Assembly (NCBI GenBank): GCA_046330135.1
Contig: JAXLTI010000003.1
Coordinates: 1,128,221-1,192,220 of the forward strand
Source: a bacterium
GTDB taxonomy: Bacteria; ARS69
Length of the DNA stretch: 64,000 bases
Direction: 5' to 3'
Under the pieces are notes generated by a model that saw nothing but the letters and a program-made list of their open reading frames with translations, was not told the origin of the DNA and did no database searches. How positions within the stretch are numbered: the stretch's first letter is position 1; each line of letters starts with the position of its first letter. The translations under genes were made by a program, and so were the position numbers. Shown here one piece after another: positions 1 to 64,000 of this stretch.

Positions 1-1043
1 TCAGTCGGGGATCGAAGCGGACCGTCGGTCTCGACATCGGGTCGAGCGCCGTCAAGGTCGTCGAGCTCGACCACACCGCCGAGCAACCTTCGCTCATCCG
101 GTTCGGGAGCCTCTCGCTCCTCCCGGAGGCCATCGTCGACGGCGAGATCATGGACCGGGACGTGGTGGTGGACACGATCGCGGAGCTGATGGAGACGAAC
201 GCGATCTCTTCGAAGTCGGTCATCACCGCGGTCTCGGGCCGCGCGGTGATCGTGAAGAAGATCCAGATGGACAAGATGTCGGACCAGGAAGCGCAGGACG
301 CCATCCAGTGGGAGGCGGAGCAGCACATCCCGTTCGACATCGACGACGTCTCGCTGGACTTCCAGGTCCTGAACCGCGAGGCCCATCCGGAGAAGATGGA
401 CGTGCTGCTCGTGGCGGCGAAGCGCGAGATGGTCGAAGCGCGGGCGGACCTCATCCGCGCCGCCGGCCTCACGCCGCTCACGATCGACATCGACTCCTTC
501 GCGGTGCAGAACGCCTACGAGCACAACTACGAGCCGCCCGACGGGTCCGTGACGCTCCTCCTGAACGTGGGCTGCTTCATCACGAACGTGAACATCGTCA
601 AGGACGGCGTTCCGTACTTCACGCGCGACCTGAGCTTCGCGGGCAACGCGATCCTCGAGGCCGTGCAGAAGGACCTGGGCGTGGACTACGACGAGGCGAA
701 CCGGATCCTCGCGAATCCCGGCGAAGAGCGGCTCGACGACCTGCAGTCGATCGTGCGCCTGGTCGGCGAGGAGCTCGCGGTGGGCATCGAGAAGTCGCTC
801 TCGTACCTGCGGGCGTCCGGCGAGGCGGACCGCATCGACCGCATCCTGCTTTCGGGCGGCGCGGCGATCGCGCCGGGGCTGCGCGAGTCCATCGAGAAGC
901 GCCAGGGATCGCCCGTCGAGGTCGCGAACCCGTTCCGCAGCGTCCACTGGGAGCAGGGCGCCTTCGGCGACGTCGATCCGGCGGCCGTCGGCTCGCGCTA
1001 CATGGTCGCGGCCGGACTTGCGCTCCGCGCGGGAGGGGAGTGA
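1..1043 (+). CDS. pilM: Type IV pilus assembly ATPase-like protein PilM (5'-truncated by the window edge)
   Basis: The reading frame is open from the first bases of the window, with sequence SRGSKRTVGLDIGSSAVKVVEL... It shows an actin-like PilM fold. It is directly followed by pilN/O/P/Q. Confidence 0.8.
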   Translation, partial: SRGSKRTVGLDIGSSAVKVVELDHTAEQPSLIRFGSLSLLPEAIVDGEIMDRDVVVDTIAELMETNAISSKSVITAVSGRAVIVKKIQMDKMSDQEAQDAIQWEAEQHIPFDIDDVSLDFQVLNREAHPEKMDVLLVAAKREMVEARADLIRAAGLTPLTIDIDSFAVQNAYEHNYEPPDGSVTLLLNVGCFITNVNIVKDGVPYFTRDLSFAGNAILEAVQKDLGVDYDEANRILANPGEERLDDLQSIVRLVGEELAVGIEKSLSYLRASGEADRIDRILLSGGAAIAPGLRESIEKRQGSPVEVANPFRSVHWEQGAFGDVDPAAVGSRYMVAAGLALRAGGE

Positions 1044-1046
1044 CCG

Positions 1047-1640
1047 ATGATCCGCATCAACCTGCTGCCGCAGGATGCTCGGAAGACCCGTCGGGCTTCC
1101 GCCTTCAAGATCGACCGGACCCGCGTGGTGCCCGTGGCCGCGCTGGTCGTGGCCGGGCTGGCCTGCACGTGCACCACGATGCTGCAGGGCGCCCGCCTCA
1201 CGACGCTCGAGAAGGACGTGGCCGAGTCGCGCGCCGAGTGCGAGCAGTACAAGCGGACGATCGCGCTCATCGACGAGATGGTGATCAAGGAGACGGAGCT
1301 GAACCGCCGCCTCGCGCTGGTGGAGCAGCTCGACCACAACCGCTTCAAGACGGTGCGAGTGCTGGACGAGGTCGCCCGGCGCGTGCCGCGCTACATGTGG
1401 CTCACGGCGATGAAGAACCTCTCGGCGGACCGCGTCTCCTTCGACGGCTACGCGTTCTCGAACCTCGTCGTGTCCGACCTCATGTCTTCTCTCGATAAGT
1501 CCGAGCTGTTCCACGACACCGAGCTCACGGTCGTGAAGCGGCAGGTGGTGGATGGGCAGAACACCGTGAGCTTCACCGTGACGTCGACGGTCAAGGCGGG
1601 GCCGCTGCCGGCTTCACCGGACCGCCCGAGCGAGTCGTAG
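1047..1640 (+). CDS. pilN: Type IV pilus inner-membrane component PilN
   Basis: N-terminus MIRINLLPQDARK followed by a single TM helix and a coiled coil. Conserved position after pilM. Confidence 0.8.
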   Translation: MIRINLLPQDARKTRRASAFKIDRTRVVPVAALVVAGLACTCTTMLQGARLTTLEKDVAESRAECEQYKRTIALIDEMVIKETELNRRLALVEQLDHNRFKTVRVLDEVARRVPRYMWLTAMKNLSADRVSFDGYAFSNLVVSDLMSSLDKSELFHDTELTVVKRQVVDGQNTVSFTVTSTVKAGPLPASPDRPSES

Positions 1641-1651
1641 GAGGCGCCAGG

Positions 1652-2353
1652 ATGGGTAAGTTGGATTTCCGCGACCCGAACGTCCAGATCGCCGGCCTGG
1701 TCTGCTTCCTCGCCGCGGCGATCATGTACGTATTCTTCCTGACGTCCCTCGTGCCGTTCGGGTACAAGGCGCGGAGCGAGCAGATCGCGAAGCTCTCAGG
1801 CGAGTACGAGAAGATCTCCGCCGACCTGATGAAGGCGAAGCAGTCGGCGAGCCGTCTCCCGCAGGTTCAGGCGGAGTTCGACCAGATCAAGAAGCGTTGG
1901 GAGGAGTCCAGCACGCTCCTGCCGACCGAGAAGGAGATGGCCGAGCTGCTGACGCAGATCACCGTCTCCGGTCAGCGCGCCGGGGTGGACTTCCTGCTCT
2001 TCGAGCCGAAGCCGCCCACGCCGCGCGACATCTACGTCGAGCACCCCGTTGAGCTCGAGGTGCAGGGCGGGTACCACGACATCGGCATGTTCCTCAGCCG
2101 CGTGTCCAACCTGCCGCGCATCGTGAACGTGAACTCGATCCAGATGAAGAACGTGCCCAACCCTGCCGATCCCAAGGGACCCCAGATCGTCGATGCGAAC
2201 CTGAGCGTCTCCGCCTACCGGCTGTTGACGGAAGGGGAGAGGGCGCAGGGCGCGCCGGCGACGCCGGCGGGACCCAGCGGGCGTCCGGCGGGAGCCCGGC
2301 CCCAGGTGGCGTCGGCGGCGCAAGCCGGAGGAGGAAACGGCCGTGCCCACTAG
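1652..2353 (+). CDS. pilO: Type IV pilus inner-membrane component PilO
   Basis: N-terminal TM helix, coiled coil, PilO-like C-terminal domain. Lies between pilN and pilP. Confidence 0.7.
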   Translation: MGKLDFRDPNVQIAGLVCFLAAAIMYVFFLTSLVPFGYKARSEQIAKLSGEYEKISADLMKAKQSASRLPQVQAEFDQIKKRWEESSTLLPTEKEMAELLTQITVSGQRAGVDFLLFEPKPPTPRDIYVEHPVELEVQGGYHDIGMFLSRVSNLPRIVNVNSIQMKNVPNPADPKGPQIVDANLSVSAYRLLTEGERAQGAPATPAGPSGRPAGARPQVASAAQAGGGNGRAH

Positions 2354-2945
2354 AACGCGCATCCCCGGAATCGCGCGCGCGGCGCTGGTGGCCCTGGCGG
2401 GGTCCGTCCTTCTCGCGGCGTGCGACTCAGGTCCGCTGCACAACCTCGCGGCAGGAACGAGCTCGAAGGACAAGCGACCGATTCCCCCCACGGTCCACGC
2501 GTCGGCCCAGTCGGGCCCCGCGGCGGCCGCGGCCGCGGCGAAGATCTCCATGCAGGGTCCGGCGGCGGCCGACAAGGCCACCCCGGAGGCACCTACGGTG
2601 CCCGACGATCCGAGTAAGCCCCTTCGTGAGCAAGAGGAGGAGTACCGCGCCGGACAGCAGCGCGATCCCTTCGTCTCCCTGCTCGGGGGCGACGACAAGC
2701 CGTCCGACCTGGTCGATCTGTCCGTGGCCCACCTCGTCGGGATCGTGACGAGCGGGGACAACCCGTTCTGCGTCGTCGAAGACGCGGAGGCAACCAGCTT
2801 CGTCCTCCACGTGGGGGACGCCGTGAAGAATGGTCGCGTCGTGGCCATCAAGCCCGAGGCGCTCGTCTGCTCGCAGACGGTGCTCGGGTATACGACCACG
2901 GTCCAGCTGAAGCTCGAAGAGAGGAAGGATGTGAAGCATGGTTAG
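2343..2945 (+). CDS. pilP: Type IV pilus lipoprotein PilP
   Basis: GTG start. Lipoprotein signal (LLAAC lipobox), Ala/Pro-rich linker, C-terminal PilP-like beta domain. Immediately upstream of the secretin gene. Confidence 0.6.
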   Translation: MPTRTRIPGIARAALVALAGSVLLAACDSGPLHNLAAGTSSKDKRPIPPTVHASAQSGPAAAAAAAKISMQGPAAADKATPEAPTVPDDPSKPLREQEEEYRAGQQRDPFVSLLGGDDKPSDLVDLSVAHLVGIVTSGDNPFCVVEDAEATSFVLHVGDAVKNGRVVAIKPEALVCSQTVLGYTTTVQLKLEERKDVKHG

Positions 2946-4212
2946 TCTTGGATTCCTCCGAAAGGGGTTCGCGCTGGGCCTCGCGACACTGGTTCTGGCC
3001 GCGCCGATCGCGGGGTCCGCACGTCCCACGATCGACACGACCGGCATGGCGCCCATCAACGTCGACGTGCAGAACGCCACGGTCGCGTCGGTGCTGCGCA
3101 TGTTCCACGAGTTCTCCGGCCGCAACATCATCGCGGGGCCGGAGGTCACGGGGACGATCACCGCGAAGCTGGACACCGTGCCGTGGCTCGTGGCCATGGA
3201 CACGGTGCTGCGCGCGAACGGATTCGCTTGGGAGGAGGACTCCCAGGGCATCATCCGCGTCTCGACCGTCGACAAGCTGCAGACCGAGCGGTTGAACGAG
3301 GCGGTCTCGGACCGGAAGCGCGAGGACTTCCTGCCGCTCGACACGTCGGTGGTGCAGGTGAGCTACGCCAAGGCCGAGGAAATGAAGAAACCGCTCGAGA
3401 TCCTCCTCTCCGGCCGCGGCAAGATCGAGACCGACGAGCGCACGAACGCGCTCATCATCACGGACATCGATCCGCGGATCGCCCGCGTGAAGGACATGGC
3501 GAAGATCCTCGACTACAAGACGCCGCAGGTCGAGATCAACGCGAAGCTCGTGGACGTCGACGAGCGCGCGGCCCGCGATCTCGGCATCAAGTGGGACGTG
3601 AAGGGTCTGAACAAGGGCGATGCGGCCGTGGACTACTCGGTCGACGCGTCGCTCGCGCAGAAGGTGGGCACCGTCGACCTGTCGCTCACCGGCACGGACG
3701 CCGACTTCACGGCCACCCTCGACGCGCTCGAGCGCCAGGACAAGGCGGAGATCATCTCGAACCCGCGGATCACGACGGCCGACAACAAGGAAGCCCGGAT
3801 GATCGTCGGCAAGAAGATCCCGCTCATCGTGTCCGACGCGGCCGGCAACCCGATCACCCAGCTCACGACGATCGGCATCAAGCTGACCGTGGTGCCGCAC
3901 ATCAACCAGGATGATCGCGTGACGCTCGACCTCAACCCCGAGGTCTCGGATCTGTCGTCGCAGGCGACCGTCCAGGGCGGCATCGTGATCGTCACGTCCG
4001 AGGCGAGCACGCGCGTGATCGTCCAGGACGGCCAGACCGCCGTGATCGGCGGCCTCATCCGCACCAACGAGTCGACCGTCGATCAGGGCGTGCCCGTGCT
4101 CATGGACATCCCGGTCGTCGGCAACCTGTTCAAGAGCACCGACAAGGTGAAGGAGAAGCGCGAGCTGCTCATCTTCGTGACGCCGCGCATCATCCGACCC
4201 GACGCGGGCTAG
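2938..4212 (+). CDS. pilQ: Type IV pilus secretin PilQ
   Basis: Signal peptide, secretin N domains, C-terminal secretin domain ending ...RELLIFVTPRIIRPD. Confidence 0.85.
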   Translation: MVSLGFLRKGFALGLATLVLAAPIAGSARPTIDTTGMAPINVDVQNATVASVLRMFHEFSGRNIIAGPEVTGTITAKLDTVPWLVAMDTVLRANGFAWEEDSQGIIRVSTVDKLQTERLNEAVSDRKREDFLPLDTSVVQVSYAKAEEMKKPLEILLSGRGKIETDERTNALIITDIDPRIARVKDMAKILDYKTPQVEINAKLVDVDERAARDLGIKWDVKGLNKGDAAVDYSVDASLAQKVGTVDLSLTGTDADFTATLDALERQDKAEIISNPRITTADNKEARMIVGKKIPLIVSDAAGNPITQLTTIGIKLTVVPHINQDDRVTLDLNPEVSDLSSQATVQGGIVIVTSEASTRVIVQDGQTAVIGGLIRTNESTVDQGVPVLMDIPVVGNLFKSTDKVKEKRELLIFVTPRIIRPDAG

Positions 4213-4248
4213 GCCCTGGGGGGCCGTGGGCGTCGATCGACGCCCGAA

Positions 4249-4295
4249 GGCGCCGGAGGCGCAGGACGCCTCCGGCGCCTCTTTCTTTCCCGGCG
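4249..4295 (+). terminator. Rho-independent terminator after pilQ
   Basis: Perfect GC-rich inverted repeat GGCGCCGGAGGCG / CGCCTCCGGCGCC followed by TCTTTCTTT. Confidence 0.5.
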
Positions 4296-4337
4296 CCTCT
4301 CCCTCGCGCTATTCTCCGACGTCTCCTGCCCCGAGGC

Positions 4338-4898
4338 GTGCGCGTGCCCTGGATCTCTCTGATCGGTTTCATGTGCTCGGGGAAGTCCTCCACCGGCAAG
4401 ACCATCGCGCGCCATCTCGGCTGGCCCCACTTCGACACGGACGCCTTGATCGTGGAGCGCACGGGGATGGAGGTGCACGAGATCTTCCGCGCGCACGGCG
4501 AGCCGTACTTCCGGAAGCTCGAACACGAGATCATCGAATCGCTGCCGCCGGAGCGCGACCTGGTGCTCTCCACGGGCGGCGGCCTCGTCCTGAACGAGGA
4601 CGCCATGCGCATCCTGCACGTGCAGGGTCCGATCTTCTGGCTGCGCGTGGAGCCGGAGGAGGTCCTCGAGCGCTCGCGTCGACCCTGGGCCGCGCGCCGT
4701 CCGCTCCTCGAGGAGGGCCAGGATCTTCCCGAGAGGGTCGAGGTGCTCCTCAAGGAGCGTGAGCCGCTCTACGCCCGTTGGGGCGTGGCGGTGCCCGGCG
4801 GCTTCGCCCATCCCCGCGAGGCGGGGCGCCACATCCTCGCGCTCCTCGAGAAGCGCGAGGACTTCCGCCCGTACTTCGGCAGCGAGGACGGCGCGTGA
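4338..4898 (+). CDS. aroK: Shikimate kinase
   Basis: GTG start. P-loop GFMCSGKSS. Typical shikimate kinase length. The pilMNOPQ-aroK arrangement is a known conserved synteny. Confidence 0.85.
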   Translation: MRVPWISLIGFMCSGKSSTGKTIARHLGWPHFDTDALIVERTGMEVHEIFRAHGEPYFRKLEHEIIESLPPERDLVLSTGGGLVLNEDAMRILHVQGPIFWLRVEPEEVLERSRRPWAARRPLLEEGQDLPERVEVLLKEREPLYARWGVAVPGGFAHPREAGRHILALLEKREDFRPYFGSEDGA

Positions 4899-4914
4899 GC
4901 GCGCCGCACCGGTC

Positions 4915-5469
4915 GTGCTGCGGGTGATCGCGGGGGATCTCCGGGGCCGGCGCCTCACGACGCCCCTCGGGCGTGACACCCGTCCCACGTCCGACCGCGT
5001 CCGCGTTTCCCTCTTCGACCTGCTCGGCGACGTCCCGGCGGGCGCCCGCGTGCTCGACGTCTTCGCCGGATCGGGCGCGCTCGGGATCGAGGCGCTCTCG
5101 CGCGGAGCGAGCCACGCGGTCTTCGTGGAGAGCGCGCCCGCCGCCCTGCGGGCCCTTCGCGAGAACCTGGCCGCTCTGGGGCTGGCCGGCCGGGCCACCG
5201 TGGTGGCCGGCGACGCGTTCGCGGAGCCGCCCGCCGCGCGCGGTCCCTTCGAGCTGATGCTCGCCGATCCGCCGTATGCCGCAGGGTTCGAGGCGCGGAT
5301 CGTCGAGGAGCTCGCCCGGCGGCTCGCCTTGGGGGGGGTGCTCGCGCTCGAGCACGCGTCGGACGGCGAGGCTCCGCTGCCTCCGGAAGGGCTCGCGATC
5401 TGGAAGGCGAGGCGTTACGGTGGGACGTCCTTGACCCTGTACGTCCGCGGCGCGGAGGGAGACTCGTGA
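4915..5469 (+). CDS. rsmD: 16S rRNA (guanine966-N2)-methyltransferase RsmD
   Basis: SAM-binding motif VLDVFAGSGALGIE and the DPPY motif. GTG start chosen just after the aroK stop. The six-frame track extends this ORF upstream into aroK, which I regard as an artifact. Confidence 0.7.
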   Translation: MLRVIAGDLRGRRLTTPLGRDTRPTSDRVRVSLFDLLGDVPAGARVLDVFAGSGALGIEALSRGASHAVFVESAPAALRALRENLAALGLAGRATVVAGDAFAEPPAARGPFELMLADPPYAAGFEARIVEELARRLALGGVLALEHASDGEAPLPPEGLAIWKARRYGGTSLTLYVRGAEGDS

Positions 5470-5945
5470 GGACCGCCCTGTATCCCGGCACGTTCGATCC
5501 GCCCACGCTCGGCCACGTCGACCTCCTGCAACGCGGGCTCCACCTGTTCGACCGCATCGTGGTGGGCGTGGCGGAGAGCCGTGCGAAGCAACCGCTGTTC
5601 ACCGTGGCGGAGCGCGTGGAGCTGTTCCGCGAGGCGGTCCGCGGGGTGGACTCCGTCACGATCGTGCCCTTCGATTCCCTCACCGTCACCTTCGCTCGCG
5701 AGCACGGCGCATGCGCCATCCTCCGCGGGCTCCGCGCCGTCTCGGACTTCGACTACGAGTTCCAGCTCGCGTGGATGAACCGCAAGCTGGACGCCTCGGT
5801 GGAGACGGTCTTCCTCTGCCCGAACGAGCTGTACTCCTTCGTGAACTCGTCCCTGGTGAAGGAGATCTCCCGGCTCGGCGGCGACGTGAGCGAGTTCGTT
5901 CCCCCGGTGGTGGCCAAGGCCCTCCGCGAAAGGCCGAGGCGCTGA
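5466..5945 (+). CDS. coaD: Phosphopantetheine adenylyltransferase
   Basis: MRTALYPGTFDPPTLGHVDLL... with the nucleotidyltransferase T/HxGH motif. The start overlaps the rsmD stop (GTGA). Confidence 0.9.
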   Translation: MRTALYPGTFDPPTLGHVDLLQRGLHLFDRIVVGVAESRAKQPLFTVAERVELFREAVRGVDSVTIVPFDSLTVTFAREHGACAILRGLRAVSDFDYEFQLAWMNRKLDASVETVFLCPNELYSFVNSSLVKEISRLGGDVSEFVPPVVAKALRERPRR

Positions 5946-5948
5946 ACC

Positions 5949-6251
5949 GTGCCCACGTATCGTTACGAGTGCGCGCGCTGCGGGCGCATCCACGAGTATT
6001 TCCACGGCATGTCCGAGCCGCCGAAGACGCGGTGCCCCGACTGCGGCGGCCGCCTCACGCAGCTGATCGGCGGCGGCTCCGGCGTGATCCTCAAGGGCAC
6101 GGGCTTCCACAAGACGGACTACCGCTCGAAGAGCTCCCGCGAGGCGGCGCACCGCGACGAGACCGCGGCGAAGTCCGAGAGCACGCCGAAGCCGAAAGAG
6201 ACGAAGGACAAGAAGGAGTCGAAGGGCGGCGGCGAGGGCGCGAAGGGCTGA
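5949..6251 (+). CDS. FmdB-family zinc-ribbon putative regulatory protein
   Basis: Sequence YRYECARCG...RCPDCGG gives two CxxC pairs. Lys/Glu-rich tail. Confidence 0.7.
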   Translation: MPTYRYECARCGRIHEYFHGMSEPPKTRCPDCGGRLTQLIGGGSGVILKGTGFHKTDYRSKSSREAAHRDETAAKSESTPKPKETKDKKESKGGGEGAKG

Positions 6252-6263
6252 GGGGGCGCCCCG

Positions 6264-6938
6264 TCAGGCGGGGTCGAGCAGGAGCCGCCGCAGCTCCGCG
6301 AAGTCCCGCACCAGCACGTCCCCGTCGGAGCGCGCGGTGGACGAGAAGCCGCCCGCGAAGAGCACGAACGGCAGCCGGTTCGCGCGCGCCGCCTCCCGGT
6401 CCGTCTCCCGATCCCCCACCACCACCGCGGGAGCACCCTCCGCGAGATCGAGAATCTGCGAGACCATGTCGGCCTTGGACGTCACGCCCGGATCGTCGGC
6501 GCAGAGAGCCGCGAGGAGGATCGGGCCGAGGTTGAAGGCGCGCACGAAGGAGTCCAGGTAGCGCCGGCTGCAGTTCGACGCCAGCGCCACGGCGCGCCCG
6601 GCGCGGTGGAGATCGTCCAGGAGCCGGCGCGCTCCGGGGTACATCGCGCCGAGGCCCTTGGCGAAGGCGACCTCCTCCAGGTCCTCCGCCTCGCGCTCCA
6701 CCTCCTCGCCGAGTCCGTGGAGTTCCTCCGGCAGGACGTAGCGCCAGAACTCCTCCATGGGCAGCCCGATCGCCCCCACGAAGCGCGCGTCCCCGGGCAG
6801 CTCGCGCCTCACGCCGTGCCGCGCGTACACCGTGGCCACCGCGCGACGGCCGATGTCGAGCCAGAAGCTGTCCGTGGCGAGCAGCGTGCCGTCGATGTCG
6901 AAGATGACGAGGCGCGCGTCGGCGAGGTTGGAAGGCAC
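6264..6938 (-). CDS. HAD-superfamily (subfamily IA-like) hydrolase/phosphatase
   Basis: N-terminal motif VIFDIDGTLL (DxDGT) and downstream HAD motifs. Confidence 0.75.
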   Translation of the reverse strand: MPSNLADARLVIFDIDGTLLATDSFWLDIGRRAVATVYARHGVRRELPGDARFVGAIGLPMEEFWRYVLPEELHGLGEEVEREAEDLEEVAFAKGLGAMYPGARRLLDDLHRAGRAVALASNCSRRYLDSFVRAFNLGPILLAALCADDPGVTSKADMVSQILDLAEGAPAVVVGDRETDREAARANRLPFVLFAGGFSSTARSDGDVLVRDFAELRRLLLDPA

Positions 6939-7036
6939 GGGCGCGCAGTCTAGGGGCGACGTCGATGCCGGTCAAACGGGAGTGGAAGGGCGGCGCGTCT
7001 TCGGCGCGCCGGCGCGTCCAGCCGCCGCGCGTGATT

Positions 7037-7066
7037 GACGCGCCCGCAACGCGTCGGTAGCTTCTC
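7037..7066 (+). promoter_or_regulatory. Candidate sigma70-type promoter for obg
   Basis: TTGACG, 17 nt, TAGCTT. Lies about 45 nt upstream of the obg ATG in a divergent intergenic region. Confidence 0.3.
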
Positions 7067-7110
7067 GACCCATCGGCCCGCACGCTCTCCGCGGCCCTCT
7101 CGGACAACCC

Positions 7111-8121
7111 ATGTTCCTGGATCGCGCGATCATCGAAGTCGAAGCCGGCGCCGGCGGACGCGGTTGCGTCAGCTTCCGCAGGGAGAAGTACGTGCCCCGC
7201 GGCGGCCCGGACGGAGGGGACGGCGGAGACGGCGGGAGCGTGTGGCTCGTGGTGGACCCGCGTCGCGCCACGCTGCAGGACTTCCGCTACCGGCGTCTCT
7301 TCGTGGGTCCGCGCGGCTCGCACGGCCTCGGCTCGAACAAGACGGGAGCCTCCGGGGAGGACCTTCTCGTGCCCGTTCCCCCGGGAACGGTGGTGCACGA
7401 CGACGAGACCGGGGACGTCCTCTACGACCTCACCGAACCGGATCAGCGCGTGCTCGTGGCGCGCGGGGGTCGGGGCGGGCGCGGGAACGCGCGCTTCGCC
7501 TCGTCCACGAACCGCGCGCCCCGCCGCTTCGAGGAGGGCGCCGAGGGGGAGCGGCACAAGCTGCGGCTGGAGCTCAAGCTCATCGCGGACGTCGGGCTCG
7601 TGGGCTTCCCGAACGTCGGCAAGTCCACGTTCCTCGCGCGCGTGTCCGCGGCGCGCCCGAAGATCGCGGACTACCCGTTCACCACGCTGACTCCGAACCT
7701 CGGCGTCGTCGATCTCCCGGACTGGCGCCAGATGGTCGTCGCGGACATCCCGGGCATCCTGGAGGGCGCGCACGAGGGCAAGGGGCTCGGTCTCCAGTTC
7801 CTCCGGCACATCGAGCGGACGCGCGTGCTGCTCTTCCTCCTGGATCTCGCCTCGGAGGATCCGGCGGGGGATCTCGCGAAGCTGCGTGCCGAGCTGTCGA
7901 GTTACGGGCAGGGCCTCGCGGAACGGCCGCACCTCATCGCCCTGAACAAGGCGGACCTCTTCGAACATCCCGAGGTGCCCGCGGCCCTCCGCGGCCGGGA
8001 GGACGTGCACGTCGTGTCGGCGGCGAGCGGCGCGGGCGTCCCCGAGCTGCTCGAGGCGCTCTGGCGGAGGATCGAGGCCACGCGCACCGCGGAGCCCGGC
8101 CGCACCGGGGAGGCTTGGTGA
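7111..8121 (+). CDS. obg: GTPase Obg/CgtA
   Basis: Gly-rich Obg fold N-terminus (GGDGGDGGDGGSV). G1 motif GFPNVGKST. G3 motif DIPGILEGA. G4 motif NKAD. Confidence 0.9.
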   Translation: MFLDRAIIEVEAGAGGRGCVSFRREKYVPRGGPDGGDGGDGGSVWLVVDPRRATLQDFRYRRLFVGPRGSHGLGSNKTGASGEDLLVPVPPGTVVHDDETGDVLYDLTEPDQRVLVARGGRGGRGNARFASSTNRAPRRFEEGAEGERHKLRLELKLIADVGLVGFPNVGKSTFLARVSAARPKIADYPFTTLTPNLGVVDLPDWRQMVVADIPGILEGAHEGKGLGLQFLRHIERTRVLLFLLDLASEDPAGDLAKLRAELSSYGQGLAERPHLIALNKADLFEHPEVPAALRGREDVHVVSAASGAGVPELLEALWRRIEATRTAEPGRTGEAW

Positions 8122-8756
8122 GCGTGGGGGCGGCGCCCGGAGCCGGGGAGCCCGCGGACTTCGCGGCCCGCTGCGCGGAGGTGGAGCGTCTCGCCGCATC
8201 GCGGGACGCGGAGGCGGGCGAAGCCCTCGCGCGGCTGCTTCTGGACCCGAGCTGGTATCTCCGCGAGCGCGTCGTGGAAGCGCTCGGCGCGCGGCACGAC
8301 GTCGCGGACGCCATCCGCCGGGCGCTGCGCGAGGGCGAGTGGTGGGCGCGCGCGTCGGCCTGCGACGTGATCGCGCGACGCGCGGACGCGGCGGCCCTGG
8401 ACGACCTCGTCGCCGGCGTCGAGGACCGCAACGTGTTCCTGCAGAAGTCGGCGGTGCGGGCGATGGTCGCGGTCGCGGAGCGCACGGGGCTCCGCTTCGT
8501 CGCCGAGCGACTCGCCGCGCTGGATCCCGCGCAGAGGCGTCGCCTGCTCGCGCGCGTGGGCCACCAGGCGCCGCACTGGGTGGATTCCCTCGCTGCGGAG
8601 CTCGCGGAGCTTCCGCCGGGGGCGCTGGCGCCCGGGCCGGCGGAGGGCGGGGCGGGCGCGGCGGCGGGTGAGGAGGACGTCGAAGCGCGCGCGCTCGTGC
8701 GCTTCCGCGCGTGGCTGGACGCCGCGGCGGGGGCGCCGCGGGAGAGACGCGCGTGA
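8118..8756 (+). CDS. HEAT/PBS-lyase-like repeat protein
   Basis: GTG start overlapping the obg stop (GTGA). Repeated helical segments of the form 'W..R..A...LG'. Confidence 0.5.
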   Translation: MSVGAAPGAGEPADFAARCAEVERLAASRDAEAGEALARLLLDPSWYLRERVVEALGARHDVADAIRRALREGEWWARASACDVIARRADAAALDDLVAGVEDRNVFLQKSAVRAMVAVAERTGLRFVAERLAALDPAQRRRLLARVGHQAPHWVDSLAAELAELPPGALAPGPAEGGAGAAAGEEDVEARALVRFRAWLDAAAGAPRERRA

Positions 8757-9583
8757 GCGCCGGCATTCGGCGGATCCGGCGCGGACAGGCGGGCTGGCCG
8801 GCGTGCTTCGAGACCCTCGGTGGCGACGCGCCCGCCGCGATCTTCGTGCGCGGGGACGTCTCGCTCCTCGGCGCGCGGGCGGTCGCCGTCGTCGGGACGC
8901 GCGAGTGCTCCGGCGAGGGCTGGGACTGGACGCACGCGGCCGCGGGCCGCCTCGCCGAGGAGGGCTTCGTCGTCGTGTCGGGTCTCGCGCGCGGCATCGA
9001 CGCGGCCGCGCACCGCGGCGCGCTGGATGCGTCGGGCGACACCGTCTGCGTGCTCGGCTGCGGAGCGGACGTGGCCTACCCGGAGGAGAACGCCGAGCTG
9101 CTCGAGCGCGTGGCGGCGGCGGGCTGCGTCGTCTCGGAGCACGAGCCGGGAACGCAGCCGAAGCCCTGGCACTTCCCGCGCCGCAACCGCCTCATCGCCG
9201 CGCTCTCGGAGGCGGTGGTCGTGGTGGAGTCGCGCGTGCGCTCGGGCGCACTCGTCACGGCCCGCCTCGCCCTCGACCTCGGGAAGGAAGTGTTCGTGGT
9301 GCCCGGTTGGCCCACCTCGCCGCTCTCCGCGGGCCCGCTCGCCCTCCTGCGCGACGGCGCCCGGCCCGTGCGCGGCGCGGAGGATCTCCTCGAAGACCTC
9401 GGCGGCATCGGAGCGTCGCCGCTTCCCCCGCCGGAGCACGCGGACTCCCTGGACGCCGTTCGCTCGGGCGTCTCGTCGCCCGCGGAGCTCGCGCGGGCGC
9501 TGGGTCTCGATCCCGCCGAGGCGCGCGAGCGCTGGGCCGCGCTCGAGCTGCTCGGCGTCGTCGCTCGCGTGGGCTCGTCGTGA
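8753..9583 (+). CDS. dprA: DNA-processing protein DprA (Smf)
   Basis: GTG start overlapping the upstream stop. Rossmann-like DprA core (VVGTRECS...VVSGLARGIDAAAHRGAL...VVVESRVRSGALVTARLALDLGKEVFVVPG). Confidence 0.7.
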   Translation: MSAGIRRIRRGQAGWPACFETLGGDAPAAIFVRGDVSLLGARAVAVVGTRECSGEGWDWTHAAAGRLAEEGFVVVSGLARGIDAAAHRGALDASGDTVCVLGCGADVAYPEENAELLERVAAAGCVVSEHEPGTQPKPWHFPRRNRLIAALSEAVVVVESRVRSGALVTARLALDLGKEVFVVPGWPTSPLSAGPLALLRDGARPVRGAEDLLEDLGGIGASPLPPPEHADSLDAVRSGVSSPAELARALGLDPAEARERWAALELLGVVARVGSS

Positions 9584-10569
9584 GCTCGTCCGGCCGGGGC
9601 GCGAGGCAATTCCTCGAGGCGGCCGGCTTCCGCGGGTTGCTTCTCCTCGTGCGGACGCTGCCGTACGGCGCCGCGGTCGGCGTGGGGACCGTGCTCGGGC
9701 GGCTCGCGTTCGCGCTCGGGCTGAGGAGGAAGGTCGCGGTGCGCAACGTGGAGGAGCGGCTCGCGCCCCCCGGCGGGCGCGCCGAAGCGGAGCGGATCGC
9801 GCGCGAGAGCTACGCGGTCGCGGGACGCACTTTCGTCCACCTGCTCCGCGTGGACCGGATCGACGATCGCACCCTCTGGCGCCTTCTCTCTCGCGAGGAG
9901 TTCGAGTCCGTTCGCGAGTTCCGGGAGGGGGGAGGCACGGTCCTGGTGTCCGGTCATTTCGGGAACTGGGAGCTGATGGTGCTGGCCATTCGGAGGGTCG
10001 GCATCGAGGTGGCCGCGCTCGCCGGAGACCAGGCGAACCGCGCGGTCGACGCCGAGCTGCGCAGCATCCGCGCCCGCGCCGGAATCCAGCCGCTCTCCGC
10101 CCGATCCGGGATCCGCGACGCGCTCGATCTCTTACGGAGGGGCGGCGCCGTGGCCACGCTCATGGATCAGGACGCACGCTGGAAGGGAATCTTCGTGACC
10201 TTCCTCGGCGCGCCCGCCTCGGCGCACATCGGCATGATCTCGATGGCGGTGAGCACCGGCTCCTCGGTCGTGCCGGGGGTCCTCGTGGACGAGAAAGGCC
10301 GCTTCCGCTTCGAGAAGGGCACGGCGTGGCGACCGCGGCCCGAGCGGTCCGAGGAGGAGAACCTGCGCGAGGGAGCGGAGCACATTCACCGGTTCCTCGA
10401 GGTGCACGTACGCCGGAATCCCGAGAACTACTTCTGGGCGCATCGCCGCTGGAAGACGCGTCCCCCGGCGGGGCTCCCTCCGGCGCCGTCGTCGGGCGAG
10501 GCGCCGCCAGAGGCGGAGTCGCCGGCCGCCATGTCGCCGCCCGACCGGGCGGGAGAGGCGAAGCGATGA
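9580..10569 (+). CDS. Lipid A biosynthesis lauroyl/myristoyl acyltransferase family protein (LpxL/HtrB-like)
   Basis: GTG start overlapping the dprA stop. SGHFGNWE catalytic motif of the LpxL/HtrB/MsbB family. Confidence 0.65.
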   Translation: MSSSGRGARQFLEAAGFRGLLLLVRTLPYGAAVGVGTVLGRLAFALGLRRKVAVRNVEERLAPPGGRAEAERIARESYAVAGRTFVHLLRVDRIDDRTLWRLLSREEFESVREFREGGGTVLVSGHFGNWELMVLAIRRVGIEVAALAGDQANRAVDAELRSIRARAGIQPLSARSGIRDALDLLRRGGAVATLMDQDARWKGIFVTFLGAPASAHIGMISMAVSTGSSVVPGVLVDEKGRFRFEKGTAWRPRPERSEEENLREGAEHIHRFLEVHVRRNPENYFWAHRRWKTRPPAGLPPAPSSGEAPPEAESPAAMSPPDRAGEAKR

Positions 10570-11513
10570 GCCGCTTCGTCGCCGTGGTGGGGACCGTCAA
10601 CCGCGACGTCATCATCGACGCGAGCGGCGAGCGCCGCACGAGCCTCGGAGGGATCCTCTACAACGTCATTCCGCTCGCCGCGCTCCTCGAGGGCAGCGGC
10701 CTCCGCGTGAGGCCGGTCGGGCGGCTCGGGCGCACGGACCGGGACGAAGCGATGGGCCTTCTCTCGGCGTTCCCCTCGGTGGACGCCGACACGCTGATCG
10801 CGGACGCGGCCGGCACGGACCTCTCGATCCTCGACTACTCCGGCGGAGGCGAGCGCGCCGAGACCGTCGTGATGCGCGTTGCGCCCCTCTCCGAGGAGGA
10901 TCTTGCCGCAGCGCGGGGTGCCGAGGCGGTGCTCGTGAACATGATCTCCGGCCGCGACGTTCCGCTCGAGACGCTGACGAGCTTCCGGCGCGGAGAGCGC
11001 GGTCGCTTCCTCTTCGACGTCCAGGCCCTCGCCCGCACCGCCGAAACGCCGCGCGCCTCCCGGATCGTCCCGGACGCGCCGGGGTGGAGCCGCCTGTTCC
11101 ACGTCGTGCGGGGGAGCGAGACGGAGATCGGGTACTTCGGCGGAACGCCGGGGAACGTCGAGGCGGCCGCGGAGCGCATCCTCGCCGCCGGGGCGGGGGA
11201 AGTGCTCGCGACCTACGGCGAGAGGGGAGCGGTGCGCTACGTTCGGGGCGAAGGGGGGCTGCGGCGCTCGGAGACTCCCGCCGTCCGCTGCGACGCTCCG
11301 GCCGACCCCACCGGATGCGGCGACTCGTTCCTCTCCGGGGTCTGCGCGGGCGGCCTCCTCGGGCTCTCGCCGGAGGACGCCGTCCGGCTCGGCGCGCTCG
11401 TCGCGTCGCGCGTGGTCGGGCTCGCGGGGCTGGAGTCGCTCGTGGCGCTCCGCAGCATCCGTCACGAAGCCCTCGCTCACGAGCCGGCGTGGGCTGCCTT
11501 CTTCGGCGATTGA
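10566..11513 (+). CDS. PfkB-family carbohydrate kinase (possibly a heptose-7-phosphate or sugar kinase)
   Basis: ATG overlapping the upstream stop (ATGA). Ribokinase-like fold with C-terminal DPTGCGDSF motif. Confidence 0.65.
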   Translation: MSRFVAVVGTVNRDVIIDASGERRTSLGGILYNVIPLAALLEGSGLRVRPVGRLGRTDRDEAMGLLSAFPSVDADTLIADAAGTDLSILDYSGGGERAETVVMRVAPLSEEDLAAARGAEAVLVNMISGRDVPLETLTSFRRGERGRFLFDVQALARTAETPRASRIVPDAPGWSRLFHVVRGSETEIGYFGGTPGNVEAAAERILAAGAGEVLATYGERGAVRYVRGEGGLRRSETPAVRCDAPADPTGCGDSFLSGVCAGGLLGLSPEDAVRLGALVASRVVGLAGLESLVALRSIRHEALAHEPAWAAFFGD

Positions 11514-11640
11514 CCCCCGGGACGGGGGCGATCTGGGGCCCGGCGTTCCCCCTACCGGGCCCCGCCCAGGCCCCGACGTTCCCAGCTCGGGGGTTCATCC
11601 CGAGGTTCGCCCGGCGCCACCTCGACCCTTCCAGATGTCG

Positions 11641-11920
11641 CAATAGATTCAGCGACAATCTATTGCAGCATTGACCTCACGTGCTTGCCGAGGGTGTCTC
11701 GGTGGCCTTGCGGATCTTGGCACGGTCCTTCCATAAGCCGTATCTCGCCGGGGCCGAGATTGCGCACCCAGTCTGTCAGACGGCCTCGGCAAGACGAACC
11801 CCGCGGTGCGGGTGTCGCGAGTCAGTGAGAGAGGAGCTTCCGGGGGGGAGCCGCTGACGAGCCCGACTTCTCGCGCTTCGGATCGGTTCAGGGGGCACCT
11901 GCTCTTCGAGCAGGTGCCCC
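11641..11920 (+). ncRNA. Candidate structured RNA or regulatory region in a 490-nt intergenic gap
   Basis: Lower GC than the flanks. Perfect 10-bp inverted repeat GCAATAGATT-n7-AATCTATTGC. Nested helices CTTGCCGAGG...CCTCGGCAAG enclosing TCTCGG...CCGAGA. Perfect 13-bp hairpin GGGGCACCTGCTC-ttcg-GAGCAGGTGCCCC. No RNase P, tmRNA or SRP motifs recognised. Confidence 0.2.
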
Positions 11921-12005
11921 AAGTCTTTGGAGGAGCCTTTCGTCTCCCCGGCCGCGCTCGCCTGGGCTAGGATCGCCCCCTTTTCGAGCCGCGCGGGGAG
12001 GCCCC

Positions 12006-13190
12006 TTGCACGTCAAGGATTCGAAGGCGCTCGTGGAGTTCTGCGCGCAGGCGCGCGCCGAGGGCGCCTTCGCGTGGGACACCGAGTTCATCCAGGACCG
12101 CACGTACTGGCCCCGCCTGTGTCTCGTCCAGGTCGCCACGCGGGAGACCGTGGCCCTCGTCGATCCGCTCGCGCTACCGGACCTCGGGCCGCTCTGGGAC
12201 CTCGTCGCCGATCCCGCCGTCCAGGGCGTCGTCCACGCCGGCCTCCAGGATTTCCAGATCGCGTTCGACGCGTCCGATCGTCCGCCGCGGAACATCTTCG
12301 ACACTCAAATCGCCGCCGCCTTCGCCGGCCACGGCGACAGCATCAGCTACGCGGGCCTTCTCACGCGGGAGCTGGGGGTGCGCCTCGCGAAGAAGGAGAC
12401 GATGACGGACTGGTCGCGGCGGCCGCTCACGGACGCCCAGATCGAGTATGCGCTCGACGACGTCCGCCATCTCCTGCCGCTGCGCGACCGCCTCTCCGAG
12501 CGCCTGCAGCAGCTCGGGAGGCTCGAGTGGATCGCGGAGGAGCACCAGCCGCTCGAGAACGCCGACGCGTTCCGCCGCGACCCGCGTCGCGCGTGGGAAC
12601 GCCTGTCGCGCCGGCGCTCGCTGGATCGCCGGGCGCTCGCGGTGCTCCGCGAGGTCGCCGCCTGGCGCGAAGAGACCGCCGCGTCCCGCGACGTTCCGCG
12701 CAACCGCATCCTCGGGGACGAGCTGCTCGTGGAAGTGGCGAAGCGCGCGCCCAAGACGCGCGACGCGCTCAGCGCCATCCGCAGTCTGCACGAGCGCCTG
12801 CTCGCGCAGTACGGCGACGAGATCGTCGCGCGCGTCGCGCGCGGGCTGGCCGTCCCGACGAACGAGCGACCCGATTCGCCGGCCCAGCGCTCGGAAGATC
12901 CGGCGCGCGCGCGCCTCGTCGACCTCATGGACCTTCTCGTCCAGGTGCGTGCCCGCGAGACCGGCATCGGACGCAACGTGCTGGCCACGCGCGTCGATCT
13001 CGAGAACGTCGCGGCGATCCACTGGGGCGAGTCCGACGGCGGCCCGCCGCCGCCCGTCCTGCGCGGATGGCGCGGCGAGATCGTCGGCGCCGACCTCCGC
13101 CGCCTCCTCGACGGCGAGATCCTCCTCGGCGTCGATCCGCACACGCACCTCCCCGAAGTGACCCGACGCGCAGCCCCGCCCGCTCCGTAG
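12006..13190 (+). CDS. rnd: Ribonuclease D
   Basis: TTG start. DEDDy 3'-5' exonuclease motifs (AWDTEF..., YALDDV) and a C-terminal HRDC-like region. Confidence 0.85.
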   Translation: MHVKDSKALVEFCAQARAEGAFAWDTEFIQDRTYWPRLCLVQVATRETVALVDPLALPDLGPLWDLVADPAVQGVVHAGLQDFQIAFDASDRPPRNIFDTQIAAAFAGHGDSISYAGLLTRELGVRLAKKETMTDWSRRPLTDAQIEYALDDVRHLLPLRDRLSERLQQLGRLEWIAEEHQPLENADAFRRDPRRAWERLSRRRSLDRRALAVLREVAAWREETAASRDVPRNRILGDELLVEVAKRAPKTRDALSAIRSLHERLLAQYGDEIVARVARGLAVPTNERPDSPAQRSEDPARARLVDLMDLLVQVRARETGIGRNVLATRVDLENVAAIHWGESDGGPPPPVLRGWRGEIVGADLRRLLDGEILLGVDPHTHLPEVTRRAAPPAP

Positions 13191-13194
13191 CGCT

Positions 13195-13345
13195 CCGACT
13201 CGCGCATTGCACGTGATGCCCGCGTCGTCGGCTCGGCGGCGCGTGCTTCCGCATCGGACGGTCGCCTCCGCCGTCCGGGCTCCGGCGCCCTCCCGCTCCG
13301 GCGGCTCCGCCATCCTGGCTGCGCCGCCTCCGCGAAGCCGCTGCG
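13195..13345. repeat. Dispersed intergenic repeat element, copy A (imperfect long inverted repeat)
   Basis: Shares a near-identical core of about 38 nt (GCGTCGTCGGCTCGGCGGCGCGTGCTTCCGCATCGGACGG) with copies at about 57.67 kb and about 54.06 kb. The 5' arm CGGCTCGGCGGCGCGTGCTTCCGC is paired by the 3' arm GCGAAAGCACGCCACCGAGCCGCCG. Confidence 0.5.
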
Positions 13346-13573
13346 AAAGCACGCCACCGAGCCGCCGACGCATACCTCGCCTCGCGCGGTCTGCGCCGGC
13401 GCGGCGAGGGCTCGCGCGACGTCGGGCGCAATCACCGTCTGCAGCGCGTCGCCGACTGCGCCCGTGCGCCAGCGCCGTCCCGGTCGTCGCCTGTCTCACA
13501 ACGGACGCGGCGCGGGCCGGCCCCGAGGCGAGACGGGCGAACCCAAGTACGGCTCCGAGCCGGCCAGGCGAGG

Positions 13574-15049
13574 TTAGGCGCTCGGTGCGGACTCGAGGGG
13601 CGGGGCGTCCGGGGACGCGGACCACGGGACCACGCGATTGCGCCCGCGGGACTTCGCCGCGTAGAGGGCCACGCGATCGGCGCGATCGATCAGCTGCTTG
13701 GCGGTGGCGGCGTCGTCGGGATAGAGCGCGAAGCCGAGCGAGATGGAGACGCGCGAGTCCCCGAGGGAGGGGACGACGTCGCCGAAGCGCGCGTCCGCCA
13801 CGACGCGGCGCAAGCGCTCCGCGGTGCGCGCGGCGCGCGCCCGCGTGACCGACGGCAGGAGCACCGCGAACTCCTCGCCGCCGTAGCGTGCCGCGAGGTC
13901 GATCTGGCGGATGTTCGAGCGGATGATCGCGGCCACGTGCGCGAGGGCGTGGTCTCCCGCCTGGTGCCCGAAGCGGTCGTTGATGCGCTTGAAGTGGTCC
14001 ACGTCCACCATGAGCAGCGCCACCGACGTTCCCATGCGGTTCGCGCGCTCGATCTCGCGCTCGATCTGGACGTCGAAGTACGCGCGGTTCCAGAGGCTCG
14101 TCAGCCGGTCGACGAAGATCAGCTTCTCCAGCACTTCGGCTCGCACCATCGCACCCGCCGCGACCGACGCCGTGAGCGCGCTCAGCGCCAGCTCGTCCGG
14201 CGGGAAGGCGCCGGCTTCGTCGCGTCGCACCTCCATGAGCCCGATGAGTCGCTCGCCCGACACGAGCGGAAACGACGCGAGAGCGCCCCGCGCGGCGGGC
14301 GGCGCGTCCGTTCCCGGCACGGCGAGGTTGGGCACGTGGAGAGCGTGTCGCTCGCCCGCCAGGGCTTCCGCCACGCGCGTCCCGAGGGCGAAATGCGGCT
14401 CGGACTTCTGGCCCCACAGCGGAACCGGGGTGAGGCCGGTCTGGGGATCGGCGAAGACGTGGAAGCGCACGTCGGTGGCGCTCGTGAAGCGAACGAGCTG
14501 ATCGCGCAGCGGCGCGAGCGCGTCGGCCAGCTCCTCGGGCGTGCGGCAGGGCGCGAACGAGGAGAAGAGGGTCCGGACCGGCTCGCCGCTCGCGTCGACG
14601 AATCGCCGCGCGATCCCCGGCTCCACCGCGACCTCTTCCACGGGGCGCACCAGGCGCGGCGCCCGCGGCTCTTCGTGCGGCGGAGCGGGCGCGACGCTCG
14701 GGGGCGCCGCTGCGGGCGCGGGGGGCGGCGGCTCCGCGATTCGCGGCGACGGCGCCCCGTTGGCCACGTGAACCGTGCTGGGGCCCGGCAGCTCGACGGC
14801 CCAGGTGTCGCTCGTGGCGGGGTCGAGGTAGCGCTGGACGTTCCGGAGGTCGTCCGGGCGGCGCGCCAGGCGGATCACCGCGCCGCGCTTCGCGATGGTG
14901 TCGAGCAGCTCGCCTACGCGCAGCGCCACTTCCACGAGGTCGGGAATCGCGAGGATCTCCTCGGCCCGGCGGCGCTCTTCCATCCGCAAGAGGCGTCCGG
15001 CGAGGAGCCGCCGCAGCAGATCTCGGTAGGTCAGGCGTTCCTTGCGCAT
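13574..15049 (-). CDS. GAF-domain diguanylate cyclase (GGDEF)
   Basis: C-terminal GGDEF domain with RYGGEEF active-site motif. N-terminal GAF-like region and a Pro-rich linker. Confidence 0.85.
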   Translation of the reverse strand: MRKERLTYRDLLRRLLAGRLLRMEERRRAEEILAIPDLVEVALRVGELLDTIAKRGAVIRLARRPDDLRNVQRYLDPATSDTWAVELPGPSTVHVANGAPSPRIAEPPPPAPAAAPPSVAPAPPHEEPRAPRLVRPVEEVAVEPGIARRFVDASGEPVRTLFSSFAPCRTPEELADALAPLRDQLVRFTSATDVRFHVFADPQTGLTPVPLWGQKSEPHFALGTRVAEALAGERHALHVPNLAVPGTDAPPAARGALASFPLVSGERLIGLMEVRRDEAGAFPPDELALSALTASVAAGAMVRAEVLEKLIFVDRLTSLWNRAYFDVQIEREIERANRMGTSVALLMVDVDHFKRINDRFGHQAGDHALAHVAAIIRSNIRQIDLAARYGGEEFAVLLPSVTRARAARTAERLRRVVADARFGDVVPSLGDSRVSISLGFALYPDDAATAKQLIDRADRVALYAAKSRGRNRVVPWSASPDAPPLESAPSA

Positions 15050-15318
15050 CCCGGACGTGGCCGCTCTCGATGTGGGGGGCGATGATTGCGCAGCGCGGGC
15101 GTGCCGATCCTACCGAGCCCACGCGCCGAGGACAAGGGCGGTCGAGGGGCGGGTCGTGGGCGAATCGACGTCGCCCAGGACCGAGGGGCGGCCCACGCCG
15201 AGAGGCGAGCCGCAAGCGTCGAGTCCGCGCTAAGATCGTCTTCGCCGTGCCCGACCGGGGATAGGGGCCCGAACGAGGGATCGCGGCCCGAACGAGGGAT
15301 CGAGTTCGCGGGGGGACC

Positions 15319-16446
15319 ATGCCCGAGCCGGAGCGTCGCTGGAAGCCGGACTGCCGCTTCTTCGAAGGGGAGCGGCCCTGCGTGCACAAGCGCGAGTGCG
15401 AGGGGTGCGACCTCTACTCGCCGATGGGGCGGCGCGTGCTCGTGCTGAAGCTCGCCGCGCTCGGCGACGTCCTGCGCACCACGCCGATCCTCGCGGCTCT
15501 CGAGGAGGCGGGCCGCCCGCTGCACGTCACGTGGGTCGTGGCGGAGAACGCGGTGCCGCTGCTCGCGGGGCATCCGCGCATCGACCGGCTGCTCGTGCCG
15601 GGGTGGGAGACGTCCGCGCGACTCGGCGTGGAGCGCTTCGACCTGGTCCTCTCCTTGGACAAGGATCCGTACACCACGTCGTGGGCCACCGGCGTGGCGG
15701 CGAAGGAGCGGCGAGGCTTCGGCCGCGACGACCGCGGCGCGCTGGCGCCGCTGCATCCGGACGCGAAGTACGCGTACGACCTCGGCCTCTCCGACCGTCT
15801 GAAGTTCTTCGAGAATCAGCGCACCTACCAGGACGTGACGTTCGAGGTGTGCGGCCTGCCGTGGCGCGGCCAGGAGTACGACGTTCCCGCGGTCCGCGAG
15901 CAAAAGGAGGCCGGTCGCGCGGCGCTCGCTCGCGTGGGGCTCGAGGGCCGGAGCGGTCCGCTGGTGGGGCTCAACACCGGAGCCGGCGGCGTCTTCGCGA
16001 ACAAGGCATGGACGATCGAAGGGTACGGCGCGCTCGCCCGCAAGCTCGCCGCGGAAGGATGCCGCGTGGCGCTGCTCGGCGGCCCCGAAGAGGTGGACCG
16101 CAACGCTCAGATCGCGACGCTCGCGAAGGGCGACGCGGTGGACACCGGCCGGCACGCGCTCGCGGAGTTCGCGGGGCTCGTGGCCTGCTGCGATCTCGTG
16201 GTGACCGGCGACACGCTCGGCATGCACCTCGCCATCGCGGCGAAAGTGCCGGTGGTGGTCCTCTTCGGATCCACGTGCCCGCAGGAGATCGAGCTCTACG
16301 GGCGCGGCGAGAAGGTCGTCACGCCCATCGAGTGCCACCCCTGCTATCGACGCACGTGCGACATCCACCCGAGCTGCCAGGAGCTCATCCCGGTGGAGCG
16401 AGTGCACGCCGCGGTGCAACGAGTGCTCGCGGCCGCGCGCCGCTGA
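15319..16446 (+). CDS. ADP-heptose:LPS heptosyltransferase (GT9 family)
   Basis: GT9 fold (VLVLKLAALGDVLRTTPIL..., C-terminal GDTLGMHLAIAAKVPVVVLFG). Confidence 0.8.
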   Translation: MPEPERRWKPDCRFFEGERPCVHKRECEGCDLYSPMGRRVLVLKLAALGDVLRTTPILAALEEAGRPLHVTWVVAENAVPLLAGHPRIDRLLVPGWETSARLGVERFDLVLSLDKDPYTTSWATGVAAKERRGFGRDDRGALAPLHPDAKYAYDLGLSDRLKFFENQRTYQDVTFEVCGLPWRGQEYDVPAVREQKEAGRAALARVGLEGRSGPLVGLNTGAGGVFANKAWTIEGYGALARKLAAEGCRVALLGGPEEVDRNAQIATLAKGDAVDTGRHALAEFAGLVACCDLVVTGDTLGMHLAIAAKVPVVVLFGSTCPQEIELYGRGEKVVTPIECHPCYRRTCDIHPSCQELIPVERVHAAVQRVLAAARR

Positions 16447-16660
16447 GCGGCGCTTCGCACGCGCTGGGCGACTCGCTTCGTCGGCCGGAGTCACATCCGC
16501 TCAAAGGCGGCTCGCGGAGCCCACCGCTGCGCACTTCGGGACGACGCGTCCCTCGGCAGGGGGCCGCCGCGCCGCTTCGGCCCGTTCCCATTCGGTCGAC
16601 CTGCGCGTATGCTAGATGCCGACATCCCCCCTCATCCGGCCGTTCACCGAGGAGTCCTCC

Positions 16661-19288
16661 ATGGGACCGCTCCACCGAACCGCCCTCCTGGCCACGGTCG
16701 CCGTCGCCGGCGCCGCGGCCGTCTTCTTCGTCCGCCCGGCCCAGTTTCGCGCCGGGTCGTCCGCGGGCCTCCCCGCAGGAGTCCGCCCCGCCGCGGAGAG
16801 CCCCGAGGTGGAAGGCCAGGGTGAGGACCACGCCTGGGAGATGTTCGAGTGGTGGTACGGCCAGCGCGCGTATCCCAACGACCTGATCCCGCAGCAGGGC
16901 TTCTGGAACGCCTGGCAGACGCGCTCGCACATGACGGTGGACGAAGGCACGCTCCGATCGGCCACCTGGACGTCCATCGGACCGGACAACGTGGGCGGAC
17001 GGATGCTCGCCGTGGCGGTGGACCCGTCGAACTCGTCGCGCGTGTGGGCCGGCGCGGCCAGCGGCGGGCTGTGGCTCTCCACGACCGGCGGCGTGGGCGC
17101 GGCGGCCTGGAACCGCGTCGAGACGGGCTTCCCGTCGGTCGCGGTCAGCGGCATCGCCATCGACCCCACGAACCCGCAGAAGATGGTCATCGGGACCGGC
17201 GAGATCGGCCGGTACCAGAACGGGCAGGTCGGCACGCCGGGCGCGCGCAGCAGCTACGGCCTCGGCATCCTCCGCAGCACGGACGGCGGCACCACGTGGC
17301 TCGCCACCGGGTTGACCTGGACCTTCGACCAGCGTCGCGCGGTGCAGGCGGTCCGCATGGACCCGACCGCTCCGGCGAACGTCTGGGCCGCCACCACCGA
17401 AGGAGTCTTCCGCAGCACGGACGGCGGCGACACGTGGGCGCAGAAGAGCGCCGTGGTCATGGCCATGGACGTGATCGTGGATCCCACGAACGGGCAGATC
17501 GCGTACGCGTCGCACGGGCAGCTCGGCGTCCCGGACGACACGCAGGCCGGCATCTGGAAGACCACGAACGCCGGCACCACCTGGACGCGCCTCGCCGGCG
17601 GCCTTCCCACCACGAGCTTCGGCCGCACCGCGCTGGCGATCTCCTCGGATGCCGCACGCATCTGGGCCGGCGTGTCCAACGCGTCCACCCGTCAGATCGT
17701 GGGCCTGTACCGCTCCACGAACGGCGGCACGAACTGGACGAGCGTCAGCTCCACGAACTGGGCCAGCTCGCAGGCGTGGTACGACAACGTCACGGCGGTC
17801 TCGCCCACGAACTCGAACCTCGTGATCTGCGCCGGCCTCGACGTTTACCGCTCCACCACGGGCGGCGGGAGCCTCGCCCACGTCTCCGACTGGTCCGCCG
17901 GCTACGAAGGCGACGTGCCCGCGGGCGGCCCCGAGGGCCCTGCCAACTACGTGCACGCGGACTCGCACTGGTGCACGTTCGATCCGTCGAACCCCGCCAC
18001 GGTGTACATCGCGTGCGACGGCGGCATCTTCAAGTCCACCGACTCCGGCGCCACGTGGACCGGGGCGAACGGCGGCCTGCGCTCGAGCCAGTTCTACGCG
18101 GGCTTCGCGTTCCAGGCGAACGACCACGCGCTCGGCGGGCTGCAGGACAACGGCACGCTGCTCTACCACGGCGCCGATTCGTGGAACAAGACGTTCGGCG
18201 GCGACGGCGGCTGGTGCGCCATCGACCCGACCACGCCGAACACGCTCTACGAGGAGTACGTGTACTTGAACATGTACAAGAGCACCGACAACGGCGCGAG
18301 CTGGAACGAGGCGCACGTGTACAGCAGCTCCACCGCGAACTTCATCGCGCCGTTCGTCCTGTCGCCGTCCAGCCCGAACATCCTCTACGCGGGCGAGCTC
18401 GCCGTGGAGAAGTCCACGGACGGCGGCACGAGCTGGAACTTCGGGGGCGGCGGCTCGAACTGGAACGGCACGCCCGTGGCCACGATCGGCGTGTCGTTCG
18501 GCGATGCGAACCGCGTCGTGGCCGGAACGGGCAGCTCCACGGGCACGATCGAGATCCGCCGGACCACGAGCGGCGGCACCACGTGGACGGCCGCCACCGG
18601 ATACCCGGCGCGCTATCCCACGGACTTCGCGTTCGACCCGTCGAACAACGACGTCGTGTGGGCCACGTTCTCGGGCTACGGCACGGGCCACGTCTTCCGC
18701 TCCACGGACGTCGGGCTCACGTGGGTGAACGTCTCGGGGAACCTCCCGGACCTCCCGCACCAGACCGTCGCCGTGGATCCGCTCAATCCGGCGTGGGCGT
18801 ACGTGGGCACGGACCTCGGCGTCTACCGCACGACGGACGGCGGCACGAGCTGGACGATCTACGACGTGGGCATGCCGCCGGCCATGATCCTCGACCTCGC
18901 GATCTCCTCCGCGCGACGCATGCGCGCGGCCACGTTCGGCAACGGCGTCTGGGAGATCGACCTGCCCACGGCGTCCACGGGCGTCGCGGTGGCGTCGAGC
19001 GAGCGGCGCAGCGCGCTGGCGTTCGAGGCGAGTCGGCCGAATCCGTTCCGGGCTCAGACGTCCATCCGGCTCGCTCTCCCCAAGGAAGCGGACGTGAGCC
19101 TCACCGTCCTGGACGCGGCGGGGCGCCGCGTGCGCACCCTCGTGAACGGCCGTCACGCGGCCGGGTCGCTCGAGGTGGCCTGGGACGGGCGGGATGAAGG
19201 GGGCCGTCGCGTGGCGGCCGGCACCTACTTCGTCCGCGCCACCGGTGCCGGGCAGATCGCCGCCACCAAGGTCACCGTGCTCCAGTAG
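16661..19288 (+). CDS. Secreted BNR/Asp-box repeat protein (sortilin/GH74-like beta-propeller) with T9SS-type C-terminal sorting domain
   Basis: Signal peptide MGPLHRTALLATVAVAGAAA preceded by GAGGAG. About 10 S-x-D-x-G-x-T-W BNR motifs. C-terminus PNPF...LTVLDAAGRRVRTLVNG...AGTYFVRA matches the Por_Secre_tail/FlgD-Ig-like consensus. Confidence 0.75.
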   Translation: MGPLHRTALLATVAVAGAAAVFFVRPAQFRAGSSAGLPAGVRPAAESPEVEGQGEDHAWEMFEWWYGQRAYPNDLIPQQGFWNAWQTRSHMTVDEGTLRSATWTSIGPDNVGGRMLAVAVDPSNSSRVWAGAASGGLWLSTTGGVGAAAWNRVETGFPSVAVSGIAIDPTNPQKMVIGTGEIGRYQNGQVGTPGARSSYGLGILRSTDGGTTWLATGLTWTFDQRRAVQAVRMDPTAPANVWAATTEGVFRSTDGGDTWAQKSAVVMAMDVIVDPTNGQIAYASHGQLGVPDDTQAGIWKTTNAGTTWTRLAGGLPTTSFGRTALAISSDAARIWAGVSNASTRQIVGLYRSTNGGTNWTSVSSTNWASSQAWYDNVTAVSPTNSNLVICAGLDVYRSTTGGGSLAHVSDWSAGYEGDVPAGGPEGPANYVHADSHWCTFDPSNPATVYIACDGGIFKSTDSGATWTGANGGLRSSQFYAGFAFQANDHALGGLQDNGTLLYHGADSWNKTFGGDGGWCAIDPTTPNTLYEEYVYLNMYKSTDNGASWNEAHVYSSSTANFIAPFVLSPSSPNILYAGELAVEKSTDGGTSWNFGGGGSNWNGTPVATIGVSFGDANRVVAGTGSSTGTIEIRRTTSGGTTWTAATGYPARYPTDFAFDPSNNDVVWATFSGYGTGHVFRSTDVGLTWVNVSGNLPDLPHQTVAVDPLNPAWAYVGTDLGVYRTTDGGTSWTIYDVGMPPAMILDLAISSARRMRAATFGNGVWEIDLPTASTGVAVASSERRSALAFEASRPNPFRAQTSIRLALPKEADVSLTVLDAAGRRVRTLVNGRHAAGSLEVAWDGRDEGGRRVAAGTYFVRATGAGQIAATKVTVLQ

Positions 19289-19297
19289 CGCAGCCCC

Positions 19298-19332
19298 TCG
19301 CGGTCGCGGGCGTCGTAATCGCCCGCGACCGC
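19298..19332 (+). terminator. Terminator-like hairpin after the BNR gene
   Basis: Perfect 13-bp inverted repeat GCGGTCGCGGGCG-tcgtaatc-CGCCCGCGACCGC starting 10 nt after the stop. No U-tract. Confidence 0.35.
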
Positions 19333-19471
19333 CGTCGGGCAGCGTCCTGGACGCCACTCCGAGCGCGCAAAGCCTTCCCGGGGCGGTCGGAACGCAGTAC
19401 CTTCGCCGATCGCTCCGGGGGCTTCGGCCGCCGGCCGTCTCGCTCCATCAGACCGCTGACCGGATGACCCC

Positions 19472-20056
19472 ATGACGCTGCGCACCGCCTCGCTCGGGAT
19501 CCTCCTCGCTCTCACCGTCGCTGCGCCGCCCCCTTCCCGGGCGGAGGACAATCCGCCGCCCGCCGCGGAAGGCGCCTCGCGCGCCAAGGCGCCAGGCTTC
19601 CACGTGGTCGACGTCAAGGGCGACAAGGTCTCCCTCGACGATCTCCTGGGGAAGGGCCCGGTCGTCATCGACTTCTGGGCGACGTGGTGCAAGCCGTGCA
19701 TCAAGGAGCTGCCGTACCTGCAACGGATCCTCGATCAATACGGGAAGAGAGGCGTGCAGGTGTGCGCGGTCACCATCGACTCGCCGAAGTCGCAGAGCCA
19801 GGTGAAGAAGTTCGTCGACACGCGCAACTACACGTTCCGCGTGCTGATGGACGGGGACCAGGAGGTCTTCCACAAGCTCCAGGGCAAGGGCTCCATCCCG
19901 TACGTGGTCGTGCTCGACTCGCAGGGCTTCATGCGGTTCCAGCACACGGGCTACGTGCCCGGGAACGAGAAGGAGATCGAGCGCGTGGTCGTGGAGCTGC
20001 TCGGCGGAGCGGGAGAGGCCCCTCAGGCGGAGGCCACGCCCGACACCACGAAGTGA
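19472..20056 (+). CDS. Secreted TlpA/ResA-like thiol-disulfide oxidoreductase (thioredoxin fold)
   Basis: Signal peptide, then DFWATWCKPC CxxC active site. Confidence 0.8.
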   Translation: MTLRTASLGILLALTVAAPPPSRAEDNPPPAAEGASRAKAPGFHVVDVKGDKVSLDDLLGKGPVVIDFWATWCKPCIKELPYLQRILDQYGKRGVQVCAVTIDSPKSQSQVKKFVDTRNYTFRVLMDGDQEVFHKLQGKGSIPYVVVLDSQGFMRFQHTGYVPGNEKEIERVVVELLGGAGEAPQAEATPDTTK

Positions 20057-21621
20057 GCCGGCGCCCGGGCCGCCCGACCGGCGGACGAAGGGGGCGCGCC
20101 GGGGCGTTCGCGATCGCATTCCTCACGGCGTCCGCGGCCGGCCTCGCCCGCGCCGACGACGACGCATCCACGCTCCGCATCAGCGCCACGGACAAGCTCG
20201 AGTACCGCCGCTTCGCCCACGAAGGCGTGCGCGAGGAGGCCTTCCGCAACCGGCTCGAGGTCTCCGGCTACCAGGGCATCTTCTCGGCGTGGCTCCGCCT
20301 CGAATCCCTGGAGCTCTCCAACGCCGCCGTGTACGACCCCTACGCCGTGGCGAAGACCGGCGTCACCGGCGAGCAGCGCATCGATCAGACCGAGGTCACG
20401 AAGCGGCTCTTCGGCGTGGAGACCGAGCACTTCCGCGTGCAGGCCGGCGACGTGTCGAACGTCTTCGGCCGCGGCCTCGCCATGTCGGTGTTCGAGGACG
20501 AGGAGCTGAACTTCGACACGCGCCTCGAAGGGGTCCGCGCGCGCGGAGAGAACGACCTCGGCGCCGCGACGGTCGTGGCCGGAAGCCAGCTCGGCAACCG
20601 CTTCCGGGGCGTCTTCGTGGAGCCGCGTCCGTTCGACCTCCGTGGTCCGTGGCCGAAGGCCCGCGCGCGGGTGGGCGGGAGCTTCGTGGAGGCGTGGGGC
20701 GCCACGGCGAACACGGACATCCTCCCGCGCGAGCAGCAGTCGGGCGGGCTCGCGGAGCTCGTGGTCGGGCCGGCCACGGTGTACGGCGAGTGGGTGGAGC
20801 GGGAATTCCCGGGGAAGGACGGGCTCGGCCACCTCGGAAAGCCGGGGCACGGCGGGTTCTTCTCGGGCGAGGTCACCACGCACGGCGTGACCTTCTCCGC
20901 CGAGCACAAGGACTTCTACCGCTTCGAGCACAAGTACCACGATCCGCCCACGACGTTGCGCCAGCACACGTGGACGAGCCTCCTGCGCGTGAACGGGCAG
21001 ATCCTCTCCGACATTCCCGACGACGACGTGAACGGGACGTTGCTCCAGGCCGAGTGGGCGCCGGGGACGTTCACGTCGTTCCTCGGGAGCTGGGCGCAGC
21101 TGGACAAGGACGTGGGCTCGGACCGTTTCCGCGAGGTCTATGGCGAAGCGAAGACCACGTGGCGGGAGAAGGTCTTCCTGACGGGTGCCGCCGCGGACTC
21201 CCGGGCCCACCTCGGGACCCAGCACGAGGAGCGGATCACCGGCCTCGGGGAGGACGTCATGCACCTCGACGACGTCAACAGCATCACCCTCGAGGGCGAG
21301 TGGGCGGAGGTGAAGCGTTTCGATGACACCACCTTCCGGTTCCAGGACCCCCGCAGGTTCCACGACCGGATCTTCGCGATCTCCTACGGCCGCTCGCCGT
21401 GGCTCGATCTCACGGTGACTCGCGAGGATACGGACGAAGGCGCGGCCACGGAGCCCCGCAGCGTCTGGGGCAACGTGATCGCGGAGATCAACGTGGCGGA
21501 CGGCCACGACGTCGTTCTGAGCTACGGGTCCGAGCGCGGCGGGTGGAAGTGCACGGGCGGAGTGTGCTTCTATGAACCGGAGTTCGAAGGGATGAAGATC
21601 AAATGGGTCGGTCGCTTCTAG
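20053..21621 (+). CDS. Predicted outer-membrane beta-barrel protein
   Basis: GTG overlapping the tlpA-like stop. Signal peptide AFAIAFLTASAAGLARA. Amphipathic beta-strand periodicity. C-terminal ...KIKWVGRF with terminal Phe. The track's 645-aa ORF from 19684 overlaps the tlpA-like gene and is an artifact. Confidence 0.5.
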   Translation: MSRRPGRPTGGRRGRAGAFAIAFLTASAAGLARADDDASTLRISATDKLEYRRFAHEGVREEAFRNRLEVSGYQGIFSAWLRLESLELSNAAVYDPYAVAKTGVTGEQRIDQTEVTKRLFGVETEHFRVQAGDVSNVFGRGLAMSVFEDEELNFDTRLEGVRARGENDLGAATVVAGSQLGNRFRGVFVEPRPFDLRGPWPKARARVGGSFVEAWGATANTDILPREQQSGGLAELVVGPATVYGEWVEREFPGKDGLGHLGKPGHGGFFSGEVTTHGVTFSAEHKDFYRFEHKYHDPPTTLRQHTWTSLLRVNGQILSDIPDDDVNGTLLQAEWAPGTFTSFLGSWAQLDKDVGSDRFREVYGEAKTTWREKVFLTGAAADSRAHLGTQHEERITGLGEDVMHLDDVNSITLEGEWAEVKRFDDTTFRFQDPRRFHDRIFAISYGRSPWLDLTVTREDTDEGAATEPRSVWGNVIAEINVADGHDVVLSYGSERGGWKCTGGVCFYEPEFEGMKIKWVGRF

Positions 21622-22841
21622 CCCTCGCAGCGGTCCTCTTCGTGGCGTCCTCCTGCTTCGAGGACGTGCCCCCGCCCACGCAGGGGTTCATCGAGATCGG
21701 CACCGGCGGCGTGTCCGGCGCGGAGGTGTTCCTGGACGGCGTCTCGCAGGGCGCGGCCGAGAAGCTCGGTCCCCTGGAGGCGGGCACGTACACGGTGAGC
21801 GTGGCGAAGCCGTACTACGACGTGGCGCCGGCGGACCGCGAGGTCGTGGTGCAGCCCACGAAGACCGCGCGCGTGGACTTCGCGATGACGCTGGTCGTGG
21901 TCGGTGCGGCGCACGTGACCGCCACGGACGAGCTTCTCGGCGGCGCGGTCGACGGCGCGGCCATCTTCATCCTGGACGGCTCCGGCACGCCGCAGCCCAC
22001 CGGGGTCGTCACGGACGCGTCCGGCAGCGCAACCCTCGAGCGCCTGCCGCCCGGCCCCACGCGGTTCCTCCTGCGCAAGGACGGGTTCGCGGACACCTCG
22101 CCGATCGCGGAGGACGTGCAGCCTTTCAACACCATCGACGTGGCGGCGCAGCTCGGGCCGCCGCGGGCAGTCCTCCTGGAGATGTTCACGTACGTCGTGT
22201 GTCCGAACTGCCCGCCGTCCTCCGCCGAGATTCGCGGGATGTACCGGGACAACGCCGGCACGCTCTTCGCGATCGAGTGGCACAGCGTGGCCGGGCTGCC
22301 GCTTTACGACGCGCGCTGGCACACGCACGAGATCTACTACCGCGGCACCAACTTCAACGGATGGCCGGCGGTGGTGGTTCAGGGCGGGGCCAACGACAGC
22401 CCGGCCGTGCTCGTGGACAGCAACGCGTCGGAGCTGGCCCAGTATCACGCCCGATTCGAGGCGCAGCGCGGCGCTTGCTCGAACGACTGCCCCGTGGCCG
22501 TGAAGGCGACCGGCACCATCGATGCTCTGGCCGCCACCTTCACGGTCCGTGTGAAGTGGCGGGGCGGCTCGTTGCCGGGCAACCTCGTGCTGCGGACCGC
22601 GTTGATCCAGCAGCTCGTGTCCGCTCCGGGGAACGACTCGCCCTACGACTTCGTGGCGCGCGATCTTCACGAGGAAGCGCTCACGTTGACGACGCCGGGC
22701 CAGGTTGTGGAATTCCCAGAATCCTTCATCATCTCCGGCACTTGGAACGCCGACAAGATGGATCTCGTGTCATACGTGCAGTCCGATGACACGCACGAGA
22801 TTCTGGCCGTTTGGGGGACGCGTCGTGTGACGCTCCCGTGA
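21603..22841 (+). CDS. Lipoprotein with thioredoxin-like CxxC (CPNC) module; Cys-containing paralog of the two downstream TGA-containing genes
   Basis: Lipoprotein-type signal (LFVASSC). Internal LLEMFTYVVCPNCPPS aligns with the EEFGxxxUxYCPxA segment of the downstream paralogs. Further conserved blocks (FAIEWH ~ LVHIDWH; YYRGTNFNGWPAVVVQGGAN ~ YYGVPAVPDVFFDGGNN). No T9SS CTD. Confidence 0.6.
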   Translation: MGRSLLALAAVLFVASSCFEDVPPPTQGFIEIGTGGVSGAEVFLDGVSQGAAEKLGPLEAGTYTVSVAKPYYDVAPADREVVVQPTKTARVDFAMTLVVVGAAHVTATDELLGGAVDGAAIFILDGSGTPQPTGVVTDASGSATLERLPPGPTRFLLRKDGFADTSPIAEDVQPFNTIDVAAQLGPPRAVLLEMFTYVVCPNCPPSSAEIRGMYRDNAGTLFAIEWHSVAGLPLYDARWHTHEIYYRGTNFNGWPAVVVQGGANDSPAVLVDSNASELAQYHARFEAQRGACSNDCPVAVKATGTIDALAATFTVRVKWRGGSLPGNLVLRTALIQQLVSAPGNDSPYDFVARDLHEEALTLTTPGQVVEFPESFIISGTWNADKMDLVSYVQSDDTHEILAVWGTRRVTLP

Positions 22842-22971
22842 GTCGGGGAGCTTGGCGCGGTCAACGTCAGGACAAGAGGACTCAAAGGAACACCACACCG
22901 GGCAACGGCCCGACCGCTTGTGCTAAAGTGGAGTCAGCTGTCCAAGTCCTTCAACTCGCACGGGGGTCCGC

Positions 22972-23736
22972 ATGAGACGGGCATTGGCAATCCTTGTGTT
23001 GGTCGCGGTCGTCACGATGGTTGGATGGTTCGGCGCGCCTTCGAACGCGCTCGCCTACGGGTACACGATCACGCCGCTCGGCTCGCTGACGCAGAGCTGG
23101 CCCGAGATCGACTTCACCGGGCCGTATTTCTACTTCCTGCTGAGGAACACAGCGGCGGTGGCGGACTCCTTCCATCTGGAGATCCAGAATCTCATCGTGT
23201 CGCCCGTGCCGCCGCAGGGCTACGAGTGGTTCCCGCAGGTCTGCTTGCGGCAGATCTGCTTCCCGGACAGCACCACGCTGCGCTTCGAGGCGGGTGTGCA
23301 GGACACGATCGGTGTGGACCTGGTCCCCTTCACCGACGGCGTCGGCAACGCGGACTTCGTCATGCACTCCGTGGGGAATCCGGCGCTCAACAGCACGTTC
23401 CATCTGAGGCTCTACGCGGGTACCGCGGCGGTGGGAGCGGGCATGCCGCCGAGCATCCCCACGCTGCAGCTCTCTCAGAGCGCACCGAATCCCGCGACCG
23501 GCCGCACCCGGATCCCGTTCATCCTGCCGCGCGAGGGACGCGCCACGCTGCGCGTCTACGACGCCGCAGGCAGGCTCGTCGAGACGCTCGTGGACGGAAC
23601 GCTCGCGGCCGGCGCGCACTCGGCCGAATGGACCGCTCGCACGGCGAGCGGGCAACTGCTGCCGGCGGGCGCGTATTTCTATCGCCTGGAGACTCCTCGC
23701 GGGTCTCTCTCGCGCAGCTTGATCCTGATTCGATGA
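22972..23736 (+). CDS. Small secreted protein with T9SS-type C-terminal sorting domain
   Basis: Signal peptide. C-terminus PNPATGRTRIPFILPREGRATLRVYDAAGRLVETLVDGTLAAGAHSAEW...GAYFYRLE. Confidence 0.6.
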   Translation: MRRALAILVLVAVVTMVGWFGAPSNALAYGYTITPLGSLTQSWPEIDFTGPYFYFLLRNTAAVADSFHLEIQNLIVSPVPPQGYEWFPQVCLRQICFPDSTTLRFEAGVQDTIGVDLVPFTDGVGNADFVMHSVGNPALNSTFHLRLYAGTAAVGAGMPPSIPTLQLSQSAPNPATGRTRIPFILPREGRATLRVYDAAGRLVETLVDGTLAAGAHSAEWTARTASGQLLPAGAYFYRLETPRGSLSRSLILIR

Positions 23737-23799
23737 CTCCGGACGTCTTCTCGCGTTAATCACCGGCCGGTCGGACCCGGCCTACGAAAGGAGCACGCA

Positions 23800-25812
23800 G
23801 TGAGAGCGAAGTGGTTAGCGCCGGTTCTGCTCGTGATCGGCTTCGTGATGATGGCGGTTCCCGCCTTCGCGGGGGTGCAGCGCACCACGATGGTGGAGGA
23901 GTTCGGGTATTTGTCTTGACCGTACTGCCCCTGGGCCCGTGCGGCCCTTCGGAACGTCGAGCTCGCCTACCCGAATGACGATCAGCTCGTCCACATCGAC
24001 TGGCATACGTCTGACGCCCTGGCGAACGGCTCGGGCGCAACACGTGCTAACTACTACGGCGTCCCGGCCGTTCCTGACGTGTTCTTCGACGGCGGCAACA
24101 ACGTTCTCGGCGCAGGCGACTCGGTGAGTGCCTACAGCGACTTCAGACCGCGCGTGGACGCCGCCTACGCGGTGCCCTCGAAGCTCATTATCAGCGCTCA
24201 GCTCGACCTGAACTCGAGCACGATGCTAGCCACAGTCACCACGGACGTGACTGTGGCGCCCGGCGAAACGATCGGGACACCGAGCGCCTGTAAGGTCCGC
24301 GCGGCGTTGACCGAGGACAACATCGTCAGGTGCTGCGAGCCCCACACCGGGCACCTGACTTGGAACTACATCTCTCGCGCGATGGTCTTCGAGGTTCCGC
24401 TCACCGACTCGCTTTCGGGCCAGACGCAGCACATCGTGCAGACGTTCCCGATCGACCCGTCGTGGAACATCCGGAACCTGCACGCGGCGGTGTGGGTCCA
24501 GCGCGACACGAACAAGAACATCCTCCAAGCGGCGAACGCCACGGTGGCGTACGAAGCCGTCCTCACGGATCTCGACCCCATCGTGGCGAAGGTCACGTCG
24601 GGGCCGAGCACCTTCGACGACCAGGTCACGAACACGGGCACGTTCAGCGATGACGTGACCCTGACGCTCGACGAGTCCACGCTGCCCTCTGGTTGGAGCG
24701 CGGACATCGTCTACAACTCGACGGTCTACCCGTCGACCGTCACGATCCCGAACATGGCGCATGGCCAGGTGGAGAACGTGAGCGTGCGTGTCACGCCGAA
24801 CGGACCCGGGGAGGGAACCGTTGCGCTCATCGCGGCGCCGTTCCACAACTCCACGTGGACGAACGTGCACCCGTACCACACGTTCTCGCAGACGCCGGCG
24901 ATCCTCTTCGTGGACGACGACAACGGCGCGTCCTTCGAAGGGAAGTACCAGAACGCGATCACCGGCGCCGGCTACTGGTCCGTGACGCAGACGGTGTCCA
25001 CGCAGGGCAATCCGCTCGCGAGCTACATCAACCTCTTCGACGCGCTCGTCTGGAACACCGACTCGCTCCAGACGAACACGATCGGCACGGCGCTCCAGAC
25101 CACGCTCATGAGCTACATGGACGGCGGCGGGAAGCTCTTCCTCGTCAGTCAGGGGATCCTGAACGAGCGCGGGCTCACGCCGATGGTCACGGGCTACCTC
25201 CGCGTGAGCGCGTTCACGCCGGACGTGGGCGGGGCGAGCGCGACCGGCCTCGCGGGGGATCCGATCGGGGACGGTCTGAGCTTCGCGGTCAGCCCGCCGT
25301 TCGTGAACAAGGCCGACGCGGTCACGCCGAACACCGGTGGCGTGGCTTGGTTGGACGCGGGCTTGAACCATGTGGCCGTGCGGTACGACTCGGGCGTCTA
25401 CCGGACGGTCTTCATGACGGCGCCCTTCGAGGGGATCGCGACACCCACGGATGCCACGGTGATGAAGCGGGTGCTCGACTGGCTCGTGCCGAACGACATC
25501 ACCGCGGTTCCCCCGGTGGCGGGACGGGACGAGAGCGGGCTGGCCCTCTGGCAGAACGCTCCCAACCCCTTCAGCGGCACCACCTCGTTGCTCTTCTCGA
25601 TGCCCCAGGCCGGGCACGCTCGCCTCACCGTCTACGACGTCGCGGGCCGCCGGGTGGCGAGCCTCGTCGATCGTCAGCTCGAGGCGGGGGCGCACTCGGT
25701 TGTCTGGGACGGCCGGGACGTGACCGGGGCGCGCACCGCGAGCGGGGTTTACCTGGTCCGCCTCACCGCGAACGGCCGGACGGTCAGCCGGGAGATGGTG
25801 CGGGTGAAGTAA
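23800..25812 (+). CDS. Putative secreted selenoprotein, paralog 1: thioredoxin-like U-P-Y-C module, large uncharacterised domain, T9SS C-terminal domain. In-frame TGA at 23917..23919 read as Sec
   Basis: GTG start 9 nt after AGGAG. Signal peptide VRAKWLAPVLLVIGFVMMAVPAFA|GVQ lies upstream of the TGA. The frame stays open from the TGA into the 577-aa ORF listed in the track. UxxC aligns with CPNC of gene 21603. C-terminus matches the T9SS CTD (NPFSGTTSLLFSMPQAGHARLTVYDVAGRRV...GVYLVRL). Confidence 0.6.
23933..23947 (+). promoter_or_regulatory. Putative bacterial SECIS hairpin, paralog 1
   Basis: GGGCC-CGUGC-GGCCC. Lies 13 nt downstream of the UGA. Loop identical to that of paralog 2. Confidence 0.5.
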
Positions 25813-25867
25813 AGGCGGATGCAGGAACACAGGTTCGGCGCCCGGCCGGGTCCGGGCGGCGACTCTC

Positions 25868-25906
25868 GGGGGGGCCGTCGGGCGACCGGCGGCCTCCCTT
25901 CTTGCC
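25868..25906 (+). terminator. Terminator-like hairpin after paralog 1
   Basis: GGGGGGCCGTCGG-gcga-CCGGCGGCCTCCC followed by TTCTTGCC. Confidence 0.45.
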
Positions 25907-26059
25907 GATTGGGGGCCGATCCGCGACCAACCCGGTGCCCCGGTGGCACTCGGTGTGGTATTTTGGAGCCAGTTGCCTAACCCCCACGGCAGCGGTGCGC
26001 CATGTAGGTCCGGCTCCTCTCTCCCGGCCGGTGCTCACCGGCTTCGAAAGGAGATCCCT

Positions 26060-28096
26060 GTGAGAGCAAGGTCCCTCACGAAGGTCCTTTTCCTCCTCCT
26101 CGGCGCCGTGCTCTTCGCCGCGCCCGCTCTGGCGACAGTCCAGCGGACGATGCTCGTCGAAGAGTTCGGCTGGTGGAATTGAACGTACTGCCCCTACGCC
26201 CGTGCGGCGTTGCGGATGACGGAACGGCAGGACTACCCCGACAAGACCCAGCTCGTCCACCTCGACTGGCACTTCAACGACGCGGTGCTCGGTAACCCCA
26301 GCTCGACGGCGCGCGCCCAGTACTACGCCGCGAACTCCGCTCCCGACGTCTGGTTCGACGGCAGCCAGCACGTCGTCGGCGCCGGCGACTCCGTGGGGAC
26401 GTACAACACGTACAAGCCGATCCTCGCGGCGCACTACATCGATCCGTCGCAGCTGCTCGTGTCGGTGACGCTCGATCTGAACTCGATCACGTTGACCGGT
26501 ACGTCCACGGTGAACGTCCAGGTGGCGCCGGGGGAGACCATCAACCTCCCCTCCAACTGCAAGATCCGGTGCGCGCTCTACGAAGACGCGGTGCCCCTGG
26601 GCGGCGGCAGAACGGAGCCGCACACCGGGAACACCACCATGAACTACATCGCCCGGCTGATGATCACCGAGACCACGCTCACGGCGACGAACTCGGGCGA
26701 TACCCAGCAGGTGGTGACGAACTTCAGTATCGATCCGACGTGGAAGATCCAGGATCTGCACGCGGTGGCATTCGTTCAGCGCGATACGAACAAGAAGGTG
26801 CTGCAGGCGGGCTTCTCCCCGGCGCAGTACCAGGTTCTCGTGTCCGATCTCGGTACCCCCGTGGCGCGGGTCAACAGCGGTGCCAAGGACTTCAACTCCC
26901 AGGTCCTGTACCAGGGCACCGTCAACGACGACGTGCTGCTGACGCTCGACAAGTCGGCCCTGCCCGTCGGATGGGACGCTGCGATCGTGTGGAACGGCAA
27001 CTCGTACCCCACGACGCTCACGATCCCGAACATGACGAAGGACCAGCAGGAGGCGATCACGGTCCGCGTGACTCCGTCGGCCCCGGGGATGGGGACGGTG
27101 GGATTCTCCGTGGAGCCCGTGTCGCTGCCGCCGGCCGCGCAGAATCACAGCTACATCACGTTCTACCAGCGGCCGAAGCTGCTCTTCGTGGACGACGACA
27201 ACGGCGCCCACCTGGAGACGTACTACCAGAATGCGCTCGCCAGCGCCGGCTACTTCGCGCTCGGACACGACGTCGCAGCCCTCAACGGAGCCACTCCGCC
27301 GGTGAGCTGGATGTCGAACTTCGACGCCGTCATCTGGAACACGGATTCGCTCCAGGTGCTGACGCTCGGCGGACCGCAGCAGGCTGATCTCATCAGCTAT
27401 CTGGACGGCGGCGGCCGGCTGTTCCTCTGCAGCCAGGGATTCCTGAACGATCGCGGGCTCGTGGCCCTCACCACGAACTACCTCCGGGTGAGCGCGTTCA
27501 CCCGGGACGTAGGTGCTCCGACCGTCACGGGCGTCGCCGGAGACCCGATCGGGGACGGCATGAGCTTCGCCGTCACCCCGCCCTTCACCAACCTGGCGGA
27601 TGCGTTGACGCCGGGCGTGGGGGCGGCGCCGTGGCTGGACTCGGGCGCGAATCACGTCGCCATGCGCTACGACAGCGGCGTCTTCAAGACCGTGCTCCTG
27701 ACCGCGCCGTTCGAGGGCATCGCTGCGCCCAACGACGCGCTGGTCATGCAGCGCGTGCTCCAGTGGCTCGTGCCGGATACGGCCACGGATGCTCCGGTGA
27801 TCGGTGGGCAGGTGGCGGGCGGTCTGGCGTTGTTCCAGAACGTCCCGAACCCGTTCAGCGGCACCACGTCGCTGCGCTTCTCGCTGCCGGCGGCCGGCCA
27901 CGTGGGCCTGGCCATCTACGACGTCGCGGGTCGCCGCGTGGCGAGCCTCGTCGATCGCAGGCTGGAAGCGGGCACGCACTCGTTCGATTGGGACGGGCGT
28001 GACGTCACGGGCGCGCGGGTCGCGAGCGGCGTGTACCTCGTCCGTCTCAAGGCCGGCAACGAAACCGTCAGCCGCGAGATGGTGCGGGTGCACTAG
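26060..28096 (+). CDS. Putative secreted selenoprotein, paralog 2: U-T-Y-C module, large uncharacterised domain, T9SS C-terminal domain. In-frame TGA at 26180..26182 read as Sec
   Basis: GTG start after AGGAG. Signal peptide VRARSLTKVLFLLLGAVLFAAPALA|TVQ is listed in the track as a separate 79-aa ORF ending at the TGA. That ORF is in frame with the 628-aa ORF beginning 9 codons later. T9SS CTD at the C-terminus. Confidence 0.6.
26196..26210 (+). promoter_or_regulatory. Putative bacterial SECIS hairpin, paralog 2
   Basis: ACGCC-CGUGC-GGCGU. Lies 13 nt downstream of the UGA. Two stem base pairs covary relative to paralog 1 (G-C to A-U, G-C to C-G). Confidence 0.5.
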
Positions 28097-28136
28097 CAGA
28101 GAGCGGCGCGGCGGGTCCGCGCGTCGCAGCTTCGGC

Positions 28137-28172
28137 GGGGGCCGTCGGCGTGACCGGCGGCCCCCGTTTCGT
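28137..28172 (+). terminator. Terminator-like hairpin after paralog 2
   Basis: GGGGGCCGTCGG-cgtga-CCGGCGGCCCCC followed by GTTTCGT. Homologous to the hairpin after paralog 1. Confidence 0.45.
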
Positions 28173-28294
28173 CGGGCCTTCGCGCTTCGTCCGGTCGCCC
28201 GGTCTTCGGGCTCGGTCTTCGCGCTCGGTCTTCTCGTTCGGCCTTCCGCGTTGCGGCGCTTCGGGCGAGAATCCGCCGGAAGAGTGAGGAGACC

Positions 28295-29014
28295 GTGCGA
28301 ACCGTCATCGTCGTCCCGACCTACAACGAAGCGCCGAATCTGGAGCGGCTCGTGGCGGAGCTGCGCCGCATCGTCCCCGAAGCCGACATCCTGGTGGTGG
28401 ACGACCGCTCGCCGGACGGCACGGGCGAGATCGCGGACCGCCTCGCGGCCGCGGACCCGCACGTGTCCGTGGTCCACCGCGCCCCGCCCAAGGGGAGAGG
28501 CCTCGCCGGCCGGGACGGCTTCCTCGCGGCGCTCGCGTCCCGCGCCGACGCGATCCTCGAGATGGACGCGGACTTCTCGCACGATCCCGCCCTGGTGCCC
28601 CGCTTCCTTTCGGAGCTGAGCCGCGGCGCCGACATGGTCCTCGCGTCCCGCTTCGTCCGCGGCGGCTCGGACACGGATCGCCCGTGGCTCCGCCGGCTCA
28701 TCACGGTGCTGGCGAACTCCTACATCCGCCTCGTGCTCGGCGTCCCCATCGGCGACTGCAACTCCGGGTATCGCGGCTTCACGCGCGCGACGCTCGAGGC
28801 GATCCGGCCCGCCACGCTGACCAGCACGGGGCCCTCGATCGTCCAGGAGGTCCTCTTCCGCGCGCACCGGGCGGGCGCTAGGATCGTCGAGATCCCGCTC
28901 GAGTTCGTCGATCGGCGCGAGGGCGACTCGAAGCTGTCGCTGGGGCTCCTCCTGGACGGGTACGTGATGATCCTCCGGCTGCGCATCCGCGAGCTCCTGG
29001 GGAAGCAGCCATGA
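28295..29014 (+). CDS. GT2 polyprenyl-phosphate glycosyltransferase (Dpm1/Ppm1-like)
   Basis: GTG after GAGGAG. Sequence VIVVPTYNEAPNLERL...LVVDDRSPDGT and DxD region, typical of GT2 Dpm1-like enzymes. Confidence 0.8.
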   Translation: MRTVIVVPTYNEAPNLERLVAELRRIVPEADILVVDDRSPDGTGEIADRLAAADPHVSVVHRAPPKGRGLAGRDGFLAALASRADAILEMDADFSHDPALVPRFLSELSRGADMVLASRFVRGGSDTDRPWLRRLITVLANSYIRLVLGVPIGDCNSGYRGFTRATLEAIRPATLTSTGPSIVQEVLFRAHRAGARIVEIPLEFVDRREGDSKLSLGLLLDGYVMILRLRIRELLGKQP

Positions 29015-31380
29015 CCACGCCGGATCCGGCTCCCGGGGAAGCCGCCGTGACCACGCCGGATCCGCCGAATGGACGAGCCGCCGTGACTGCGCCCGATCCC
29101 CTGGCCGCGAACGTTCCCCTGCGGCGGCTGACGATCGCCGCGGTGCTCCTGGCGGCGCTCTTCCTCACGTGCTTCCAGGTCACGGACACGGACCTCGGCG
29201 GGCACGTCACGGTCGGCCGGGAGATCCTGAAGAGCCACCAGATCCCGAGCACGAACTTCTTCAGCCACACGCATCCGGACTATCCCTATCCGGTGCACCA
29301 GTGGCTCGGGCAGGTGACGCTCTTCCTCGTGCATCACTTCGCGGGCGCCACGGGTCTCATCCTGCTGCGGATGCTCGTCGTCTTCCTCGGCGCGGTGCTG
29401 CTCTTCCGCAACGCGCGACGCGAGGGCGCGCCCATCGTGGTCGCCAGCGCGATCGTCCTCGTGCTCCTCGTCTGCGCGCGCCCGCGCTTCTTCGAGCGGC
29501 CCTTCCTGGTCACGATCGTGTTCCTGCCGCTCCTGCACGGCTACGTGGCCGATCTGCGGGAAGGGAAGACCCGACGCCTCTGGCCGATCATCCCGCTCAT
29601 GACGATCTGGGCGCACGTCCACTCGGGCGTCCTCTTCGGCGCGCTGTACCTCGCGGCCTCCGTGGTGGGGGAGGGCGCGAAGATCCTGCTCGCGCGACGC
29701 CCGGGCCGCCACGCCGTGCCGGGCTCGCACGTGTTCCCGGGGACGCCGCTGGACGGCTGGAACTACCGGCGGCTGGCGCTCTTCTCCGCGGTGGCGATCG
29801 CATTGCCCATCGCTACGGTCGCGCTGATCAACCCGAGCGGCGTGAAGCCGCTGGCCTTGCCGTTCCTCTTCTATCAGAACCAGGCGTTCCGCCAGATGAT
29901 CCTCGAGTACCACTCCGTGCGGCTGTCCGTGGATTGGCCGTGGGATCTCGTGGCGGGCGCGGCGCTGCTCGGCGTGCTGCTGCGCCCGCGTCGCGTGGAC
30001 CTCACGCAGCTTCTCGTGTCGCTCGGCTTCGGGATCCTCGCGTACCAGGCGGTGCGGGAGATCATCACGTTCGCCGCGGCGTCGGCGCCGCTCCTCGGGC
30101 GCACGTGGGGCGCGCTCGCGGACGATCTCTTCGCGCGCATCGGTCGCGGGCGTCGTGGGCAGGCGTCGAGCGAGGGCGGCGGCAGCGCGCGCGCGAACGT
30201 GGCCGAGGCGATCGTGGCCTGGGCGGTCGTCGCCGCGGCCGCGTTCGTCTCCTTCCGCGCCACGCAGGACTGGATGTTCCCGTTCGGGTTCGGGATGGAT
30301 CCGAAGCACTTCCCCGAGCGCGCGGTGGACTTCCTCTGGGCGGAGAACATCCAGGGTCCGATCTTCAACACCGACGTCTTCTCGTCCTGCATCCTGCTGC
30401 GCGGCAAGGGGCGGCGCTTCCCGGTCTTCGTGGACGCGCGGCTCGAGGCGTATCCGGAGAGCTTCTGGCGCGACGAGTACTACCGCGTGCTCGAAGCGGC
30501 GCCCGGATGGGAGGACGTGCTCCGCCGCTACGACGTCCAGTGCGCGATCCTCCGCCGCGCCGGCGGGGAGGTGGACGACCGGATCGGCGACGTCCTCTGG
30601 AAGGACCCCGGCTGGGGCTGCGTCTACTGGGACGACGCCATGATGATCTTCGTGCGTCGGGGTGGGCGGGCGCCGCGCAACGACGAGGTCCTCCGGTCCT
30701 GGGCGTTCACGGCCTTCTCGCCGCGTCGCCCGGAGGACGTGCGCGCGCTGCGCGGGGCGGCCCTGGACCGTGCCGTCGCGGAGCTCACGCGCCTCACCGG
30801 ATGGGAGGAGACCTCGTTCCTCCCGCGCTGGGCGCTCGCGGCCGCCTGGACGAGGCAGGGCAAGGGCGAGGACGCCGCGGACCTCTTCGCCCGCCTCGCC
30901 GCGCTCCGGGACGCGAAGCACAACGCGGCGTTCGTCCGGAGCCGTGCGGAAGCCGAGCTGGTGGCGGGGCGCCGGAGCCGGTGGGCGGAGCTTCTGACGG
31001 AGGCCAAGGCGGACCCGAACACGGCGGCGTCGCTCTTCGACGGGGCCGCCCTCCTGGCCGCGGCCGGCAAGTCCGACTCGTCCATCGCGATGTACGGCGA
31101 GGTGCTGCGCGCGGACCCGTCGAACGCGGATGCGTCGAACAACCTCGCGCTGCTCCTCGGTCGCGCGGGCCGGACCAAGGAAGGGCTCCAGCGCGTGAAC
31201 GAGGCGTTGCGCCGCTCCCCGAACGACGCCTACTACGTGGCCACGCGCGCCGAGATCCTCTCCCTGGACGGGGACCGCGCCGGCGCCCTGGCCGAGTTCC
31301 GGAAGTCCCTCGATCTCCTCCCGGCCGACGACAAGGCGGCGCGCGAGGAGGTCATGCACTGGATCCTCAAGCTGGAGTGA
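29011..31380 (+). CDS. Multi-pass membrane protein with C-terminal TPR repeats (GT-C / TMTC-like putative glycosyltransferase)
   Basis: Start overlaps the GT2 stop. About 10 predicted TM helices in the N-terminal 400 aa. C-terminal TPR-like helical repeats. 33-nt in-frame direct repeat at the N-terminus (AAVTTPDPPNGR / AAVTAPDP). Confidence 0.55.
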   Translation: MTTPDPAPGEAAVTTPDPPNGRAAVTAPDPLAANVPLRRLTIAAVLLAALFLTCFQVTDTDLGGHVTVGREILKSHQIPSTNFFSHTHPDYPYPVHQWLGQVTLFLVHHFAGATGLILLRMLVVFLGAVLLFRNARREGAPIVVASAIVLVLLVCARPRFFERPFLVTIVFLPLLHGYVADLREGKTRRLWPIIPLMTIWAHVHSGVLFGALYLAASVVGEGAKILLARRPGRHAVPGSHVFPGTPLDGWNYRRLALFSAVAIALPIATVALINPSGVKPLALPFLFYQNQAFRQMILEYHSVRLSVDWPWDLVAGAALLGVLLRPRRVDLTQLLVSLGFGILAYQAVREIITFAAASAPLLGRTWGALADDLFARIGRGRRGQASSEGGGSARANVAEAIVAWAVVAAAAFVSFRATQDWMFPFGFGMDPKHFPERAVDFLWAENIQGPIFNTDVFSSCILLRGKGRRFPVFVDARLEAYPESFWRDEYYRVLEAAPGWEDVLRRYDVQCAILRRAGGEVDDRIGDVLWKDPGWGCVYWDDAMMIFVRRGGRAPRNDEVLRSWAFTAFSPRRPEDVRALRGAALDRAVAELTRLTGWEETSFLPRWALAAAWTRQGKGEDAADLFARLAALRDAKHNAAFVRSRAEAELVAGRRSRWAELLTEAKADPNTAASLFDGAALLAAAGKSDSSIAMYGEVLRADPSNADASNNLALLLGRAGRTKEGLQRVNEALRRSPNDAYYVATRAEILSLDGDRAGALAEFRKSLDLLPADDKAAREEVMHWILKLE

Positions 31381-31562
31381 TCCGGGCGCTGGCCGGCCCG
31401 GGCCGCGCCGCCGGCAGCCCTGTTCGGGCGGCAGCCCTGTTCGGGAACGCCGCATGCCCGGCCCTCGCGGGCCATCCGCTCCAGCGTCGCCCTCGCCTTG
31501 TTCGTGCTCGGGGACGGTGTTACCCTGTCCCGCCCCTTCCATTGCGCGAGGCGGAGGTTTCC

Positions 31563-34235
31563 GTGGCGGAGCCCAAGATCCACGAGCTCCCGAAGGCGTA
31601 CGAGCCGGCGGCCGTCGAGGAGCGGATCTACGGCTTCTGGGAGGCCGGCGGGCACTTCCACGCGGACCCGCGCTCGTCGAAGCCCCCGTTCACGATCATG
31701 ATCCCGCCGCCCAACGTGACCGGCGTCCTCCACATGGGGCACGCCTTGAACAACACGTTGCAGGACATCGTGATCCGGCACCGTCGCATGGCCGGGTTCG
31801 AGGCGCTCTGGCTGCCCGGCACCGATCACGCCGGCATCGCCACGCAGGCCGTGGTGGAGAAGCAGCTCTACAAGGAGTTCGGGCTCACGCGCGAATCGAT
31901 GGGCCGCGAGGCGTTCGTCGGCGAGATCTGGAAATGGCGGGAGCGGCACGGGGACGCCATCCTCCGTCAGCTTCGCCGCCTCGGCTGCTCGTGCGACTGG
32001 TCGCGGACGAAGTTCACCCTCGACGACGACATGAGCCGCGCGGTGGCCACCGCCTTCGTGCGCCTCTGGGAGCGCGGGCTCGTCTACCGCGGCGCGCGGC
32101 TCGTGAACTGGGATTGCACGCTGCGCACCGCCGTCTCCGACGACGAGATCGAGTACGTGCCGCGGCGCGGCAAGCTCTGGTACGTCCGCTATCCGGTGCG
32201 CGGGGAGGAAGGTCGCTTCATCACCGTGGCCACCACGCGGCCGGAGACCATGCTCGGCGACACGGGCGTGGCGGTGCATCCGGGCGACGAGCGCTGGAGC
32301 AGCTTCATCGGCAAGACCGTGTTGCTGCCGCTGCTGGATCGGCCCATTCCCGTGGTGGCGGACGAGACGGTGGAGACCGCGTTCGGCACGGGCGCGGTGA
32401 AGGTGACGCCGGGCCACGATCCCGCGGACTACGACCGCGGGCAGCGCTTCGGCCTGCCCATCGTGAGCCTGTTCGAGCCGGACGGGACGCTCGGCGAGGC
32501 GGCGGGCCCGTATCGCGGGCAAACGCGCGAGGGCGCGCGCGAGCGGATCGTGGCGGACCTCGAGGCGCGCGGGCTCCTGGAGAAGGTGGAGGAGATCGAG
32601 CACAACGTGGCCGTGTCGGACCGCTCGCGGGACACGATCGAGCCGTTGATCTCGGAGCAGTGGTTCGTGCGCATGAAGGAGATCGCCGGGCCCGCCATCG
32701 AGGCGGTGAAGTCCGGCCGGCTCAAGATCGTCCCGGAGCGCTGGGCGAAGGTGTACCTGGACTGGCTCGAGAACGTGCGGGACTGGTGCATCTCGCGGCA
32801 GCTCTGGTGGGGCCACCGCATCCCCGTGTGGTACGACGAGGACGGAGTGCCCGCCGCCTCCGCGCTGCCGCTCGCGCGCGGCTCGCCGCACCCGAAGACC
32901 GGCAAGCGCATCGTGCGCCAGGACGACGACGTGCTGGACACGTGGGCGTCCAGCTGGCTGTGGCCCTTCGCCACGCTCGGCTGGCCGGAGCGCACCGCGG
33001 ATCTCGCGCGCTTCTATCCCACGCAGTTCCTGAGCACCGCGCGGGAGATCATCTACCTGTGGGTGGCGCGCATGGTGATCGCGGGCTACGAGCTGCTGGA
33101 CTTCCTCCCGGAGGACCAGCGCTGCCCGTTCTCCACTTGTTACATTCACGCCACGGTGCTCGACACGCAGGGCCGGCGGATGTCGAAGAGCCTGGGCAAC
33201 GGCATCGACCCGATCGAGATGATCGACAAGTACGGCGCGGACGCGGTGCGCTACTCGCTCGTGACGCTCACCCGCGAGGGCCAGGACGTGAAGCTGGCGG
33301 AGAACCGCTTCGAGCTGGGCCAGCGCTTCTGCAACAAGATCTGGAACGCGGTGCGCTTCGCCCTCGCCAACCTGGACGGCGTGCCGCAGGGGCCGCTCGG
33401 CGAGACGCTCGAGGATCGCTGGATCCTCTCGCGCACGCGGCGCGCGATCCGCGAGGTGGAGTCGTCGCTCACGGAGTACCGCTTCCACGACGGCGCCGCG
33501 GAGCTGTACCGCTTCTTCTGGAACGACCTGTGCGACTGGTACCTCGAGGTCGCGAAGCGCCGGCTGGCGCCCGGCGCGAGCGAGTCGGATCGGGAGGCGG
33601 CGCGCGCCACGCTGGCGCGGGTCCTCTCCGCCACGATCCGCATGCTGCATCCGTATCTTCCGTTCGTGACCGAGGAGCTGTGGAGCTACCTGCCGGGGAC
33701 GGACGGCGCGCTCGTGGTGGCCCCGTGGCCGGACGCGGACGCGTTCCGCGCGGACGAGGCCGCGGAGGCGGACTTCGAGCGGCTGCGCGAGACGGTCTCG
33801 GCGGTGCGGAACCTGCGCAGCTCCATGAACGTGCCGCCGAGCGCCACGGTGCGCCTGCTGGTGCACTCGGACGACGCGGACCTCGCGCGCGTGCTCGCCG
33901 AGACGTCGGAGCTGGCCACGGCGCTCGCGCGGCTGTCGGAGGTGACGGTGGGCCCGAGCGTCGCGAAGCCGAAGAGCGCGGCCAGCGCGGTGGTGCGCGG
34001 GGGAACGGTCTGGGTGCCGCTCGAGGGCGTCATCGACCTCGACGTCGAGCGCGAGAGGCTGCGCCGCGAGAACGAGCGCCTGGAGAACCTGGTCTCGGGC
34101 GCCACGCGGAAGCTCGGCAACGCGGACTTCGTGTCCCGCGCGAAGCCCGAGATCGTGGACCGCGAGCGGGAGAAGCTCGCGAGCCTGAAGACCGACCTGG
34201 ACCGCGTAACCGCCGCGCTCGCGGACCTGGAGTAG
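31563..34235 (+). CDS. valS: Valyl-tRNA synthetase
   Basis: GTG after GGAGG. HIGH motif (HMGHALN). KMSKS motif (RMSKSLGN). C-terminal coiled coil. Confidence 0.9.
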   Translation: MAEPKIHELPKAYEPAAVEERIYGFWEAGGHFHADPRSSKPPFTIMIPPPNVTGVLHMGHALNNTLQDIVIRHRRMAGFEALWLPGTDHAGIATQAVVEKQLYKEFGLTRESMGREAFVGEIWKWRERHGDAILRQLRRLGCSCDWSRTKFTLDDDMSRAVATAFVRLWERGLVYRGARLVNWDCTLRTAVSDDEIEYVPRRGKLWYVRYPVRGEEGRFITVATTRPETMLGDTGVAVHPGDERWSSFIGKTVLLPLLDRPIPVVADETVETAFGTGAVKVTPGHDPADYDRGQRFGLPIVSLFEPDGTLGEAAGPYRGQTREGARERIVADLEARGLLEKVEEIEHNVAVSDRSRDTIEPLISEQWFVRMKEIAGPAIEAVKSGRLKIVPERWAKVYLDWLENVRDWCISRQLWWGHRIPVWYDEDGVPAASALPLARGSPHPKTGKRIVRQDDDVLDTWASSWLWPFATLGWPERTADLARFYPTQFLSTAREIIYLWVARMVIAGYELLDFLPEDQRCPFSTCYIHATVLDTQGRRMSKSLGNGIDPIEMIDKYGADAVRYSLVTLTREGQDVKLAENRFELGQRFCNKIWNAVRFALANLDGVPQGPLGETLEDRWILSRTRRAIREVESSLTEYRFHDGAAELYRFFWNDLCDWYLEVAKRRLAPGASESDREAARATLARVLSATIRMLHPYLPFVTEELWSYLPGTDGALVVAPWPDADAFRADEAAEADFERLRETVSAVRNLRSSMNVPPSATVRLLVHSDDADLARVLAETSELATALARLSEVTVGPSVAKPKSAASAVVRGGTVWVPLEGVIDLDVERERLRRENERLENLVSGATRKLGNADFVSRAKPEIVDREREKLASLKTDLDRVTAALADLE

Positions 34236-34411
34236 GCCCCTCGGGGGTCGGCGCGGCGGACTCCGCCGTCGGGCCGGTGGCGGGTCCGCAAACGGGGGCG
34301 GCAGGCGGAATAGGGCCGGCGCCTCCGGGGTAATGCCGGAGATCCCGCAGCCCTCGACACGTCGGGGCGCCCGCGAGAGATTGGTCCCGCTGTCCACTCG
34401 GGAGGAGCCTC

Positions 34412-35773
34412 ATGAGCCGCGCCTGGAACAGAGCGGCGGTCGTGGTGCCGGCGGCGCTGTTGGCCGCCGCGTTGCCCGCCTTGGCCGACGAGATTCACGT
34501 CACCGTCTACAACGACGACCTCGCGCTGGTGAAGGAGACGCGTCGGGTCGAGGTGCCGAAGGGCACCGGCGAGTTCTCGTTCACGGGCGTGCCGGACCGC
34601 ATCGACGCCACCACGGTCCGCCTGAACCCCGGCCCCGGCGGCGGCCTGGTCGTCCTGGAGCAGAACTACCGTTATGACCTGGTGAGCCGGGACAAGCTGC
34701 TCGAGCGCTACCTCGACCGTACCGTGCGGATCCTCACGAAGCACGACAAGCTGCACGAGGGCGTGCTCAAGACCGCCGCCGGCGCGCTCGTGCTGAACGG
34801 GAAGGACGGGGTCGTCGTCGTGAACGACGACGAGATCGCCGACCTGACCCTCCCCGAGCTGCCCGAGGGTCTCGTGACTCGCCCCACCCTCGTGTGGAAG
34901 CTCGAGAACTCCGGGGCCACCCAGCGGGACCTCGAAATCGCCTACCTGACGGGGGGCTTCTCCTGGCACGCGGAGTACGTGGCCGCCGTGGACGCGAACG
35001 ACACGAAGATGGGCCTCTCGGGTTGGGTCTCCCTCGACAACCACTCCGGCGCCACCTACAAGGACGCCCACCTGAAGGTCGTCGCAGGCGACGTCCACCG
35101 GGCCACGCAGGCGCCCTCCCCGATCGTCATGGGGGGCATGCGGACGGACATGATGGCGAAGGCGGCGCCCGAGATGGAGGAACGGACCTTCTTCGAGTAC
35201 CACATCTACGACCTGGACCGCCCCACGACCCTGGCGGATCGGGAGGTCAAGCAGGTCCAGCTGATCGCCGATCGAGAGGTACCGGTCCAGAAGCTCTACG
35301 TCTACGAGCCCACGTCCGGGAACGACAAGGTCCTGGTGAAGCTGGAGTTCGAGAACAAGAAGGAGCGAGGGCTCGGGATCCCGTTGCCGGCCGGCGTGTT
35401 CCGCGTGTATCGGGAGGACGTCGGGGGGGCGCTGGAGTTCGCGGGCGAGGACCGGATCCAGCACACGGCGAGGGACGAGAAGGTCTCCGTCGCGCTGGGG
35501 AACGCCTTCGACCTCGTCGGCGAGCGGAACGAGATGGAGAGCAAGCGCCTCTCGGATCGCGTCTTCGAGCGGGCGATCCAGATCAAGCTCCGCAACCGGA
35601 AGGAGAAGGACGCGGTCACCATCAAGGTCCGCGAGCATCCGGGCGGGAACTGGACGGTGCTCTCGTCCAGCCTGGAGTGGAAGAAGCCGAAGGCCGCGGA
35701 CCTGGAGTTCGAGGTGCCGGTGGCGGCCGGGAAGGAAGTGGTTCTCGACTACCGCGTGCGCACGGAGTTCTGA
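34412..35773 (+). CDS. Secreted DUF4139-like protein
   Basis: Signal peptide. N-terminal IHVTVYNDDLALVKETRRVEVPKGTGEFSF pattern resembling DUF4139-family proteins. Confidence 0.45.
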   Translation: MSRAWNRAAVVVPAALLAAALPALADEIHVTVYNDDLALVKETRRVEVPKGTGEFSFTGVPDRIDATTVRLNPGPGGGLVVLEQNYRYDLVSRDKLLERYLDRTVRILTKHDKLHEGVLKTAAGALVLNGKDGVVVVNDDEIADLTLPELPEGLVTRPTLVWKLENSGATQRDLEIAYLTGGFSWHAEYVAAVDANDTKMGLSGWVSLDNHSGATYKDAHLKVVAGDVHRATQAPSPIVMGGMRTDMMAKAAPEMEERTFFEYHIYDLDRPTTLADREVKQVQLIADREVPVQKLYVYEPTSGNDKVLVKLEFENKKERGLGIPLPAGVFRVYREDVGGALEFAGEDRIQHTARDEKVSVALGNAFDLVGERNEMESKRLSDRVFERAIQIKLRNRKEKDAVTIKVREHPGGNWTVLSSSLEWKKPKAADLEFEVPVAAGKEVVLDYRVRTEF

Positions 35774-35806
35774 CGCGAGGTCGGTCGAGGGCGGACGGGG
35801 GAAGGC

Positions 35807-36952
35807 ATGGAAGGACTCGGCGAGTTTCTGCGCAAGGGTCGTGAGAGATCGGGCGTCACGCTCGAGGACCTCGCGCGCCGGACGCGCATCCGCATCGAGA
35901 ACCTCGAGAGCCTCGAGAAGGAGGACCTCGAGAGCCTCCCCTCGGACGCGTACGTGCGCGGCTTCGTGCGGCAGGTGTGCCGCGAGATCGGCGTGGAGGC
36001 GAACGAAGCCATCGTCCGCTACGAGATGTTGCGTGCGCAGAGCGGTCCGCCGGACGAGATGACGTGGGCGGAGGAGCGCGTCGACGAGACGCCGGGTCGG
36101 CTCGAGCGCGCCCTGGAGGACCCCGAGCGCGTCGTGCGCATCGCGCGTCGCGGCGGGTGGTGGGCCGGCGCCGTGCTCGCCGGCGCGGCCGTCCTCCTGG
36201 TGCTCGGGATCGGTTGGCGCGTGATTCGCGGGGACATGCCGCGAGAGGGCTCGGAGCCGAGCGGGGCGCAGGACGCACGAGACTCGGCGGCCCAGGCCGT
36301 CGAGACGGCGTCGCCCGCGGCCGCTGCGACCCCGGAGGCGCCTTCCTCCTCCGCGCCCACGTCGGTGCAGACCGCCCAGACCGCCCAGACCGCTCAGGCG
36401 GCGCCATCGCCGGCCGCGTCTCCGGAGAAGGCTCCCGTGTCTCCGGAGAAGGCTCCCGCGCCGCCCCAGAAGGCTCCCGAGCTGGCGCGCGAGAAGGCCC
36501 CGGCGACGGCCGGCGAGAAGCCTGCCGAGACGGCTCGCGAGACGCCGGCTTCCGAGACGGTCACCCCGGGACGGACCACGCCGCCGCGGCCCACCCCGGC
36601 GGGCACGGGCATTCCGGTCCAGGCGAGCGCCTCGCCGACCTCGTCTTCGTGGCCGTCCCTGCCGGACCCCGCCGGGGCGCCGCCTCAGACGGGCGAGAGC
36701 GGCGGGAAGCTCGTACTCCAGGTGGTGGCGGTGCGAGCCGCCGAAATCTCGGTGCTCCTGGATGGAGCGGGCCAGCCGCGGCGCGCCACGCTCGCCGCGG
36801 GGGAACGCCGGGAGTGGAAGGCCGACCGCTTCTTCGACCTCACCGCGAGCGACGGCGGCGCCGTCCACCTCTTCCTGAACGGGCAGGACCTCGGTCTCGC
36901 CGGCAAGGACGGCCAGGGGACCGTGCGCACGCTCTCGCGCACCGCGCACTGA
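35807..36952 (+). CDS. RodZ-like cytoskeleton protein (HTH, TM, Pro-rich linker, DUF4115)
   Basis: N-terminal XRE-type HTH (LRKGRERSGVTLEDLARRTRI). Single TM. Low-complexity Pro/Ala-rich region with short tandem repeats (QTAQTAQTAQ; SPEKAPV/SPEKAPA). C-terminal DUF4115-like beta domain. Confidence 0.6.
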   Translation: MEGLGEFLRKGRERSGVTLEDLARRTRIRIENLESLEKEDLESLPSDAYVRGFVRQVCREIGVEANEAIVRYEMLRAQSGPPDEMTWAEERVDETPGRLERALEDPERVVRIARRGGWWAGAVLAGAAVLLVLGIGWRVIRGDMPREGSEPSGAQDARDSAAQAVETASPAAAATPEAPSSSAPTSVQTAQTAQTAQAAPSPAASPEKAPVSPEKAPAPPQKAPELAREKAPATAGEKPAETARETPASETVTPGRTTPPRPTPAGTGIPVQASASPTSSSWPSLPDPAGAPPQTGESGGKLVLQVVAVRAAEISVLLDGAGQPRRATLAAGERREWKADRFFDLTASDGGAVHLFLNGQDLGLAGKDGQGTVRTLSRTAH

Positions 36953-37033
36953 CGCTCCGAGCATGCTGACGCGGCCGGCGTCGCCCGACCCAGGCCGGTG
37001 GGCGAAGAACGTCGGCGAAGCGTCCCGCCTGCG

Positions 37034-38488
37034 CTAGGTCAGGCTGGCCACCGCGGTCTGGATCAGTCGCTGCACCGCGCCGGGCTGCACGCCCAGCCAC
37101 ACGACGAGCAGCACGAGCGCCGAGAGGACCGCCCCGGCGGCGATCGGAACCCAGGGCTTGCCGGCGAGCGGCGCTTCCACGGCGTGCGGGTCGGTGCCCG
37201 CGCCCTCCGCCATCACGAGGATGATCCGCAGGTAGTAGTAGATGCCGACCGCGCTGCCCACCGCGAGGACGGCGGCCAGCCCGAAGAGCGAGGACTCGAT
37301 GCCCGCGGAGAGCACGTAGAACTTGCCGAGGAAGCCCGCGGTGAGGGGGATCCCGGCGAGGGACAGGAGGCTCACCGTGAGCACCGTGGCCAGCCCCGGA
37401 CTGCGCCAGAACAGCCCGCGGTAGTCCGCGATCGACTCGGCGTCCCGCTCGGATTCCGAGAGGACCGTGACCACCCCGAACGCCGCGAGGGAGGTCACGA
37501 AGTAGGCGAGCAGGTAGAACGTCACCGCCGGCAGCGCCAGGTCTCCGTCGGCCAGGACCGCCACCAGCACGTACCCGAAGTGCGCGATCGACGAGTACGC
37601 CAGGATCCGCTTCACGTTGGTCTGGAGGAGGGCGAGCAGGTTGCCCGCGAGCATGGACGCCGCCGCGATGGCGCTCAGCACGATGAAGATCGTGGATTCC
37701 CGCGGCAGCCCGATCTGCATGAGGAGCCGCACCACCGCCGCCACCATGCCGCCCTTCGAGACCGTCGCGATGAACGCCGTCACCGGGGCGGGCGCGCCCT
37801 GGTAGACGTCCGGCGTCCAGAGGTGGAACGGCACGAGCGCCAGCTTGAAGCCCACGCCCACCACGAGCAGCGCGAGCCCCGCCGTGACGATCATCCCGCC
37901 GGGGGTGGCCGTGGCGAGGCGCGTGGCCAGCTCGGCGAACTGCAGCGTCCCCGTTTCCGCGTACAGGAGGGCCATCCCGAAGAGCAGGAAGCCCGACGTG
38001 GCGCCCGCGAGCATCAGGTACTTCACGCCGGCCTCCACGCAAAGCCGCTGGGTCCGGCTGTACGAGATGAGCGCGTAGAGCGAGATGCTGAGCGTCTCGA
38101 GCCCCAGGAAGAACGAGGCGAAGTGCGTGCTCGCCGCCAGCACCGCCGAGCCGAGCGTGGCGGTCTGGAGGAGGACGTAGAACTCCTCCGGGTTCTCCCG
38201 GCGCTTGTCGAGGTACGCGTGGGAGAGGAGGGCCACCACGGCGGCGGCGCCCGCGAGGAGGACGAACATGAACAGCGCGAACCCGTCCATGCGGATCAGC
38301 GGCGTCACCTGACGATCGACTGCCGCGGCCGTGAACGGCAGGCTGGCCACCGACGCGGCGAGGCCCACGAGCGTGGAGGCCAGCACCAGCCCGTGGCGTC
38401 GCCGCCACGAGAGGAGCGCCAGCGAGACGCATGCGGAGGCGCCCAGGACGATGAGGGGCAGGATGGGGAGCGGATTGAACGGCGTCAC
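37034..38488 (-). CDS. nuoN: NADH-quinone oxidoreductase subunit N
   Basis: Polytopic antiporter-like subunit, last in the nuo operon order. Start approximate. The track ORF reads through upstream. Confidence 0.7.
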   Translation of the reverse strand: MTPFNPLPILPLIVLGASACVSLALLSWRRRHGLVLASTLVGLAASVASLPFTAAAVDRQVTPLIRMDGFALFMFVLLAGAAAVVALLSHAYLDKRRENPEEFYVLLQTATLGSAVLAASTHFASFFLGLETLSISLYALISYSRTQRLCVEAGVKYLMLAGATSGFLLFGMALLYAETGTLQFAELATRLATATPGGMIVTAGLALLVVGVGFKLALVPFHLWTPDVYQGAPAPVTAFIATVSKGGMVAAVVRLLMQIGLPRESTIFIVLSAIAAASMLAGNLLALLQTNVKRILAYSSIAHFGYVLVAVLADGDLALPAVTFYLLAYFVTSLAAFGVVTVLSESERDAESIADYRGLFWRSPGLATVLTVSLLSLAGIPLTAGFLGKFYVLSAGIESSLFGLAAVLAVGSAVGIYYYLRIILVMAEGAGTDPHAVEAPLAGKPWVPIAAGAVLSALVLLVVWLGVQPGAVQRLIQTAVASLT

Positions 38489-39974
38489 GGCATCACCGAG
38501 AGCTGCACGGCGCCCGCCAGCTCCTGAATCCGGGTCAACGACGCGCTCGCCGCGTCGAGCACGGGCTGCGGGTAGACCCCGAGCCACACCAACACCACGA
38601 TGAGCGCTCCCAGGATCGCGGTCTCGCGTCCCGAGAGGTCGGGGAAGCGCGCGGAGGTCTTGTTCGGACCCTGGAACGCGCGCTGGAACAGCACGAGCGA
38701 GTAGATGGTGGCGCCCACGAGCCCGGCCGTGGCCACGATCGTCCACGGGATGCTGCGCTGGTAGGAGCCCACGAGGGTCAGGATCTCCGCGACGAAGTTC
38801 CCGAGGCCGGGCAGCCCCATGCCCGCCATCGCGATCACGAGCGCGAGGCCCGCCATCCGCGGCGCCACCGCCGCGAACCCGCCCATGCGCGAGATCTCGC
38901 GCGTGTGGATCCGCTCCTGCAGGAGGCCCACGAAGATGAAGAGCCCGCCCGCGCTGAGGCCGTGGCAGATCATCTGCATCACGACACCCTGCAAGGCGAG
39001 CGGCGTGCCCGCGTAGATGCCGAGCAGGACGAAGCCCAGGTGGCTCACGCTCGTGTACGCCACGAGCCGCTTCAGGTCCGTCTGCACGAACGCCATGATC
39101 GCGCCGTAGACCACGCTGATGGCTCCGAGTCCCATCGCCACCGGCGCGAAGACCCGGGCCGCATCCGGGAAGAGCGGCACGGCGAAGCGGAGCAGACCGT
39201 AGGCGCCCGTCTTCAGGAGCAGCCCGGCGAGGATCACGCTGCCCGCGGTGGGCGCTTCCGTGTGCGCGTCCGGCAGCCACGTGTGGAACGGCAGGGACGG
39301 CAGCTTGACCGCGAACGCCGCGAAGAACCCGAGCATCAGCAGCATCGACATCGCCGCGGGGAGCTGCGTGCCGAGCAGCGCGGGCGCGTCGAACGTGAGC
39401 GTCCCGGTCTGGTCCGCGTGGAAGCGCGCGAGCGTCAGGATGGAGAGCAGCATGAGCAGGCCGCCGGCCTGCGTGAAGAGGAAGAACTTGTTGGCCGCAT
39501 AGGTCCGGTTCTCGTGCCCCCATATCCCGATGAGGAAGTACATCGGGACGACCATCAGCTCCCAGAAGAAGTAGAACAGGAAGAGGTCCAGGGCGAGGAA
39601 CACGCCGAGGATGCCGGCGAGCACCCACATCACGTTGAAGTGGTAGAACCCCACGCGACTCTTGATCTCCGTCCAGCCGCAGCCCACGGAGAGGATGCCT
39701 AGGAAGAGCGTCAGCAGGACCATCAGCCAGCTGAGCCCGTCCATTCCCAGGTGGAATCCGATCCCGAGCGCGGGCATCCAGGGCAGGTGCAGCTCCGCGA
39801 CCCAGTCCGAGGGGAGACCCGCGGACAGGCGAGCGCCGCCGTAGGGCAGCACGAGCAGCAAGTCCACGCCCAGCGCCGCGAGGCACAGCCAGCGCGCGAG
39901 CTTGGGCGCGCGATCCCCCACGAAGCCCGCCACGGTCCCGGCCGCCAGCAGGATGAGGATCAGGACGAGGAGGA

Positions 39975-39978
<4 letters not shown>
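38485..39978 (-). CDS. nuoM: NADH-quinone oxidoreductase subunit M
   Basis: Antiporter-like subunit. Start approximate (about VILLVLILILLAAG). Confidence 0.7.
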
Positions 39979-41950
<1,972 letters not shown>

Positions 41951-41951
<1 letters not shown>

Positions 41952-42259
41952 CAGCCTCTCATCGAGCTCGCGCTGTCGGCGTCGAGCGTGCGGAACCGCT
42001 GGTGGAGGAGGATCACGAGGGCGAGCCCCACGGACACTTCCGAGGCCGCCATCGCGAGGATGAAGAGGAACATGATCTGGCCGTCCGCGGCGCCCCACCG
42101 TGAGCTGGCCGCCACGAAGGCCAGGCCGGCCGCGTTCAGCATGATCTCCACGGAGATCAGCATGAAGAGGAGGTTCCGGCGGACCAGGAGCCCGGTCAGC
42201 CCGAGCGCGAACAGCACGGCGGCCACGACGAGCACGGAGGGAAGCGGAATCGGCGTCAT
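41951..42259 (-). CDS. nuoK: NADH-quinone oxidoreductase subunit K
   Basis: 102 aa, three TM helices ([43 protein letters not shown]...). Confidence 0.8.
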
Positions 42260-42768
42260 CGCCCTTCGCCCCTCTCCGCCATGTCCTTCCGTCCGAGGTG
42301 ATACGCGCCGACGAGCCCGGCGAGCAGCAGCATGGACGCGATCTCGACGCCCAGCAGATACGGTCCGAAGAGCGCCACGCCCACTTCCTTCGGCTCGACG
42401 CGCGTGGCGCCCGTCAACGCGGTGCCGCCGCTCGCGAACACCCACACGAGCTCGGCCGCGAGGACGATCCCGAGGATGGTGGGGCCGATCCACATGTGGG
42501 GCCGGAGCCACCGGCGCTCCTCGTCGACGCCTTGCTGCCCGAGATTCAGGAGCATCACGGCGAAGAGGAAGAGCACGATGATGGCGCCCGCGTAGATCAC
42601 GACCTCGAGGACGGCCACGAACGGCGCGCCGAGGAGCAGGAACAGGAACGCCGCCGAGAACAGCGATACGACGAAATACAGGAGCGCGTGGACGGCGTTC
42701 ACGCTCGTGATGGCCAGCAACGTGGCCAGCACCGCCACCGCCGACGCCACGTAGAACAGTCCGGTCAC
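42256..42768 (-). CDS. nuoJ: NADH-quinone oxidoreductase subunit J
   Basis: 170 aa membrane subunit in the conserved position. Confidence 0.8.
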
Positions 42769-42787
42769 TCGGTTCCTCCCGCGCCCG

Positions 42788-43303
42788 TCACGGCAACAGG
42801 CTCTTCACGTCGACGGGCGGCGCCTCGTTCTCCGCCTCGCCCTTCTTCTTGCCGCCGATCGCGAGACCCGCGACGCGGTAGAAGTTGTACCCCGGGTACT
42901 TGCCGGGACCCGAGATGAGCAGGTCTTCCTTCTCGTACACGAGGTTCGTCCGCTTGTACTCGCCCATCTCGAAGTCCGGCGTCAGCTGGATCGCGTACGT
43001 GGGGCACGCGTCCTCGCAGAAGCCGCAGAAGATGCAGCGCGAGAAGTTGATGCGGAACGTCTCCGGGTAGCGCCGCCCCGTGGGGTCCTCCGTGGCCTGC
43101 AGCGCGATGCAGTCCACCGGGCACGCCACCGCGCACAGGTAGCACGCCACGCAGCGCTCCGCGCCGTCCGGGTCCCGGGACAGGATGATCCGGCCGCGCC
43201 AGCGCGGCGCGAGGTACGGCTTCTGCTCCGGATACTGCACCGTGACCTTCTTCTTGAAGGCCTGGATGAACACCTTCCACAAGGTGGCGATGATGCTCAG
43301 CAT
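42788..43303 (-). CDS. nuoI: NADH-quinone oxidoreductase subunit I
   Basis: Two 4Fe-4S ferredoxin motifs ([24 protein letters not shown]). Confidence 0.9.
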
Positions 43304-43322
43304 GCGGCGCGCACCTCCGTCG

Positions 43323-44261
43323 TCATCGCGTCAGCACCCAGGCGCCCGTGATCAGCAGGTTCGCGAGCGTGAGCGGGAGCATGAGCTTCCACCCGAAGGC
43401 CATGAACTGGTCGTACCGCGGCCGCGGCAGGGCCGCGCGCAGCAGGATGAAGAACCCGATGAAGATCATGGTCTTGATCAGGAACCAGGCGATCGGGGGC
43501 AGGAAGGCCGGCCCGAACCAGCCGCCGAAGAAGAGGCACGTGAGCAGCGCGGCGATGAGGATCATGCCGAGGTACTCGCCCACGAAGAACATCGCGAACT
43601 TCATCCCCGAGTACTCGGAGTGGTACCCCGCCACGAGCTCGCTCTCCGCCTCCGGAAGATCGAACGGCATGCGGTGGGTCTCCGCGAGGCCGGCGATCAT
43701 GAAGACGAAGAAGCCGAGGAACTGCGGGAAGACGAACCACACGTGCCGCTGCGCCTCGACGATCTCGCCGAGCCGGAACGTCCCGGTCATCATCACGACG
43801 CCGATCAGCGAGAGGCCCATGAAGACCTCGTAGCTGATCATCTGCGCCGCGGAGCGCATGCCGCCGAGCAGGGAGTACTTGCTGCGCGAGGACCAGCCCG
43901 CCAGCACCACGCTGTACGCGCCGAGCGACGACATCGCGAGGAAGAAGAGGATGCCCACGTCCAGGTCGGCGACCACGACGCCCGGCGCGAACGGGAGGAT
44001 CGCGAAGGACATCAGCGTGCTGAACACCACGATGGCCGGCGCGATCACGAACACGGGCTTGTCCGCGAAGGGCGGGATCCAGTCCTCCTTCGCGAGCAGC
44101 TTCAGCATGTCCGCGACCACCTGGAGGAGGCCGAAGGGTCCCACGCGATTCGGGCCCCAGCGCTCCTGGCAGTACGCGAGGAGCTTCCGCTCGATGTAGA
44201 TGAGGGACGACGCGAGCCCCATGGAGGCCGTGAGGACGCCGAGCACGGTGACGATGGTCAT
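43323..44261 (-). CDS. nuoH: NADH-quinone oxidoreductase subunit H
   Basis: Start at MTIVTVLG (an alternative GTG at 44276 is possible). Motif [24 protein letters not shown]. Confidence 0.8.
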
Positions 44262-44272
44262 GACCAGGGGAT

Positions 44273-46990
44273 TCACTTCGCGATCCTCCCCCAGGACGGA
44301 AGGTCCACGACGGGCACGCCGCTCATGCCGAGCGGCAGCCCGGCCACGCCGCGCGGCAACCCTTCGGCCACGCGGACGGGGAGCCGGGCGACGACGTCGC
44401 CGCAGGTCACCGCCGCCTCGCCGTTGCCGCCGGAGGCGGCGAGCGCCGCCGCGTCCTCCGCCGAGAGGGCGACGTACGCCCCGGGCGAGAGCGCGGCCAC
44501 GCCCGCCGAGAGCGCGCTCAGCTCCTCGGAGCCGAACGTGTGGACGAGCGGGACGAGGAGCCACTCGCCGTCGCGGCGGCGGAAGGGCTCCGCGGGCGCC
44601 GCAGCGTAGCGTGGGCGGGCGCCGCTCGTGGGCTCCAGGAGCCGCACGCCCGAGTCCCCGCCGCGGAGATGCCCGCCGACCTCTTCCTGGAAGCGGTTGA
44701 GGGACTGGATGGAGTTCCAGCCCGGCGCCCAGAAGTTCGCGGTCACGGCCGCCGGCGCCTGGCCCTCGAACCCCTCCATGGAGAAGGACAACGGGGAGTC
44801 CGGATCGGTGGGCGGCTTCGGCTCGTGCATGCTGAGGTGCGCGTTCATCGCGGTGCGCCCGCTGTAACGGTGCGTTTCGCGCGGGATCTTCTCGCCGTGG
44901 ATCCGGAGGTCCGCGGGCGGCGCGGCTTTCGCGATCTCCCGGCAGCGGGGGAGCGCGGCGGCCACCGCGGCCGTGGCGTCATCCAGGCGCTCCCATCCGC
45001 CGAGCGCGGCGTCGCCGGCCCCCGCGCGCGCGACGTCGCGCAGCCAGCGCCAGCTCTCGAGGATGTCCGTCTCGGGCACGAAGACCTGGTAGAAGCGCTG
45101 CGCGCGACCCTCGTGGCTCACGAGAGTCCCGTCCGCCTCGGCGAAGGTCCCCACGGACAGGACGACCTCGGCCCGCTCCGCGGTGGGCGTGATCAGGTGG
45201 TCCAGGACCACCACGTGCTTCGCCGAAGAGAGGAAGCGCTCCACGTCCGCCGCGCCCGCGCGGCGGAAGAGATCGTTCTCGAGGACGACCACCACGTCCG
45301 CGCTTCCGCCGGACACCGCCGCGAACGCGTCCTCGAGGGCGGGCGCGTCGAAGAGGGCGAGGCCGAGGCTGTTGCACTCCGGCACCACGCAGCACAGCTC
45401 CGCCGGGCCCGTGGCCCGCGCGGCGCCCGCCGCCCACGCCACGGACGCGCCGGCCGCGAGGACCGCCTCGTTCCGCAGCCCCGTTCCCGTCACGATCACC
45501 GGCCGCTTGGCCGCTCGCAGCGCCCCGGCAATCTCGGCGGCGAGGGCGGCGGTCTCGGCCGACAGCCCCGTCACTTCGGGCGCGGCCGGGTCCAGCGCTC
45601 GGGCGACGGCGCCGCCCAGTCGCGCGATGTCCTCCGGCGCTCCGCGGAACGCGCGAGTGGCGATGGGGTCCAGGCGCGTGGCGGCGGGGGTGGCCACGTA
45701 CACCGGCCCCTTCCGCTCCTGCACGAGCGTGCGGATGGCCGCCGCGTTCCATCGCGGGATCTTCAGCTTCTCCGCCACGGCCTCCGGGGCGCGCTTGGCC
45801 GCCTGCCGGATGGCGAGATCCACCAGGGGCGCCGTGTTCGAGACGTCTTCGCCGAGGACGAGGACGGCGTCGCAGGCCTCGATCTCCCGGAGCGACGGCG
45901 TGCGCGAGGGGCCCTCGGCGAGGATCCGGACGGCGGCCGAGGCGAGGGCGGCGTCGCGGCGCGACACGCCCTGGAAGAAGCGCTGCGGCGTCACGAGCGC
46001 ACGTAGCGCGAGGTTCGCCTCCATCGACGCGCGCGGCGACCCGATGCCGATGGCGCGCCCGCCGCGCAGCAGTTCCGCCACGCGACGTACCGCGGTCTCG
46101 TGGTCCGTCTCCGTCCACAGGGCCGTCTCGCCCTTGCGGACGCGCGGCCGGCGCACGCGGCGCTCGTCGTTCACGAAGTCGTAGCCGAAGCGGCCGCGGT
46201 CGCAGAGGAAGTAGCCGTTCACCGCGCCGTGATAGCGGTTCCGGATGCGCCGCAGCTTGCCGTAGCGCTCCCCGGGGATCGTGTTGCAGCCCACGGAGCA
46301 GTGCACGCACACCGAAGGCGCGGTCTGCAGATCCCACTTCCGCGTGTAGTGGCGCTTGAGCGTCTTGTCCGTGAAGACGCCGGTGGGACAGACCTCCACG
46401 AGATTCCCCGAGAACTCGGACTCCAGGACGCCGTCCCGGGCGCGTCCGAAGTAGACGTGGTCGTGCGCCGCGAACGCGGCCAGGTCCTTGCCGCCGGCGT
46501 GCTCCCGGTAGAAGTGCACGCACCGGTAGCACTGGATGCACCGGTTCATCTCGTGGTTCACGAACGGCCCGAGGTTCTGGTTCTCGTAGGTCTTCTTCTC
46601 GAACCGATAGGCCCTCACGCGATGTCCGGTCATCACCGTCATGTCCTGGAGGTGGCACTCGCCGCCCTCGTCGCAGACCGGGCAGTCGTGCGGGTGGTTC
46701 ACCATCAACAGCTCGGTGATGCTCTTCCGGAAGAGGCGCGCCTCGTCGTCCTTCACGGAGATGCGCGTGCCTTCCGCGGCCGGCGTCATGCAGGCCATCA
46801 CGATCTTGCCCTGCGTATCCTTCTCGTCCCGGTACTGCTTGACCGCGCACTGACGGCACGCGCCGACGGACCCGAGCGCCGGATGCCAGCAGAAGTAGGG
46901 GAGGTCCAGCCCCAGCTCGAGGCTGGCTTCGAGCAGGTTCTTCGCGGGATCGACCTCGTGAGCGACCCCCTCGATGAAGATCTTCGCCAT
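44273..46990 (-). CDS. nuoG: NADH-quinone oxidoreductase subunit G
   Basis: Starts MAKIFIEGVAHEV. N-terminal 2Fe-2S and 4Fe-4S Cys clusters followed by a molybdopterin-oxidoreductase-like domain. The track's 1268-aa ORF is nuoG plus a read-through into nuoF. Confidence 0.85.
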   Translation of the reverse strand: MAKIFIEGVAHEVDPAKNLLEASLELGLDLPYFCWHPALGSVGACRQCAVKQYRDEKDTQGKIVMACMTPAAEGTRISVKDDEARLFRKSITELLMVNHPHDCPVCDEGGECHLQDMTVMTGHRVRAYRFEKKTYENQNLGPFVNHEMNRCIQCYRCVHFYREHAGGKDLAAFAAHDHVYFGRARDGVLESEFSGNLVEVCPTGVFTDKTLKRHYTRKWDLQTAPSVCVHCSVGCNTIPGERYGKLRRIRNRYHGAVNGYFLCDRGRFGYDFVNDERRVRRPRVRKGETALWTETDHETAVRRVAELLRGGRAIGIGSPRASMEANLALRALVTPQRFFQGVSRRDAALASAAVRILAEGPSRTPSLREIEACDAVLVLGEDVSNTAPLVDLAIRQAAKRAPEAVAEKLKIPRWNAAAIRTLVQERKGPVYVATPAATRLDPIATRAFRGAPEDIARLGGAVARALDPAAPEVTGLSAETAALAAEIAGALRAAKRPVIVTGTGLRNEAVLAAGASVAWAAGAARATGPAELCCVVPECNSLGLALFDAPALEDAFAAVSGGSADVVVVLENDLFRRAGAADVERFLSSAKHVVVLDHLITPTAERAEVVLSVGTFAEADGTLVSHEGRAQRFYQVFVPETDILESWRWLRDVARAGAGDAALGGWERLDDATAAVAAALPRCREIAKAAPPADLRIHGEKIPRETHRYSGRTAMNAHLSMHEPKPPTDPDSPLSFSMEGFEGQAPAAVTANFWAPGWNSIQSLNRFQEEVGGHLRGGDSGVRLLEPTSGARPRYAAAPAEPFRRRDGEWLLVPLVHTFGSEELSALSAGVAALSPGAYVALSAEDAAALAASGGNGEAAVTCGDVVARLPVRVAEGLPRGVAGLPLGMSGVPVVDLPSWGRIAK

Positions 46991-48270
46991 CAGTGCGCTC
47001 TCCAGGGACACCGCTTCTCGCGGAGGTGACGCTCGAAATCTTCCCGGAAGTAGCGCAGCCCGCTCTGCAGCGGGTCGGCGGCGCCGGGGGCGAGCGCGCA
47101 GAACGTGTTGCCGGGTCCGAGCAGGCGGCACTGGAAGGCGAGCCGCTCCAGATCGCCCGCTTCCCCGTGACCGTCGTCGATGGCCTTCAGGAGCTTCGCC
47201 GTCCACGGGAGACCGTCCCGGCACGGCGTGCACCAGCCGCAAGACTCCTGCGCGAAGAACGCCTCCATGTTGTGGAGCATGGACACCGGACAGGACTTGT
47301 CGTCGAGGACGATCATGGTGCCCGTGCCCAGCCGGCTGCCCGCCTTCGCGACCGAGTCGAAGTCCATCTTCACGTCGAGGTGCTCGGGCAGGAGGAACGC
47401 GGTGGAAGCGCCGCCGGGGAGAAGGCCGCGGAGGCCGTGGCCGTCCCGCATGCCGCCGGCCTTCTCCTCGAGGATCTCGCGCAGCGGCGTGCCCATGGGC
47501 AGCTCCCAGAGGCCGGGCCGCTTCACCTTCCCGCTCACGCCGTAGATCTTCGTGCCGGCGTCCGGGGACGCGCTGAGCTTCTTGTACCACTCCGGGCCGT
47601 TGCGCACGATGCCCGGCAAGTTGCACAGGGTCTCGACGTTCTGGACGATCGTGGGCTTCCCGAACAGGCCGGAGACCTGGGGGAACGGCGGCTTGGCGCG
47701 CGGGTTCGCCCGCTTGCCCTCGAGCGCGTTGATCAGGCCCGTCTCCTCGCCGCACATGTAGCGCCCCGCGCTGATGTGCAAGTGGAGATCCAGCGACCAG
47801 TCGCCGCCGAGGACGTTGCGCCCGAGGTAGCCGGCGGCGGTGGCCTCGGCGATCGCCTTGCGGATCCGCGCCTCCGCCACCTGGTAGCCCCAGCGCAGGA
47901 AGATGAAGGCCGTGTCCGCATCCAGCGCGTAGGCGGCGAGGATCATCCCCTCGAGGAAGAGGTGCGGATCCCCTTCCATCAGCAGACGGTCCTTGAACGT
48001 GCCCGGCTCCATCTCGTCCGCGTTGGCCACGAGGTACTTCGGCCGGGGCGCGTCCGGCCCCATCGGCACGAAGCTCCACTTCATTCCGGTGGGGAAGCCC
48101 GCCCCGCCGCGGCCGCGGAGGCCGGAGTCCTTCACGATCTGCGTCACGTCCTCGTGGCGCACCTTGCCGACCGTCTTCCGCACCGCCTCGTAGCCGCCGG
48201 CGCGCTCGTAGGCCTTCAGGTCCGGCGGCTCGACGCCTTCGCGGATGTTGCGGGTCAGGTGGAGTTCCAT
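46990..48270 (-). CDS. nuoF: NADH-quinone oxidoreductase subunit F
   Basis: FMN/NADH-binding motifs (GRGGAGFPTGMKW) and a C-terminal 4Fe-4S Cys motif. Confidence 0.9.
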   Translation of the reverse strand: MELHLTRNIREGVEPPDLKAYERAGGYEAVRKTVGKVRHEDVTQIVKDSGLRGRGGAGFPTGMKWSFVPMGPDAPRPKYLVANADEMEPGTFKDRLLMEGDPHLFLEGMILAAYALDADTAFIFLRWGYQVAEARIRKAIAEATAAGYLGRNVLGGDWSLDLHLHISAGRYMCGEETGLINALEGKRANPRAKPPFPQVSGLFGKPTIVQNVETLCNLPGIVRNGPEWYKKLSASPDAGTKIYGVSGKVKRPGLWELPMGTPLREILEEKAGGMRDGHGLRGLLPGGASTAFLLPEHLDVKMDFDSVAKAGSRLGTGTMIVLDDKSCPVSMLHNMEAFFAQESCGWCTPCRDGLPWTAKLLKAIDDGHGEAGDLERLAFQCRLLGPGNTFCALAPGAADPLQSGLRYFREDFERHLREKRCPWRAH

Positions 48271-48271
48271 C

Positions 48272-48742
48272 TCACTCGTACCTCGCGAGGATCCCGTCGA
48301 GGTCCTCGACCTTCAGGTCGCGGTAGAGGTCCTCGCCGACGAACATCGCCGGCGCGCGGTCGCAGGTGCCGAGGCAGCAGATGGGCAGGAGCGTGAAGCG
48401 GCCGTCCGGCGTGGTCTGGCCGTACTCGATGCCCAGCTTGCGCACGAGCGCCTGCTTCAAGCCCTCGTAGCCCATGAGCCAGCAGCTCACGCTGTCGCAG
48501 ACGTGGATGACGTACCGGCCCACCGGGCGCCGGTAGATCATGTTGTAGAACGTCGCGATGCCGTCCAGCTCGTCCGCGCTCATGCCCAGGATCTGGGCGA
48601 TGTCGCGGATGGCCTCGTCGGACACCCAGCCGCGATGCCGCTGCACGATGCGCAGCGCCTCGATGGACGCCGCGCTCTTGTGCGGGAAGATCGGAAGCTC
48701 GTGCTCGATCTCCGCGGTCTCTTCCGGACTCAGCAACTCCAC
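48272..48742 (-). CDS. nuoE: NADH-quinone oxidoreductase subunit E
   Basis: Thioredoxin-like 2Fe-2S subunit (CDSVSC...CLGTC). Confidence 0.9.
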   Translation of the reverse strand: MELLSPEETAEIEHELPIFPHKSAASIEALRIVQRHRGWVSDEAIRDIAQILGMSADELDGIATFYNMIYRRPVGRYVIHVCDSVSCWLMGYEGLKQALVRKLGIEYGQTTPDGRFTLLPICCLGTCDRAPAMFVGEDLYRDLKVEDLDGILARYE

Positions 48743-48767
48743 CCTCCTCGAGGCGCCGCCCCCGAGC

Positions 48768-50549
48768 CTATCGATCGATGTCCGCCAGCACGAAGTCGAT
48801 GCTGCCCAGCAGGACGAGCAGATCCGGCACCATGAGCCCTCGCGCGATCTCCGGCAGCATCTGGATGTGCGCGAACGACGGTGCGCGGATGCGCGTGCGG
48901 TACGAGTGGATCCCGCCGTCGCTCACGCAGTAGTAGCTGTTCAGGCCCTTCGTGGCCTCGATGGTGACGCCGGCCTCGCCGGGCGGGATCACCGGTCCCC
49001 AGCTCACGCCGAGGAAGTGGTGAATGAGCGTCTCGATGTCGTGCATCGTGCGCTCCTTCGGCGGCGGCGTGGCCAGCCAGTGGTCGGCCTTGTACGGGCC
49101 CGAGGGCATGTTGTCCACGCACTGGCGGATGATGCGCAGGCTCTGGCGCATCTCCTCGATGCGCACCACGGAGCGCGCCCAGGAGCAGCCGCCCTGCGCG
49201 GTCGGGACGTCGAACTCGAACTGGTCGTAGCCCGCGTAGGGGCGCGCTTTCCGGAAGTCCCACTCGAAGCCGCATGCGCGGAGGCCCACCCCGGTCACGC
49301 CCCAGTCGATGGCCTGGTCCAGCGTGTACGCGCCCACGTCCTTCGTGCGCCCGAGGAAGATGTCGTTCTTCATGATCGCGGTGTTGTACGTGTCCAGGCG
49401 CGGCGGCAGGTAGTCCAGGAAGTCCCGGAACATCTTCTCCCAGCCTTCCGGGAGATCCTGGGCCGTGCCGCCGATGCGGAACCAGTTCGGGTGCATCCGC
49501 CCGCCGCAGACCGCAGCGACGATGTCGAAGACGCGCTCGCGGTCGTTGAACAGGTAGAACACGGGCGACATCGCGCCGATGTCCTGCGCGAACGTGCCGT
49601 ACCACACGAGGTGGCTGGCGATCCGGAACAGCTCGCACATCATCACGCGGATGACCTTCGCGCGATCCGGCACGGTGATGCCCGCGAGCCGCTCCACCGC
49701 GAGGAGGTAGGGGAGGTTGTTCATCACCCCGCCCAGGTAGTCCACGCGATCGGTGTACGGGATGTACGTGTGCCACGTCTGGCGCTCGGCCATCTTCTCC
49801 GAGCCGCGGTGATGGAAGCCGATCTCGGCGACCGCGTCCGCGATCTCCTCGCCGTCCAGCTGCAGCACGATGCGGAGAACGCCGTGCGTTCCCGGGTGCT
49901 GCGGCCCGATGTTCAGGAACATGAACTCCGTGTCCTCGCTGCGGCGCTTCATGCCCCATTCCTCGGGCTTGAAGACGAGCGCCTCGTGCTCGGCCACCAT
50001 CTTCTCTTCGGGCATCAGGAAGGGCCCGATCTCGGTGGCGCGCGCGGGGTGCTCCTTGCGCAGGGGGTGGCCCGTCCACGTGGAGGGCATGAGGATGCGC
50101 CGGAGGTTCGGGTGCCCGTCGAACTTCACGCCGAACATGTCCCAGACTTCGCGCTCGTACCAGTTGGCGTTCGGCCAGAGGTCGCTGATGGACGGGAGCG
50201 ACGGATACTCGCCGGTCAGCGCCACCTTCAAGCGCACGTCCGCGTTCCGCCCGAAGGACAGCAGCTGGTAGACCACGGTGAAGTCCGCCGGCGGCTGTCC
50301 CTCGCGGTGCGTGCGCGTGCGCTCGTCGATGGCGGTGAGGTCGTACAGCAGGCGGTACGGGCGATCGATCTCGGTCTTGAGGAAGCGGACGGCGTCCCGC
50401 AGCTTGTCCTTCGGGATCCAGAACGTGGGAACGTCGTCCTTCGTGGGCTGCTCGAGGACGTCCACGCCGAGGCGCGCGCGCAGATCCTGCGCGGTCACCG
50501 AGGCCGGGGAGATCCGCCCGGCGGGAACGATCAGCTGCGTAGCGTCCAT
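48768..50549 (-). CDS. nuoCD: NADH-quinone oxidoreductase fused subunit C/D
   Basis: 593 aa. N-terminal 30-kDa (NuoC) region fused to a 49-kDa (NuoD) region ending ...[10 protein letters not shown]. Confidence 0.85.
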
Positions 50550-50562
50550 GTCCTCGCGCGCG

Positions 50563-51207
50563 TCAGATTTCGTTCGGGCTGCGGAGCACCGTGGCCGCCA
50601 TCCGCCCGTCCCGCTTCCGGTCGCGGTTCGACGGCATCGACGACTTCACGACGCCCCGATCGGTGATCCACCAGCCGAGCGGGCGCTGCTCCTTGCCGAT
50701 CGACTCGCGCAGGAGCATCAGCCCTTCCAGGAAGGCGTCGGGGCGCGGGGGGCAGCCGGGCACGTACACGTCGACCGGCATGATCTTGTCCACCCCTTGC
50801 ACGACGCTGTAGATGTCGAACATCCCGCCCGAGTTCGAGCAGGAGCCCATCGAGATGACCCAGCGCGGCTCCATCATCTGCTGGTAGAGGCGGCGGATGA
50901 CCGGGGCCATCTTGATGAACGGCGTGCCCGCGATGACCATGAGGTCCGCCTCGCGAGGCGTGCCGCGGATCACTTCGGCGCCGAAGCGCGCCACGTCGTA
51001 GCGGCTGGTGATGCTCGTGGCCATCTCGACGAAGCAGCAGGACAGCCCGAAGCCGAACGGCCATACCGAGTTCTTGCGACCCCACGCGATCAGGTCCTCG
51101 AGATTCGACAGGATGACGGACCGCTTCACGACGTCGTCCACGCGGGCGTCCGCGGTGGGCAATTCCGCGGCGGGGCGCGGGACGGCCTTCTCGAGGGAGA
51201 ACTTCAT
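50563..51207 (-). CDS. nuoB: NADH-quinone oxidoreductase subunit B
   Basis: Start at MKFSLEK. Motifs GLSCCFVEM ... GSCSNSGG ... VPGCPP. Confidence 0.85.
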
Positions 51208-51626
51208 CGCGGCGCCCCCGCCCCGGCGGCGGTGCGCCCGGCGTCGCGGCTGCGCAGGCGCTTCGTCCGCGCCACCGTGCCCCAATCCAGCGCCCCTTGG
51301 CGCCAGAGGTAGGCGAGCCCGAGCATCAGCACCGCGATGAAGACGATGGCCTCCACGTACCCCGTCCATCCGAGCTCGCGCACGGCCACCGCCCACGCGT
51401 AGAGGAAGACCGCTTCGAGGTCGAAGATCACGAAGAACATCGCCACGAGGTAGAAATGGACGGACAGCCGGCCCTGCGGCGTTCCGGTCGGCACGAGACC
51501 GGACTCGTAGGGCTCGCCCGTGTAGAGCTCGTGGTGGTGCTCTCCGAGGAGCCAGGACGTCACGAGCATCGAGGCGATGAGCCCCAGCACCGCGAGCACG
51601 TGCAGGGCGAGCGGCAGCAACGACAT
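51204..51626 (-). CDS. nuoA: NADH-quinone oxidoreductase subunit A
   Basis: Start at [11 protein letters not shown]. Three TM helices. First gene of the operon. Confidence 0.8.
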
Positions 51627-52074
51627 CGAGTGGTACGTCCTCCGCGTGTGGGCGAGCCACGCTCGGGGCGCGCCCCGGTACATGGACGCGTGGGGCGTGC
51701 GTCACGAAGTTGGCAAGAAACCACGCCGTGGACTTTCCGTCAACCTCGGCGCGCAAGTCGTGGCGGGAGCGCCATCACGCGTGCCCGCTCGGGCGTTCGC
51801 GGGTATCCTCCACCTGCGGATTCCCGCGGGAGGTCCTCTCGGAAGCGGGGGCTCCCGAGGGAGCGACCGCGCCGGAGTCGGCTCGCCCGCCAGGTTCGGC
51901 CCGGCGACGGATGCGTCGCGCGCGACCCGCGGAGGTTCGAGTGATCTCGTCACGAGACACATCCAAGCCTTTGTCAAAGCGTTGGTTGAGCGTTGCGGTC
52001 GTTCGCGCGGGCACCCGAGCCCGCTGGGCCCGCGCCCTCCGCAGGCGACTGCGTAGCCGGGCGGCGGGAACGTC

Positions 52075-53982
52075 GTGAGCACCACGAGCCTCACGAGCCG
52101 CGACGAGGCGGCCGGTCCCGCCTCCGTAACGCTCGGGCGCGCCGCGCTCGCGCTCGCTGCCCTGGGCGTGGTCTTCGGCGACATCGGCACGAGTCCCCTC
52201 TATGCCCTGCGAGAGTGCTTTCGGGGGTCGCATGCGCCGCCGCTCGGGCCGGACGCCGTGCTCGGCATCCTCTCGCTCCTCCTCTGGTCCCTGCTCGTGA
52301 TCGTGGCCGGCAAGTACGTGTCGCTGGTCATGCGCGTCGACAATCGCGGGGAAGGGGGGATCCTGGCCCTGCTCGCGGTCCTGCGCGCCAGCCCCCTTCG
52401 GGGTCGGCGGCGCCGGATGCTTCTCGCGCTGGCGCTGTTCGGCGGCGCTCTCCTCTATGGGGACGGGGTGATCACGCCGGCGATCTCGGTGCTGAGCGCG
52501 GTGGAGGGCGTCTCGCATGCAGCGCCCGAGCTGTCCGTGCTGGTCCTGCCGCTCACGTTCGCGATCCTCCTCGGGCTCTTCGCCGTCCAGTCCCGGGGGA
52601 CGGCGCGCGTGGGGATGCTGTTCGGTCCCGTCATCCTGATCTGGTTCATCACCATCGCGGCGCTGGGCGTCGCGTCGATCGTTCGCGAGCCGACCGTGCT
52701 GCGTGCCTTCGACCCGCGTCACGCGGTGGCGTTCCTCCTGGACCGCGGCCCCGCCGGCTTCTTCGTGCTCGGCGCCGTGCTCCTGGCGGTCACCGGCGCC
52801 GAGGCCCTCTACGCGGACATGGGGCACTTCGGGCCGAGCCCCATCCGTCGGTCCTGGTTCGCGATCGTCCTGCCCGCGCTGACGTTGAACTACCTGGGCC
52901 AGGGCGCCCTGCTCCTGCGGGAGCCTTCGGCGGTCGAGAACCCGTTCTACCGCATGGTGCCTCACCTGGCGCTCGTCCCGGTCGTGATCGTCGCGACGGC
53001 GGCGACCGTCATCGCGTCCCAGGCCCTGATCTCGGGCACCTTCTCCCTGACCAGTCAGGCGGTACAGCTCGGGTACTGCCCGCGGCTCTCGATTCTCCAC
53101 ACGTCGGCGACGGTGCGCGGGCAGATCTACGTTCCGGCGATCAACTGGGCGATGATGGTCGCGTGCGTAGCGCTCGTCGCCTTCTTCCGCTCGTCGTCCG
53201 GCCTGGCGGCGGCGTACGGGGTCGCCGTCGCGTCGACGATGCTGATCACCACGATCCTCATCTTCTTCGTGGTCCGCTCCCGCTTCGGCTGGCCGCTCGG
53301 CGCGGCCGTCGTCCTCTTCGCGGTGCTGCTCACCGTGGACCTCGCGTTCTTCGGGGCGAGCCTCGCCAAGGTCCCGAGCGGCGGGTGGATCCCGCTGGCG
53401 CTCGCCGGCGCGGTCTACGTCGTCATGAGCACGTGGAGCGACGGGAGAACCGCGCTCGCCCGCGCGCTGCGCGACGACGGCATTTCGTTGGAGCGGACGC
53501 TGGAGAACATCCGCCGCAGCCGTCCCACGCGCGTGCCCGGCACGGCGGTCTTCCTGATGCGCTCGCCGGACGCGATGCCGATCGTCCTGCTCCATCACCT
53601 GAAGCACAACAAGGTGCTCCACGAGCGGGTGATTCTGCTGACCATGCTGACGGAGGAGGTTCCCTACGGACCGGGGGAGCGCATCACCATCCGGGAGCTC
53701 GGCGACGGCTTCTGGCGCGTCGTGGCGCGGTACGGATTCATGGAGAACCCGAGGGTGCCGGAGGTGATGGATCTCTGCCGCGCGCACGGGGTCCCGTTCG
53801 AGCCGATGGACACCACGTTCGTCCTGGGCCGCGAGACGCTGCTGACCGGGGGGCGCTCGCCGTTGCCGCGATGGCGGAAGGCGCTCTTCGCGTTCCTGTC
53901 ACGCAACGCCATCCCGGCCACGCGGTTCTTCGAGCTGCCGCCCAACCGCGTGATCGAGCTGGGCCGCCAGGTCGAGCTCTAG
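52075..53982 (+). CDS. kup: Potassium uptake protein Kup (KUP/HAK/KT family)
   Basis: GVVFGDIGTSPLYAL signature. 12 TM helices plus a cytoplasmic C-terminal domain. Confidence 0.85.
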   Translation: MSTTSLTSRDEAAGPASVTLGRAALALAALGVVFGDIGTSPLYALRECFRGSHAPPLGPDAVLGILSLLLWSLLVIVAGKYVSLVMRVDNRGEGGILALLAVLRASPLRGRRRRMLLALALFGGALLYGDGVITPAISVLSAVEGVSHAAPELSVLVLPLTFAILLGLFAVQSRGTARVGMLFGPVILIWFITIAALGVASIVREPTVLRAFDPRHAVAFLLDRGPAGFFVLGAVLLAVTGAEALYADMGHFGPSPIRRSWFAIVLPALTLNYLGQGALLLREPSAVENPFYRMVPHLALVPVVIVATAATVIASQALISGTFSLTSQAVQLGYCPRLSILHTSATVRGQIYVPAINWAMMVACVALVAFFRSSSGLAAAYGVAVASTMLITTILIFFVVRSRFGWPLGAAVVLFAVLLTVDLAFFGASLAKVPSGGWIPLALAGAVYVVMSTWSDGRTALARALRDDGISLERTLENIRRSRPTRVPGTAVFLMRSPDAMPIVLLHHLKHNKVLHERVILLTMLTEEVPYGPGERITIRELGDGFWRVVARYGFMENPRVPEVMDLCRAHGVPFEPMDTTFVLGRETLLTGGRSPLPRWRKALFAFLSRNAIPATRFFELPPNRVIELGRQVEL

Positions 53983-54039
53983 CGCATCCGCCCAGCCCCG
54001 GCTTCCCGGCGGCTTCTCCGCTTCGCGCGCGTGGGGGTT

Positions 54040-54190
54040 CGCCCCGCTCCGGCCTCCCGAACGGCTTCTCCGCATCGGACGGGAGCCCTCCGCCGTCCCG
54101 GCTCCGGTCTCCCTCGGCTCTCCGTCGCCTCCGCCCTCCGTGGCTGCGGCTCCTCCGAGACGCCGCTGCGGAGAAGCCGTTCGGGAACCC
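54040..54190. repeat. Dispersed intergenic repeat element, copy C (bounded by an 18-bp inverted repeat)
   Basis: CCCGAACGGCTTCTCCGC ... GCGGAGAAGCCGTTCGGG flank a core (CTCCGCATCGGACGGGAGCCCTCCGCCGTCCCGGCTCCGG) homologous to copy A. Confidence 0.45.
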
Positions 54191-54469
54191 GGATCGTATC
54201 CCCAGCTCGCGCGACGTCCGGGTCGCCGAGTTCGCGCGGCCCGGGCGGCTCACCCGACTCCCCCGAGCTCCCGCGCTCGCGCCGTCCCGTCTCTGCGCGC
54301 ACGCCCCCCGGCGTGCCGCGTGTTGGGATAGCGAGGCAAGCCCGCCGAGCTCGACCCTTCCTCCGAGGCGGCGTCACGAGCCGCGCTCGGCCATGGATGG
54401 CCGAGCGCCTGCCGAGTGCCGAGGCCAAGGCCGGGGCATGGATGCCCCGGCCGCGCCGTCCGCAGCGGA

Positions 54470-54580
54470 GGAAGGGTCGAGCTCGGCGGGCGGGCGAACG
54501 CCCCTTGCGCGAACACCCCGAGCTCGGCGGCGGGCGAACGCCCCCTGCGCGAACCCGTCGACTCGGCGGGCGGGCGTGTG
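54470..54580. repeat. About 40-nt tandem direct repeat, 2.5 copies
   Basis: GCTCGGCGGGCGGGCGAACGCCCCTTGCGCGAACACCCCGA repeated, with a few substitutions. Lies in the convergent intergenic region between kup and the PDZ gene. Confidence 0.5.
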
Positions 54581-55054
54581 CTACTTCGCGGCGGCGACCT
54601 CGGCGGAGACGTGCTCGAGCATGTGCTGGCCGATGTAGCGGGCCAGAACGTCGGCGGGCATGGCGGCGAGCGTGATGGTCACGTCGCGCTTCTCGCCCTC
54701 GCGGCGCATGGTCCAGGTCACGGACTGCCCCGGCTTGGACGCGGCGCGAGCGGAGGAGAGCTTCTCCTGGTTGCCTTCCTGCAGCGGGATGCCGTTGATC
54801 GCCACGAGGATGTCGCCCGGCTGGATGCCGGCCTTCTGGGCGGGGCTTCCGTCGATGATCTTGACCACGGTCAGCGGTCCGTACTTGGCGTCGTCCCCCT
54901 GGAGCTCCACACCCACCCAGCCGGAGTCCTTCATCTTGGTCGCCATGTAGTCCAAGCACTCCTGGGTGGAGCGCGTGCACTTCGCTCCGGAGCCGGCCCA
55001 CGCGCTCGTCGCCACGAGCAGCGCGACCGCCGCGCCGGACAGGAATCGACTCAT
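54581..55054 (-). CDS. Periplasmic PDZ-domain protein
   Basis: Signal peptide. PDZ domain (GVELQGDDAKYGPLTVVKIIDGSPAQKAGIQPGDILVAINGIPL). Confidence 0.65.
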   Translation of the reverse strand: MSRFLSGAAVALLVATSAWAGSGAKCTRSTQECLDYMATKMKDSGWVGVELQGDDAKYGPLTVVKIIDGSPAQKAGIQPGDILVAINGIPLQEGNQEKLSSARAASKPGQSVTWTMRREGEKRDVTITLAAMPADVLARYIGQHMLEHVSAEVAAAK

Positions 55055-55335
55055 CGGGATCTCCTTTCAGGCGTCCGAGCCGCCCGCCGCCTCGCGGCGC
55101 CGCCCGGCTTCGTACGAGGTCGGCAGGCGCGTGGAGGCTTCGCCCCGGCCCGGAGACGTCGTCGGCCTCCGCTCTCCAGCCGAAGGGCTACCGGTGCAAT
55201 CTAGGCGAAAAAACCCTCGCGAGTCGTCCGCTCCACCGTAAACGTTTGTCCCAGTTGTCAACGTCGTGTAAAGGCGTTCCTCGCCGACCCGCCCGCCGCG
55301 ACCCCGCGCCCATCCCGGGCTAGAATGAGCCCGAC

Positions 55336-56970
55336 GTGCCTATGTCGCCGACCCCCTCCTCGCCTCGCCGCCGGTCCCTCGCGATCGGCTTCGTCGCGGC
55401 GGCCGTGCCCCTTCTCCTCCTGCTCGGCCTCCAGTGGGTCTGGCTCGACCGCCTCGAGGGCACCACACGGATCGCCCGGGAGGCGGCGCGCCGCAACGTC
55501 GAGGACGCCATCTCGGGCGCCGTGGAGTCGTTCTACCGGGAGACGGCCCAGCAGGCTCTCGCGCCGCCCCCGGGCTCGCCGCGCCGGCAGCTGCGGGAGG
55601 AGTTCACGCGCCACTGGTCGCGACGCCCCGTGGAGGGGGCGCGCGCGCTGTTCCTCGTGGATTACGAGACCGAGCCCTTCGGCAACGTGCTCCGCTGGGA
55701 TAGCGCGACGAGCTCGCTCGTCTCGCCGCCCGCTTCCGACGAAGCGCTCGCGATCATCGTGGCGTGCACGCCCTGGCAGGTCGCGAGCTATCACCGGCGT
55801 GCCGTGGAGATGGCCGCGCCGCTCGTGGACGAGCGGGACCCGCAGCATCGCATCATCCTCCTTCCCCTGCTCGACGAGGAGTCGCACGTGCTCGCCGTGT
55901 CGGGCATGGTGCTGGACGAGGAGTACTTCACGGACCGGCTGGTCCCGCGCGTGGTGGCCGACGCCCGCACCGAGGGGTTGGCGGTGGAGGTGCGCGACGT
56001 CCACGGCCACGCGGCGTTCTCCGCCGGCCGTCCGGGGAGCCCTCCCGCCGCCGCGCGCCGCCTCTCGTGGGTGTACACCGACTGGACGCTCACGGTGTCG
56101 AACGCGTCGGGCGGGGCGGAGCGCTGGGCGCGGGCGAGCTTCGCGTTCAACATGTCGCTCGCCGTCCTCCTCGCCGCGGCGCTGCTCGGCGGGATCCTCT
56201 TCGCGCTGCGCGCTGCGAGCCGCGCGGTGCAGCTCTCGGACATGAAGTCCGACTTCGTGTCGAACGTCTCCCACGAGCTGCGCACCCCGCTCGCTTCGAT
56301 TCGCGCATTCGGGGAGCTGCTGCGCCTCGGGCGCGCGTCGCCCGAGAAGGTCCGCGAGTACGGCGCTCACATCGAGAACGAGAGCCGGCGCCTCTCGGGC
56401 CTCATCGACAACCTGCTGGACTTCTCGCGCATCGAGTCCGGCCGGAAGGAGTACGGGTTCGTCCCGGCGCGCCTCGAGGACGTCGTGACGAAGGCGATCG
56501 AGGCGTTCGAGGTGCGCACGCGCGACGCCGGCTTCCGGATCGAGTACCTGGCGCCGGGGTCGCCCTTGCCCGAGCTGGTGATCGATCCCGATGCGGTCGG
56601 TCAGGCCGTGCACAACCTGCTCGACAACGCCGTGAAGTACTCGGGAGAGTCGCGGCGGATCGAGGTGGCCCTCGGCGTCGACGGCGCGTGGGCGGTCTGT
56701 GCCGTGCGCGACTGGGGCGTCGGCATTCCACGGGAGGAGCAACGCCGAGTGTTCGAGCGATTCCACCGCGTCGGCTCGGTCCTCGTGCACGACGTCAAGG
56801 GAGCGGGCCTGGGTCTCTCCATCGTGCAGCACGTGGTGCGCGCGCACGGCGGCGAGGCCTGGATCGAGAGCGAGCCGGGGCAAGGAACGACCGTGCGGCT
56901 GCGCCTGCCGCTCGGAGGGGCGCGCCCGGCGCCGGCGACCACCGATGCGTCGGCGGGGGCAGGGAGGTGA
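55336..56970 (+). CDS. Sensor histidine kinase (two TM, HAMP-less periplasmic sensor, HisKA, HATPase_c)
   Basis: H-box SHELRTPL. N, G1 and G2 boxes (NLLDNAVKYS, DWGVGIP, GAGLGLSIV). Confidence 0.85.
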   Translation: MPMSPTPSSPRRRSLAIGFVAAAVPLLLLLGLQWVWLDRLEGTTRIAREAARRNVEDAISGAVESFYRETAQQALAPPPGSPRRQLREEFTRHWSRRPVEGARALFLVDYETEPFGNVLRWDSATSSLVSPPASDEALAIIVACTPWQVASYHRRAVEMAAPLVDERDPQHRIILLPLLDEESHVLAVSGMVLDEEYFTDRLVPRVVADARTEGLAVEVRDVHGHAAFSAGRPGSPPAAARRLSWVYTDWTLTVSNASGGAERWARASFAFNMSLAVLLAAALLGGILFALRAASRAVQLSDMKSDFVSNVSHELRTPLASIRAFGELLRLGRASPEKVREYGAHIENESRRLSGLIDNLLDFSRIESGRKEYGFVPARLEDVVTKAIEAFEVRTRDAGFRIEYLAPGSPLPELVIDPDAVGQAVHNLLDNAVKYSGESRRIEVALGVDGAWAVCAVRDWGVGIPREEQRRVFERFHRVGSVLVHDVKGAGLGLSIVQHVVRAHGGEAWIESEPGQGTTVRLRLPLGGARPAPATTDASAGAGR

Positions 56971-56974
56971 CGCG

Positions 56975-57655
56975 ATGCCGAAGGTCTTGATCGTCGAGGA
57001 CGAGGAGGCGATGGCCCTCGCGCTGAAGGACGGCTTCACGTTCGAAGGCTACGAGGTGGTCGTGGCGCGCGACGGCGTCGCCGGTCTCGAGCTGGCGCGC
57101 TCCGCCCGCCCCGACCTCCTGATCCTCGACGTCATGCTGCCGCGGCTCTCCGGCCACGACGTCTGCCGCGAGATCCGGCGCGGCGGCAGCCGCCTGCCGA
57201 TCATCATGCTGACCGCGCGCGGCCAGGAGATCGACAAGGTGCTCGGCCTGAAGCTCGGCGCGGACGACTACGTGACGAAGCCCTTCGGCTTCCTGGAGCT
57301 CGCCGCCCGCGCGGAGGCGCTGTTGCGACGCGCGTCCGGCGGCGTGCCCGGCGCAGAGGAGTACCGCTTCGGCGACGTGGTCGTGCACTTCGGTCGCGCC
57401 GAGGCGCGCAAGGGCGATCGGGACCTGCCGCTCACGGCGCGCGAGCTGCGGCTCTTGCGCTTCTTCCTGGAGAACCGCGGGCGCGTCGTGACGCGCGAGC
57501 GGCTGCTCGACGAGGTCTGGGGCTACGAGCAGACGCCCTTCACGCGCACCGTGGACATGCACGTCGCGAAGCTCCGCAAGAAGATCGAGGACGATCCCGC
57601 GCAGCCGCGCTTCCTCCTCACCGTCCACGGCCTCGGCTACAAGTTCGTCGACTGA
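56975..57655 (+). CDS. OmpR-family response regulator
   Basis: REC domain (LIVEDEE...DLLILDVMLP). Winged-helix trans_reg_C (LTARELRLLRFFLENRGRVVTRERLLDEVWG). The track ORF starts upstream inside the kinase gene, which is an artifact. Confidence 0.85.
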   Translation: MPKVLIVEDEEAMALALKDGFTFEGYEVVVARDGVAGLELARSARPDLLILDVMLPRLSGHDVCREIRRGGSRLPIIMLTARGQEIDKVLGLKLGADDYVTKPFGFLELAARAEALLRRASGGVPGAEEYRFGDVVVHFGRAEARKGDRDLPLTARELRLLRFFLENRGRVVTRERLLDEVWGYEQTPFTRTVDMHVAKLRKKIEDDPAQPRFLLTVHGLGYKFVD

Positions 57656-57659
57656 CAGT

Positions 57660-58046
57660 TCCTGCACGCGATGAGCGCGTCGTCGGCTCGGCGGCGCGTG
57701 CTTCCGCATCGAACGGGCGCCCTACGGCGTCCAGCCTCCGGACGCCGCGTGTCAGCCGTCTCGCGACGGGTCCCGGAGCGACTCCGCGCCCGCAGGTCTC
57801 GACCGCCACGACCCGGCATCAGTCTCGCCTCGGGGCCGGCCTCTTCGACGCGGCTTCGCGGAGTCGCCGGAGCCACGGATGGCGGAGGCGACGGAGCGGG
57901 AGGGCGCTGCGGCCAGACGGCTGACCCGTCCGAGGCGAAGAGGCCGGCCCCGAGGCGAGACGGGCGACCCCCGACGCGGCTCCGAGGCGAGACGGGCGAC
58001 CCCCGACCCGGCTCCGAGCGCGTGGCCTCGAGGCGAGACGGACCAG
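57660..58046. repeat. Dispersed intergenic repeat element, copy B, plus about 33-nt tandem repeats at its 3' end
   Basis: 5' core GCGTCGTCGGCTCGGCGGCGCGTGCTTCCGCATCGAACGG is identical to copy A. The 3' end holds 2.5 copies of CCGAGGCGAGACGGGCGACCCCCGAC(G/C)CGGCT, a motif also present once at the 3' end of copy A. Confidence 0.5.
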
Positions 58047-58047
58047 C

Positions 58048-59841
58048 CTACGGGTGCAGCGGCCAGAGGACGGGGATGAGGAGGCTGCCGACGATCCAGA
58101 AGAGGATCGCGAGGGGGAGGCCGGCGCGCACGAAGTCCATGAAGCGGTAGCCGCCCGCGCCGTAGACCATCAGGTTCGTCTGGTAGCCGACCGGCGTGGC
58201 GAACGCCATCGACGATCCGAACATGATCGAGAGGAGGAGCGGCCAGGGGCTCACGCCGAGGTGCGTCGCCGTGGCCAGCGCGATCGGCGAGAGGAGGACC
58301 GCGCAGGCCGCGTTCGAGATGAACGACGTGAGGATCGTAGCGCCGGCGAACATCACGGGCACGACGGCGGCGGGGCCCAGGGCGGCGGCGGCGTGACCGA
58401 TGCCGGCCGCGATCATGTCATCCACGCCGGACTTCTCGATCGCGGCGCCGAGCGGGAACATCCCGCCGAGCAGGAAGATCACCATCCAGTCGATCGACTC
58501 GTGCGCCTCCTTCACGTGGAGGCAGCCGGTCAGGACCATCGCGAGCGATCCGAGGAGCGCGGCGGGGAGGATCGGCAGCAGCCCGCTCCCGGACGAGACG
58601 ATGACGAGTCCCATGATCACCGCGGCCGCGACGGCGTGACCGCGGCGCACCTGCGGAACGGACACCTCGCGCAGCACGATGAAGTCCGGATGCTCGGCGT
58701 AGCCCTCGATCGCGTCGCGCCGTCCCTGCAGGAGCAGCGTATCGCCCGCCTCGAGCGGCGTGTCCACGATCCCCGACGTGAGCGTCTTGCCGTGCTTCCG
58801 CAGCGCGAGGACGAAGACCCCGTAGCGACGCCGGAAGTCCGCGTCGCGGATCGAGCTGCCGATCAGCTCGGACCCCGGTGGCACGAGCGCTTCGGAGATG
58901 GCGGTGGCCTCCGACGCGAGGTCGCGGTCGGCGAAGCGACGCTCGCCCGCGGGCGTCAGCCCCAGCTCCTTGAGGCGGAGGATCTCGTGGGCGTCGCCGC
59001 GCACCAGGAGGCGATCCTCGGGGAGCAGGCGGGTGTCGCGAATTCCGAACCAGCGCTCCTCGTCCCCGCGCGCGATCTGCAGGACGTCGATTCCGTAGCG
59101 CTCGCGCAGGCGCGTCTCGAGCGGCGACTGGCCGATCAGCGGCGATCCCGGACGCACGACGAGCGTCGAGAGGTAGTTCGACAAGCGGTACTTTTGCGTC
59201 AACCCCGTGGTGTCGTCGTTGGCGGGGAGGAGCCGCCGCGCGATCAGCGTCACGTAGGCCAGCGAGAGCAGGAGGAACACGAAACCCAGCGGCGCCGGCG
59301 CGAACAGCGGCAGGGCGCCGAGCCCGTGCGTGGCCGCGAATTGCGCCACGACGACGTTCGTCGACGTGCCGATGACCGTGACGGTACCGCCCGCCATCGC
59401 CATGAACGAGAGCGGCATCATCGTGTGCGAGACGGGGACCTTGCACTCGCGGGACAGGGCGAGCGTGATCGGGAGGAAGACGGCCACCGTGGCCGTGTTG
59501 CTGACGAACGAAGAGACGAGACCCACGGTGAGCATGAGGAGGGCGATGGCGAGCCACGCCTTGCCGCCGGCGAGCCCCACGATCCCGCGCGTGAGGTGGT
59601 TGACCACGCCGGTGCGCGTGAGCCCCGCGCCGAGGATGAACATGGCGGCGATCGTGACGGTCGCGGGGTGGCTGAATCCGGAGAGCGCCTCGGTCACGTC
59701 GGGGAAGGCCGGGCGGAACAGGCCGACGACCATGAGGAGCGACAGCACGACGATCGCGACCACGTCGGCGCGGAGCTTCTCGAGTCCGAAGAGCACCAGC
59801 GTCACGACGACGATGAGGATGACGAGGACGGCGTCGAGCAA
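58048..59841 (-). CDS. DASS/SLC13-family anion transporter with two internal RCK_C (TrkA-C) domains
   Basis: Duplicated transmembrane halves flank two TrkA-C-like cytoplasmic domains. Confidence 0.7.
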   Translation of the reverse strand: MLDAVLVILIVVVTLVLFGLEKLRADVVAIVVLSLLMVVGLFRPAFPDVTEALSGFSHPATVTIAAMFILGAGLTRTGVVNHLTRGIVGLAGGKAWLAIALLMLTVGLVSSFVSNTATVAVFLPITLALSRECKVPVSHTMMPLSFMAMAGGTVTVIGTSTNVVVAQFAATHGLGALPLFAPAPLGFVFLLLSLAYVTLIARRLLPANDDTTGLTQKYRLSNYLSTLVVRPGSPLIGQSPLETRLRERYGIDVLQIARGDEERWFGIRDTRLLPEDRLLVRGDAHEILRLKELGLTPAGERRFADRDLASEATAISEALVPPGSELIGSSIRDADFRRRYGVFVLALRKHGKTLTSGIVDTPLEAGDTLLLQGRRDAIEGYAEHPDFIVLREVSVPQVRRGHAVAAAVIMGLVIVSSGSGLLPILPAALLGSLAMVLTGCLHVKEAHESIDWMVIFLLGGMFPLGAAIEKSGVDDMIAAGIGHAAAALGPAAVVPVMFAGATILTSFISNAACAVLLSPIALATATHLGVSPWPLLLSIMFGSSMAFATPVGYQTNLMVYGAGGYRFMDFVRAGLPLAILFWIVGSLLIPVLWPLHP

Positions 59842-59862
59842 ACTCGCTCCCGGGTCTTGGGA

Positions 59863-61270
59863 TCAGCCGCGGCGCGCGGCGGAATCTTCCGCCAGCGCTG
59901 CGAGCATCTCGTCGATGGAGAGGAAGCGCTCGCGGATCTTCCCCAGGGCGCGGCCGCGCTCCTCCTCCAGGCGATCCAGGCGCTTCCAGTCGTCGAAGGT
60001 CACGAAGCGCACGCCGCGCCGGCCGAGGAGCTCCGGGAGGGCGCTCGGCTCCGCGGGGGCCGCGCCGGTGACGCCGTCCGGCAAATCCGACGACATGAGG
60101 GCCACGGTGGCCGCGGAGTCGCCCTTGTTCGTGCCGATCAATCCCGACGGCCCGCGCTTCGCCCAGCCAACGACGTACTCGCCGGCGCGCGCCGGCCCGC
60201 CGGCGGCCTCGGTGACGCGCCCGTCGAGGTTGGCGACGATGCCGCGGCGCTCGTCGAACGGAACGCCCGGCACGGCCACGCCGTGGTAGCCGATCGCGCG
60301 GAACACGAGGCCCACCGGGAGCACGCGCCGCTCGCCGGTGCCCTTCGCGCGAACGCCCCGCTCGTCGCGGACGAGCTCGTTCCGCTCGACCTCCACTCCG
60401 CTCACGCGTCCCGCGCTCTCGATCAGCCGCACCGGGGACGCGCAGAAGAGGAGCCGGATCTTCCGCGGCGCCCCGCGCTCCCCTTCGGCCACCTTCTTCT
60501 CGAGGTACTCGAGATTCTTGCGGGCGTTCGTGTCGTCCTCGATCTCGCGCCGCGTGGCGTCGTCGATGGGGAGCTGCGCGGGGTCCACCACGAGGTCGAC
60601 CCCCTCGAGCGTGCCCAGCTCCTCGATCTCCTTCGGCGAGAAGGCCGCCTGGGCCGCGCCGCGACGTCCGATGACCCAGACCTCGCGCACGCCGCTCCTG
60701 CGGAGGGCGGCGAGCGCGTAGTCCGTGATGTCCGAGTCCGCGAGCTCCTCCGGGTCCCGCGCGAGGATCCGCGCGACGTCCATCGCCACGTTGCCGACGC
60801 CGAACACCGCGGCCCCCCTCACGGAGAGGTCGTAGACCCCTTCGCGATGGTCCGGATGCCCGTTGTACCAGCCGACGAACTCCGTGGCGCTGTGGCTCCC
60901 CGCCAGGTCCTCGCCCGGCACGCCCAGCCGGCGATCCGTCTCCGCGCCCATGGCGTACACGATCTGGTCGTACAGGCCGCGGAGATCGTTCACCGAGACG
61001 TCGGCGCCCAGGCGGACGTTGCCGAAGAAGCGAAACGCGGGGTTCGCCGCGGTCTTCTCGTAGACCTTGATCACCGATTTCATCTTCTGGTGATCGGGGG
61101 CGACTCCGTAGCGCACGAGCCCGTAGGGGGTGGGCAGCCGATCCAGGACGTCCACGCGGACGGCCAAGTCCTTCTCGCGGAAGAGGGCCTCCGCGGCGTA
61201 GAAGCCGGCGGGCCCGGAGCCCACGATGGCGACTCGGAGCGGGCGCTCGGGGCTGCCTGGGCCGGTCTTC
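59863..61270 (-). CDS. FprA/adrenodoxin-reductase-like NADPH:ferredoxin oxidoreductase
   Basis: FAD dinucleotide motif VAIVGSGPAGFYAAEAL. NADPH motif AAVFGVGNVAMDVARIL. Start (about 61270) chosen upstream of RPLRVAIVGSG. The track ORF extends further. Confidence 0.6.
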
Positions 61271-61618
61271 ACGGGTCGGGGGCCTCCGCTGAGCCTCGAT
61301 TTCTGGAAACGCCCCTCGTATATTGGGGCAGCTTCGTCCCGGAAGCGAAGGGCCAGCCCTCGTTTCCGAGCGGTCCGCCCCGCGGTCTCGCCCCCGCCGA
61401 GCCGAGCCGCGCCGAGCCTACCGGAAAGGCGCCCACGTGTCGAACGAGCGCCGCCCCGGTGGCCACCGAAGTGACCGGGGGCAGGGAGGCTCCATGGGCT
61501 TCCGCAGGGCCGTCGGCACGCTCGGCGAGCTCGCGCCCCCCCCGGCGTCGCTCCTCGCAGATCGTCCACGGAATCTCCGCGTCCCGGCTGGTCCGCCCCT
61601 CGAGGAGGAGGAAGCTCC

Positions 61619-62494
61619 ATGAACCAAACGGTCATGCGCCTCCAGGACTACGACATCGAGACGCGCTACCGCGCCGTGGTCGTGTCCAGCGAACGGATCA
61701 CTTCCGACGAATCCGACGAGGACGTGCGCGAGCTCGTCCTCGACATCGATCGCCCGGATTTCCCGTACGAGCTCGGCCAGAGCATCGCGGCGATCGTGCC
61801 CACCGGCCCTCCGCTCGAGGCGAAGCAGCAGGTGCGCCTCTACAGCGTCGCCGATCTGCCCGAGAGGAACCCGGCGGGCCGCCCGCGCATCAAGATCGCG
61901 GTGCGCCGCTGCTTCACCATCGACGAGCGCACCGGCGCGCGGCGCCCCGGCCTGGTCTCGAACTACCTGTGCGATCTCCGGCCCGGCCACACGATCGAGG
62001 TCTGCGGCCCCTTCGGGATCCCGTTCGAAGTGCCGCAGGAGCCCGAGGCCACGCTCATCCTCATCGCCACGGGCACCGGCATCGCGCCGTTCCGCGCGTT
62101 CGTGAAGCACATCTATCGCAACGTGCCGGGATGGAAGGGGAAGGTCTGGCTCTTCTACGGCGGGAAGACGGGACTGGATCTCCTGTACATGAACGACAAG
62201 AACGACGACTTCGCGCAGTATTGCGACGAGGAGACGTTCGAGGCGTTCAAGGCGCTGAGTCCGCGTCCGGCGTGGTCCGACCCGATCGCGTGGGACCACG
62301 TCATCGCGCAGCGCTCGGACCAGCTCTGGGAGATGCTGTCGAGCCCGACGACGCGCGTGTACGTCGCCGGGCTGGAGCAGATGCGCGACGAGCTCGACCT
62401 GGTCTTCTCGGCCGTCGCCGGGGCCAAGGAGTCCTGGCAGCGCCGCAAGGCGGAGCTCATGGATGCCGGGCGCTGGGTGGAGCTCCTGTACTGA
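61619..62494 (+). CDS. Plant-type ferredoxin-NADP+ reductase (FNR family)
   Basis: RLYSVAD FAD-binding motif. GTGIAPFRAF NADP motif. C-terminal aromatic Tyr. Confidence 0.75.
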   Translation: MNQTVMRLQDYDIETRYRAVVVSSERITSDESDEDVRELVLDIDRPDFPYELGQSIAAIVPTGPPLEAKQQVRLYSVADLPERNPAGRPRIKIAVRRCFTIDERTGARRPGLVSNYLCDLRPGHTIEVCGPFGIPFEVPQEPEATLILIATGTGIAPFRAFVKHIYRNVPGWKGKVWLFYGGKTGLDLLYMNDKNDDFAQYCDEETFEAFKALSPRPAWSDPIAWDHVIAQRSDQLWEMLSSPTTRVYVAGLEQMRDELDLVFSAVAGAKESWQRRKAELMDAGRWVELLY

Positions 62495-62545
62495 CGCTCG
62501 TTCCGCGGCGATGCGCTGCGCCGCGGGAGCCGAAGGAGGCTCATC

Positions 62546-63538
62546 GTGGACCTCTCGACGACGTATCTGGGTCTCGAGCTCCCGCATCCGTTCATGGGCG
62601 GCGCCTCGCCGCTCACGCGCGACCTGGACCTCGTGCGGAGACTCGAGGACGCGGGCTCGGCGGCGATCGTCATGCACTCCCTGTTCGAAGAGCAGATCGC
62701 GCGCGAGCCCGCGGTGGCGCGGCGCGTCATCGAGGTCCGCGGCGAGCCCACGGCGCGCTCCCCCCTGCCGGAGGCCCACGAGTACGCGCTGGGCCCCGAG
62801 GAGTACCTGGAGCAGGTGCGACGGATCCGGGAGGCGGTGTCGGTGCCCGTCGTCGCCTCGCTGAACGGGACCACCCCCGGGAGCTGGCTGGAGTACGCGT
62901 CGCTCCTCGAGGAGGCCGGCGCGCACGCGCTCGAGATGAACGTCTACCTCGTGGCGACGGACCCGAAGGAAACCAGCCTCGACGTCGAGGACCGCGTCGT
63001 CGAGATCGTCCGGGGCGCGGTGGAGCAGGTGGACATCCCGGTCGCGGCGAAGCTCGGGCCGCACTACTCGGCGCTCGCGAACTTCGCGCGCCGGCTGGAG
63101 GTGGCGGGGGTGAAGGGGCTCGTGCTCTTCAACCGCTTCCATCAGCCCGACATCGACGTGGACGAGCGCGACGTGTCTCCGAAGGTCACGCTGTCCGATT
63201 CGGGGGAGCTCCTGCTGCGTCTCCGCTGGCTCGCCATCCTCTCCGACCGGATCGCCGCTTCGCTCGCCGTGAGCGGTGGGGTGCACGAGACGACGGACGC
63301 GGTCAAGGCGGTGATGGCGGGCGCGCACGCGGTGCAGATGGTCTCGGCGCTCCTGCGCAGCGGGCCCGAGCACCTGCGCACGGTGCGCGAGGGCGTTTCC
63401 CGCTGGCTGGTCGAGCGGGGCTACGAGTCCATGCGGGCGCTGCGCGGAAGCATGGGCCTCACGCGGTGCCCGGATCCCCAGGCGTTCGAGCGGGGCCACT
63501 ACCTCCGCGTGCTGCAGAGCTGGCGCGGGCTGGTCTGA
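62546..63538 (+). CDS. Dihydroorotate dehydrogenase family (class 1 / PreA-like) flavoprotein
   Basis: TIM-barrel DHOD-like motifs (LPHPFMGGASPLTRD..., FNRFHQPDID, SGGV). Confidence 0.6.
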   Translation: MDLSTTYLGLELPHPFMGGASPLTRDLDLVRRLEDAGSAAIVMHSLFEEQIAREPAVARRVIEVRGEPTARSPLPEAHEYALGPEEYLEQVRRIREAVSVPVVASLNGTTPGSWLEYASLLEEAGAHALEMNVYLVATDPKETSLDVEDRVVEIVRGAVEQVDIPVAAKLGPHYSALANFARRLEVAGVKGLVLFNRFHQPDIDVDERDVSPKVTLSDSGELLLRLRWLAILSDRIAASLAVSGGVHETTDAVKAVMAGAHAVQMVSALLRSGPEHLRTVREGVSRWLVERGYESMRALRGSMGLTRCPDPQAFERGHYLRVLQSWRGLV

Positions 63539-63548
63539 GCGCGGCGCC

Positions 63549-63962
63549 TCAGGCCAGCTCCAGCTCGATTCGCTCCACCTTCACGAGCGGATGTCCCGCC
63601 AGGCGCCGTCGCGCGTCGATCACCAGGTCCACCCGCCCTCCGACGGTTCCCGCCCCGTCGCACTCGTAGTGGTGCGCCGGCGCGTACGCTTCGATCCCCA
63701 CGCTGGTCTCGTCCACGCGCTCCCGCGGCTCGCCGCCCTCGCGCGTGACGCCCTCCGGCAGAGCGGAGAGGAGAGCCTGGATCTCCTGCGTGTAACGCGG
63801 GGCGTACGCCCGGTAGTGGAACGCGAATCGCGAGCTCCGGATGGCGCGCACCTCCGCCAAGCGGACGTCGTGCGCGGCGAGGTCCGCCTTCCGGCGCTCG
63901 AAGAGCGCGCGCACCGCCTCGTCCACGACGGCGTGGCAGATCGGCGCATGCAGCCCCACCAT
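63549..63962 (-). CDS. Hypothetical protein (reaches the window end; N-terminus uncertain)
   Basis: 137-aa ORF in the track. No family confidently recognised. Confidence 0.3.
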   Translation of the reverse strand: MVGLHAPICHAVVDEAVRALFERRKADLAAHDVRLAEVRAIRSSRFAFHYRAYAPRYTQEIQALLSALPEGVTREGGEPRERVDETSVGIEAYAPAHHYECDGAGTVGGRVDLVIDARRRLAGHPLVKVERIELELA

Positions 63963-64000
63963 CTCGCGCAGGCGCTCGCCGATCGTCGCGCGGATGCCTT

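Follow-up and report, generated by a model that had tools for sequence, protein, structure and literature searches.

A family of mosaic hairpin repeats of about 150 nt at the 3' ends of convergent genes in a GC-rich bacterial genome, and an IS1111-type insertion sequence found in its core

The 64,000 nt of bacterial DNA analysed here, which we call the window, form a housekeeping chromosomal region of 66-77% GC in which GC3 gene calls and Pfam place pilMNOQ, aroK, obg, rnd, a GGDEF protein gene, the nuo operon and kup, as well as the genes of a PDZ protein, a histidine kinase with its response regulator, and a CitMHS transporter. The host is an uncultured soil bacterium, for which there are no more than indirect hints of the FCB group or Eisenbacteria. 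Three convergent gene pairs are held apart by long spacers (rnd/GGDEF, 383 nt; kup/PDZ, 598 nt; response regulator/CitMHS, 392 nt), and the two other convergent junctions of the window measure 10-12 nt and carry no such element. An earlier note on this DNA had reported a repeat just behind three of the genes and had read it as a MITE- or REP-like element, or else as a family of structured 3'-UTR RNAs or terminators. The locus thus raises the question of what fills the three spacers, and of how such sequence came to lie there. We found that all three hold a real family of ~150-nt non-coding hairpin repeats, located at the 3' ends of the convergent genes; the sequence family is new, and the kind of element is well known.

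All copies in the window lie within the three long spacers. A covariance model built from five full copies, and run over the whole window with filters off, contributed to a window total of four full copies, one of them diverged, and one truncated copy (Table 1), with the rest of the window scoring 17 bits or less. An nhmmer profile of the three regions gave E = 3e-25 to 4e-27 on those regions and found nothing else in the window below E = 1e-4, apart from a half copy at 57695-57744. The repeat family reported earlier therefore stands, and its count of three does not, since the kup/PDZ spacer contains a fourth, diverged copy on the minus strand (B2) and the response regulator/CitMHS spacer (the C spacer) a truncated as well as a full one. 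What had been taken for the copy proper at 57.67 kb is only the truncated head (C-head), the full copy C lying at 57819-57966 on the opposite strand, and an end of copy A at 13345 falls short of both the element and its conserved tail. The diverged copy B2 aligns to positions 17-139 of the covariance model and retains the basal stem as CCTCCGC/GCGGAGG, the CGGACG start of the first hairpin, and GCCATCCATGGC. Tandem units of 32 nt and 40 nt occupy the gaps between the minus-strand copies and their genes, the first 40-nt unit overlapping the outer end of a B2 arm.

Table 1. Copies of the repeat and accompanying modules in the window (positions count from the first letter of the window)
Feature	Position	Strand	Evidence and remarks
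Leader TGCACG(T/C)GATGnnC, conserved before Z-armed elements	13208..13221	+	Begins 17 nt past the rnd stop; same leader at 57663 and at L012 1647
Copy A, full	13221..13372	+	Covariance model 135.5 bits; nhmmer E = 3.3e-25; MFE z = -5.3
Copy A, Z arms	13222-13252 and 13340-13368	+	
Copy A, C-rich core	13253-13339	+	
Tail past the Z right arm, (A/G)T(A/G)CCTCGCCTCGCGCGG(T/C)C, conserved	13369..13392	+	Common to L012a and L019
Y-motif hairpin (GGCCGGCCCCGAGGCGAGACGGGCGAACCC...GGCTCCGAGCCGGCC)	13507..13563	+	Repeat families and fold; just before the GGDEF gene stop (13574, minus strand)
Copy B1, full	54042..54197	+	128 bits; inverted repeat; z = -7.1; begins 59 nt past the kup stop
Copy B1, B-type arms	54045-54078 and 54163-54196	+	
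Copy B2, diverged	54340..54491 with arms; model match 54351-54480	-	35.4 bits, E = 2e-6; inverted repeat; z = -11.6
Copy B2, 32-nt arms	54340-54371 and 54460-54491	-	
Copy B2, inner hairpins with ATCCAT loop	54383-54408 and 54429-54452	-	
Tandem array of 40-nt units, 2.5 copies	54478..54576	+	Tandem Repeats Finder score 156; between B2 and the PDZ stop (54581, minus strand)
C-head, truncated copy	57663..57745	+	92% identical to A over 59 nt; nhmmer E = 2.7e-4
C-head, Z left arm	57677-57707	+	C-head consists of the leader, this arm and the first ~45 nt of the core; remaining core and right arm deleted
Copy C, full	57819..57966	-	128.3 bits; inverted repeat; z = -6.8
Copy C, Y arms	57822-57853 and 57930-57961	-	Left arm identical over 32 nt to L012 1893-1925
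Tandem Y-motif units of 32 nt, 2.3 copies (57944-58018), and degenerate unit (58021-58048)	57944..58048	+	Reach the CitMHS stop (58048, minus strand)

The family extends beyond the window, which holds 4.5 copies in its 64 kb, to five metagenome contigs with copies or remainders. A metagenome scan yielded four further copies on three soil contigs, all behind unrelated genes. Contig L012 has two, a Z-armed copy on the plus strand (L012a) 35 nt behind an unrelated gene and then a Y-armed copy on the minus strand (L012b); L017 has one whose arms are of a further type, in the spacer of a convergent Iron_traffic/esterase gene pair; and L019 has one with a B-like core and a Z arm. Element remainders at insertion sequence (IS) junctions were found on L023 and L037. 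The tail of L012 aligns end to end with the C spacer, broken only where an internal deletion has cost the window most of the first core, and the composite [Z-core(+)]-spacer-[Y-core(-)] is therefore itself a repeated unit. No matches came from a scan of viral contigs; BLAST against plasmids and phages gave nothing but one irrelevant 44-nt match inside a gene, and a 22-base core pattern run over species-representative genomes gave four matches, all by chance, with similarity confined to the pattern region.

In an alignment of the three regions the core strand is plus at 13.2 kb and 54.06 kb and minus at 57.8-57.9 kb. The unit of ~150 nt consists of a C-rich core of 85-100 nt (the shared stretch is ~110 nt) and a closing outer stem of ~17-30 bp. 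Within the core are two small hairpins, hairpin 1 (CGGACGG...CCGTCCG) and a central hairpin with the loop ATCC(N)T, and a short basal stem of conserved sequence, CTTCYCCGC/GCGGRGAAG, closes the core, the shared consensus reading ...CTTCYCCGC-ATCGGACGG-n-CCGTCC-GGCTCCGG...CTCCGnCGnCTCCGCCATCC(n)TGGCTnCGnCnnCTCCGCGAnGCCGCTGCG-RAGAAG.... Beyond the basal stem the hairpin continues for another 15-25 bp, the sequence of which is one of several exchangeable arm types, labelled Z (copy A), B (copy B1) and Y (copy C). This outer inverted-repeat part is wholly different between copies, yet each arm pair is complementary. Every string quoted in the earlier note is present as described, including an 18-bp inverted pair at 54056/54168 and GGCCGGCCCCGAGGCGAGACGGGCGA at 13515 and 57942. 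The shared core of ~40 nt that it proposed does recur, the 35-mer GCGTCGTCGGCTCGGCGGCGCGTGCTTCCGCATCG being exact at 13222 and 57677, but is not the core; it is the Z left arm and is absent from the kup copy, which shares only CCGCATCGGACGG and the following ~100 nt with the others.

The arm types recur at unrelated loci, Z in A, L012a, L019 and L037, Y in C and L012b, and B in B1 and L023. Z arms surround an A-type core in A and L012a and go with a B-type core in L019. The family is a mosaic because arms and cores have been reshuffled between copies. The Y motif and the tandem units of 32-40 nt are satellite modules that accompany the elements, and core-less occurrences of the Y motif are found at 13515 and among the tandem units that begin at 57944. 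Taken as a wider motif, GGGCGAMCNCCC gave 3 matches in place of the 0.56 expected, all confined to the B spacer, and thus does not represent a separate dispersed family.

In a genome of some 70% GC one may ask whether low-complexity resemblance, or the remnant of a duplicated coding sequence, could produce such a picture, the more so as all six frames are open across the elements in this 66-77% GC window. The exact 35-mer occurred in 0 of 100 dinucleotide shuffles, the nhmmer E-value is ~1e-25, the covariance model gives 128-137 bits as against 17 or less for the remaining window, and copies are found on independent metagenome contigs. Concatenated six-frame translations of the elements had no protein match, either in a word-indexed search or in one that went exhaustively through 1.84 billion representatives, and these searches brought up no new copies; the frame changes from one copy to the next through indels, and the GC3 gene calls put all copies outside genes. 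We regard this explanation as refuted, with a negligible chance of being right, and by these comparisons the repeat is non-coding. The peptides ASSARRRVLPHRT and MRKHAPPSRRR are each found twice, and the long open reading frames over the spacers are spurious, as had been suspected.

Folding each copy, the check that the earlier note had proposed, gave minimum free energies of z = -5.3 to -11.6 for the window elements, and of -5 to -12 overall relative to dinucleotide shuffles of each element, L017 standing at -2.5. In an eight-copy alignment, itself fitted to the covariance model, 88.6% of the cells form a standard pair, compared with 76.4 +/- 1.4% after shuffling and 35-50% when the partners are slid; pairs with changes on both sides number 19, compared with 11.2 and 5-8, respectively. 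Double changes affect 13 of 18 outer-stem pairs and 4 of 11 central-hairpin pairs, an example being GGCGGC/GCCGCC in A and GTCGCC/GGCGAC in L012a and C. By this measure the hairpin appears strongly conserved, with compensatory changes. Swaps of arms in blocks, or correction of a palindrome by template switching, can also yield changes that look compensatory in the absence of selection. Among the mismatches G.U and A.C are equally frequent (9 and 9), so that neither strand is marked as that of a functional RNA; the test is either uninformative or indicative of symmetry. Rfam returned no match at gathering score in the window, and for the three spacers even a cut-off of E <= 1 brought up nothing relevant.

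The gene order nuo-kup-PDZ-histidine kinase-response regulator(-CitMHS) is kept in three syntenic contigs, with proteins 67-82% identical to those of the window (the nearest Kup homologues are ~80-82% identical). There the kup/PDZ spacer of 598 nt corresponds to 93 nt in L005, 61 nt in L006 and 75 nt in L007, and to 111 nt on the P0113 contig (82% identical Kup), the last figure being taken from gene coordinates alone. The response regulator/CitMHS spacer, 392 nt in the window, is 10 nt in L007; L005 has no comparable junction, and in L006 and P0113 the junction is not on the contig. In L006 and L007 the short kup/PDZ spacer contains a simple GC hairpin, and the core was not detected in the syntenic relatives. 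The elements are lineage-specific additions, made in the lineage of the window, because the same junctions in the relatives measure 10-111 nt with no core detected. Absence from relatives that are no more than 67-82% identical in their proteins is compatible both with transposition and with slower local growth.

On metagenome contig L019 the core is interrupted by an IS at ...CCCGGACGGCGGAG^ACCATATAGAGCGACC... (the caret marks the junction), the 374-aa product of which carries PF01548 and PF02371. The other junction of the same IS (100% identical transposase) is seen on L023, at ...GGTCGCTCTATATCAG^GGCTCCCGTCCGATGCGGAGAAGCCG..., beyond which lie the remaining core and a B-type arm, and on L037 an IS with an 86% identical transposase ends at ...TATATCAG^GGCTCCCGTCCGATGCGGAAGCACGCCGCCGAGCCGACGACGC, followed by the remaining core and a Z arm. 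When the flanks are joined, they give GGACGGCGG-AG-GGCTCCCGTCC, which is the sequence of the uninterrupted window copy B1 on the minus strand. The insertion site is identical in all three contigs, ...GGCGGAG^GGCTCC..., in the loop of core hairpin 1, and we count at least two, and probably three, independent insertions at this loop. The IS itself is not present in the window.

This IS has the characters of the IS1111 type, namely a DEDD transposase, 13-nt subterminal inverted repeats (ATATAGAGCGACC), a long (257-nt) non-coding region 3' of the transposase gene, and guide-like segments within it; its core dinucleotide is CT/AG. Recombination of IS110-family elements takes place around a CT core, and REPs are a frequent target (PMC11208160, PMC1525189); in the IS1111 layout both target strands are matched by short stretches of a seekRNA (PMC11187229). 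Relatives whose transposases are 75-78% identical (P0130, P0128, P0124) use other targets and added no further copies of the core. Their non-coding regions are nearly identical to that of the core-targeting IS except for two short segments. Segment 1 reads as the right target flank in reverse complement, followed by CT: TACCG-CT in L027, where the flank is AG^CGGTA; GTTTC-CT in L028 (AG^GAAAC); CCCG-CT in L032 (AG^CGGG); GAGCC-CT in L037, where the flank is that of the core (AG^GGCTC); and GAGGC-CT in L023, with one mismatch to the same core flank (AG^GGCTC). Segment 2 is the left flank plus AG (GCGG-AG in L023). With both segments matching the target flanks, guide and target covary over five related ISs, and we infer that the variable segments may act as guides. 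A tRNA was considered as the target of one related IS, and ARAGORN was negative on the reconstructed site.

In its DEDD transposase and subterminal repeats the core-interrupting IS resembles IS621, ISPpu9, ISPpu10 and ISPa11, RNA-guided members of IS110/IS1111 that target REPs, and its CT/AG dinucleotide and two guide-like segments would fit the descriptions of seekRNA and bridge RNA (PMC11187229, PMC11208160); the likeness concerns the IS and not the repeat. One IS lineage appears to be specialised on the repeat core, from which it would follow that the repeat is multi-copy in the hosts of that IS.

That hairpin loops serve as insertion points here, the IS entering the loop of hairpin 1, invites a different division of the unit, in which only the ~125-nt core, bounded by its terminal inverted repeat of 9-11 bp (CTTCYCCGC/GCGGRGAAG), is mobile and lands in the loops of pre-existing palindromes. 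The variable arms would then be target sequence, either terminator hairpins or Y-type repeats, and not part of the element. Such an origin would explain why the arms differ completely between copies with each pair complementary, why the Y motif is also met on its own (at 13515 and in the tandem units that start at 57944), and why in relatives this junction is occupied by simple GC hairpins. Against it stands the finding that each arm type accompanies the core at more than one unrelated locus, with leader and tail conserved there too, so that either the arms move together with the core or the targets are repeats in their own right. Empty palindromes of the Z or B type were not seen, and to our knowledge there is no enzyme that acts in this way. 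We consider this model quite improbable.

The orientation of the copies bears on a further question, whether the repeat is kept for what its RNA does. The C-rich strand is the sense strand of the nearest gene for A (rnd), B1 (kup), B2 (PDZ), C (CitMHS), C-head (response regulator) and L012a, a rule that covers every copy with a known nearest gene; the long spacers therefore hold head-to-head pairs. A functional 3'-UTR module, selected since C-rich RNA ends or insulates transcription between convergent genes, would have repetition follow function, and could work by Rho loading on the C-rich core, as a hairpin terminator lacking a U-tract, or as a 3'-end stabiliser. On this account the consistent strand, the pairing of one element with each gene (B1/B2, C-head/C, L012a/b), the core C/G ratio of 1.5-1.6, the maintenance of stems by compensatory changes, and the retention of the ATCC(N)T loop on differing stems, including both B2 hairpins, all find a place, as does the simple GC hairpin that is all the relatives have in the same spacers, which puts the elements where terminators are expected. 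The orientation counts are not independent, however, as head-to-head composites always comply, and about four independent cases remain. On the C-rich strand there is no excess of G.U over A.C, and no match was found in Rfam. No U-tract follows any stem: by direct reading there is no T-run behind any outer stem, that of copy A included, and in the B and C spacers nothing resembling a terminator came up in a consensus scan of 53500-58500, a promoter scan likewise finding nothing there. G still makes up 31% of the core, a poor match to a G-depleted rut site; the relatives manage with spacers of 10-111 nt; and copies seem dispensable, one being truncated and others interrupted by the IS. A selected 3'-UTR module is for these reasons possible but unlikely.

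A second functional proposal, which we rate as distinctly unlikely, takes the family for a portable, orientation-specific 3'-end module, of which convergent genes each receive a copy with the C-rich strand in the transcript, and on which a seekRNA-guided IS would also naturally land. With its exchangeable outer clamp the element would offer a conserved C-rich platform and conserved hairpin loops to the termination machinery (e.g. Rho) or to an RNA-binding protein, and in this lineage such modules would have taken the place of the simple GC hairpins found at these junctions in relatives.

Among known systems, the repeat compares most readily with the REPs and BIMEs of Enterobacteria and Pseudomonas. 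Like it, these are extragenic, GC-rich and palindromic, lie at gene 3' ends and in convergent spacers, and form mosaics of few motif types in alternating orientation (PMC2817692). The repeat is so placed in five of five window copies, with L012a and L017 also behind stop codons, and it alternates, with accompanying motifs, in the head-to-head pairs B1(+)/B2(-), C-head(+)/C(-) and L012a(+)/L012b(-). Its use as a natural target of the IS110/IS1111 family, seen at the L019, L023 and L037 junctions, is likewise shared with REPs (PMC1525189, PMC11208160, PMC11187229), and is characteristic of them and not defining. There is no sequence similarity to REP or BIME. Moreover, REPs measure 20-40 nt and conserve the palindromic unit, whereas here the unit is ~150 nt, a central core of ~100 nt is conserved, and the flanking arms of ~30 nt vary between copies. 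REPs usually exceed 100 copies per genome. The repeat is thus not a classical REP, its centre being conserved instead of palindromic arms. With REPINs (REP doublets) it has in common two inverted arms around a spacer that form one hairpin of ~100-150 nt, presumably the replicating unit. The arms of a REPIN are conserved and enzyme-recognised and its spacer is free, unlike the conserved centre and variable arms found here, which are the reverse and as such speak against our main reading.

ERIC/IRU elements and the hairpin-forming MITEs (Correia/NEMIS, RUP, BOX) are non-coding imperfect palindromes of ~100-150 nt in transcribed intergenic regions; they are transcribed together with the gene upstream, and for some of them the effect on the mRNA depends on orientation. 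Our repeat shares with MITEs that it is small (within 50-500 nt), non-coding and multi-copy. It differs from all of these in host lineage, in having no sequence similarity to them, and in having no common outer terminal inverted repeat, target-site duplication or related autonomous IS. The part common to all copies is the inner stem of 9-11 bp; no direct repeat is found at the ends of A, L012a, B1 or C, and the flanks beyond the Z arms are themselves conserved as leader and tail. No autonomous IS with the ends of the repeat was found, the one IS seen having other ends and interrupting the repeat, and Pfam scans of ~36 window proteins revealed no transposase, RAYT or autonomous parent in the window. 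It is not a classical MITE, as target-site duplication, common outer inverted repeat and matching autonomous IS are all absent, and not a canonical intrinsic terminator, as no stem has a U-tract after it.

Repetition, structure, location, absence from relatives and use as an IS target are directly established for the repeat, and the family is probably best described as a mosaic palindromic element, REP/BIME-, ERIC- or MITE-like, that multiplied at the DNA level, a reading with which the equal counts of G.U and A.C mismatches agree. The MITE/REP-like repeat at gene 3' ends proposed earlier is upheld as a general reading and not as strict membership of either class; for the alternative offered with it, a structured 3'-UTR RNA or terminator, the hairpin is conserved, and no U-tract, Rfam match or mark of a functional RNA strand was found. 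As to its spread and its role at the 3' end, we infer the following from the features described. The elements may have multiplied by way of an enzyme supplied in trans, its gene lying outside the window, and recombined with each other to give the mosaics; they would persist between convergent genes, where insertions would be harmless. Each element would lie inside the 3' untranslated region of its nearest gene, the transcript of which is predicted to fold to a very stable hairpin (-90 to -130 kcal/mol), and this hairpin, once transcribed, could hinder read-through and 3' exonucleases. For every copy with a known neighbour the transcript of that gene carries the C-rich strand, which could suggest selection on the RNA and not neutral accumulation, and in this respect counts against the main reading.

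The repeats explain why convergent spacers of 380-600 nt occur here where relatives have 10-111 nt, and they flag the long open reading frames across the spacers as spurious annotation. The covariance model provides a reusable definition of the repeat family. The link between REPs and the IS110 family is extended beyond Proteobacteria, and the guide-like segments of the IS1111-type elements, which seem to track their targets across five relatives, would be a natural example of guide and target. The most useful leads are this covariation of guide and target in the IS and the possible orientation rule; if the latter holds genome-wide, the family would offer a tractable case for the study of termination between convergent genes in GC-rich bacteria without U-tract terminators.

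When the elements are read along their C-rich strands, hairpins with the loop ATCC(N)T appear repeatedly, on stems that differ from one another. The window holds 10 such hairpins, against about 2 in mononucleotide shuffles, and only four of the 10 lie inside repeat elements. In several elements the gene-proximal arm is followed by short tandem units of 32-52 nt, with the motif GCGCG(C)AAC..CCCC or GGGCGA(A/C)CCCC; the array begins within the arm, which its first unit partly covers.

The order nuo-kup-PDZ-HK-RR(-CitMHS) in the regions of two repeat-bearing spacers (window 53983-54580 and 56971-58047) is kept in relatives with Kup identity of 67-80% (contigs L005, L006 and L007), where the convergent spacers measure 10-111 nt; those read in L006 and L007 hold a simple GC hairpin and nothing else. 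Expansion of the spacers is peculiar to the window's lineage.

Features of the window and of related contigs (L numbers)
Feature	Position	Remark
ATCC(N)T-loop hairpins	window 54383-54408, 54429-54452, 13309-13319, 57872-57883; L012 1946-1957; L017 709-720	C-rich strand of each element
Short tandem units	window 54478-54576, 57944-58048; L023 1490-1620; L037 1300-1384	
IS1111-type IS family	L019 328-1690; L023 1-1475; L037 1-1275; relatives on L025-L036	
Large protein with Sortilin/BNR-like repeats	window 16616-19288	
Adjacent paralogous genes, FlgD_ig/Omp28-like proteins	window 24079-25812 and 26210-28096	two genes
36-nt tandem repeat	window 28993-29099	2-2.7 copies; junction of genes 28295-29014 / 29011-31380
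tRNA-Glu(CTC)	window 34119-34207	minus strand

Elsewhere in the window, the direct-repeat families D2, D3 and D8 of the repeat scan stem from the Sortilin/BNR-like protein; they are repeats of protein rather than DNA elements. The FlgD_ig/Omp28-like paralogues share 71-77% DNA identity across several hundred bases; DUF6029 and CarboxypepD_reg proteins are encoded nearby, and together these proteins hint at an FCB-group organism. The only tRNA gene of the window, tRNA-Glu(CTC), sits within a 768-nt divergent spacer.

The loop of hairpin 1 in the repeat core is the target of one lineage of IS1111-type insertion sequences. A related IS has another target, with the flanks ...CTGCGGTTTAG / GAAACCGCCGCTCTATCCACCTGAGCTACGAGGGC (L028 2797 and 4283; L029; L030), whose reverse strand resembles a tRNA gene in its 5' half; run on the reconstructed site, ARAGORN gave no tRNA. 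Within the family, the 3' non-coding regions are nearly identical outside two short segments, and across five relatives it is these two segments that covary with the insertion target. The IS1111-type family thus looks like a case in which a seekRNA or bridge RNA has been reprogrammed in nature.

What the first reader, a model, noticed from the sequence alone, without database searches (positions are those of the whole stretch)
19472..31380. Accessory redox/secretion/glycosylation cluster around the candidate selenoprotein genes
The gene order is: secreted TlpA-like thioredoxin (WCKPC), an overlapping outer-membrane beta-barrel gene, the CPNC lipoprotein, a small T9SS-CTD protein, the two UxxC T9SS-CTD proteins, then a translationally coupled pair of GT2 Dpm1-like polyprenyl-phosphate sugar synthase and a polytopic membrane/TPR protein resembling GT-C O-mannosyltransferases (TMTC-like). 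This suggests a functional unit: a periplasmic reductant, an outer-membrane component, surface-exposed Cys/Sec oxidoreductases and possibly their glycosylation. The composition does not match a standard annotated operon.
Basis: inference. Interest (0 to 1): 0.55.

Follow-up and report, generated by a model that had tools for sequence, protein, structure and literature searches.

The report
Outer-membrane thiol-redox module with selenoproteins
Part of this cluster is a widespread but unstudied gene module that pairs a periplasmic thioredoxin-like reductase and a large outer-membrane barrel with cell-envelope redox proteins, two of which here use selenocysteine; the neighbouring sugar-transfer genes are only neighbours.

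Summary
All the described genes are present at the stated coordinates. Comparative genomics divides the cluster into two parts.

**Conserved module (g1, g2, g3, g5, g6).**
- It consists of a TlpA-like reductase, a DUF6029 outer-membrane barrel and Omp28-family thioredoxin-fold proteins.
- In an unbiased sample of DUF6029 loci, 57 of 59 have TlpA directly upstream.
- 27 of 27 loci with more than 5 kb upstream also carry an Omp28-related CxxC gene.
- Thirteen loci, and three database representatives, encode in-frame TlpA-DUF6029 fusions.
- DUF6029 models as a 24-stranded barrel with an invariant CxGGxC pair.

**Selenoproteins (g5, g6).**
- Their TGA aligns with the first Cys of an invariant CxxC.
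- A hairpin with compensatory changes follows the TGA.
- The signal peptide lies upstream of the TGA.
- NCBIfam already has an "Omp28-related selenoprotein" model, but g5 and g6 score far below its cutoff.

**Glycosylation pair (g7, g8).**
- g7 is a Dpm1-like GT2 and g8 has a GT-C fold plus TPR repeats, so the pair is real.
- It occurs only in the window's own clade, always next to valS.
- It is absent from about 160 other loci.

My best reading is a TlpA-powered system that keeps envelope or surface CxxC/UxxC proteins reduced. This is inferred and has not been shown experimentally.

The parts
19472..20056 (+). g1: secreted TlpA/ResA-like thiol:disulfide oxidoreductase with active site WCKPC. 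It is a core member of the module.
   Evidence: Pfam AhpC-TSA and Redoxin score above cutoff. The best NCBIfam hit is the ResA subfamily, below its cutoff. TlpA lies directly upstream of DUF6029 in 57 of 59 sampled loci. It is fused to DUF6029 in 13 loci.
20053..21621 (+). g2: DUF6029 outer-membrane protein, modelled as a 24-stranded beta-barrel with an invariant C-terminal CxGGxC (C500, C505). It is translationally coupled to g1 and is a core member.
21603..22841 (+). g3: probable lipoprotein made of PEGA, CarboxypepD_reg and a thioredoxin-like/Omp28 domain with CPNC. It is the all-cysteine paralogue and a core member.
   Evidence: Pfam. NCBIfam NF045500 'Omp28-related selenoprotein' scores 46.5 bits, below cutoff. 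Residues 175-401 align with the g5 N-terminus, placing CPNC on U-PYC. Equivalent PEGA/CxxC genes occur in L005, L022, L033, L036, L045 and L048.
22972..23736 (+). g4: small protein with a T9SS type A sorting domain. It is a clade-specific neighbour and not part of the conserved module.
   Evidence: TIGR04183 scores 26.9 bits. It shares only the C-terminal domain with g6. Homologues are found in only 5 loci, all from the same clade.
23800..25812 (+). g5: Omp28-related selenoprotein candidate. Its parts are a signal peptide, a thioredoxin-like domain (U-PYC), an Omp28 domain, a middle domain, a domain carrying the GDPIGDG motif, and a T9SS C-terminal domain.
   Evidence: Translation. Pfam Omp28 scores 37.0 against a cutoff of 34.9. 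NF045500 scores 57.6 bits against a cutoff of 200. Database copies are truncated after the TGA (P0008).
23917..23919 (+). In-frame TGA of g5, read as selenocysteine, at the first position of the CxxC motif.
   Evidence: It aligns with the invariant C41 of alignment A1. The same position is TGA in about 20 homologues and TGC/TGT in the others.
23933..23947 (+). SECIS-like hairpin of g5: GGGCC-CGUGC-GGCCC, starting 14 nt after the UGA.
   Evidence: Read from the sequence. Two of its pairs differ by compensatory changes from the g6 hairpin. The homologous hairpin in relatives has 8 pairs, 5 of them with compensatory changes.
26060..28096 (+). g6: second Omp28-related selenoprotein candidate (U-TYC). 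It is 58% identical to g5 and has the same architecture.
26180..26182 (+). In-frame TGA of g6, read as selenocysteine.
26196..26210 (+). SECIS-like hairpin of g6: ACGCC-CGUGC-GGCGU.
   Evidence: Read from the sequence. The same hairpin occurs in L001 and L007.
28295..29014 (+). g7: soluble GT2 resembling Dpm1/ArnC, a polyprenyl-phosphate sugar synthase. It is an adjacent but separate unit.
   Evidence: PF00535 scores 94 bits. PDB 5mlz matches at E = 4e-28 and ArnC at E = 8e-13. It is present only in the window's clade.
29011..31380 (+). g8: GT-C-fold glycosyltransferase made of about 420 aa of polytopic membrane domain, a periplasmic domain and C-terminal TPR repeats. It is translationally coupled to g7.

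Best explanation
Genes g1, g2, g3, g5 and g6 form a dedicated cell-envelope thiol-redox module. g7 and g8 form an independent polyprenyl-phosphate-sugar/GT-C glycosylation pair that is only syntenic with the module.

Proposed mechanism:
1. The secreted TlpA-like protein (WCKPC) is kept reduced by a CcdA/DsbD-type membrane transporter encoded elsewhere.
2. TlpA works docked to the periplasmic face of the 24-stranded DUF6029 outer-membrane barrel. In some lineages it is covalently fused to that barrel.
3. From there it passes reducing equivalents to the CxxC or UxxC active sites of the Omp28-family thioredoxin-fold proteins. These are a lipoprotein (g3) and two T9SS cargo proteins (g5, g6).
4. 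Those proteins act as thiol/selenol oxidoreductases at the outer membrane or cell surface, on an unknown substrate.

Selenocysteine replaces the N-terminal, attacking cysteine of the CxxC in g5 and g6. This marks that residue as catalytic.

Shown here: the gene identities, the strict genomic coupling, the fusions, the Sec/Cys pairing and the hairpins.

Inferred: the direction of electron flow, the contact with the barrel, surface exposure, and the role of the barrel's own CxGGxC pair.
For: **Coupling from the DUF6029 side.** I sampled 80 metagenome loci with the barrel motif alone.
- 57 of the 59 loci with enough upstream DNA have TlpA immediately upstream.
- All 27 loci with more than 5 kb upstream (36 of 36 with more than 3 kb) carry one to four Omp28-related CxxC genes.

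**Coupling from the Omp28 side.** TlpA plus DUF6029 lie next to Omp28-related genes in named MAGs of Fibrobacteraceae, Krumholzibacteriota, Melioribacter, Ignavibacteria, Thermoanaerobaculales and Eisenbacteria.

**Gene order.** It varies. The Omp28-related genes lie upstream in 41 loci. They lie downstream only in 2 loci and on both sides in 2 more; the window has the downstream order.

**Fusions.** Thirteen loci have in-frame TlpA-DUF6029 fusions with a constant spacing of about 575 aa between WCxxC and CxGGxC. Three fused representatives appear in the exhaustive protein search. In the window g1 and g2 overlap by GTGA.

**The thioredoxin-like domain.**
- The Omp28-related N-terminal domain hits DUF1223 (PDB 2axo, E = 5e-4), Thioredoxin_3, Glutaredoxin and DsbA/ScsC around the CxxC.
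- The CxxC is invariant in alignment A1.

**Selenocysteine.**
- The first Cys of that CxxC is TGA in about 20 homologues and never another stop codon.
- The TGA is followed by hairpins with compensatory changes.
- Without read-through, the downstream ORFs of g5 and g6 would have a T9SS sorting domain but no signal peptide.
Against: - There is no experimental evidence for any step.
- No CcdA/DsbD gene is in the window or recurs in the loci.
- Only 5 of 20 well-flanked Omp28-related loci have TlpA and DUF6029 nearby, so many paralogues work without an adjacent pair.
- T9SS cargo passes through the periplasm only briefly.
- By ordinary outer-membrane-protein topology, the barrel's Cys pair sits at the extracellular tip of the last hairpin. 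It may be a purely structural disulfide.
- The substrate of the Omp28-related proteins is unknown.
- Selenocysteine machinery could not be checked in this genome: there is no tRNA-Sec in the window.
Confidence: 0.55

Rival explanations
1. DUF6029 is an export or assembly pore for Omp28-family lipoproteins, comparable to an usher or to Neisseria Slam. The TlpA domain at its periplasmic mouth acts as a holdase or reductase that keeps the CxxC proteins competent for export. The redox chemistry would then serve biogenesis rather than a catalytic cycle.
For: - The short Omp28-related genes next to TlpA are mostly lipoproteins with a conserved C-x-T-N-P-P start.
- There is strict adjacency of putative transporter and putative cargo.
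- The periplasmic domain is fused to the barrel's N-terminus, as Slam has a periplasmic domain.
Against: - g5 and g6 carry T9SS sorting domains and so have their own export route.
- The invariant CxGGxC in the barrel and the Sec substitution in the cargo point to ongoing redox chemistry.
Confidence: 0.2
2. One reading: the whole stretch 19472-31380 is one functional unit, in which the GT2/GT-C pair glycosylates the adjacent T9SS redox cargo.
For: - All genes are co-directional, and the same order is kept in every member of the clade examined.
- g8 has a GT-C fold with periplasmic TPR repeats, which fits a protein acceptor.
- g7 resembles Dol-P-Man synthase.
Against: - The same synteny block also contains valS, DUF4140/4139 and a RodZ-like gene, so conserved order within this clade does not show a shared function.
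- g7 and g8 are absent from all other module loci.
- An 812-aa gene is inserted between the redox genes and g7 in L171, whereas the gap between g8 and valS stays at about 33 nt.
- There are gaps of 198 nt before g7 and 247 nt before g6 in the window.
Confidence: 0.1
3. The module handles a metal or metalloid. The Omp28-related thioredoxin-like domain (CxxC plus invariant His67 and Trp70) would bind Cu, another soft metal or selenium, as Sco proteins do. TlpA would reduce it, as Bradyrhizobium TlpA reduces ScoI. The barrel would be the uptake or export channel.
For: - H67 and W70 are invariant close to the CxxC.
- There are weak profile hits to ScsC and copper-resistance DsbA-like proteins.
- A TonB-dependent receptor lies directly downstream of DUF6029 in 12 of 30 sampled loci.
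- The TlpA-ScoI precedent comes from my own knowledge and was not checked here.
Against: - Sec/Cys exchange is typical of catalytic redox residues rather than metal ligands.
- The profile hits cover only the CxxC region and have E-values of 0.03-0.08.
- The receptor association is partial and is absent from the window.
Confidence: 0.1
4. The two TGA codons are genuine stops or pseudogene lesions, and the cluster is an accident of synteny.
For: Gene callers annotate only the downstream parts (P0001-P0052 cover about 91% of the query).
Against: - The TGA is at the same codon in about 20 genes from several phyla and is never TAA or TAG.
- It aligns with an invariant Cys.
- The signal peptide and first beta-strand upstream of it are conserved.
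- Compensatory hairpins lie downstream.
Confidence: 0.02

Closest known systems
NCBIfam NF045500 'Omp28-related selenoprotein' and the Omp28 family (Pfam PF11551; P. gingivalis Omp28 lipoprotein)
   Same: It is the best NCBIfam hit for g5, g6 and g3. They share the N-terminal thioredoxin-like plus Omp28 region, with Sec or Cys at the CxxC. g5 passes the Pfam Omp28 cutoff.
   Different: - Scores of 46-58 bits are far below the equivalog cutoff of 200.
- g5 and g6 are about 670 aa, with additional middle, GDPIGDG-motif and T9SS sorting domains.
- I found no paper that mentions Omp28 together with selenoproteins.
TlpA/ResA/CcmG-type extracytoplasmic reductive pathways fed by CcdA/DsbD
   Same: A secreted thioredoxin-fold protein with a WCxPC motif, encoded next to its presumed specific clients.
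   Different: - The partner here is an outer-membrane barrel, sometimes fused to TlpA.
- The clients are outer-membrane or surface thioredoxin-fold proteins, not cytochromes or Sco.
- No CcdA/DsbD gene is linked.
- The ResA and TlpA equivalog cutoffs are not reached.
DsbD (electron relay across the inner membrane) and MtrAB (porin-sheathed electron conduit across the outer membrane)
   Different: No sequence relationship was found. The chemistry differs from MtrAB (thiols here, haems there). Transfer across the outer membrane is purely hypothetical.
ArnC/ArnT, GtrB/GtrC and Dpm1/PMT two- or three-component periplasmic glycosylation systems (PMC11127046)
   Same: g7 is a GT2 polyprenyl-phosphate sugar synthase and g8 has a GT-C fold. 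The two are translationally coupled.
   Different: - g8 matches no GT-C sequence family in Pfam or NCBIfam and gives only TPR hits.
- No GtrA-like flippase was identified next to the pair.
- The acceptor is unknown.
- The TMTC signature domain was not detected.

Membership tests
TlpA/ResA-type thiol:disulfide oxidoreductase (g1) | Thioredoxin-like fold of the AhpC-TSA/Redoxin type | tested here: met
   PF00578 scores 86.6 bits against a cutoff of 26, and PF08534 scores 72.3 against 26.6.
TlpA/ResA-type thiol:disulfide oxidoreductase (g1) | WCxxC active site and an export signal | tested here: met
   FWATWCKPC motif, and an N-terminal hydrophobic signal ending ..SRA/ED (read from the sequence).
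TlpA/ResA-type thiol:disulfide oxidoreductase (g1) | Reaches a curated equivalog or subfamily cutoff (ResA NF002854, TlpA NF047696) | tested here: not met
   98 bits against a cutoff of 170, and 60.7 against 230. g1 is a superfamily member, not an orthologue of either.
TlpA/ResA-type thiol:disulfide oxidoreductase (g1) | Recharged by CcdA/DsbD | not testable with these tools
   No such gene is in the window or recurs in the loci. The rest of the genome was not available.
DUF6029 (PF19494) (g2) | Pfam gathering score | tested here: met
   55.4 bits against a cutoff of 27. NCBI names the identical protein a DUF6029 family protein.
DUF6029 (PF19494) (g2) | Outer-membrane beta-barrel with a C-terminal aromatic residue | tested here: met
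Omp28-related selenoprotein (NF045500) (g5, g6) | Curated equivalog-domain cutoff | tested here: not met
   57.6 and 45.8 bits against a cutoff of 200. They are remote relatives only.
Omp28-related selenoprotein (NF045500) (g5, g6) | In-frame UGA aligned with Cys in homologues | tested here: met
   Column C41 of alignment A1. TGA versus TGC/TGT across the loci.
Omp28-related selenoprotein (NF045500) (g5, g6) | Bacterial SECIS-type hairpin shortly after the UGA | tested here: met
   Hairpins at 23933-23947 and 26196-26210. The family hairpin has 8 pairs, 5 with compensatory changes. The Krumholzibacteria type has 3 compensatory pairs.
Omp28-related selenoprotein (NF045500) (g5, g6) | selA, selB, selC and selD present in the genome | not testable with these tools
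   Only the window is available. It has no tRNA-Sec and no sel genes among the ORFs scanned.
Omp28 (PF11551) | Pfam gathering score of 34.9 | tested here: inconclusive
   g5 scores 37.0 (met), g6 26.1 and g3 17.7 (both not met).
T9SS type A cargo (g0, g4, g5, g6) | C-terminal sorting domain TIGR04183 above its cutoff of 23 | tested here: met
   24.6, 26.9, 33.6 and 31.9 bits.
T9SS type A cargo (g0, g4, g5, g6) | T9SS machinery present in the organism | not tested
   It was not found in the window, and the rest of the genome was not available.
Polyprenyl-phosphate glycosyltransferase, Dpm1/ArnC type (g7) | GT2 catalytic domain with closest similarity to DPMS or ArnC | tested here: met
   PF00535 scores 94 bits. 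5mlz matches at E = 4e-28 and ArnC at E = 8e-13.
Polyprenyl-phosphate glycosyltransferase, Dpm1/ArnC type (g7) | Reaches a named equivalog cutoff (AglJ, DPM, PpgS, ArnC) | tested here: not met
   All are far below cutoff; the best is 78.7 against 325. The sugar specificity is unknown.
GT-C glycosyltransferase (g8) | GT-C membrane fold | tested here: met
GT-C glycosyltransferase (g8) | Conserved acidic residue in the first extracytoplasmic loop | tested here: met
   The sequence ..CFQVTDTDLGGH.. follows the first transmembrane helix, and D61 and H65 are invariant in 36 sequences. The role of this feature in GT-C enzymes is from my own knowledge.
TMTC/PMT O-mannosyltransferases (g8) | Sequence family match (PMT, PMT_2, DUF1736) | tested here: not met
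   Only TPR families are hit in Pfam, NCBIfam and PDB sequence searches.

The most novel reading that the evidence does not exclude
TlpA, DUF6029 and the Omp28-family proteins form a thiol-disulfide relay across the outer membrane. The TlpA domain plugs into the periplasmic mouth of the plug-less 24-strand barrel. The barrel's invariant CxGGxC pair passes the reducing equivalents outward to surface-exposed CxxC/UxxC thioredoxin-fold proteins. This would be an outer-membrane counterpart of DsbD, built like the MtrAB porin-sheathed conduit, and would give FCB-group bacteria a rechargeable extracellular thiol/selenol reductase.
Probability: 0.2. Interest if true: 0.85.

Novelty: new variant of a known kind. 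Interest (0 to 1): 0.6.

Why it matters
How a thiol oxidoreductase at the outer membrane or cell surface could be kept reduced is an open problem, because no reductant is known to reach beyond the periplasm.

This module gives a concrete, testable candidate:
- a reductase that is tied to a large outer-membrane barrel, and sometimes fused to it;
- genomic linkage of that pair to envelope thioredoxin-fold proteins;
- repeated Cys-to-Sec exchange at the active site of those proteins, which marks it as catalytic.

The analysis also has practical consequences.
- It assigns a genomic context to DUF6029. About 920 representative clusters match at E <= 1e-10.
- It shows that a whole set of Eisenbacteria and Krumholzibacteria T9SS cargo genes are mis-annotated as N-terminally truncated proteins.
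- It separates an uncharacterised GT-C/TPR glycosyltransferase family from the redox genes.

Tried and rejected
- **Exact look-ups.** The look-ups of the window's TlpA and of P0008 found nothing on record.
- **Promoter and terminator scan.** It was uninformative on this 70% GC sequence: 0 promoters and 2 terminator-like sites, against 6.5 expected.
- **First metagenome scan.** The 9-sequence DUF6029 alignment had no searchable stretch. A 6-sequence alignment worked.
- **Recurrent ORF downstream of DUF6029.** A 600-880 aa ORF seen in about 10 loci had no Pfam hit and looked like a wrong-frame product. The real gene is a convergent phosphoglucomutase-like gene, which is lineage synteny and not part of the module.
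- **Other recurrent neighbours.** A TonB-dependent receptor, a PorV-like gene, a tricorn-type protease, DUF4397 and a LytTR regulator are lineage-specific.
- **g4 as a truncated paralogue of g6.** Rejected, because only the sorting domain is shared.
- **Literature.** There were no papers for Omp28 with selenoprotein, Omp28 with thioredoxin-like, or Eisenbacteria with selenocysteine. DUF6029 is mentioned in one paper, only as HHpred-similar to Wzi-like barrels.
- **Solved structures.** The DUF6029 profile has no sequence relative in the PDB.


Full report
**1. What is there**

The window is about 70% GC. The database proteins P0008, P0090 and P0150 match the window's g5 (a truncated form), g2 and g8, and all three come from a 1.29 Mb contig of an NCBI MAG labelled only 'bacterium'. 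Its closest relatives are labelled Eisenbacteria or Eiseniibacteriota.

Between 19472 and 31380 there are nine co-directional genes, g1 to g8 plus the upstream g0.
- **g1** is a secreted thioredoxin-fold protein with WCKPC. AhpC-TSA and Redoxin score above cutoff, and the ResA subfamily is the best NCBIfam hit but below its cutoff.
- **g2** overlaps g1 by GTGA and is a DUF6029 protein.
- **g3** overlaps g2 by 19 nt. It is a probable lipoprotein with PEGA and CarboxypepD_reg domains. Its C-terminal half is homologous to the N-terminus of g5, placing CPNC on U-PYC.
- **g4** is a small protein with a T9SS type A sorting domain.
- **g5 and g6** are 58% identical paralogues. Their reading frames run from a GTG behind GAAAGGAG, through a signal peptide and one in-frame TGA, to a T9SS sorting domain.
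- **g7 and g8** overlap by ATGA.

**2. The two TGA codons encode selenocysteine**

- Most database homologues are about 620-630 aa and cover 91-92% of g6. They are annotated from the first start codon after the TGA.
- Full-length homologues (P0059, P0061, P0063, P0068, P0070) have CxxC exactly where g5 and g6 have UxxC, and both positions are invariant.
- Across the fetched loci this codon is TGA in about 20 genes from Eisenbacteria, Krumholzibacteria and Thermoanaerobaculales, among others. It is TGC or TGT in Calditrichota, Fibrobacteraceae, Melioribacter and others. It is never TAA or TAG.
- Fourteen nucleotides after the UGA, g5 has GGGCC-CGUGC-GGCCC and g6 has ACGCC-CGUGC-GGCGU. Two of the five pairs differ by compensatory changes. 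One of these involves a Trp-to-Tyr change on the 5' arm matched by synonymous changes on the 3' arm.
- In seven relatives the equivalent hairpin has 8 pairs, 5 of them with compensatory changes. Krumholzibacteria use a longer hairpin further 3'.
- Without read-through, the downstream ORFs would have a T9SS sorting domain but no signal peptide.
- NCBIfam already holds a model called 'Omp28-related selenoprotein' (NF045500). It is the best hit of g5, g6 and g3, but at 46-58 bits against a cutoff of 200. The idea is therefore known and these are remote, longer relatives.
- The selenocysteine machinery could not be checked. The window has no tRNA-Sec and no sel genes among the ORFs scanned.

**3. 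Which genes belong together**

*Within the clade.* In relatives with 41-61% protein identity the whole order is kept (L001, L003, L167, L171):

GGDEF, GT9, (Sortilin-like), TlpA, DUF6029, lipoprotein, FlgD_ig protein, split selenoprotein, GT2, GT-C/TPR, valS, DUF4140/4139, RodZ-like.

This block includes housekeeping genes, so conserved order within the clade says nothing about function.

*Distant relatives, sampled from the Omp28 side.* A genome scan with the Omp28-related alignment returned 80 loci.
- TlpA and DUF6029 lie next to Omp28-related genes in Fibrobacteraceae, Krumholzibacteriota, Melioribacter, Ignavibacteria, Thermoanaerobaculales and other Eisenbacteria.
- g7, g8 and valS are found only in the window's clade.

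*Distant relatives, sampled from the DUF6029 side.* A metagenome scan with only the DUF6029 C-terminal motif returned 80 loci at 20-30% identity to g2.
- 57 of 59 loci with upstream DNA have TlpA directly upstream.
- 27 of 27 with more than 5 kb upstream, and 36 of 36 with more than 3 kb, carry one to four genes matching my Omp28 N-terminal profile.
- The short ones are lipoproteins with CxPC motifs.
- The window's arrangement, with the Omp28-related genes downstream of DUF6029, is the minority order. Among loci with a hit, they lie downstream only in 2 and on both sides in 2, against 41 upstream only.

*The linkage is asymmetric.* Only 5 of 20 well-flanked Omp28-related loci have the TlpA-DUF6029 pair nearby. 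The pair therefore looks like a dedicated partner of a family that has additional scattered paralogues.

*Fusions.* Thirteen loci have TlpA and DUF6029 in one reading frame, with about 575 residues between WCxxC and CxGGxC. Three such fusions are cluster representatives in the exhaustive search. This places the TlpA domain at the periplasmic N-terminus of the barrel.

**4. The barrel**

- The AF2 model of g2 (pLDDT 88.3) is all beta, with 24 long strands.
- One paper notes HHpred similarity between Wzi-like barrels and DUF6029 (PMC9603273).
- The family has an invariant CxGGxC pair at the tip of the last hairpin, between strands 23 and 24. By the usual topology rule this tip is on the extracellular side or folded into the lumen. 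That placement is an inference, because I could not inspect the coordinates.
- The family is moderately large, with 921 representative clusters at E <= 1e-10.

**5. The glycosylation pair**

- The closest solved relative of g7 is Pyrococcus Dol-P-Man synthase (E = 4e-28), followed by ArnC.
- D61 and H65, just after the first transmembrane helix, are invariant.
- The pair is therefore a GT2 plus GT-C system of the ArnC/ArnT or GtrB/GtrC type (PMC11127046), with TPR repeats that hint at a protein acceptor.
- It is not part of the redox module:
  - it is absent from about 160 other loci;
  - distant g8 relatives stand alone;
  - the g8-valS junction is tight, whereas in L171 an unrelated gene separates the pair from the redox genes.

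**6. Mechanism**

*Shown.* The identities, the coupling, the fusions, the Sec/Cys exchange at the attacking cysteine, and the thioredoxin-superfamily signal of the Omp28-related N-terminal domain. That signal consists of DUF1223/2axo at E = 5e-4, Thioredoxin_3 and Glutaredoxin.

*Inferred.* TlpA is recharged by a CcdA/DsbD encoded elsewhere. It works at the periplasmic face of DUF6029 and keeps the CxxC/UxxC sites of the Omp28-family proteins reduced, so that they can act at the outer membrane or surface.

*Open.* The evidence does not decide among three readings:
- the barrel relays electrons through its own Cys pair (the novel reading, probability about 0.2);
- the barrel merely anchors the complex;
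- the barrel exports the lipoproteins (the rival reading, about 0.2).

**7. Verdict**

- The selenoprotein family is known in outline from NCBIfam.
- I found no description of the conserved Omp28-TlpA-DUF6029 module or of the fusions.
- I rate it a new variant of a known kind, namely a dedicated extracytoplasmic reductive pathway. It has a plausible route to something more unusual.

Noticed in passing
L062:9768-9865, L069:9776-9873, L043:7910-8007: In three Holophagae MAG loci a tRNA-Sec gene (ARAGORN, anticodon tca) lies on the opposite strand, just upstream of a Cys-form (CPYC) Omp28-related gene. This could be lineage synteny or a real link between selC and this family.
   Followed up: partly
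L092, L102, L107, L109, L114, L116, L135 and others, directly after DUF6029: A TonB-dependent receptor with an N-terminal CarboxypepD_reg domain follows DUF6029 in 12 of 30 metagenome loci that have enough downstream DNA. It is often followed by a roughly 1100-1290 aa protein with a weak, below-cutoff FlgD_ig match. None of this is present in the window.
   Followed up: partly
window 27260-27830 (g6 residues ~400-590) and 24990-25560 (g5): The domain with the motifs LFVDDDxG, YLDGGGxLF and GDPIGDG is shared with M28, S8, M6 and M14 peptidases of Anaerolineae/Chloroflexia, Bacillota and several archaea. It has no Pfam family and its function is unknown.
   Followed up: no
window 34119-34207 (- strand): ARAGORN calls a tRNA-Glu (ctc) inside the C-terminal coding region of valS, on the opposite strand. 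It is probably a false positive.
   Followed up: no
L003:1933-3750 (- strand): A Dpy19-family (PF10034) GT-C gene lies just upstream of the GT9 gene in one relative. This is a second, unrelated GT-C near the block.
   Followed up: no
L006:19721-22055: In Calditrichota LG25, valS and DUF4139 lie about 8-9 kb from the lone Omp28-related gene, and an ISL3 transposase is next to that gene. This may be a remnant of older synteny between valS and this family.
   Followed up: no
L171:4389-6423: In this relative the Omp28-related selenoprotein region is called as several short genes (39, 186 and 262 aa). An 812-aa Sortilin-like gene lies between it and the GT2 gene. This may reflect gene decay or an assembly problem.
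   Followed up: no
window 16616-19288: g0 is an 890-aa BNR/Sortilin-like T9SS cargo protein with a partial match to the F510_1955 glycosylhydrolase family. It is present upstream of TlpA in L001 but absent in L003 and L167, so it is a variable neighbour.
   Followed up: partly
window 3-4209; 39978-51701 (-); 52057-53979: The rest of the window is housekeeping: pilM, pilN and a secretin gene, Obg, DprA, RNase D, a complex I (nuo) operon and Kup. No selenium-related or DsbD/CcdA genes were found.
   Followed up: yes

What the first reader, a model, noticed from the sequence alone, without database searches (positions are those of the whole stretch)
21603..22841. Cys-containing paralog (CPNC) of the Sec module with a different architecture and localisation
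Gene 21603..22841 has a lipoprotein-type signal peptide and no T9SS CTD. Its central region aligns block by block with the N-terminal roughly 230 aa of the two UGA genes (LLEMFTYVVCPNCPPS vs VEEFGYLSUPYCPWA; FAIEWH vs LVHIDWH; YYRGTNFNGWPAVVVQGGAN vs YYGVPAVPDVFFDGGNN; SGTWNADKMDLVSYVQSDD vs DPSWNIRNLHAAVWVQRDT). This places a Cys exactly where the others have UGA. One locus therefore holds a Cys/Sec pair within one protein family, with the shared module placed in three domain contexts. This defines a conserved thioredoxin-like module that I cannot assign to a named family.
Basis: seen in the sequence. Interest (0 to 1): 0.6.

Follow-up and report, generated by a model that had tools for sequence, protein, structure and literature searches.

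The report
Cysteine lipoprotein partner of secreted selenoproteins
This gene encodes a membrane-anchored protein with a thioredoxin-type redox domain from the already named Omp28/HBP35 family; it always uses cysteine and sits in a conserved gene cluster beside exported relatives that use selenocysteine, so it is a new variant of a known kind and not a new family.

Summary
Gene 21603..22841 encodes a 412-aa lipoprotein with no T9SS C-terminal domain. Residues 186-405 are homologous to the N-terminal ~230 aa of two downstream genes that carry an in-frame UGA (23917, 26180). BLASTP gives 2e-9 and 9e-10; hhalign gives 9.4e-28. Cys200 aligns with the UGA codon.

New here: the lipoprotein is a conserved, always-Cys partner in a cluster of TlpA-like redoxin, DUF6029 barrel, lipoprotein, small T9SS protein and T9SS Sec protein(s). 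All four core components occur together in 12 loci from Eiseniibacteriota-like, Krumholzibacteriota and Ignavibacteriales MAGs, and 20 UGA genes occur in 14 genomes. A covarying hairpin follows the UGA.

Most likely function: an envelope thiol-disulfide oxidoreductase, possibly linking periplasmic TlpA to the surface selenoproteins. That relay is inferred, not shown.

The parts
21603..22841 (+). Target gene: a 412-aa lipoprotein made of PEGA, CarboxypepD_reg-like, thioredoxin-fold (CPNC) and Omp28-type beta-sandwich domains.
   Evidence: ORF and translation. Pfam and NCBIfam hits. AlphaFold2 model with mean pLDDT 89.8. The identical protein is in NCBI as 'MAG: PEGA domain-containing protein [bacterium]'.
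21603..21656 (+). Lipoprotein signal peptide ending in lipobox VASS-C18.
   Evidence: Read directly from the sequence. Cys18 is nearly invariant, and [AGS]-C is kept in 19 orthologues and in distant orthologues in L010-L013 and L066.
21681..22154 (+). Two N-terminal beta-sandwich domains: PEGA (aa 27-97) and CarboxypepD_reg-like (aa 101-184).
22158..22475 (+). Thioredoxin/glutaredoxin-like fold (aa 186-291) with topology b1-a1-b2-a2-b3-b4-a3.
22200..22211 (+). C200-P-N-C203 motif; Cys200 aligns with the UGA (Sec) codon of genes A and B.
   Evidence: Alignments. C200 and C203 are invariant in 20 orthologues.
22365..22367 (+). Pro255, at the position of the thioredoxin-fold cis-proline before strand 3.
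   Evidence: Invariant across all 18 diverse module sequences (P70 of alignment A6) and across the 20 orthologues.
22476..22490 (+). Second cysteine pair C292-x3-C296 (CSNDC) at the junction of the thioredoxin fold and the beta-sandwich.
   Evidence: Invariant in the 20 Eiseniibacteriota-type orthologues. Absent from genes A and B and from the Krumholzibacteriota-type orthologues. Role unknown.
22494..22817 (+). Omp28-type Ig-like beta-sandwich (aa 298-405).
19472..20056 (+). TlpA-like periplasmic thiol-disulfide oxidoreductase (WCKPC), the first redox gene of the cluster.
   Evidence: Pfam AhpC-TSA 1.7e-24 and Redoxin 4.6e-20. Syntenic in 12 loci. Its stop overlaps the next gene's start (GTGA).
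20053..21621 (+). DUF6029 outer-membrane beta-barrel ending in ...KWVGRF; its 3' end overlaps the target's start by 19 nt.
   Evidence: Pfam PF19494 at 5.7e-15, above its cut-off. Coding-frame plot. Synteny. Overlap with the target.
22972..23736 (+). Small (254 aa) protein with a T9SS CTD and an uncharacterised N-terminal domain; a conserved member of the cluster.
   Evidence: FlgD_ig hit at 4.7e-10. Found between the lipoprotein and the Sec gene in L001, L002, L004, L007 and L008, and immediately upstream of the Sec gene at the cut start of L003; also present in L010 and L012.
23800..25812 (+). Gene A: a T9SS-exported Omp28-like selenoprotein candidate (UPYC) with UGA at 23917..23919.
   Evidence: Pfam Omp28 scores 37.0 bits, above its 34.9 cut-off. 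TIGR04183 scores 33.6, above its cut-off of 23. The public annotation is N-terminally truncated at 562 aa (P0021).
23931..23949 (+). SECIS-like hairpin of gene A (CUGGGCC-CGUGC-GGCCCUU); the stem region starts 11 nt after the UGA codon, with the five core pairs from +13.
   Evidence: Across 11 sequences, 80.5% of cells are paired. The covariation score is 0.392 against 0.159 for shuffles (0 of 500 as high), and slid controls score 0.17 or less.
26060..28096 (+). Gene B: a paralogue of gene A (57% identity, same architecture, UTYC) with UGA at 26180..26182.
26194..26212 (+). SECIS-like hairpin of gene B (CUACGCC-CGUGC-GGCGUUG); two pairs change on both sides relative to gene A.

Best explanation
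Gene 21603..22841 encodes an envelope lipoprotein. Its C-terminal half is an Omp28/HBP35-type module: a glutaredoxin-like thioredoxin fold with a redox-active C200-P-N-C203 motif, fused to an Ig-like beta-sandwich. Two N-terminal PEGA/transthyretin-like sandwiches act as a stalk.

It is not an incidental paralogue. It is the conserved, always-cysteine component of an envelope redox gene cluster with this order: TlpA-like periplasmic redoxin, DUF6029 outer-membrane barrel, this lipoprotein, a small T9SS protein, then one to three T9SS-exported proteins that carry the same module with Sec (UxxC) or, in some lineages, Cys.

Proposed mechanism (inferred). The lipoprotein is a thiol-disulfide oxidoreductase anchored at the outer membrane. 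TlpA would supply reducing equivalents from the periplasm. The lipoprotein, probably associated with the co-translated DUF6029 barrel, would exchange disulfide or selenylsulfide bonds with the T9SS-delivered selenoproteins or with their substrates. Those selenoproteins would perform the more demanding surface redox chemistry, as described for surface-anchored HBP35, which has thioredoxin activity.

Shown here: homology, fold, motif conservation, the Cys/Sec alignment, synteny and gene overlaps.

Inferred only: catalytic activity, direction of electron flow, physical partners and final topology.
For: Homology of the modules:
- BLASTP gives 2e-9 and 9e-10.
- The shuffle control rules out a compositional match.
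- hhalign gives E 9.4e-28.

Fold:
- The AlphaFold2 model (pLDDT 89.8) places the CxxC at the N-terminus of helix 203-216 in a b-a-b-a-b-b-a fold, followed by a beta-sandwich.
- The Cys-form relative of genes A and B (P0044) also has HBP35 as its top hit.
- The module profile hits the thioredoxin 1fo5 and HBP35 at the sequence level.

Catalytic signature:
- E193, C200, C203 and P255 are invariant across 18 diverse module sequences and 20 orthologues.
- Sec occupies the C200 position in 20 genes from 14 genomes. Sec is expected only at catalytic redox sites (established knowledge).

UGA is read as Sec, not as a general sense codon:
- TGA ends 23 of 36 window genes.
- A covarying hairpin follows the UGA.
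- Public homologues are called starting just after the UGA.

Operon and synteny:
- The TlpA stop overlaps the DUF6029 start, and the DUF6029 end overlaps the target's start by 19 nt.
- No plus-strand terminator was found in 19000-28600.
- All four core components occur together in 12 loci spanning Eiseniibacteriota-like, Krumholzibacteriota, 'Fibrobacteraceae'-labelled and Ignavibacteriales MAGs.
- Distant orthologues are all lipoproteins with two PEGA-like domains and a CxxC, including in L011 and L066, where the regex scan found only Cys-form T9SS-type modules.

Precedent: HBP35 is a T9SS cargo anchored on the cell surface whose thioredoxin activity depends on its two cysteines (PMC2907840).
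Against: - No biochemical data exist for any member of this subfamily.
- The target scores below the curated cut-offs of Pfam Omp28 (17.7 against 34.9), NF033782 (16.9 against 150) and NF045500 (46.5 against 200).
- Omp28 itself is annotated as an adhesin or receptor, and the physiological role of HBP35's thioredoxin domain is unknown (PMC2907840).
- A periplasm-to-surface relay needs contact across the outer membrane, and nothing here shows that.
- The lipoprotein's topology, periplasmic face or surface, is unknown.
- Several loci with the T9SS-type module lack TlpA and DUF6029 within the fetched flanks (L014, L016, L019, L020 and L081).
- No Sec-insertion genes and no tRNA-Sec lie in the window or in the 17 loci scanned for tRNAs.
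Confidence: 0.62

Rival explanations
1. Selenium-independent backup isoenzyme. The Cys gene would do the same job as the Sec genes and be used when selenium is scarce, like the Cys/Sec paralogue pairs of methanogen hydrogenases and formate dehydrogenases.
For: The module is the same, with Cys exactly at the Sec position, and the gene is adjacent in the same locus. Cys-form versions of the long T9SS architecture exist elsewhere (P0044, P0053, P0055).
Against: - Identity between the modules is only 24-25%, and the architecture and sorting signal are entirely different.
- The lipoprotein is retained in L011 and L066, where only Cys-form T9SS-type modules were found, so it is not a replacement for the Sec form.
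- It overlaps the upstream cluster genes (TlpA, DUF6029), which suggests co-expression with them; there is no sign of a separate Se-regulated unit.
Confidence: 0.1
2. A non-catalytic surface protein. The module would act as an adhesin or a ligand binder (haem or metal), with the CxxC being structural or a metal ligand. Omp28 is annotated as an adhesin/receptor, and HBP35 binds haemin.
For: The closest structures are HBP35 and Omp28. HBP35's haemin binding maps to the region after the thioredoxin motif, M135-P344 (PMC2907840). PEGA and transthyretin-like domains are typical of surface proteins. An extra invariant CxxxC pair, C292/C296, could bind a metal.
Against: - The CxxC, the proline at the cis-Pro position and their placement at the helix N-terminus are invariant over very divergent sequences.
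- The paralogues substitute Sec at the attacking position, which points to catalysis rather than a structural role.
- A dedicated TlpA-like redoxin is a conserved neighbour.
- HBP35's histidines proposed for haem binding were not examined and are not evidently conserved.
Confidence: 0.18
3. The similarity is a compositional or low-complexity artefact of a 70% GC genome, and the Cys/UGA alignment is coincidental.
For: Pairwise identity is low (24-25%) and the window is GC-rich.
Against: - BLASTP E-values with composition-based statistics are 2e-9 and 9e-10.
- Shuffles reach at most 25.8 bits, against 42.4 observed.
- hhalign gives E 9.4e-28.
- Two independent structure models both have HBP35 as the top hit.
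Confidence: 0.01

Closest known systems
HBP35 (35-kDa haemin-binding protein, PGN_0659) of Porphyromonas gingivalis; PDB 5Y1A
   Different: The target has a lipoprotein anchor instead of a CTD, two extra N-terminal sandwiches and only about 16% identity. Genes A and B use Sec and carry an extra beta-sandwich and an alpha/beta domain. Haemin binding was not tested here.
Omp28 outer-membrane lipoprotein family (Pfam PF11551, NCBIfam NF033782; PDB 2R2C)
   Different: The target scores below both curated cut-offs (17.7 against 34.9, and 16.9 against 150). It has an N-terminal PEGA/CarboxypepD_reg extension and is about 150 aa longer than a 28-kDa Omp28.
NCBIfam NF045500, 'Omp28-related selenoprotein'
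   Same: It is the best-scoring NCBIfam model for all three proteins and for 16 of 18 module sequences. By its name, it is an Omp28-type family that contains Sec. Whether its Sec sits at the CxxC position could not be checked here, because the model consensus was not visible.
   Different: The scores of 46-58 bits are far below the 200-bit cut-off, so none of the three is a member of that equivalog. The target has Cys. The T9SS architecture and the cluster context are not part of that model's definition, as far as can be seen here.
DUF1223 (PF06764; Atu2684, PDB 2AXO)
   Different: It is a proteobacterial family of unknown function. The solved protein is about the size of the module alone (222 residues modelled). 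It has no known link to this gene cluster.
TlpA/ResA/DsbE-type periplasmic reductant pathways (CcdA/DsbD to TlpA to client)
   Same: A TlpA-like redoxin (WCKPC) is the conserved first redox gene of the cluster. From established knowledge, TlpA-type proteins keep specific envelope clients reduced, which is the logic proposed here.
   Different: The known clients are cytochrome c maturation factors and Sco/CoxB. An Omp28-type lipoprotein or T9SS selenoproteins as clients have not been described. No CcdA/DsbD gene was seen in the cluster.

Membership tests
Thioredoxin-fold superfamily | b-a-b-a-b-b-a core with CxxC at the N-terminus of helix 1 | tested here: met
   In the model, strand 190-196 is followed by C200xxC203 and helix 203-216, then strand 221-227, helix 237-247, strands 256-259 and 269-271, and helix 275-290. 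The profile hits 1fo5 thioredoxin at 4e-6.
Thioredoxin-fold superfamily | Conserved cis-proline loop before strand 3 | tested here: inconclusive
   Pro255 lies immediately before strand 256-259 and is invariant in alignments A1 and A6.
Omp28 (Pfam PF11551) | HMM score at or above the gathering threshold (34.9 bits) | tested here: not met
   The target scores 17.7 bits (E 0.0034). Gene A scores 37.0 and passes. Gene B scores 26.1 and fails.
Omp28 (Pfam PF11551) | Omp28-type beta-sandwich fold, as in PDB 2R2C | tested here: met
Omp28 family outer-membrane lipoprotein (NF033782) | Score at or above 150 bits, plus a lipoprotein signal | tested here: not met
   The score is 16.9 bits. The lipobox is present.
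Omp28-related selenoprotein (NF045500) | Score at or above 200 bits | tested here: not met
   The target scores 46.5, gene A 57.6 and gene B 45.8 bits. The best E-value among the 18 module sequences is 5e-21.
Omp28-related selenoprotein (NF045500) | Selenocysteine (in-frame UGA) in the redox motif | tested here: not met
   The target has TGC (Cys200). Genes A and B do have UGA there.
HBP35-like T9SS surface thioredoxin | Thioredoxin-fold CxxC domain followed by a beta-sandwich | tested here: met
HBP35-like T9SS surface thioredoxin | T9SS C-terminal sorting domain | tested here: not met
   The target has no CTD hit. Genes A and B do: TIGR04183 scores 33.6 and 31.9, above the cut-off of 23.
HBP35-like T9SS surface thioredoxin | Thioredoxin (insulin reduction) activity and haemin binding | not testable with these tools
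   These are biochemical assays, described for HBP35 in PMC2907840.
Bacterial lipoprotein | Signal peptide with a lipobox [LVI..][AST..][GAS]-C | tested here: met
   The sequence reads ...LFVASS-C18. The lipobox is conserved in the orthologues.
Bacterial selenoprotein (applies to genes A and B, the premise of the finding) | In-frame UGA aligned to Cys in homologues, with coding sequence conserved on both sides | tested here: met
   20 UGA genes in 14 genomes, aligned to Cys in P0044, P0053, P0055, the target family and L011, L016, L020 and L066.
Bacterial selenoprotein (applies to genes A and B) | SECIS hairpin immediately downstream of the UGA | tested here: met
   A hairpin starts 11-14 nt after the UGA with loop CGUGC. 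The pairs at alignment columns 17:31 and 18:30 change on both sides. The covariation score is 0.392 against 0.159 for shuffles, with 0 of 500 shuffles as high.
Bacterial selenoprotein (applies to genes A and B) | selA/selB/selC/selD present in the genome | not testable with these tools
   None lies in the 64-kb window or in the 17 loci scanned for tRNAs. The rest of the 1.3-Mb contig could not be read.

The most novel reading that the evidence does not exclude
The cluster could encode a trans-outer-membrane redox relay. Reducing power would pass from periplasmic TlpA to the always-Cys lipoprotein held in or on the DUF6029 barrel, and from there to T9SS-displayed selenoproteins on the cell surface. 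That would make it a dedicated system for extracellular selenol-based redox chemistry in Eiseniibacteriota, Krumholzibacteriota and their relatives, with the Cys lipoprotein as the obligatory adaptor.
Probability: 0.15. Interest if true: 0.75.

Novelty: new variant of a known kind. Interest (0 to 1): 0.42.

Why it matters
The finding itself, a Cys paralogue beside Sec genes, is ordinary for selenoprotein families, and the module it was thought to define already has names (Omp28, HBP35, DUF1223).

The follow-up adds three things.
- A domain architecture not captured by the curated Omp28 models: lipobox, two PEGA-like sandwiches and the thioredoxin-Omp28 module. It is conserved across several FCB-group phyla and never uses Sec.
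- A conserved gene cluster that ties this lipoprotein to a TlpA-like redoxin, a DUF6029 barrel of unknown function and T9SS-exported selenoproteins. My literature searches found no description of T9SS selenoproteins or of Omp28-type selenoproteins.
- A systematic annotation error. About 30 public homologues of the Sec genes are called N-terminally truncated, so they lose their signal peptide and active site.

If the cluster is a redox unit, it gives DUF6029 a testable role and gives the unexplained thioredoxin domain of HBP35 a physiological context.

Tried and rejected
- Rfam scan of the whole window at gathering thresholds: no hits, so no SECIS or other family was recognised.
- ARAGORN on the window and 17 loci: no tRNA-Sec.
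- Single-sequence MFE folding of the 64 nt after each UGA: z-scores near 0. The hairpin became convincing only in the comparative analysis.
- The Krumholzibacteriota-type downstream hairpin (loop CGUGU about 35 nt after the UGA) is almost invariant in sequence, so it gives no covariation evidence either way.
- phmmer of the target module against PDB sequences: nothing significant. A profile was needed.
- The search for related loci with the broad alignment A2 failed for lack of a conserved stretch. The narrower alignment A3 worked.
P0044, a natural Cys form with the same architecture, was modelled instead.
- The afdb50 fold library was unavailable.
- The promoter/terminator scan of 19000-28600 found no promoter-like site and only one minus-strand terminator-like site. 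This is weak evidence at 70% GC.
- The neighbourhood of the stand-alone Cys form P0055 shows no cluster genes, so the cluster is not universal for the module.
- A scan of the window for other in-frame UGA candidates found only gene junctions.
- Literature searches for Omp28 plus selenoprotein, Eisenbacteria plus selenocysteine, and selenoprotein plus type IX secretion found nothing relevant. The one DUF6029 paper only notes that HHpred links some Wzi-like porin homologues to DUF6029 (PMC9603273).
- I considered genome-wide UGA reassignment and rejected it, because TGA ends 23 of 36 window genes.
Full report
**1. What is at the coordinates**

The window is 70.5% GC. ORF 21603..22841 (+) starts with ATG, ends with TGA and has GC3 0.89, the signature of real genes here. 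The identical protein is in NCBI as 'MAG: PEGA domain-containing protein [bacterium]' on a 1.3-Mb contig. Its relatives come from Candidatus Eiseniibacteriota-type MAGs.

The N-terminus MGRSLLALAAVLFVASSC fits a lipobox, and Cys18 with [AGS] at position -1 is conserved in the orthologues. Pfam finds PEGA (38-93) and CarboxypepD_reg (106-177) above their cut-offs, and Omp28 (263-402) below its cut-off. NCBIfam's best model is NF045500, 'Omp28-related selenoprotein' (residues 188-403, 46.5 bits against a 200-bit cut-off). There is no T9SS CTD.

**2. The two UGA genes**

A scan for [C/U]xxC with in-frame TGA found EFGYLS-U-PYCPWA at 23917 and EFGWWN-U-TYCPYA at 26180. Both reading frames continue across the TGA from a GTG start (23800 and 26060) preceded by GAAAGGAG. 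A signal peptide comes first, and the proteins end in a FlgD_ig/TIGR04183 T9SS C-terminal domain. The two proteins are 57% identical end to end, so they have one architecture.

**3.

BLASTP with composition-based statistics aligns target 175-401 with gene A 15-242 (24% identity, E 2e-9). It aligns target 188-401 with gene B 29-248 (25% identity, E 9e-10). All four quoted blocks are reproduced, and Cys200 sits on the UGA position.

Shuffling the target module gives a mean of 14.8 bits and a maximum of 25.8, against 42.4 observed. A profile of 20 target orthologues against a profile of the long architecture gives probability 99.8% and E 9.4e-28 over 205 columns.

**4. Is UGA Sec?**

- TGA is the commonest stop codon in this window, ending 23 of 36 genes. 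UGA is therefore not generally reassigned.
- About 30 public homologues of gene A are called at 610-630 aa, starting immediately after the UxxC position. NCBI calls gene A at 562 aa. This is the usual artefact for selenoprotein genes.
- In 80 loci fetched from species-representative genomes, the same in-frame TGA occurs in L001-L005, L007-L010 and L012-L015. With the window's own two genes, that makes 20 UGA genes in 14 genomes. Cys occupies the position in L011, L016, L020, L066 and in P0044, P0053 and P0055.
- Eleven Eiseniibacteriota-type sequences share a hairpin starting 11-14 nt after the UGA, with loop CGUGC or CGGGC. 80.5% of cells are paired, two core pairs change on both sides (GC/AU/UA and CG/GC), and the covariation score is 0.392 against 0.159 for shuffles (0 of 500 as high). 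Slid controls score 0.17 or less.
- No sel genes or tRNA-Sec lie in the window or in the loci scanned for tRNAs. That part remains untested.

**5. What the shared module is**

The AlphaFold2 model of the target (pLDDT 89.8) shows two N-terminal sandwiches followed by a b-a-b-a-b-b-a thioredoxin/glutaredoxin-like fold. C200xxC203 sits at the N-terminus of helix 203-216, and Pro255 sits just before strand 3. An Ig-like sandwich (298-405) follows.

An alignment of 18 diverse module sequences leaves only E193, C/U200, C203, P255 and G261 invariant.

Foldseek also puts HBP35 first, both for the target and for a model of P0044, the natural Cys form of the gene A architecture.

At the sequence level, the module profile hits MJ0307 thioredoxin (4e-6), HBP35 (3.5e-5, aligning FTAEWCGYCP) and Atu2684 (2.6e-4). 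Of the 18 module sequences, 13 hit Pfam Omp28, 16 hit NF045500 and NF033782, and 2 hit DUF1223.

It belongs to a named superfamily, and a Sec-containing branch of that superfamily is already curated. None of the three proteins reaches the cut-off of the NCBIfam models, and only gene A passes Pfam's Omp28 threshold.

**6. Context**

The genes overlap or abut:
- The TlpA-like redoxin is at 19472..20056 (AhpC-TSA 1.7e-24, WCKPC).
- Its stop overlaps the GTG start of the DUF6029 barrel at 20053..21621.
- The last 19 nt of that barrel gene overlap the target's start.
- A small T9SS-CTD protein (22972..23736) follows, then gene A and gene B.
- No plus-strand terminator-like site lies in 19000-28600.

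The order GT9, TlpA, DUF6029, lipoprotein, small T9SS protein, Sec gene(s), GT2, TPR membrane protein is conserved in L001, L002, L004, L007 and L008. In L008 a sortilin-like T9SS gene is inserted before GT2, and in L004 GT2 lies about 7 kb further downstream. TlpA, DUF6029, a lipoprotein-type module and a T9SS-type module occur together in 12 loci. These include Krumholzibacteriota (L010, L012, L013), a 'Fibrobacteraceae'-labelled MAG (L011) and Ignavibacteriales (L066).

The distant orthologues of the target are again lipoproteins with two PEGA-like domains and a CxxC module. The lipoprotein is Cys in every case, including L011 and L066, where the scan found only Cys-form T9SS-type modules. 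That argues against a simple selenium-sparing backup role.

**7. Mechanism**

Shown here: a thioredoxin fold with an invariant active-site signature, Sec at the attacking position in the paralogues, a dedicated TlpA-like neighbour, and overlapping genes that suggest translational coupling to an outer-membrane barrel.

Established knowledge:
- TlpA-type proteins keep specific envelope clients reduced.
- HBP35 is a T9SS cargo anchored on the surface with cysteine-dependent thioredoxin activity whose physiological role is unknown (PMC2907840).
- Sec is used at catalytic redox positions.

Inference: the lipoprotein is an outer-membrane-anchored thiol-disulfide oxidoreductase that works with TlpA and the surface selenoproteins, possibly as the link between them via the DUF6029 barrel.

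The acidic residues after the lipid-modified Cys (CFED; CFDE/CFEE/CRDD in orthologues; CGSEPP/CGLEEP in distant ones) resemble the Bacteroidota surface-lipoprotein export signal. I recall that signal from memory, so this is a lead only.

**8. Rivals**

A haem- or metal-binding or adhesin role, as for HBP35 and Omp28, remains possible and is not exclusive. The extra invariant C292xxxC296 pair in Eiseniibacteriota-type orthologues is unexplained. The backup-isoenzyme idea and the compositional-artefact idea are disfavoured for the reasons given above.

**9. Novelty and score**

A Cys homologue beside Sec genes is normal, and the module has names, so the finding as written is less novel than it seemed. 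Three things appear to be undescribed in the searchable literature:
- the lipoprotein architecture;
- its strict use of Cys;
- the conserved TlpA-DUF6029-lipoprotein-T9SS selenoprotein cluster.

I rate it a new variant of a known kind, with interest 0.42. The relay reading has about 15% probability and would be substantially more interesting if true.

Noticed in passing
window 23800..25812 and 26060..28096: Public annotation truncates these genes. NCBI calls gene A as a 562-aa 'FlgD immunoglobulin-like domain containing protein' that starts far downstream of the UGA. About 30 homologue clusters start just after the UxxC motif, so they lose the signal peptide and the active site.
   Followed up: yes
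window 22972..23736: A small 254-aa protein with a T9SS CTD and an N-terminal domain that has no Pfam match and contains VCLRQIC. It is conserved between the Cys lipoprotein and the Sec gene in L001, L002, L004, L007 and L008, sits upstream of the Sec gene at the cut start of L003, and is also present in L010 and L012. Its role is unknown.
   Followed up: partly
window about 24862..25479 (gene A aa 355-560); L021-L023, L046, L069, L080: The alpha/beta middle domain of genes A and B (PAILFVDDDNG...FDAVIWNT...YLDGGG) has no Pfam hit. tblastn finds relatives of just this domain in archaeal MAGs (DHVE2, Methanomassiliicoccales, Thermoplasmatota). In the P0044 model it is a Rossmann/flavodoxin-like fold at residues 379-580.
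   Followed up: partly
window 22476..22490: A second cysteine pair, C292-x3-C296 (CSNDC), is invariant in the 20 Eiseniibacteriota-type lipoprotein orthologues. It is absent from the Krumholzibacteriota-type orthologues and from the Sec paralogues. It could be a structural disulfide, a second redox site or a metal site.
   Followed up: partly
window 34119..34207 (-): ARAGORN calls an 89-nt tRNA-Glu(ctc) here. The site lies inside the valyl-tRNA synthetase ORF (31443..34235, +; tRNA-synt_1 at 9e-126), where the coding-frame signal is uninterrupted. It is probably a false positive.
   Followed up: partly
L004, L010, L012, L015: Tandem duplication of the Sec gene recurs: there are two copies in the window, L004, L010 and L015, and three in L012. 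L015 has a divergent motif, U-G-P-C-A.
   Followed up: partly
L008 10365..12321: In this long-read MAG the Sec-gene homologue is split into several tblastn segments and has two extra in-frame TGAs in its first 245 codons. This points to assembly frameshifts or a decaying copy.
   Followed up: no
window 16616..19288: A sortilin/VPS10-BNR-like 890-aa T9SS cargo lies between GT9 and TlpA in this window. In L008 its homologue lies downstream of the Sec gene, so it is a mobile neighbour of the cluster and not a fixed part of it.
   Followed up: partly
window 3..4212 and 39975..51701: A pilM-N-O-(P)-Q type IV pilus assembly operon lies at the 5' end of the window. A nuo (NADH:quinone oxidoreductase) operon lies on the minus strand. 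Both are ordinary housekeeping context.
   Followed up: partly

What the first reader, a model, noticed from the sequence alone, without database searches (positions are those of the whole stretch)
23800..28096. Two tandem secreted T9SS-cargo genes interrupted by a single in-frame UGA in a UxxC motif: candidate novel extracytoplasmic selenoproteins
Both paralogs (23800..25812 and 26060..28096) begin with an RBS, a GTG start and a clear Sec-type signal peptide with an AxA cleavage site. They then run into one TGA, at 23917..23919 and 26180..26182 respectively. In both, the frame stays open from the TGA straight into a roughly 600-aa ORF. That ORF ends in a T9SS C-terminal sorting domain, which requires a signal peptide for export. 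The residues around the TGA are conserved between the paralogs: MVEEFGYLS-U-PYCPWARAAL and LVEEFGWWN-U-TYCPYARAAL. This gives a thioredoxin-like U-x-x-C redox motif, the arrangement found in known Sec redox proteins. A simple pseudogene or a downstream alternative start would not keep both an upstream signal peptide and a precisely aligned TGA in two copies. I did not see a secreted, T9SS-tailed selenoprotein of this architecture among the families I know.
Basis: partly seen in the sequence, partly recalled or inferred. Interest (0 to 1): 0.92.

Follow-up and report, generated by a model that had tools for sequence, protein, structure and literature searches.

The report
Surface-targeted thioredoxin-like selenoprotein genes, tandem pair
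Two neighbouring genes for exported, cell-surface-targeted thioredoxin-like proteins almost certainly read their single in-frame UGA as selenocysteine, but they are a divergent, currently mis-annotated branch of a selenoprotein family already predicted in 2008 (GOS_C / 'Omp28-related selenoprotein'), not a new kind of protein.

Summary
Both genes (23800-25812 and 26060-28096) have an RBS, a GTG start, a signal peptide, one in-frame TGA (23917, 26180) inside a U-x-x-C-P motif, and a C-terminal T9SS type-A sorting domain.

The selenocysteine reading is well supported:
- All 11 further homologous loci, down to about 26% identity and from Gemmatimonadota and Eiseniibacteriota MAGs and metagenomes, carry TGA at the same column behind an in-frame signal peptide.
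- Homologs that cover the column almost always have Cys there (91 CxxC among the top 150 cluster representatives), including a paralog in the same operon.
- A hairpin with a small G-containing loop follows every UGA. It shows compensatory changes and frozen synonymous sites.

It is not a new family. The best curated match is NCBIfam NF045500, 'Omp28-related selenoprotein', which is the 'hypothetical protein GOS_C' of Zhang & Gladyshev 2008 (UxxC, Trx-like fold). The closest solved structure to the paralogous domain is HBP35, a characterised T9SS-secreted thioredoxin-like protein of P. gingivalis.

What is new: a divergent clade that falls below the NF045500 cutoff and is truncated in public annotation, extra domains, and a conserved redox operon. 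Sec machinery (selA/B/C/D) could not be checked, because the window holds none.

The parts
23789..23793 (+). AGGAG ribosome-binding site of copy 1
   Evidence: Read directly; 6 nt before GTG 23800.
23800..25812 (+). Copy 1 (W1): full read-through ORF, 670 aa with U at residue 40
   Evidence: translation. NCBI's record calls only a 562-aa truncated product (P0001).
23800..23871 (+). Sec-type signal peptide of W1 (24 aa, AFA|G)
   Evidence: by inspection. An equivalent in-frame signal peptide is present in all 13 copies.
23917..23919 (+). In-frame UGA of W1, the predicted selenocysteine codon (U-P-Y-C-P)
   Evidence: Same column is TGA in 13/13 copies and Cys in CxxC homologs.
23933..23947 (+). 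Core SECIS-like hairpin of W1: GGGCC-CGUGC-GGCCC. A weaker lower stem extends it to about 23921-23959.
23875..24588 (+). Thioredoxin-like plus Omp28-like beta-sandwich redox domain of W1 (residues about 26-263)
   Evidence: NF045500 57.6 bits and Pfam Omp28 37.0 bits. The family profile hits thioredoxins 1FO5 and 1NHO with U on the first active-site Cys. The paralog model matches HBP35.
25561..25800 (+). C-terminal T9SS type-A / FlgD_ig sorting domain of W1
   Evidence: TIGR04183 33.6 bits (cutoff 23); FlgD_ig 39.5 bits (GA 27).
26049..26053 (+). AGGAG ribosome-binding site of copy 2
26060..28096 (+). Copy 2 (W2): full read-through ORF, 678 aa with U at residue 41; 58% identical to W1
26060..26134 (+). 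Signal peptide of W2 (25 aa, ALA|T)
   Evidence: by inspection.
26180..26182 (+). In-frame UGA of W2, the predicted selenocysteine codon (U-T-Y-C-P)
26196..26210 (+). Core SECIS-like hairpin of W2: ACGCC-CGUGC-GGCGU
27845..28084 (+). C-terminal T9SS type-A / FlgD_ig sorting domain of W2
   Evidence: TIGR04183 31.9 bits; FlgD_ig 43.8 bits.
21603..22841 (+). In-operon Cys-form paralog: lipoprotein with PEGA, CarboxypepD_reg and a Trx/Omp28-like domain carrying C-P-N-C-P (Cys codon at 22200)
   Evidence: (BLASTP E 7e-10, U aligned to the first Cys).
19472..20056 (+). Exported TlpA/ResA-like redoxin (WCKPC), a conserved operon member
   Evidence: synteny.
20053..21621 (+). DUF6029 protein, a conserved operon member. 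Also found paired with an Omp28-like CxxC gene in unrelated contigs.
22972..23736 (+). Small exported protein with a FlgD_ig/T9SS tail, the conserved gene immediately upstream

Best explanation
Both genes encode exported selenoproteins. Shown here: the ORF continues in frame across one UGA. This UGA sits where relatives have the first, nucleophilic Cys of a thioredoxin-type C-x-x-C-P at the start of helix 1. A conserved stem-loop follows it, 14 nt after the codon, with a 5-bp G+C stem and a 5-nt loop, CGUGC. Inferred: SelB carrying Sec-tRNA(Sec) binds this hairpin as a bacterial SECIS and inserts selenocysteine. The Sec translocon exports the pre-protein and signal peptidase cleaves after AxA, leaving U 16 residues from the new N-terminus. 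The C-terminal type-A sorting domain then takes the protein through a type IX secretion system to the cell surface. There the U-x-x-C centre would act as a selenol/thiol oxidoreductase, a Sec version of the HBP35/Omp28-type surface thioredoxin. Also inferred, more weakly: the conserved neighbours form one extracytoplasmic redox module. These are an exported TlpA-like redoxin, DUF6029 and a lipoprotein carrying the Cys form of the same domain. The substrate is unknown. By analogy with HBP35, disulfide reduction or haem or metal handling at the surface are the most likely roles. In family terms this is a divergent, multi-domain clade of the GOS_C / 'Omp28-related selenoprotein' superfamily.
For: 1. 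TGA is at the identical column in 13/13 copies from independent assemblies at 26-65% identity. Each has an in-frame signal peptide and a (V/I)E(E/D)F motif upstream, and conserved protein sequence immediately downstream.
2. There is a Cys/Sec pair. The in-operon paralog aligns C-P-N-C-P to U-P-Y-C-P. Among the top 150 family cluster representatives, 91 have CxxC at the column, 45 begin just after it, and only 5 have another residue pair. A 670-aa Cys form of the whole architecture exists (P0016).
3. The hairpin is present at the same offset in all 13 copies. Two base pairs switch together, G-C/G-C to A-U/C-G, through a W-to-Y change on the 5' arm and synonymous Ala/Leu changes on the 3' arm. 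The covariation score is 0.292 against 0.144 in shuffles (0 of 500 reach it) and at most 0.12 in the slid controls.
4. Only 5 of 55 invariant residue columns of at least 4-fold degeneracy use a single codon in all 11 sequences. Three of those 5 are the consecutive hairpin codons GCC-CGT-GCG, and CGT is a minority Arg codon.
5. Seven Cys-form genes show no positionally conserved hairpin.
6. Curated homology: NF045500, 'Omp28-related selenoprotein', E 1.4e-15 and 5.4e-12. This family is listed as GOS_C, UxxC, in PMC13188914 and described in PMC2398784.
7. Fold: the family profile hits thioredoxins 1FO5 (E 1.6e-4) and 1NHO, with U on the first active-site Cys. The paralog model (pLDDT 86) has thioredoxin topology plus a beta-sandwich, and its best PDB match is HBP35, 5Y1A, E 1.5e-10, TM 0.75.
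8. TIGR04183 is above its cutoff.
9. Synteny is conserved in 6 loci.
Against: No selA, selB, selD or tRNA-Sec is in the 64-kb window or in the fetched loci, and the rest of the genome could not be searched. No other selenoprotein gene is in the window. The hairpin's upper stem is only 5 bp and the lower stem is poorly conserved. Single-sequence folding energies are not better than shuffles. The double compensatory change maps to one clade, so it is one evolutionary event. No Rfam family matched. The thioredoxin fold of W1 itself was modelled with low confidence (first 85 residues pLDDT below 50), because the model had to start after the U. T9SS machinery was not looked for. No experimental evidence of Se incorporation exists for this family or for GOS_C.
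Confidence: 0.85

Rival explanations
1. The UGA is read through without selenocysteine. A near-cognate or suppressor tRNA would insert Trp, Cys, Arg or Gly, with the hairpin merely slowing the ribosome or release factor 2, giving an ordinary exported redox protein.
For: Sec machinery was not demonstrated. The hairpin is short, and its lower stem is variable.
Against: UGA is a normal stop in this sequence. The position is the catalytic Cys of a CxxC, where known UGA-to-Cys pairs are Sec. The nearest curated family is a selenoprotein family with the same UxxC. The loop keeps the G (GU) expected of bacterial SECIS elements in all 13 copies. A Cys codon would be one mutation away, yet none of the 13 copies uses it.
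Confidence: 0.06
2. Translation stops at the UGA, giving a 39-40-aa leader peptide, and the large ORF is translated separately from an internal start as a non-exported protein. This is how the public annotation calls it, and it is reminiscent of the internal-start cytoplasmic forms reported for HBP35.
For: Gene callers chose internal starts (P0001 562 aa; 39-aa plus 577-aa genes). HBP35 yields 29- and 27-kDa cytoplasmic forms besides the full-length one.
Against: The stretch between the UGA and those internal starts is highly conserved at the protein level (C, P, ARAAL, HIDWH, VPDVFFDG), so it is translated. The part upstream of the UGA keeps the same frame, a signal peptide and the beta-1 motif in 13/13 copies. 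A product from an internal start would lack the signal peptide that a T9SS C-terminal sorting domain needs, and would lack the redox centre.
Confidence: 0.05
3. The two genes are pseudogenes, or the TGAs are sequencing or assembly errors.
For: Nothing specific beyond the presence of a stop codon.
Against: The same TGA is present in two paralogs and in 11 loci from independent assemblies and metagenomes. GC3 is about 0.91 and there are no other stops across about 630 codons. Protein sequence is strongly conserved on both sides.
Confidence: 0.02

Closest known systems
NCBIfam NF045500 'Omp28-related selenoprotein' = 'hypothetical protein GOS_C' (Zhang & Gladyshev 2008, PMC2398784; Table 1 of PMC13188914)
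   Same: Homologous redox domain (E 1.4e-15 and 5.4e-12 over profile positions 37-282 of 377). Same UxxC motif, Trx-like fold, SECIS-like hairpin after the UGA, many Cys-form homologs, and function unknown but presumed thiol/selenol redox.
   Different: Scores 57.6 and 45.8 bits against a curated cutoff of 200, and none of 10 further relatives tested reaches it, so this is a separate, divergent clade. It is about 670 aa against a 377-position model, with an added Ig-like domain and an unassigned alpha/beta domain. It is found in Gemmatimonadota and Eiseniibacteriota MAGs rather than surface-ocean reads. NCBI's pipeline did not recognise it and truncated the gene.
HBP35 of Porphyromonas gingivalis (PDB 5Y1A; PMC2907840, PMC3120885)
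   Same: Best structural match of the paralogous domain (Foldseek E 1.5e-10, TM 0.75, 247 columns): a thioredoxin-like domain with CxxC followed by a beta-sandwich. It has an N-terminal signal peptide and a C-terminal T9SS sorting domain. It is secreted by the Por/T9SS and attached to the surface, and its thioredoxin activity depends on the two Cys.
   Different: HBP35 has Cys, not Sec. The sequence relationship is marginal (profile E 0.18, 16% identity). It is 344 aa without the extra middle domains. Its role in haem acquisition has not been shown for this clade.
Omp28 family (Pfam PF11551; NCBIfam NF033782; PDB 2R2C)
   Same: The beta-sandwich part matches PF11551 (W1 37.0 bits, above the gathering score of 34.9), and 2R2C appears among both the structural and the profile hits.
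   Different: W2 is below the gathering score (26.1). Omp28 proteins are lipoproteins rather than T9SS-tailed cargo, and the characterised members have no Sec.
Small archaeal thioredoxins MJ0307 / MTH895 (PDB 1FO5, 1NHO; TIGR00411) and Sec-containing Trx/Grx-like proteins with UxxC
   Same: The profile alignment places U on the first Cys of C-P-x-C-P and 'VPDVFFDG' on the cis-Pro loop. The redox logic is the same as in known UxxC thioredoxin-fold selenoproteins.
   Different: Those proteins are about 85-aa cytoplasmic single-domain proteins. The match here is distant (E 1.6e-4) and covers only the first 75-80 residues or so.

Membership tests
Bacterial selenoprotein (UGA decoded as Sec) | In-frame UGA conserved among homologs, with coding conservation on both sides | tested here: met
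   13/13 copies have TGA at the same column, with a signal peptide and beta-1 motif upstream and a conserved Trx region downstream.
Bacterial selenoprotein (UGA decoded as Sec) | Cys-containing homologs aligning Cys with the UGA | tested here: met
   The in-operon paralog aligns Cys to U. 91 of the top 150 representatives are CxxC. L012 and L014 have Cys at the column.
Bacterial selenoprotein (UGA decoded as Sec) | SECIS: a stem-loop immediately downstream of the UGA, with a small apical loop containing G | tested here: met
   A 5-bp stem starts 14 nt after the UGA, with loop CGUGC (GUG in L010 and L011), in all 13 copies. It shows covariation and frozen synonymous sites. Criteria are as worded in PMC1088965. 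bSECISearch itself was not run.
Bacterial selenoprotein (UGA decoded as Sec) | selA, selB, selD and tRNA-Sec present in the genome | not testable with these tools
   None is in the window or the fetched loci.
Bacterial selenoprotein (UGA decoded as Sec) | Selenium incorporated at the UGA position | not testable with these tools
   Needs 75Se labelling or mass spectrometry.
NF045500 Omp28-related selenoprotein (GOS_C) | HMM score at or above the curated cutoff (200 bits) | tested here: not met
   57.6 bits (W1) and 45.8 bits (W2). Relatives score 25-54 bits.
NF045500 Omp28-related selenoprotein (GOS_C) | UxxC motif in a Trx-like fold | tested here: met
   The motifs are U-P-Y-C and U-T-Y-C. The Trx relationship is shown. 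The motif and fold of GOS_C are as stated in PMC2398784.
Thioredoxin-fold thiol/selenol oxidoreductase | beta-alpha-beta-alpha-beta-beta-alpha topology with the CxxC/UxxC at the N-terminus of helix 1 | tested here: met
   Met for the Cys paralog model (pLDDT 86; E8-14, CxxC at 21-24, H22-34, and so on). For W1 itself the same order of secondary-structure elements is predicted, but at low confidence, because the model had to start after U. The link between the two is homology.
Thioredoxin-fold thiol/selenol oxidoreductase | Oxidoreductase activity dependent on the active-site pair | not testable with these tools
   Shown only for the structural relative HBP35 (PMC2907840).
T9SS type-A cargo | C-terminal sorting domain above the curated threshold | tested here: met
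   TIGR04183 scores 33.6 and 31.9 bits against a cutoff of 23. Pfam FlgD_ig is above its gathering score, while Pfam Por_Secre_tail is below it (18.9 and 22.0 against 27).
T9SS type-A cargo | N-terminal Sec signal peptide | tested here: met
   A basic n-region, a hydrophobic core and AxA are seen by inspection in all 13 copies. No signal-peptide predictor was available.
T9SS type-A cargo | T9SS machinery (SprA, PorV, PorU and others) in the genome | not tested
   None is in the window. Four genes within 12 kb carry the same tail, which suggests a widely used sorting signal.
HBP35-like surface thioredoxin | Structural similarity over the Trx plus beta-sandwich unit | tested here: met
   5Y1A, E 1.5e-10, TM 0.75, for the paralog domain.
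HBP35-like surface thioredoxin | Significant sequence similarity | tested here: inconclusive
   The family profile against 5Y1A gives E 0.18.
Omp28 (Pfam PF11551) | Score at or above the gathering threshold (34.9 bits) | tested here: inconclusive
   W1 scores 37.0 (met) and W2 scores 26.1 (not met).

The most novel reading that the evidence does not exclude
These proteins are the selenium-bearing terminal component of a dedicated extracytoplasmic redox module. The module would comprise an exported TlpA-like redoxin, DUF6029, a lipoprotein with the Cys form of the same domain, and T9SS-delivered U-x-x-C proteins. It would place a selenol on the outer surface of Gemmatimonadota and Eiseniibacteriota cells. 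That would make the GOS_C/Omp28-related family the first recognised class of cell-surface (T9SS-anchored) bacterial selenoproteins. Roughly a third of the wider family in public protein databases would then be unrecognised, truncated Sec forms.
Probability: 0.3. Interest if true: 0.6.

Novelty: new member of a known kind. Interest (0 to 1): 0.42.

Why it matters
The result corrects a systematic mis-annotation. The window's own gene and its relatives are deposited as N-terminally truncated 'FlgD Ig-like domain' proteins, and 45 of the top 150 family cluster representatives begin just after the Sec column. These records therefore hide the catalytic centre and the signal peptide.

It also gives the orphan GOS_C selenoprotein family, function unknown since 2008, three useful handles. 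The first is a structural link to an experimentally studied T9SS-secreted surface thioredoxin, HBP35. The second is a predicted cell-surface location. The third is a conserved operon with a TlpA-like redoxin, DUF6029 and a Cys paralog.

Together these make a concrete hypothesis testable: a selenium-dependent thiol/disulfide oxidoreductase on the cell surface. It also extends predicted Sec use to poorly studied Gemmatimonadota and Eiseniibacteriota lineages. It does not reveal a new decoding mechanism or a new protein fold.

Tried and rejected
- Rfam at gathering thresholds found nothing in the window, so it gave no SECIS or tRNA-Sec support.
- ARAGORN found no tRNA-Sec in the window or in 13 loci.
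- Single-sequence folding z-scores of the 74 nt after each UGA were uninformative, at 0.11 and 1.10.
- A scan for other in-frame TGA genes in the window returned only gene junctions and W2. The FmdB-family ORF at 5946 is a Cys form.
- pN/pS on short flanking segments was not decisive, at about 0.6.
The W1 model that starts after U has a low-confidence Trx part, and its Foldseek hits are dominated by generic Ig-like repeats, so the alpha/beta middle domain stays unassigned.
- The source contig could not be reached: P0001 is not indexed.
- Literature searches for 'Omp28 + selenoprotein' and for Sec use in Gemmatimonadota found nothing specific.
- The promoter/terminator scan of the operon was empty.
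- The pseudogene or assembly-error idea and the 'downstream start with its own signal peptide' idea were rejected on the evidence.

Full report
OBSERVATION.
- Copy 1 (W1) has AGGAG at 23789-23793, GTG at 23800 and the signal peptide VRAKWLAPVLLVIGFVMMAVPAFA|G. Its TGA lies at 23917-23919 in the context MVEEFGYLS-U-PYCPWARAAL, and the frame stays open to TAA at 25812.
- Copy 2 (W2) has AGGAG at 26049-26053, GTG at 26060 and the signal peptide VRARSLTKVLFLLLGAVLFAAPALA|T. Its TGA lies at 26180-26182 in the context LVEEFGWWN-U-TYCPYARAAL, and the frame stays open to TAG at 28096.
- The two proteins are 58% identical.
- The window is 70.5% G+C. Both ORFs have GC3 of about 0.91, and UGA ends many clear genes here, so it is a normal stop codon in this organism.

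DOMAINS. Pfam finds Omp28 (PF11551) at residues of about 83-250 and FlgD_ig at the C-terminus. Por_Secre_tail is below its gathering score. NCBIfam's TIGR04183, 'T9SS type A sorting domain', is above its cutoff in both proteins (33.6 and 31.9 bits against 23). The best NCBIfam hit for the N-terminal 240 residues or so is NF045500, 'Omp28-related selenoprotein', at E 1.4e-15 and 5.4e-12. Those scores, 57.6 and 45.8 bits, are far below the curated cutoff of 200. Weak hits to TIGR00411 and TIGR02187 cover the same N-terminal stretch around the motif (residues 27-107).

HOMOLOGS. A word-indexed protein search found only the window's own gene as NCBI called it (P0001: 562 aa, truncated, 'FlgD immunoglobulin-like domain containing protein', on a 1,295,897-bp MAG contig) and two relatives at 60% identity, also truncated. 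Their DNA (L001, L002) shows the same arrangement of signal peptide, MVEEFGF(Q/F)T, TGA and (G/Q)FCPWARAAL. In L002 the gene caller had produced a 39-aa 'gene' ending at the TGA, followed by a 577-aa gene.

One scan each of the genome and metagenome collections added L003-L011. The named sources are Gemmatimonadota MAGs, a Candidatus Eiseniibacteriota MAG and an unclassified bacterium. All nine have TGA at the same column behind an in-frame signal peptide. That includes two distant copies at about 26% identity, L010 and L011, with MIEDFDAT(W/N)-U-(S/G)(H/Y)C. Two still more distant A+T-rich loci, L012 and L014, have Cys there (SSCPYCPP and TTCPPCVTA). So 13 of 13 members of this clade carry the UGA, which excludes assembly error and recent pseudogenisation.

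WIDER FAMILY. An exhaustive HMM search with the region after the U found 1030 cluster representatives at E no greater than 1e-3. The best 150 break down as follows:
- 91 cover the column with C-x-x-C.
- 45 begin within a few residues after it, which is the signature of gene calls that restart after an unrecognised UGA (some may be contig-edge fragments).
- 5 have another residue pair at the column, and 9 are not aligned there.
P0016 is a 670-aa Cys form of the entire architecture.

Inside the window's own operon, the lipoprotein gene at 21603-22841 carries a paralogous domain with LLEMFTYVV-C-PNCPP. BLASTP against W1 gives E 7e-10, with the first Cys aligned to U. This paralog hits the same region of NF045500.

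SECIS-LIKE ELEMENT. A 5-bp G+C stem with a small loop follows each UGA at a fixed offset. The stem starts 14 nt after the codon. It occurs in three forms:
- GGGCC-CGUGC-GGCCC in W1, L001, L002, L003 and L005.
- ACGCC-CGUGC-GGCGU in W2, L004 and L006-L009.
- A re-registered GCCCG-GUG-CGGGC in L010 and L011.

RNAalifold recovers the stem, and two pairs change on both sides (AU:6/GC:5 and CG:6/GC:5). The covariation score is 0.292, against 0.144 in shuffles (0 of 500 reach it) and at most 0.12 when the partners are slid. The 5'-arm change is the amino-acid change W to Y/D (TGG to TAC/GAC). The matching 3'-arm changes are synonymous (Ala GCC to GCG; Leu CTN to TTG/TTA).

A neighbour-joining tree shows the GGGCC type as a single clade. 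This is therefore one double compensatory event, plus the independent solution in L010 and L011, not many events.

Independent support comes from synonymous sites. Of 55 invariant columns with residues of at least 4-fold degeneracy, only 5 use one codon in all 11 sequences. Three of those 5 are the consecutive hairpin codons GCC-CGT-GCG, and CGT makes up only 16% of Arg codons in these genes. Seven Cys-form genes have no positionally conserved hairpin after the Cys codon.

[quoted passage not shown] From memory, it also fits the bSECISearch spacing rule (Zhang & Gladyshev 2005) of an apical loop 16-37 nt from the UGA. That program was not run. Weak points remain. The lower stem is poorly conserved, single-sequence energies are unremarkable, and there is no Rfam hit.

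FOLD. I therefore modelled the exact-window Cys paralog domain (22149-22838) with 16 homologs. The model has pLDDT 86.3 and pTM 0.87. Its topology is beta(8-14), CxxC(21-24)/alpha(22-34), beta, alpha, beta, beta, alpha, followed by a beta-sandwich.

Foldseek against the PDB gave HBP35 of P. gingivalis first (5Y1A; E 1.5e-10, TM 0.75, 247 columns). Next came 2AXO, and the Omp28 domain 2R2C was also among the hits.

The profile of the 14 domains hits the thioredoxins 1FO5 (E 1.6e-4) and 1NHO (4e-3). In those alignments the U column falls on the first Cys of C-P-x-C-P, and VPDVFFDG falls on the cis-Pro loop. Omp28 (0.05) and HBP35 (0.18) are only marginal by sequence.

The W1 model that starts after U keeps the same order of secondary-structure elements, but at pLDDT below 50 for the first 85 residues. 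The remainder is confident: a beta-sandwich, an Ig-like domain, an alpha/beta domain at about residues 328-522 of that model (which starts after the U), and the C-terminal Ig-like tail. Its PDB hits are generic.

CONTEXT. The gene order is conserved in L002, L003, L005 and L007, and partly in L001, L004 and L009: GT9, (Sortilin/BNR-FlgD_ig), TlpA/ResA-like redoxin (WCKPC), DUF6029, PEGA/CarboxypepD_reg lipoprotein with the Cys-form domain, small FlgD_ig-tailed protein, the UGA gene, GT2, TPR. Only the window has two tandem UGA copies. DUF6029 is also immediately upstream of an Omp28-like CxxC gene in unrelated contigs.

The remainder of the window holds pilMNQ, obg, dprA, lipid-A acyltransferase, RNase D, GGDEF, ValRS, RodZ, the complex I operon, Kup, a two-component system and others. 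It contains no selA, selB, selD or tRNA-Sec and no other candidate selenoprotein.

COMPARISON WITH WHAT IS KNOWN. [quoted passage not shown] The original paper reports 74 Sec sequences and 312 Cys homologs in the GOS data, a Trx-like fold, a UxxC motif, SECIS-like elements and no known function (PMC2398784). The family concept therefore exists.

The present clade is homologous to it but fails the curated cutoff, as do ten other relatives I tested. NCBI's pipeline did not recognise the window's gene as a selenoprotein.

HBP35, the closest solved structure, is a Por/T9SS-secreted, surface-attached protein. Its in-vitro thioredoxin activity is lost when the two Cys are mutated (PMC2907840 abstract; PMC3120885). 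Neither the review, nor Haft's 2022 preprint, nor a full-text search links Omp28, T9SS or the outer membrane to this selenoprotein family.

VERDICT. Selenocysteine decoding is the best explanation (about 0.85), resting on the standard comparative criteria. The one missing piece is the Sec machinery, which these tools could not reach.

It is a new, divergent, multi-domain member of a known predicted selenoprotein superfamily, not a new family. Its modest added value has three parts: the link to HBP35-type T9SS surface thioredoxins, the conserved redox operon, and the scale of mis-annotation.

Noticed in passing
window 21603-22841 (+): A lipoprotein (lipobox ASSC) combines PEGA, CarboxypepD_reg and a C-terminal thioredoxin/Omp28-like domain with C-P-N-C-P. 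It is the Cys-form paralog of the UGA genes. Its AF2 model (pLDDT 86) best matches HBP35 (5Y1A).
   Followed up: yes
window 20053-21621 (+); L015 223-1860 and 1892-2743: A DUF6029 gene lies immediately upstream of an Omp28-like CxxC gene, both in this operon and in unrelated metagenomic contigs. This suggests a conserved DUF6029 plus Omp28-like functional pair of unknown role.
   Followed up: partly
window 19472-20056 (+): An exported TlpA/ResA-like redoxin (FWATWCKPC) is a conserved member of the same gene cluster in six loci, and could be a reductant supplier for the module.
   Followed up: partly
window 16616-19288, 22972-23736, 23800-25812, 26060-28096 (+): Four genes within 12 kb end in the same FlgD_ig / T9SS type-A tail, so this sorting signal appears to be heavily used in this organism. 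T9SS machinery itself was not looked for.
   Followed up: no
window 34119-34207 (-): ARAGORN calls an 89-nt tRNA-Glu(CTC) here. It lies inside the valyl-tRNA synthetase ORF (31383-34232, +), and Rfam found no tRNA in the window, so it is probably a false positive.
   Followed up: partly
L002 8475-8594 and 8754-10487; P0001: Public annotations split or truncate these genes. One record has a 39-aa ORF ending at the UGA plus a 577-aa ORF, and the window's own record aa. 45 of the top 150 family cluster representatives start just after the Sec column.
   Followed up: partly
window about 24900-25480 (W1 residues about 370-560): A confidently modelled alpha/beta domain (ILFVDDDNG...DALVWNTD...GGGKLFLVSQG) has no Pfam or NCBIfam match and no clear PDB assignment.
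   Followed up: partly
L018 6001-8013: P0016 is a 670-aa Cys (CxxC) form of the complete architecture. It sits in an unrelated neighbourhood without the redoxin or DUF6029 genes, so the operon association is specific to the Sec clade and its Cys paralog.
   Followed up: partly
window 5946-6251 (+): This is an FmdB-family zinc-ribbon ORF. The family has Sec forms elsewhere, but this copy has ordinary CxxC pairs (CARCG, CPDCG).
   Followed up: yes
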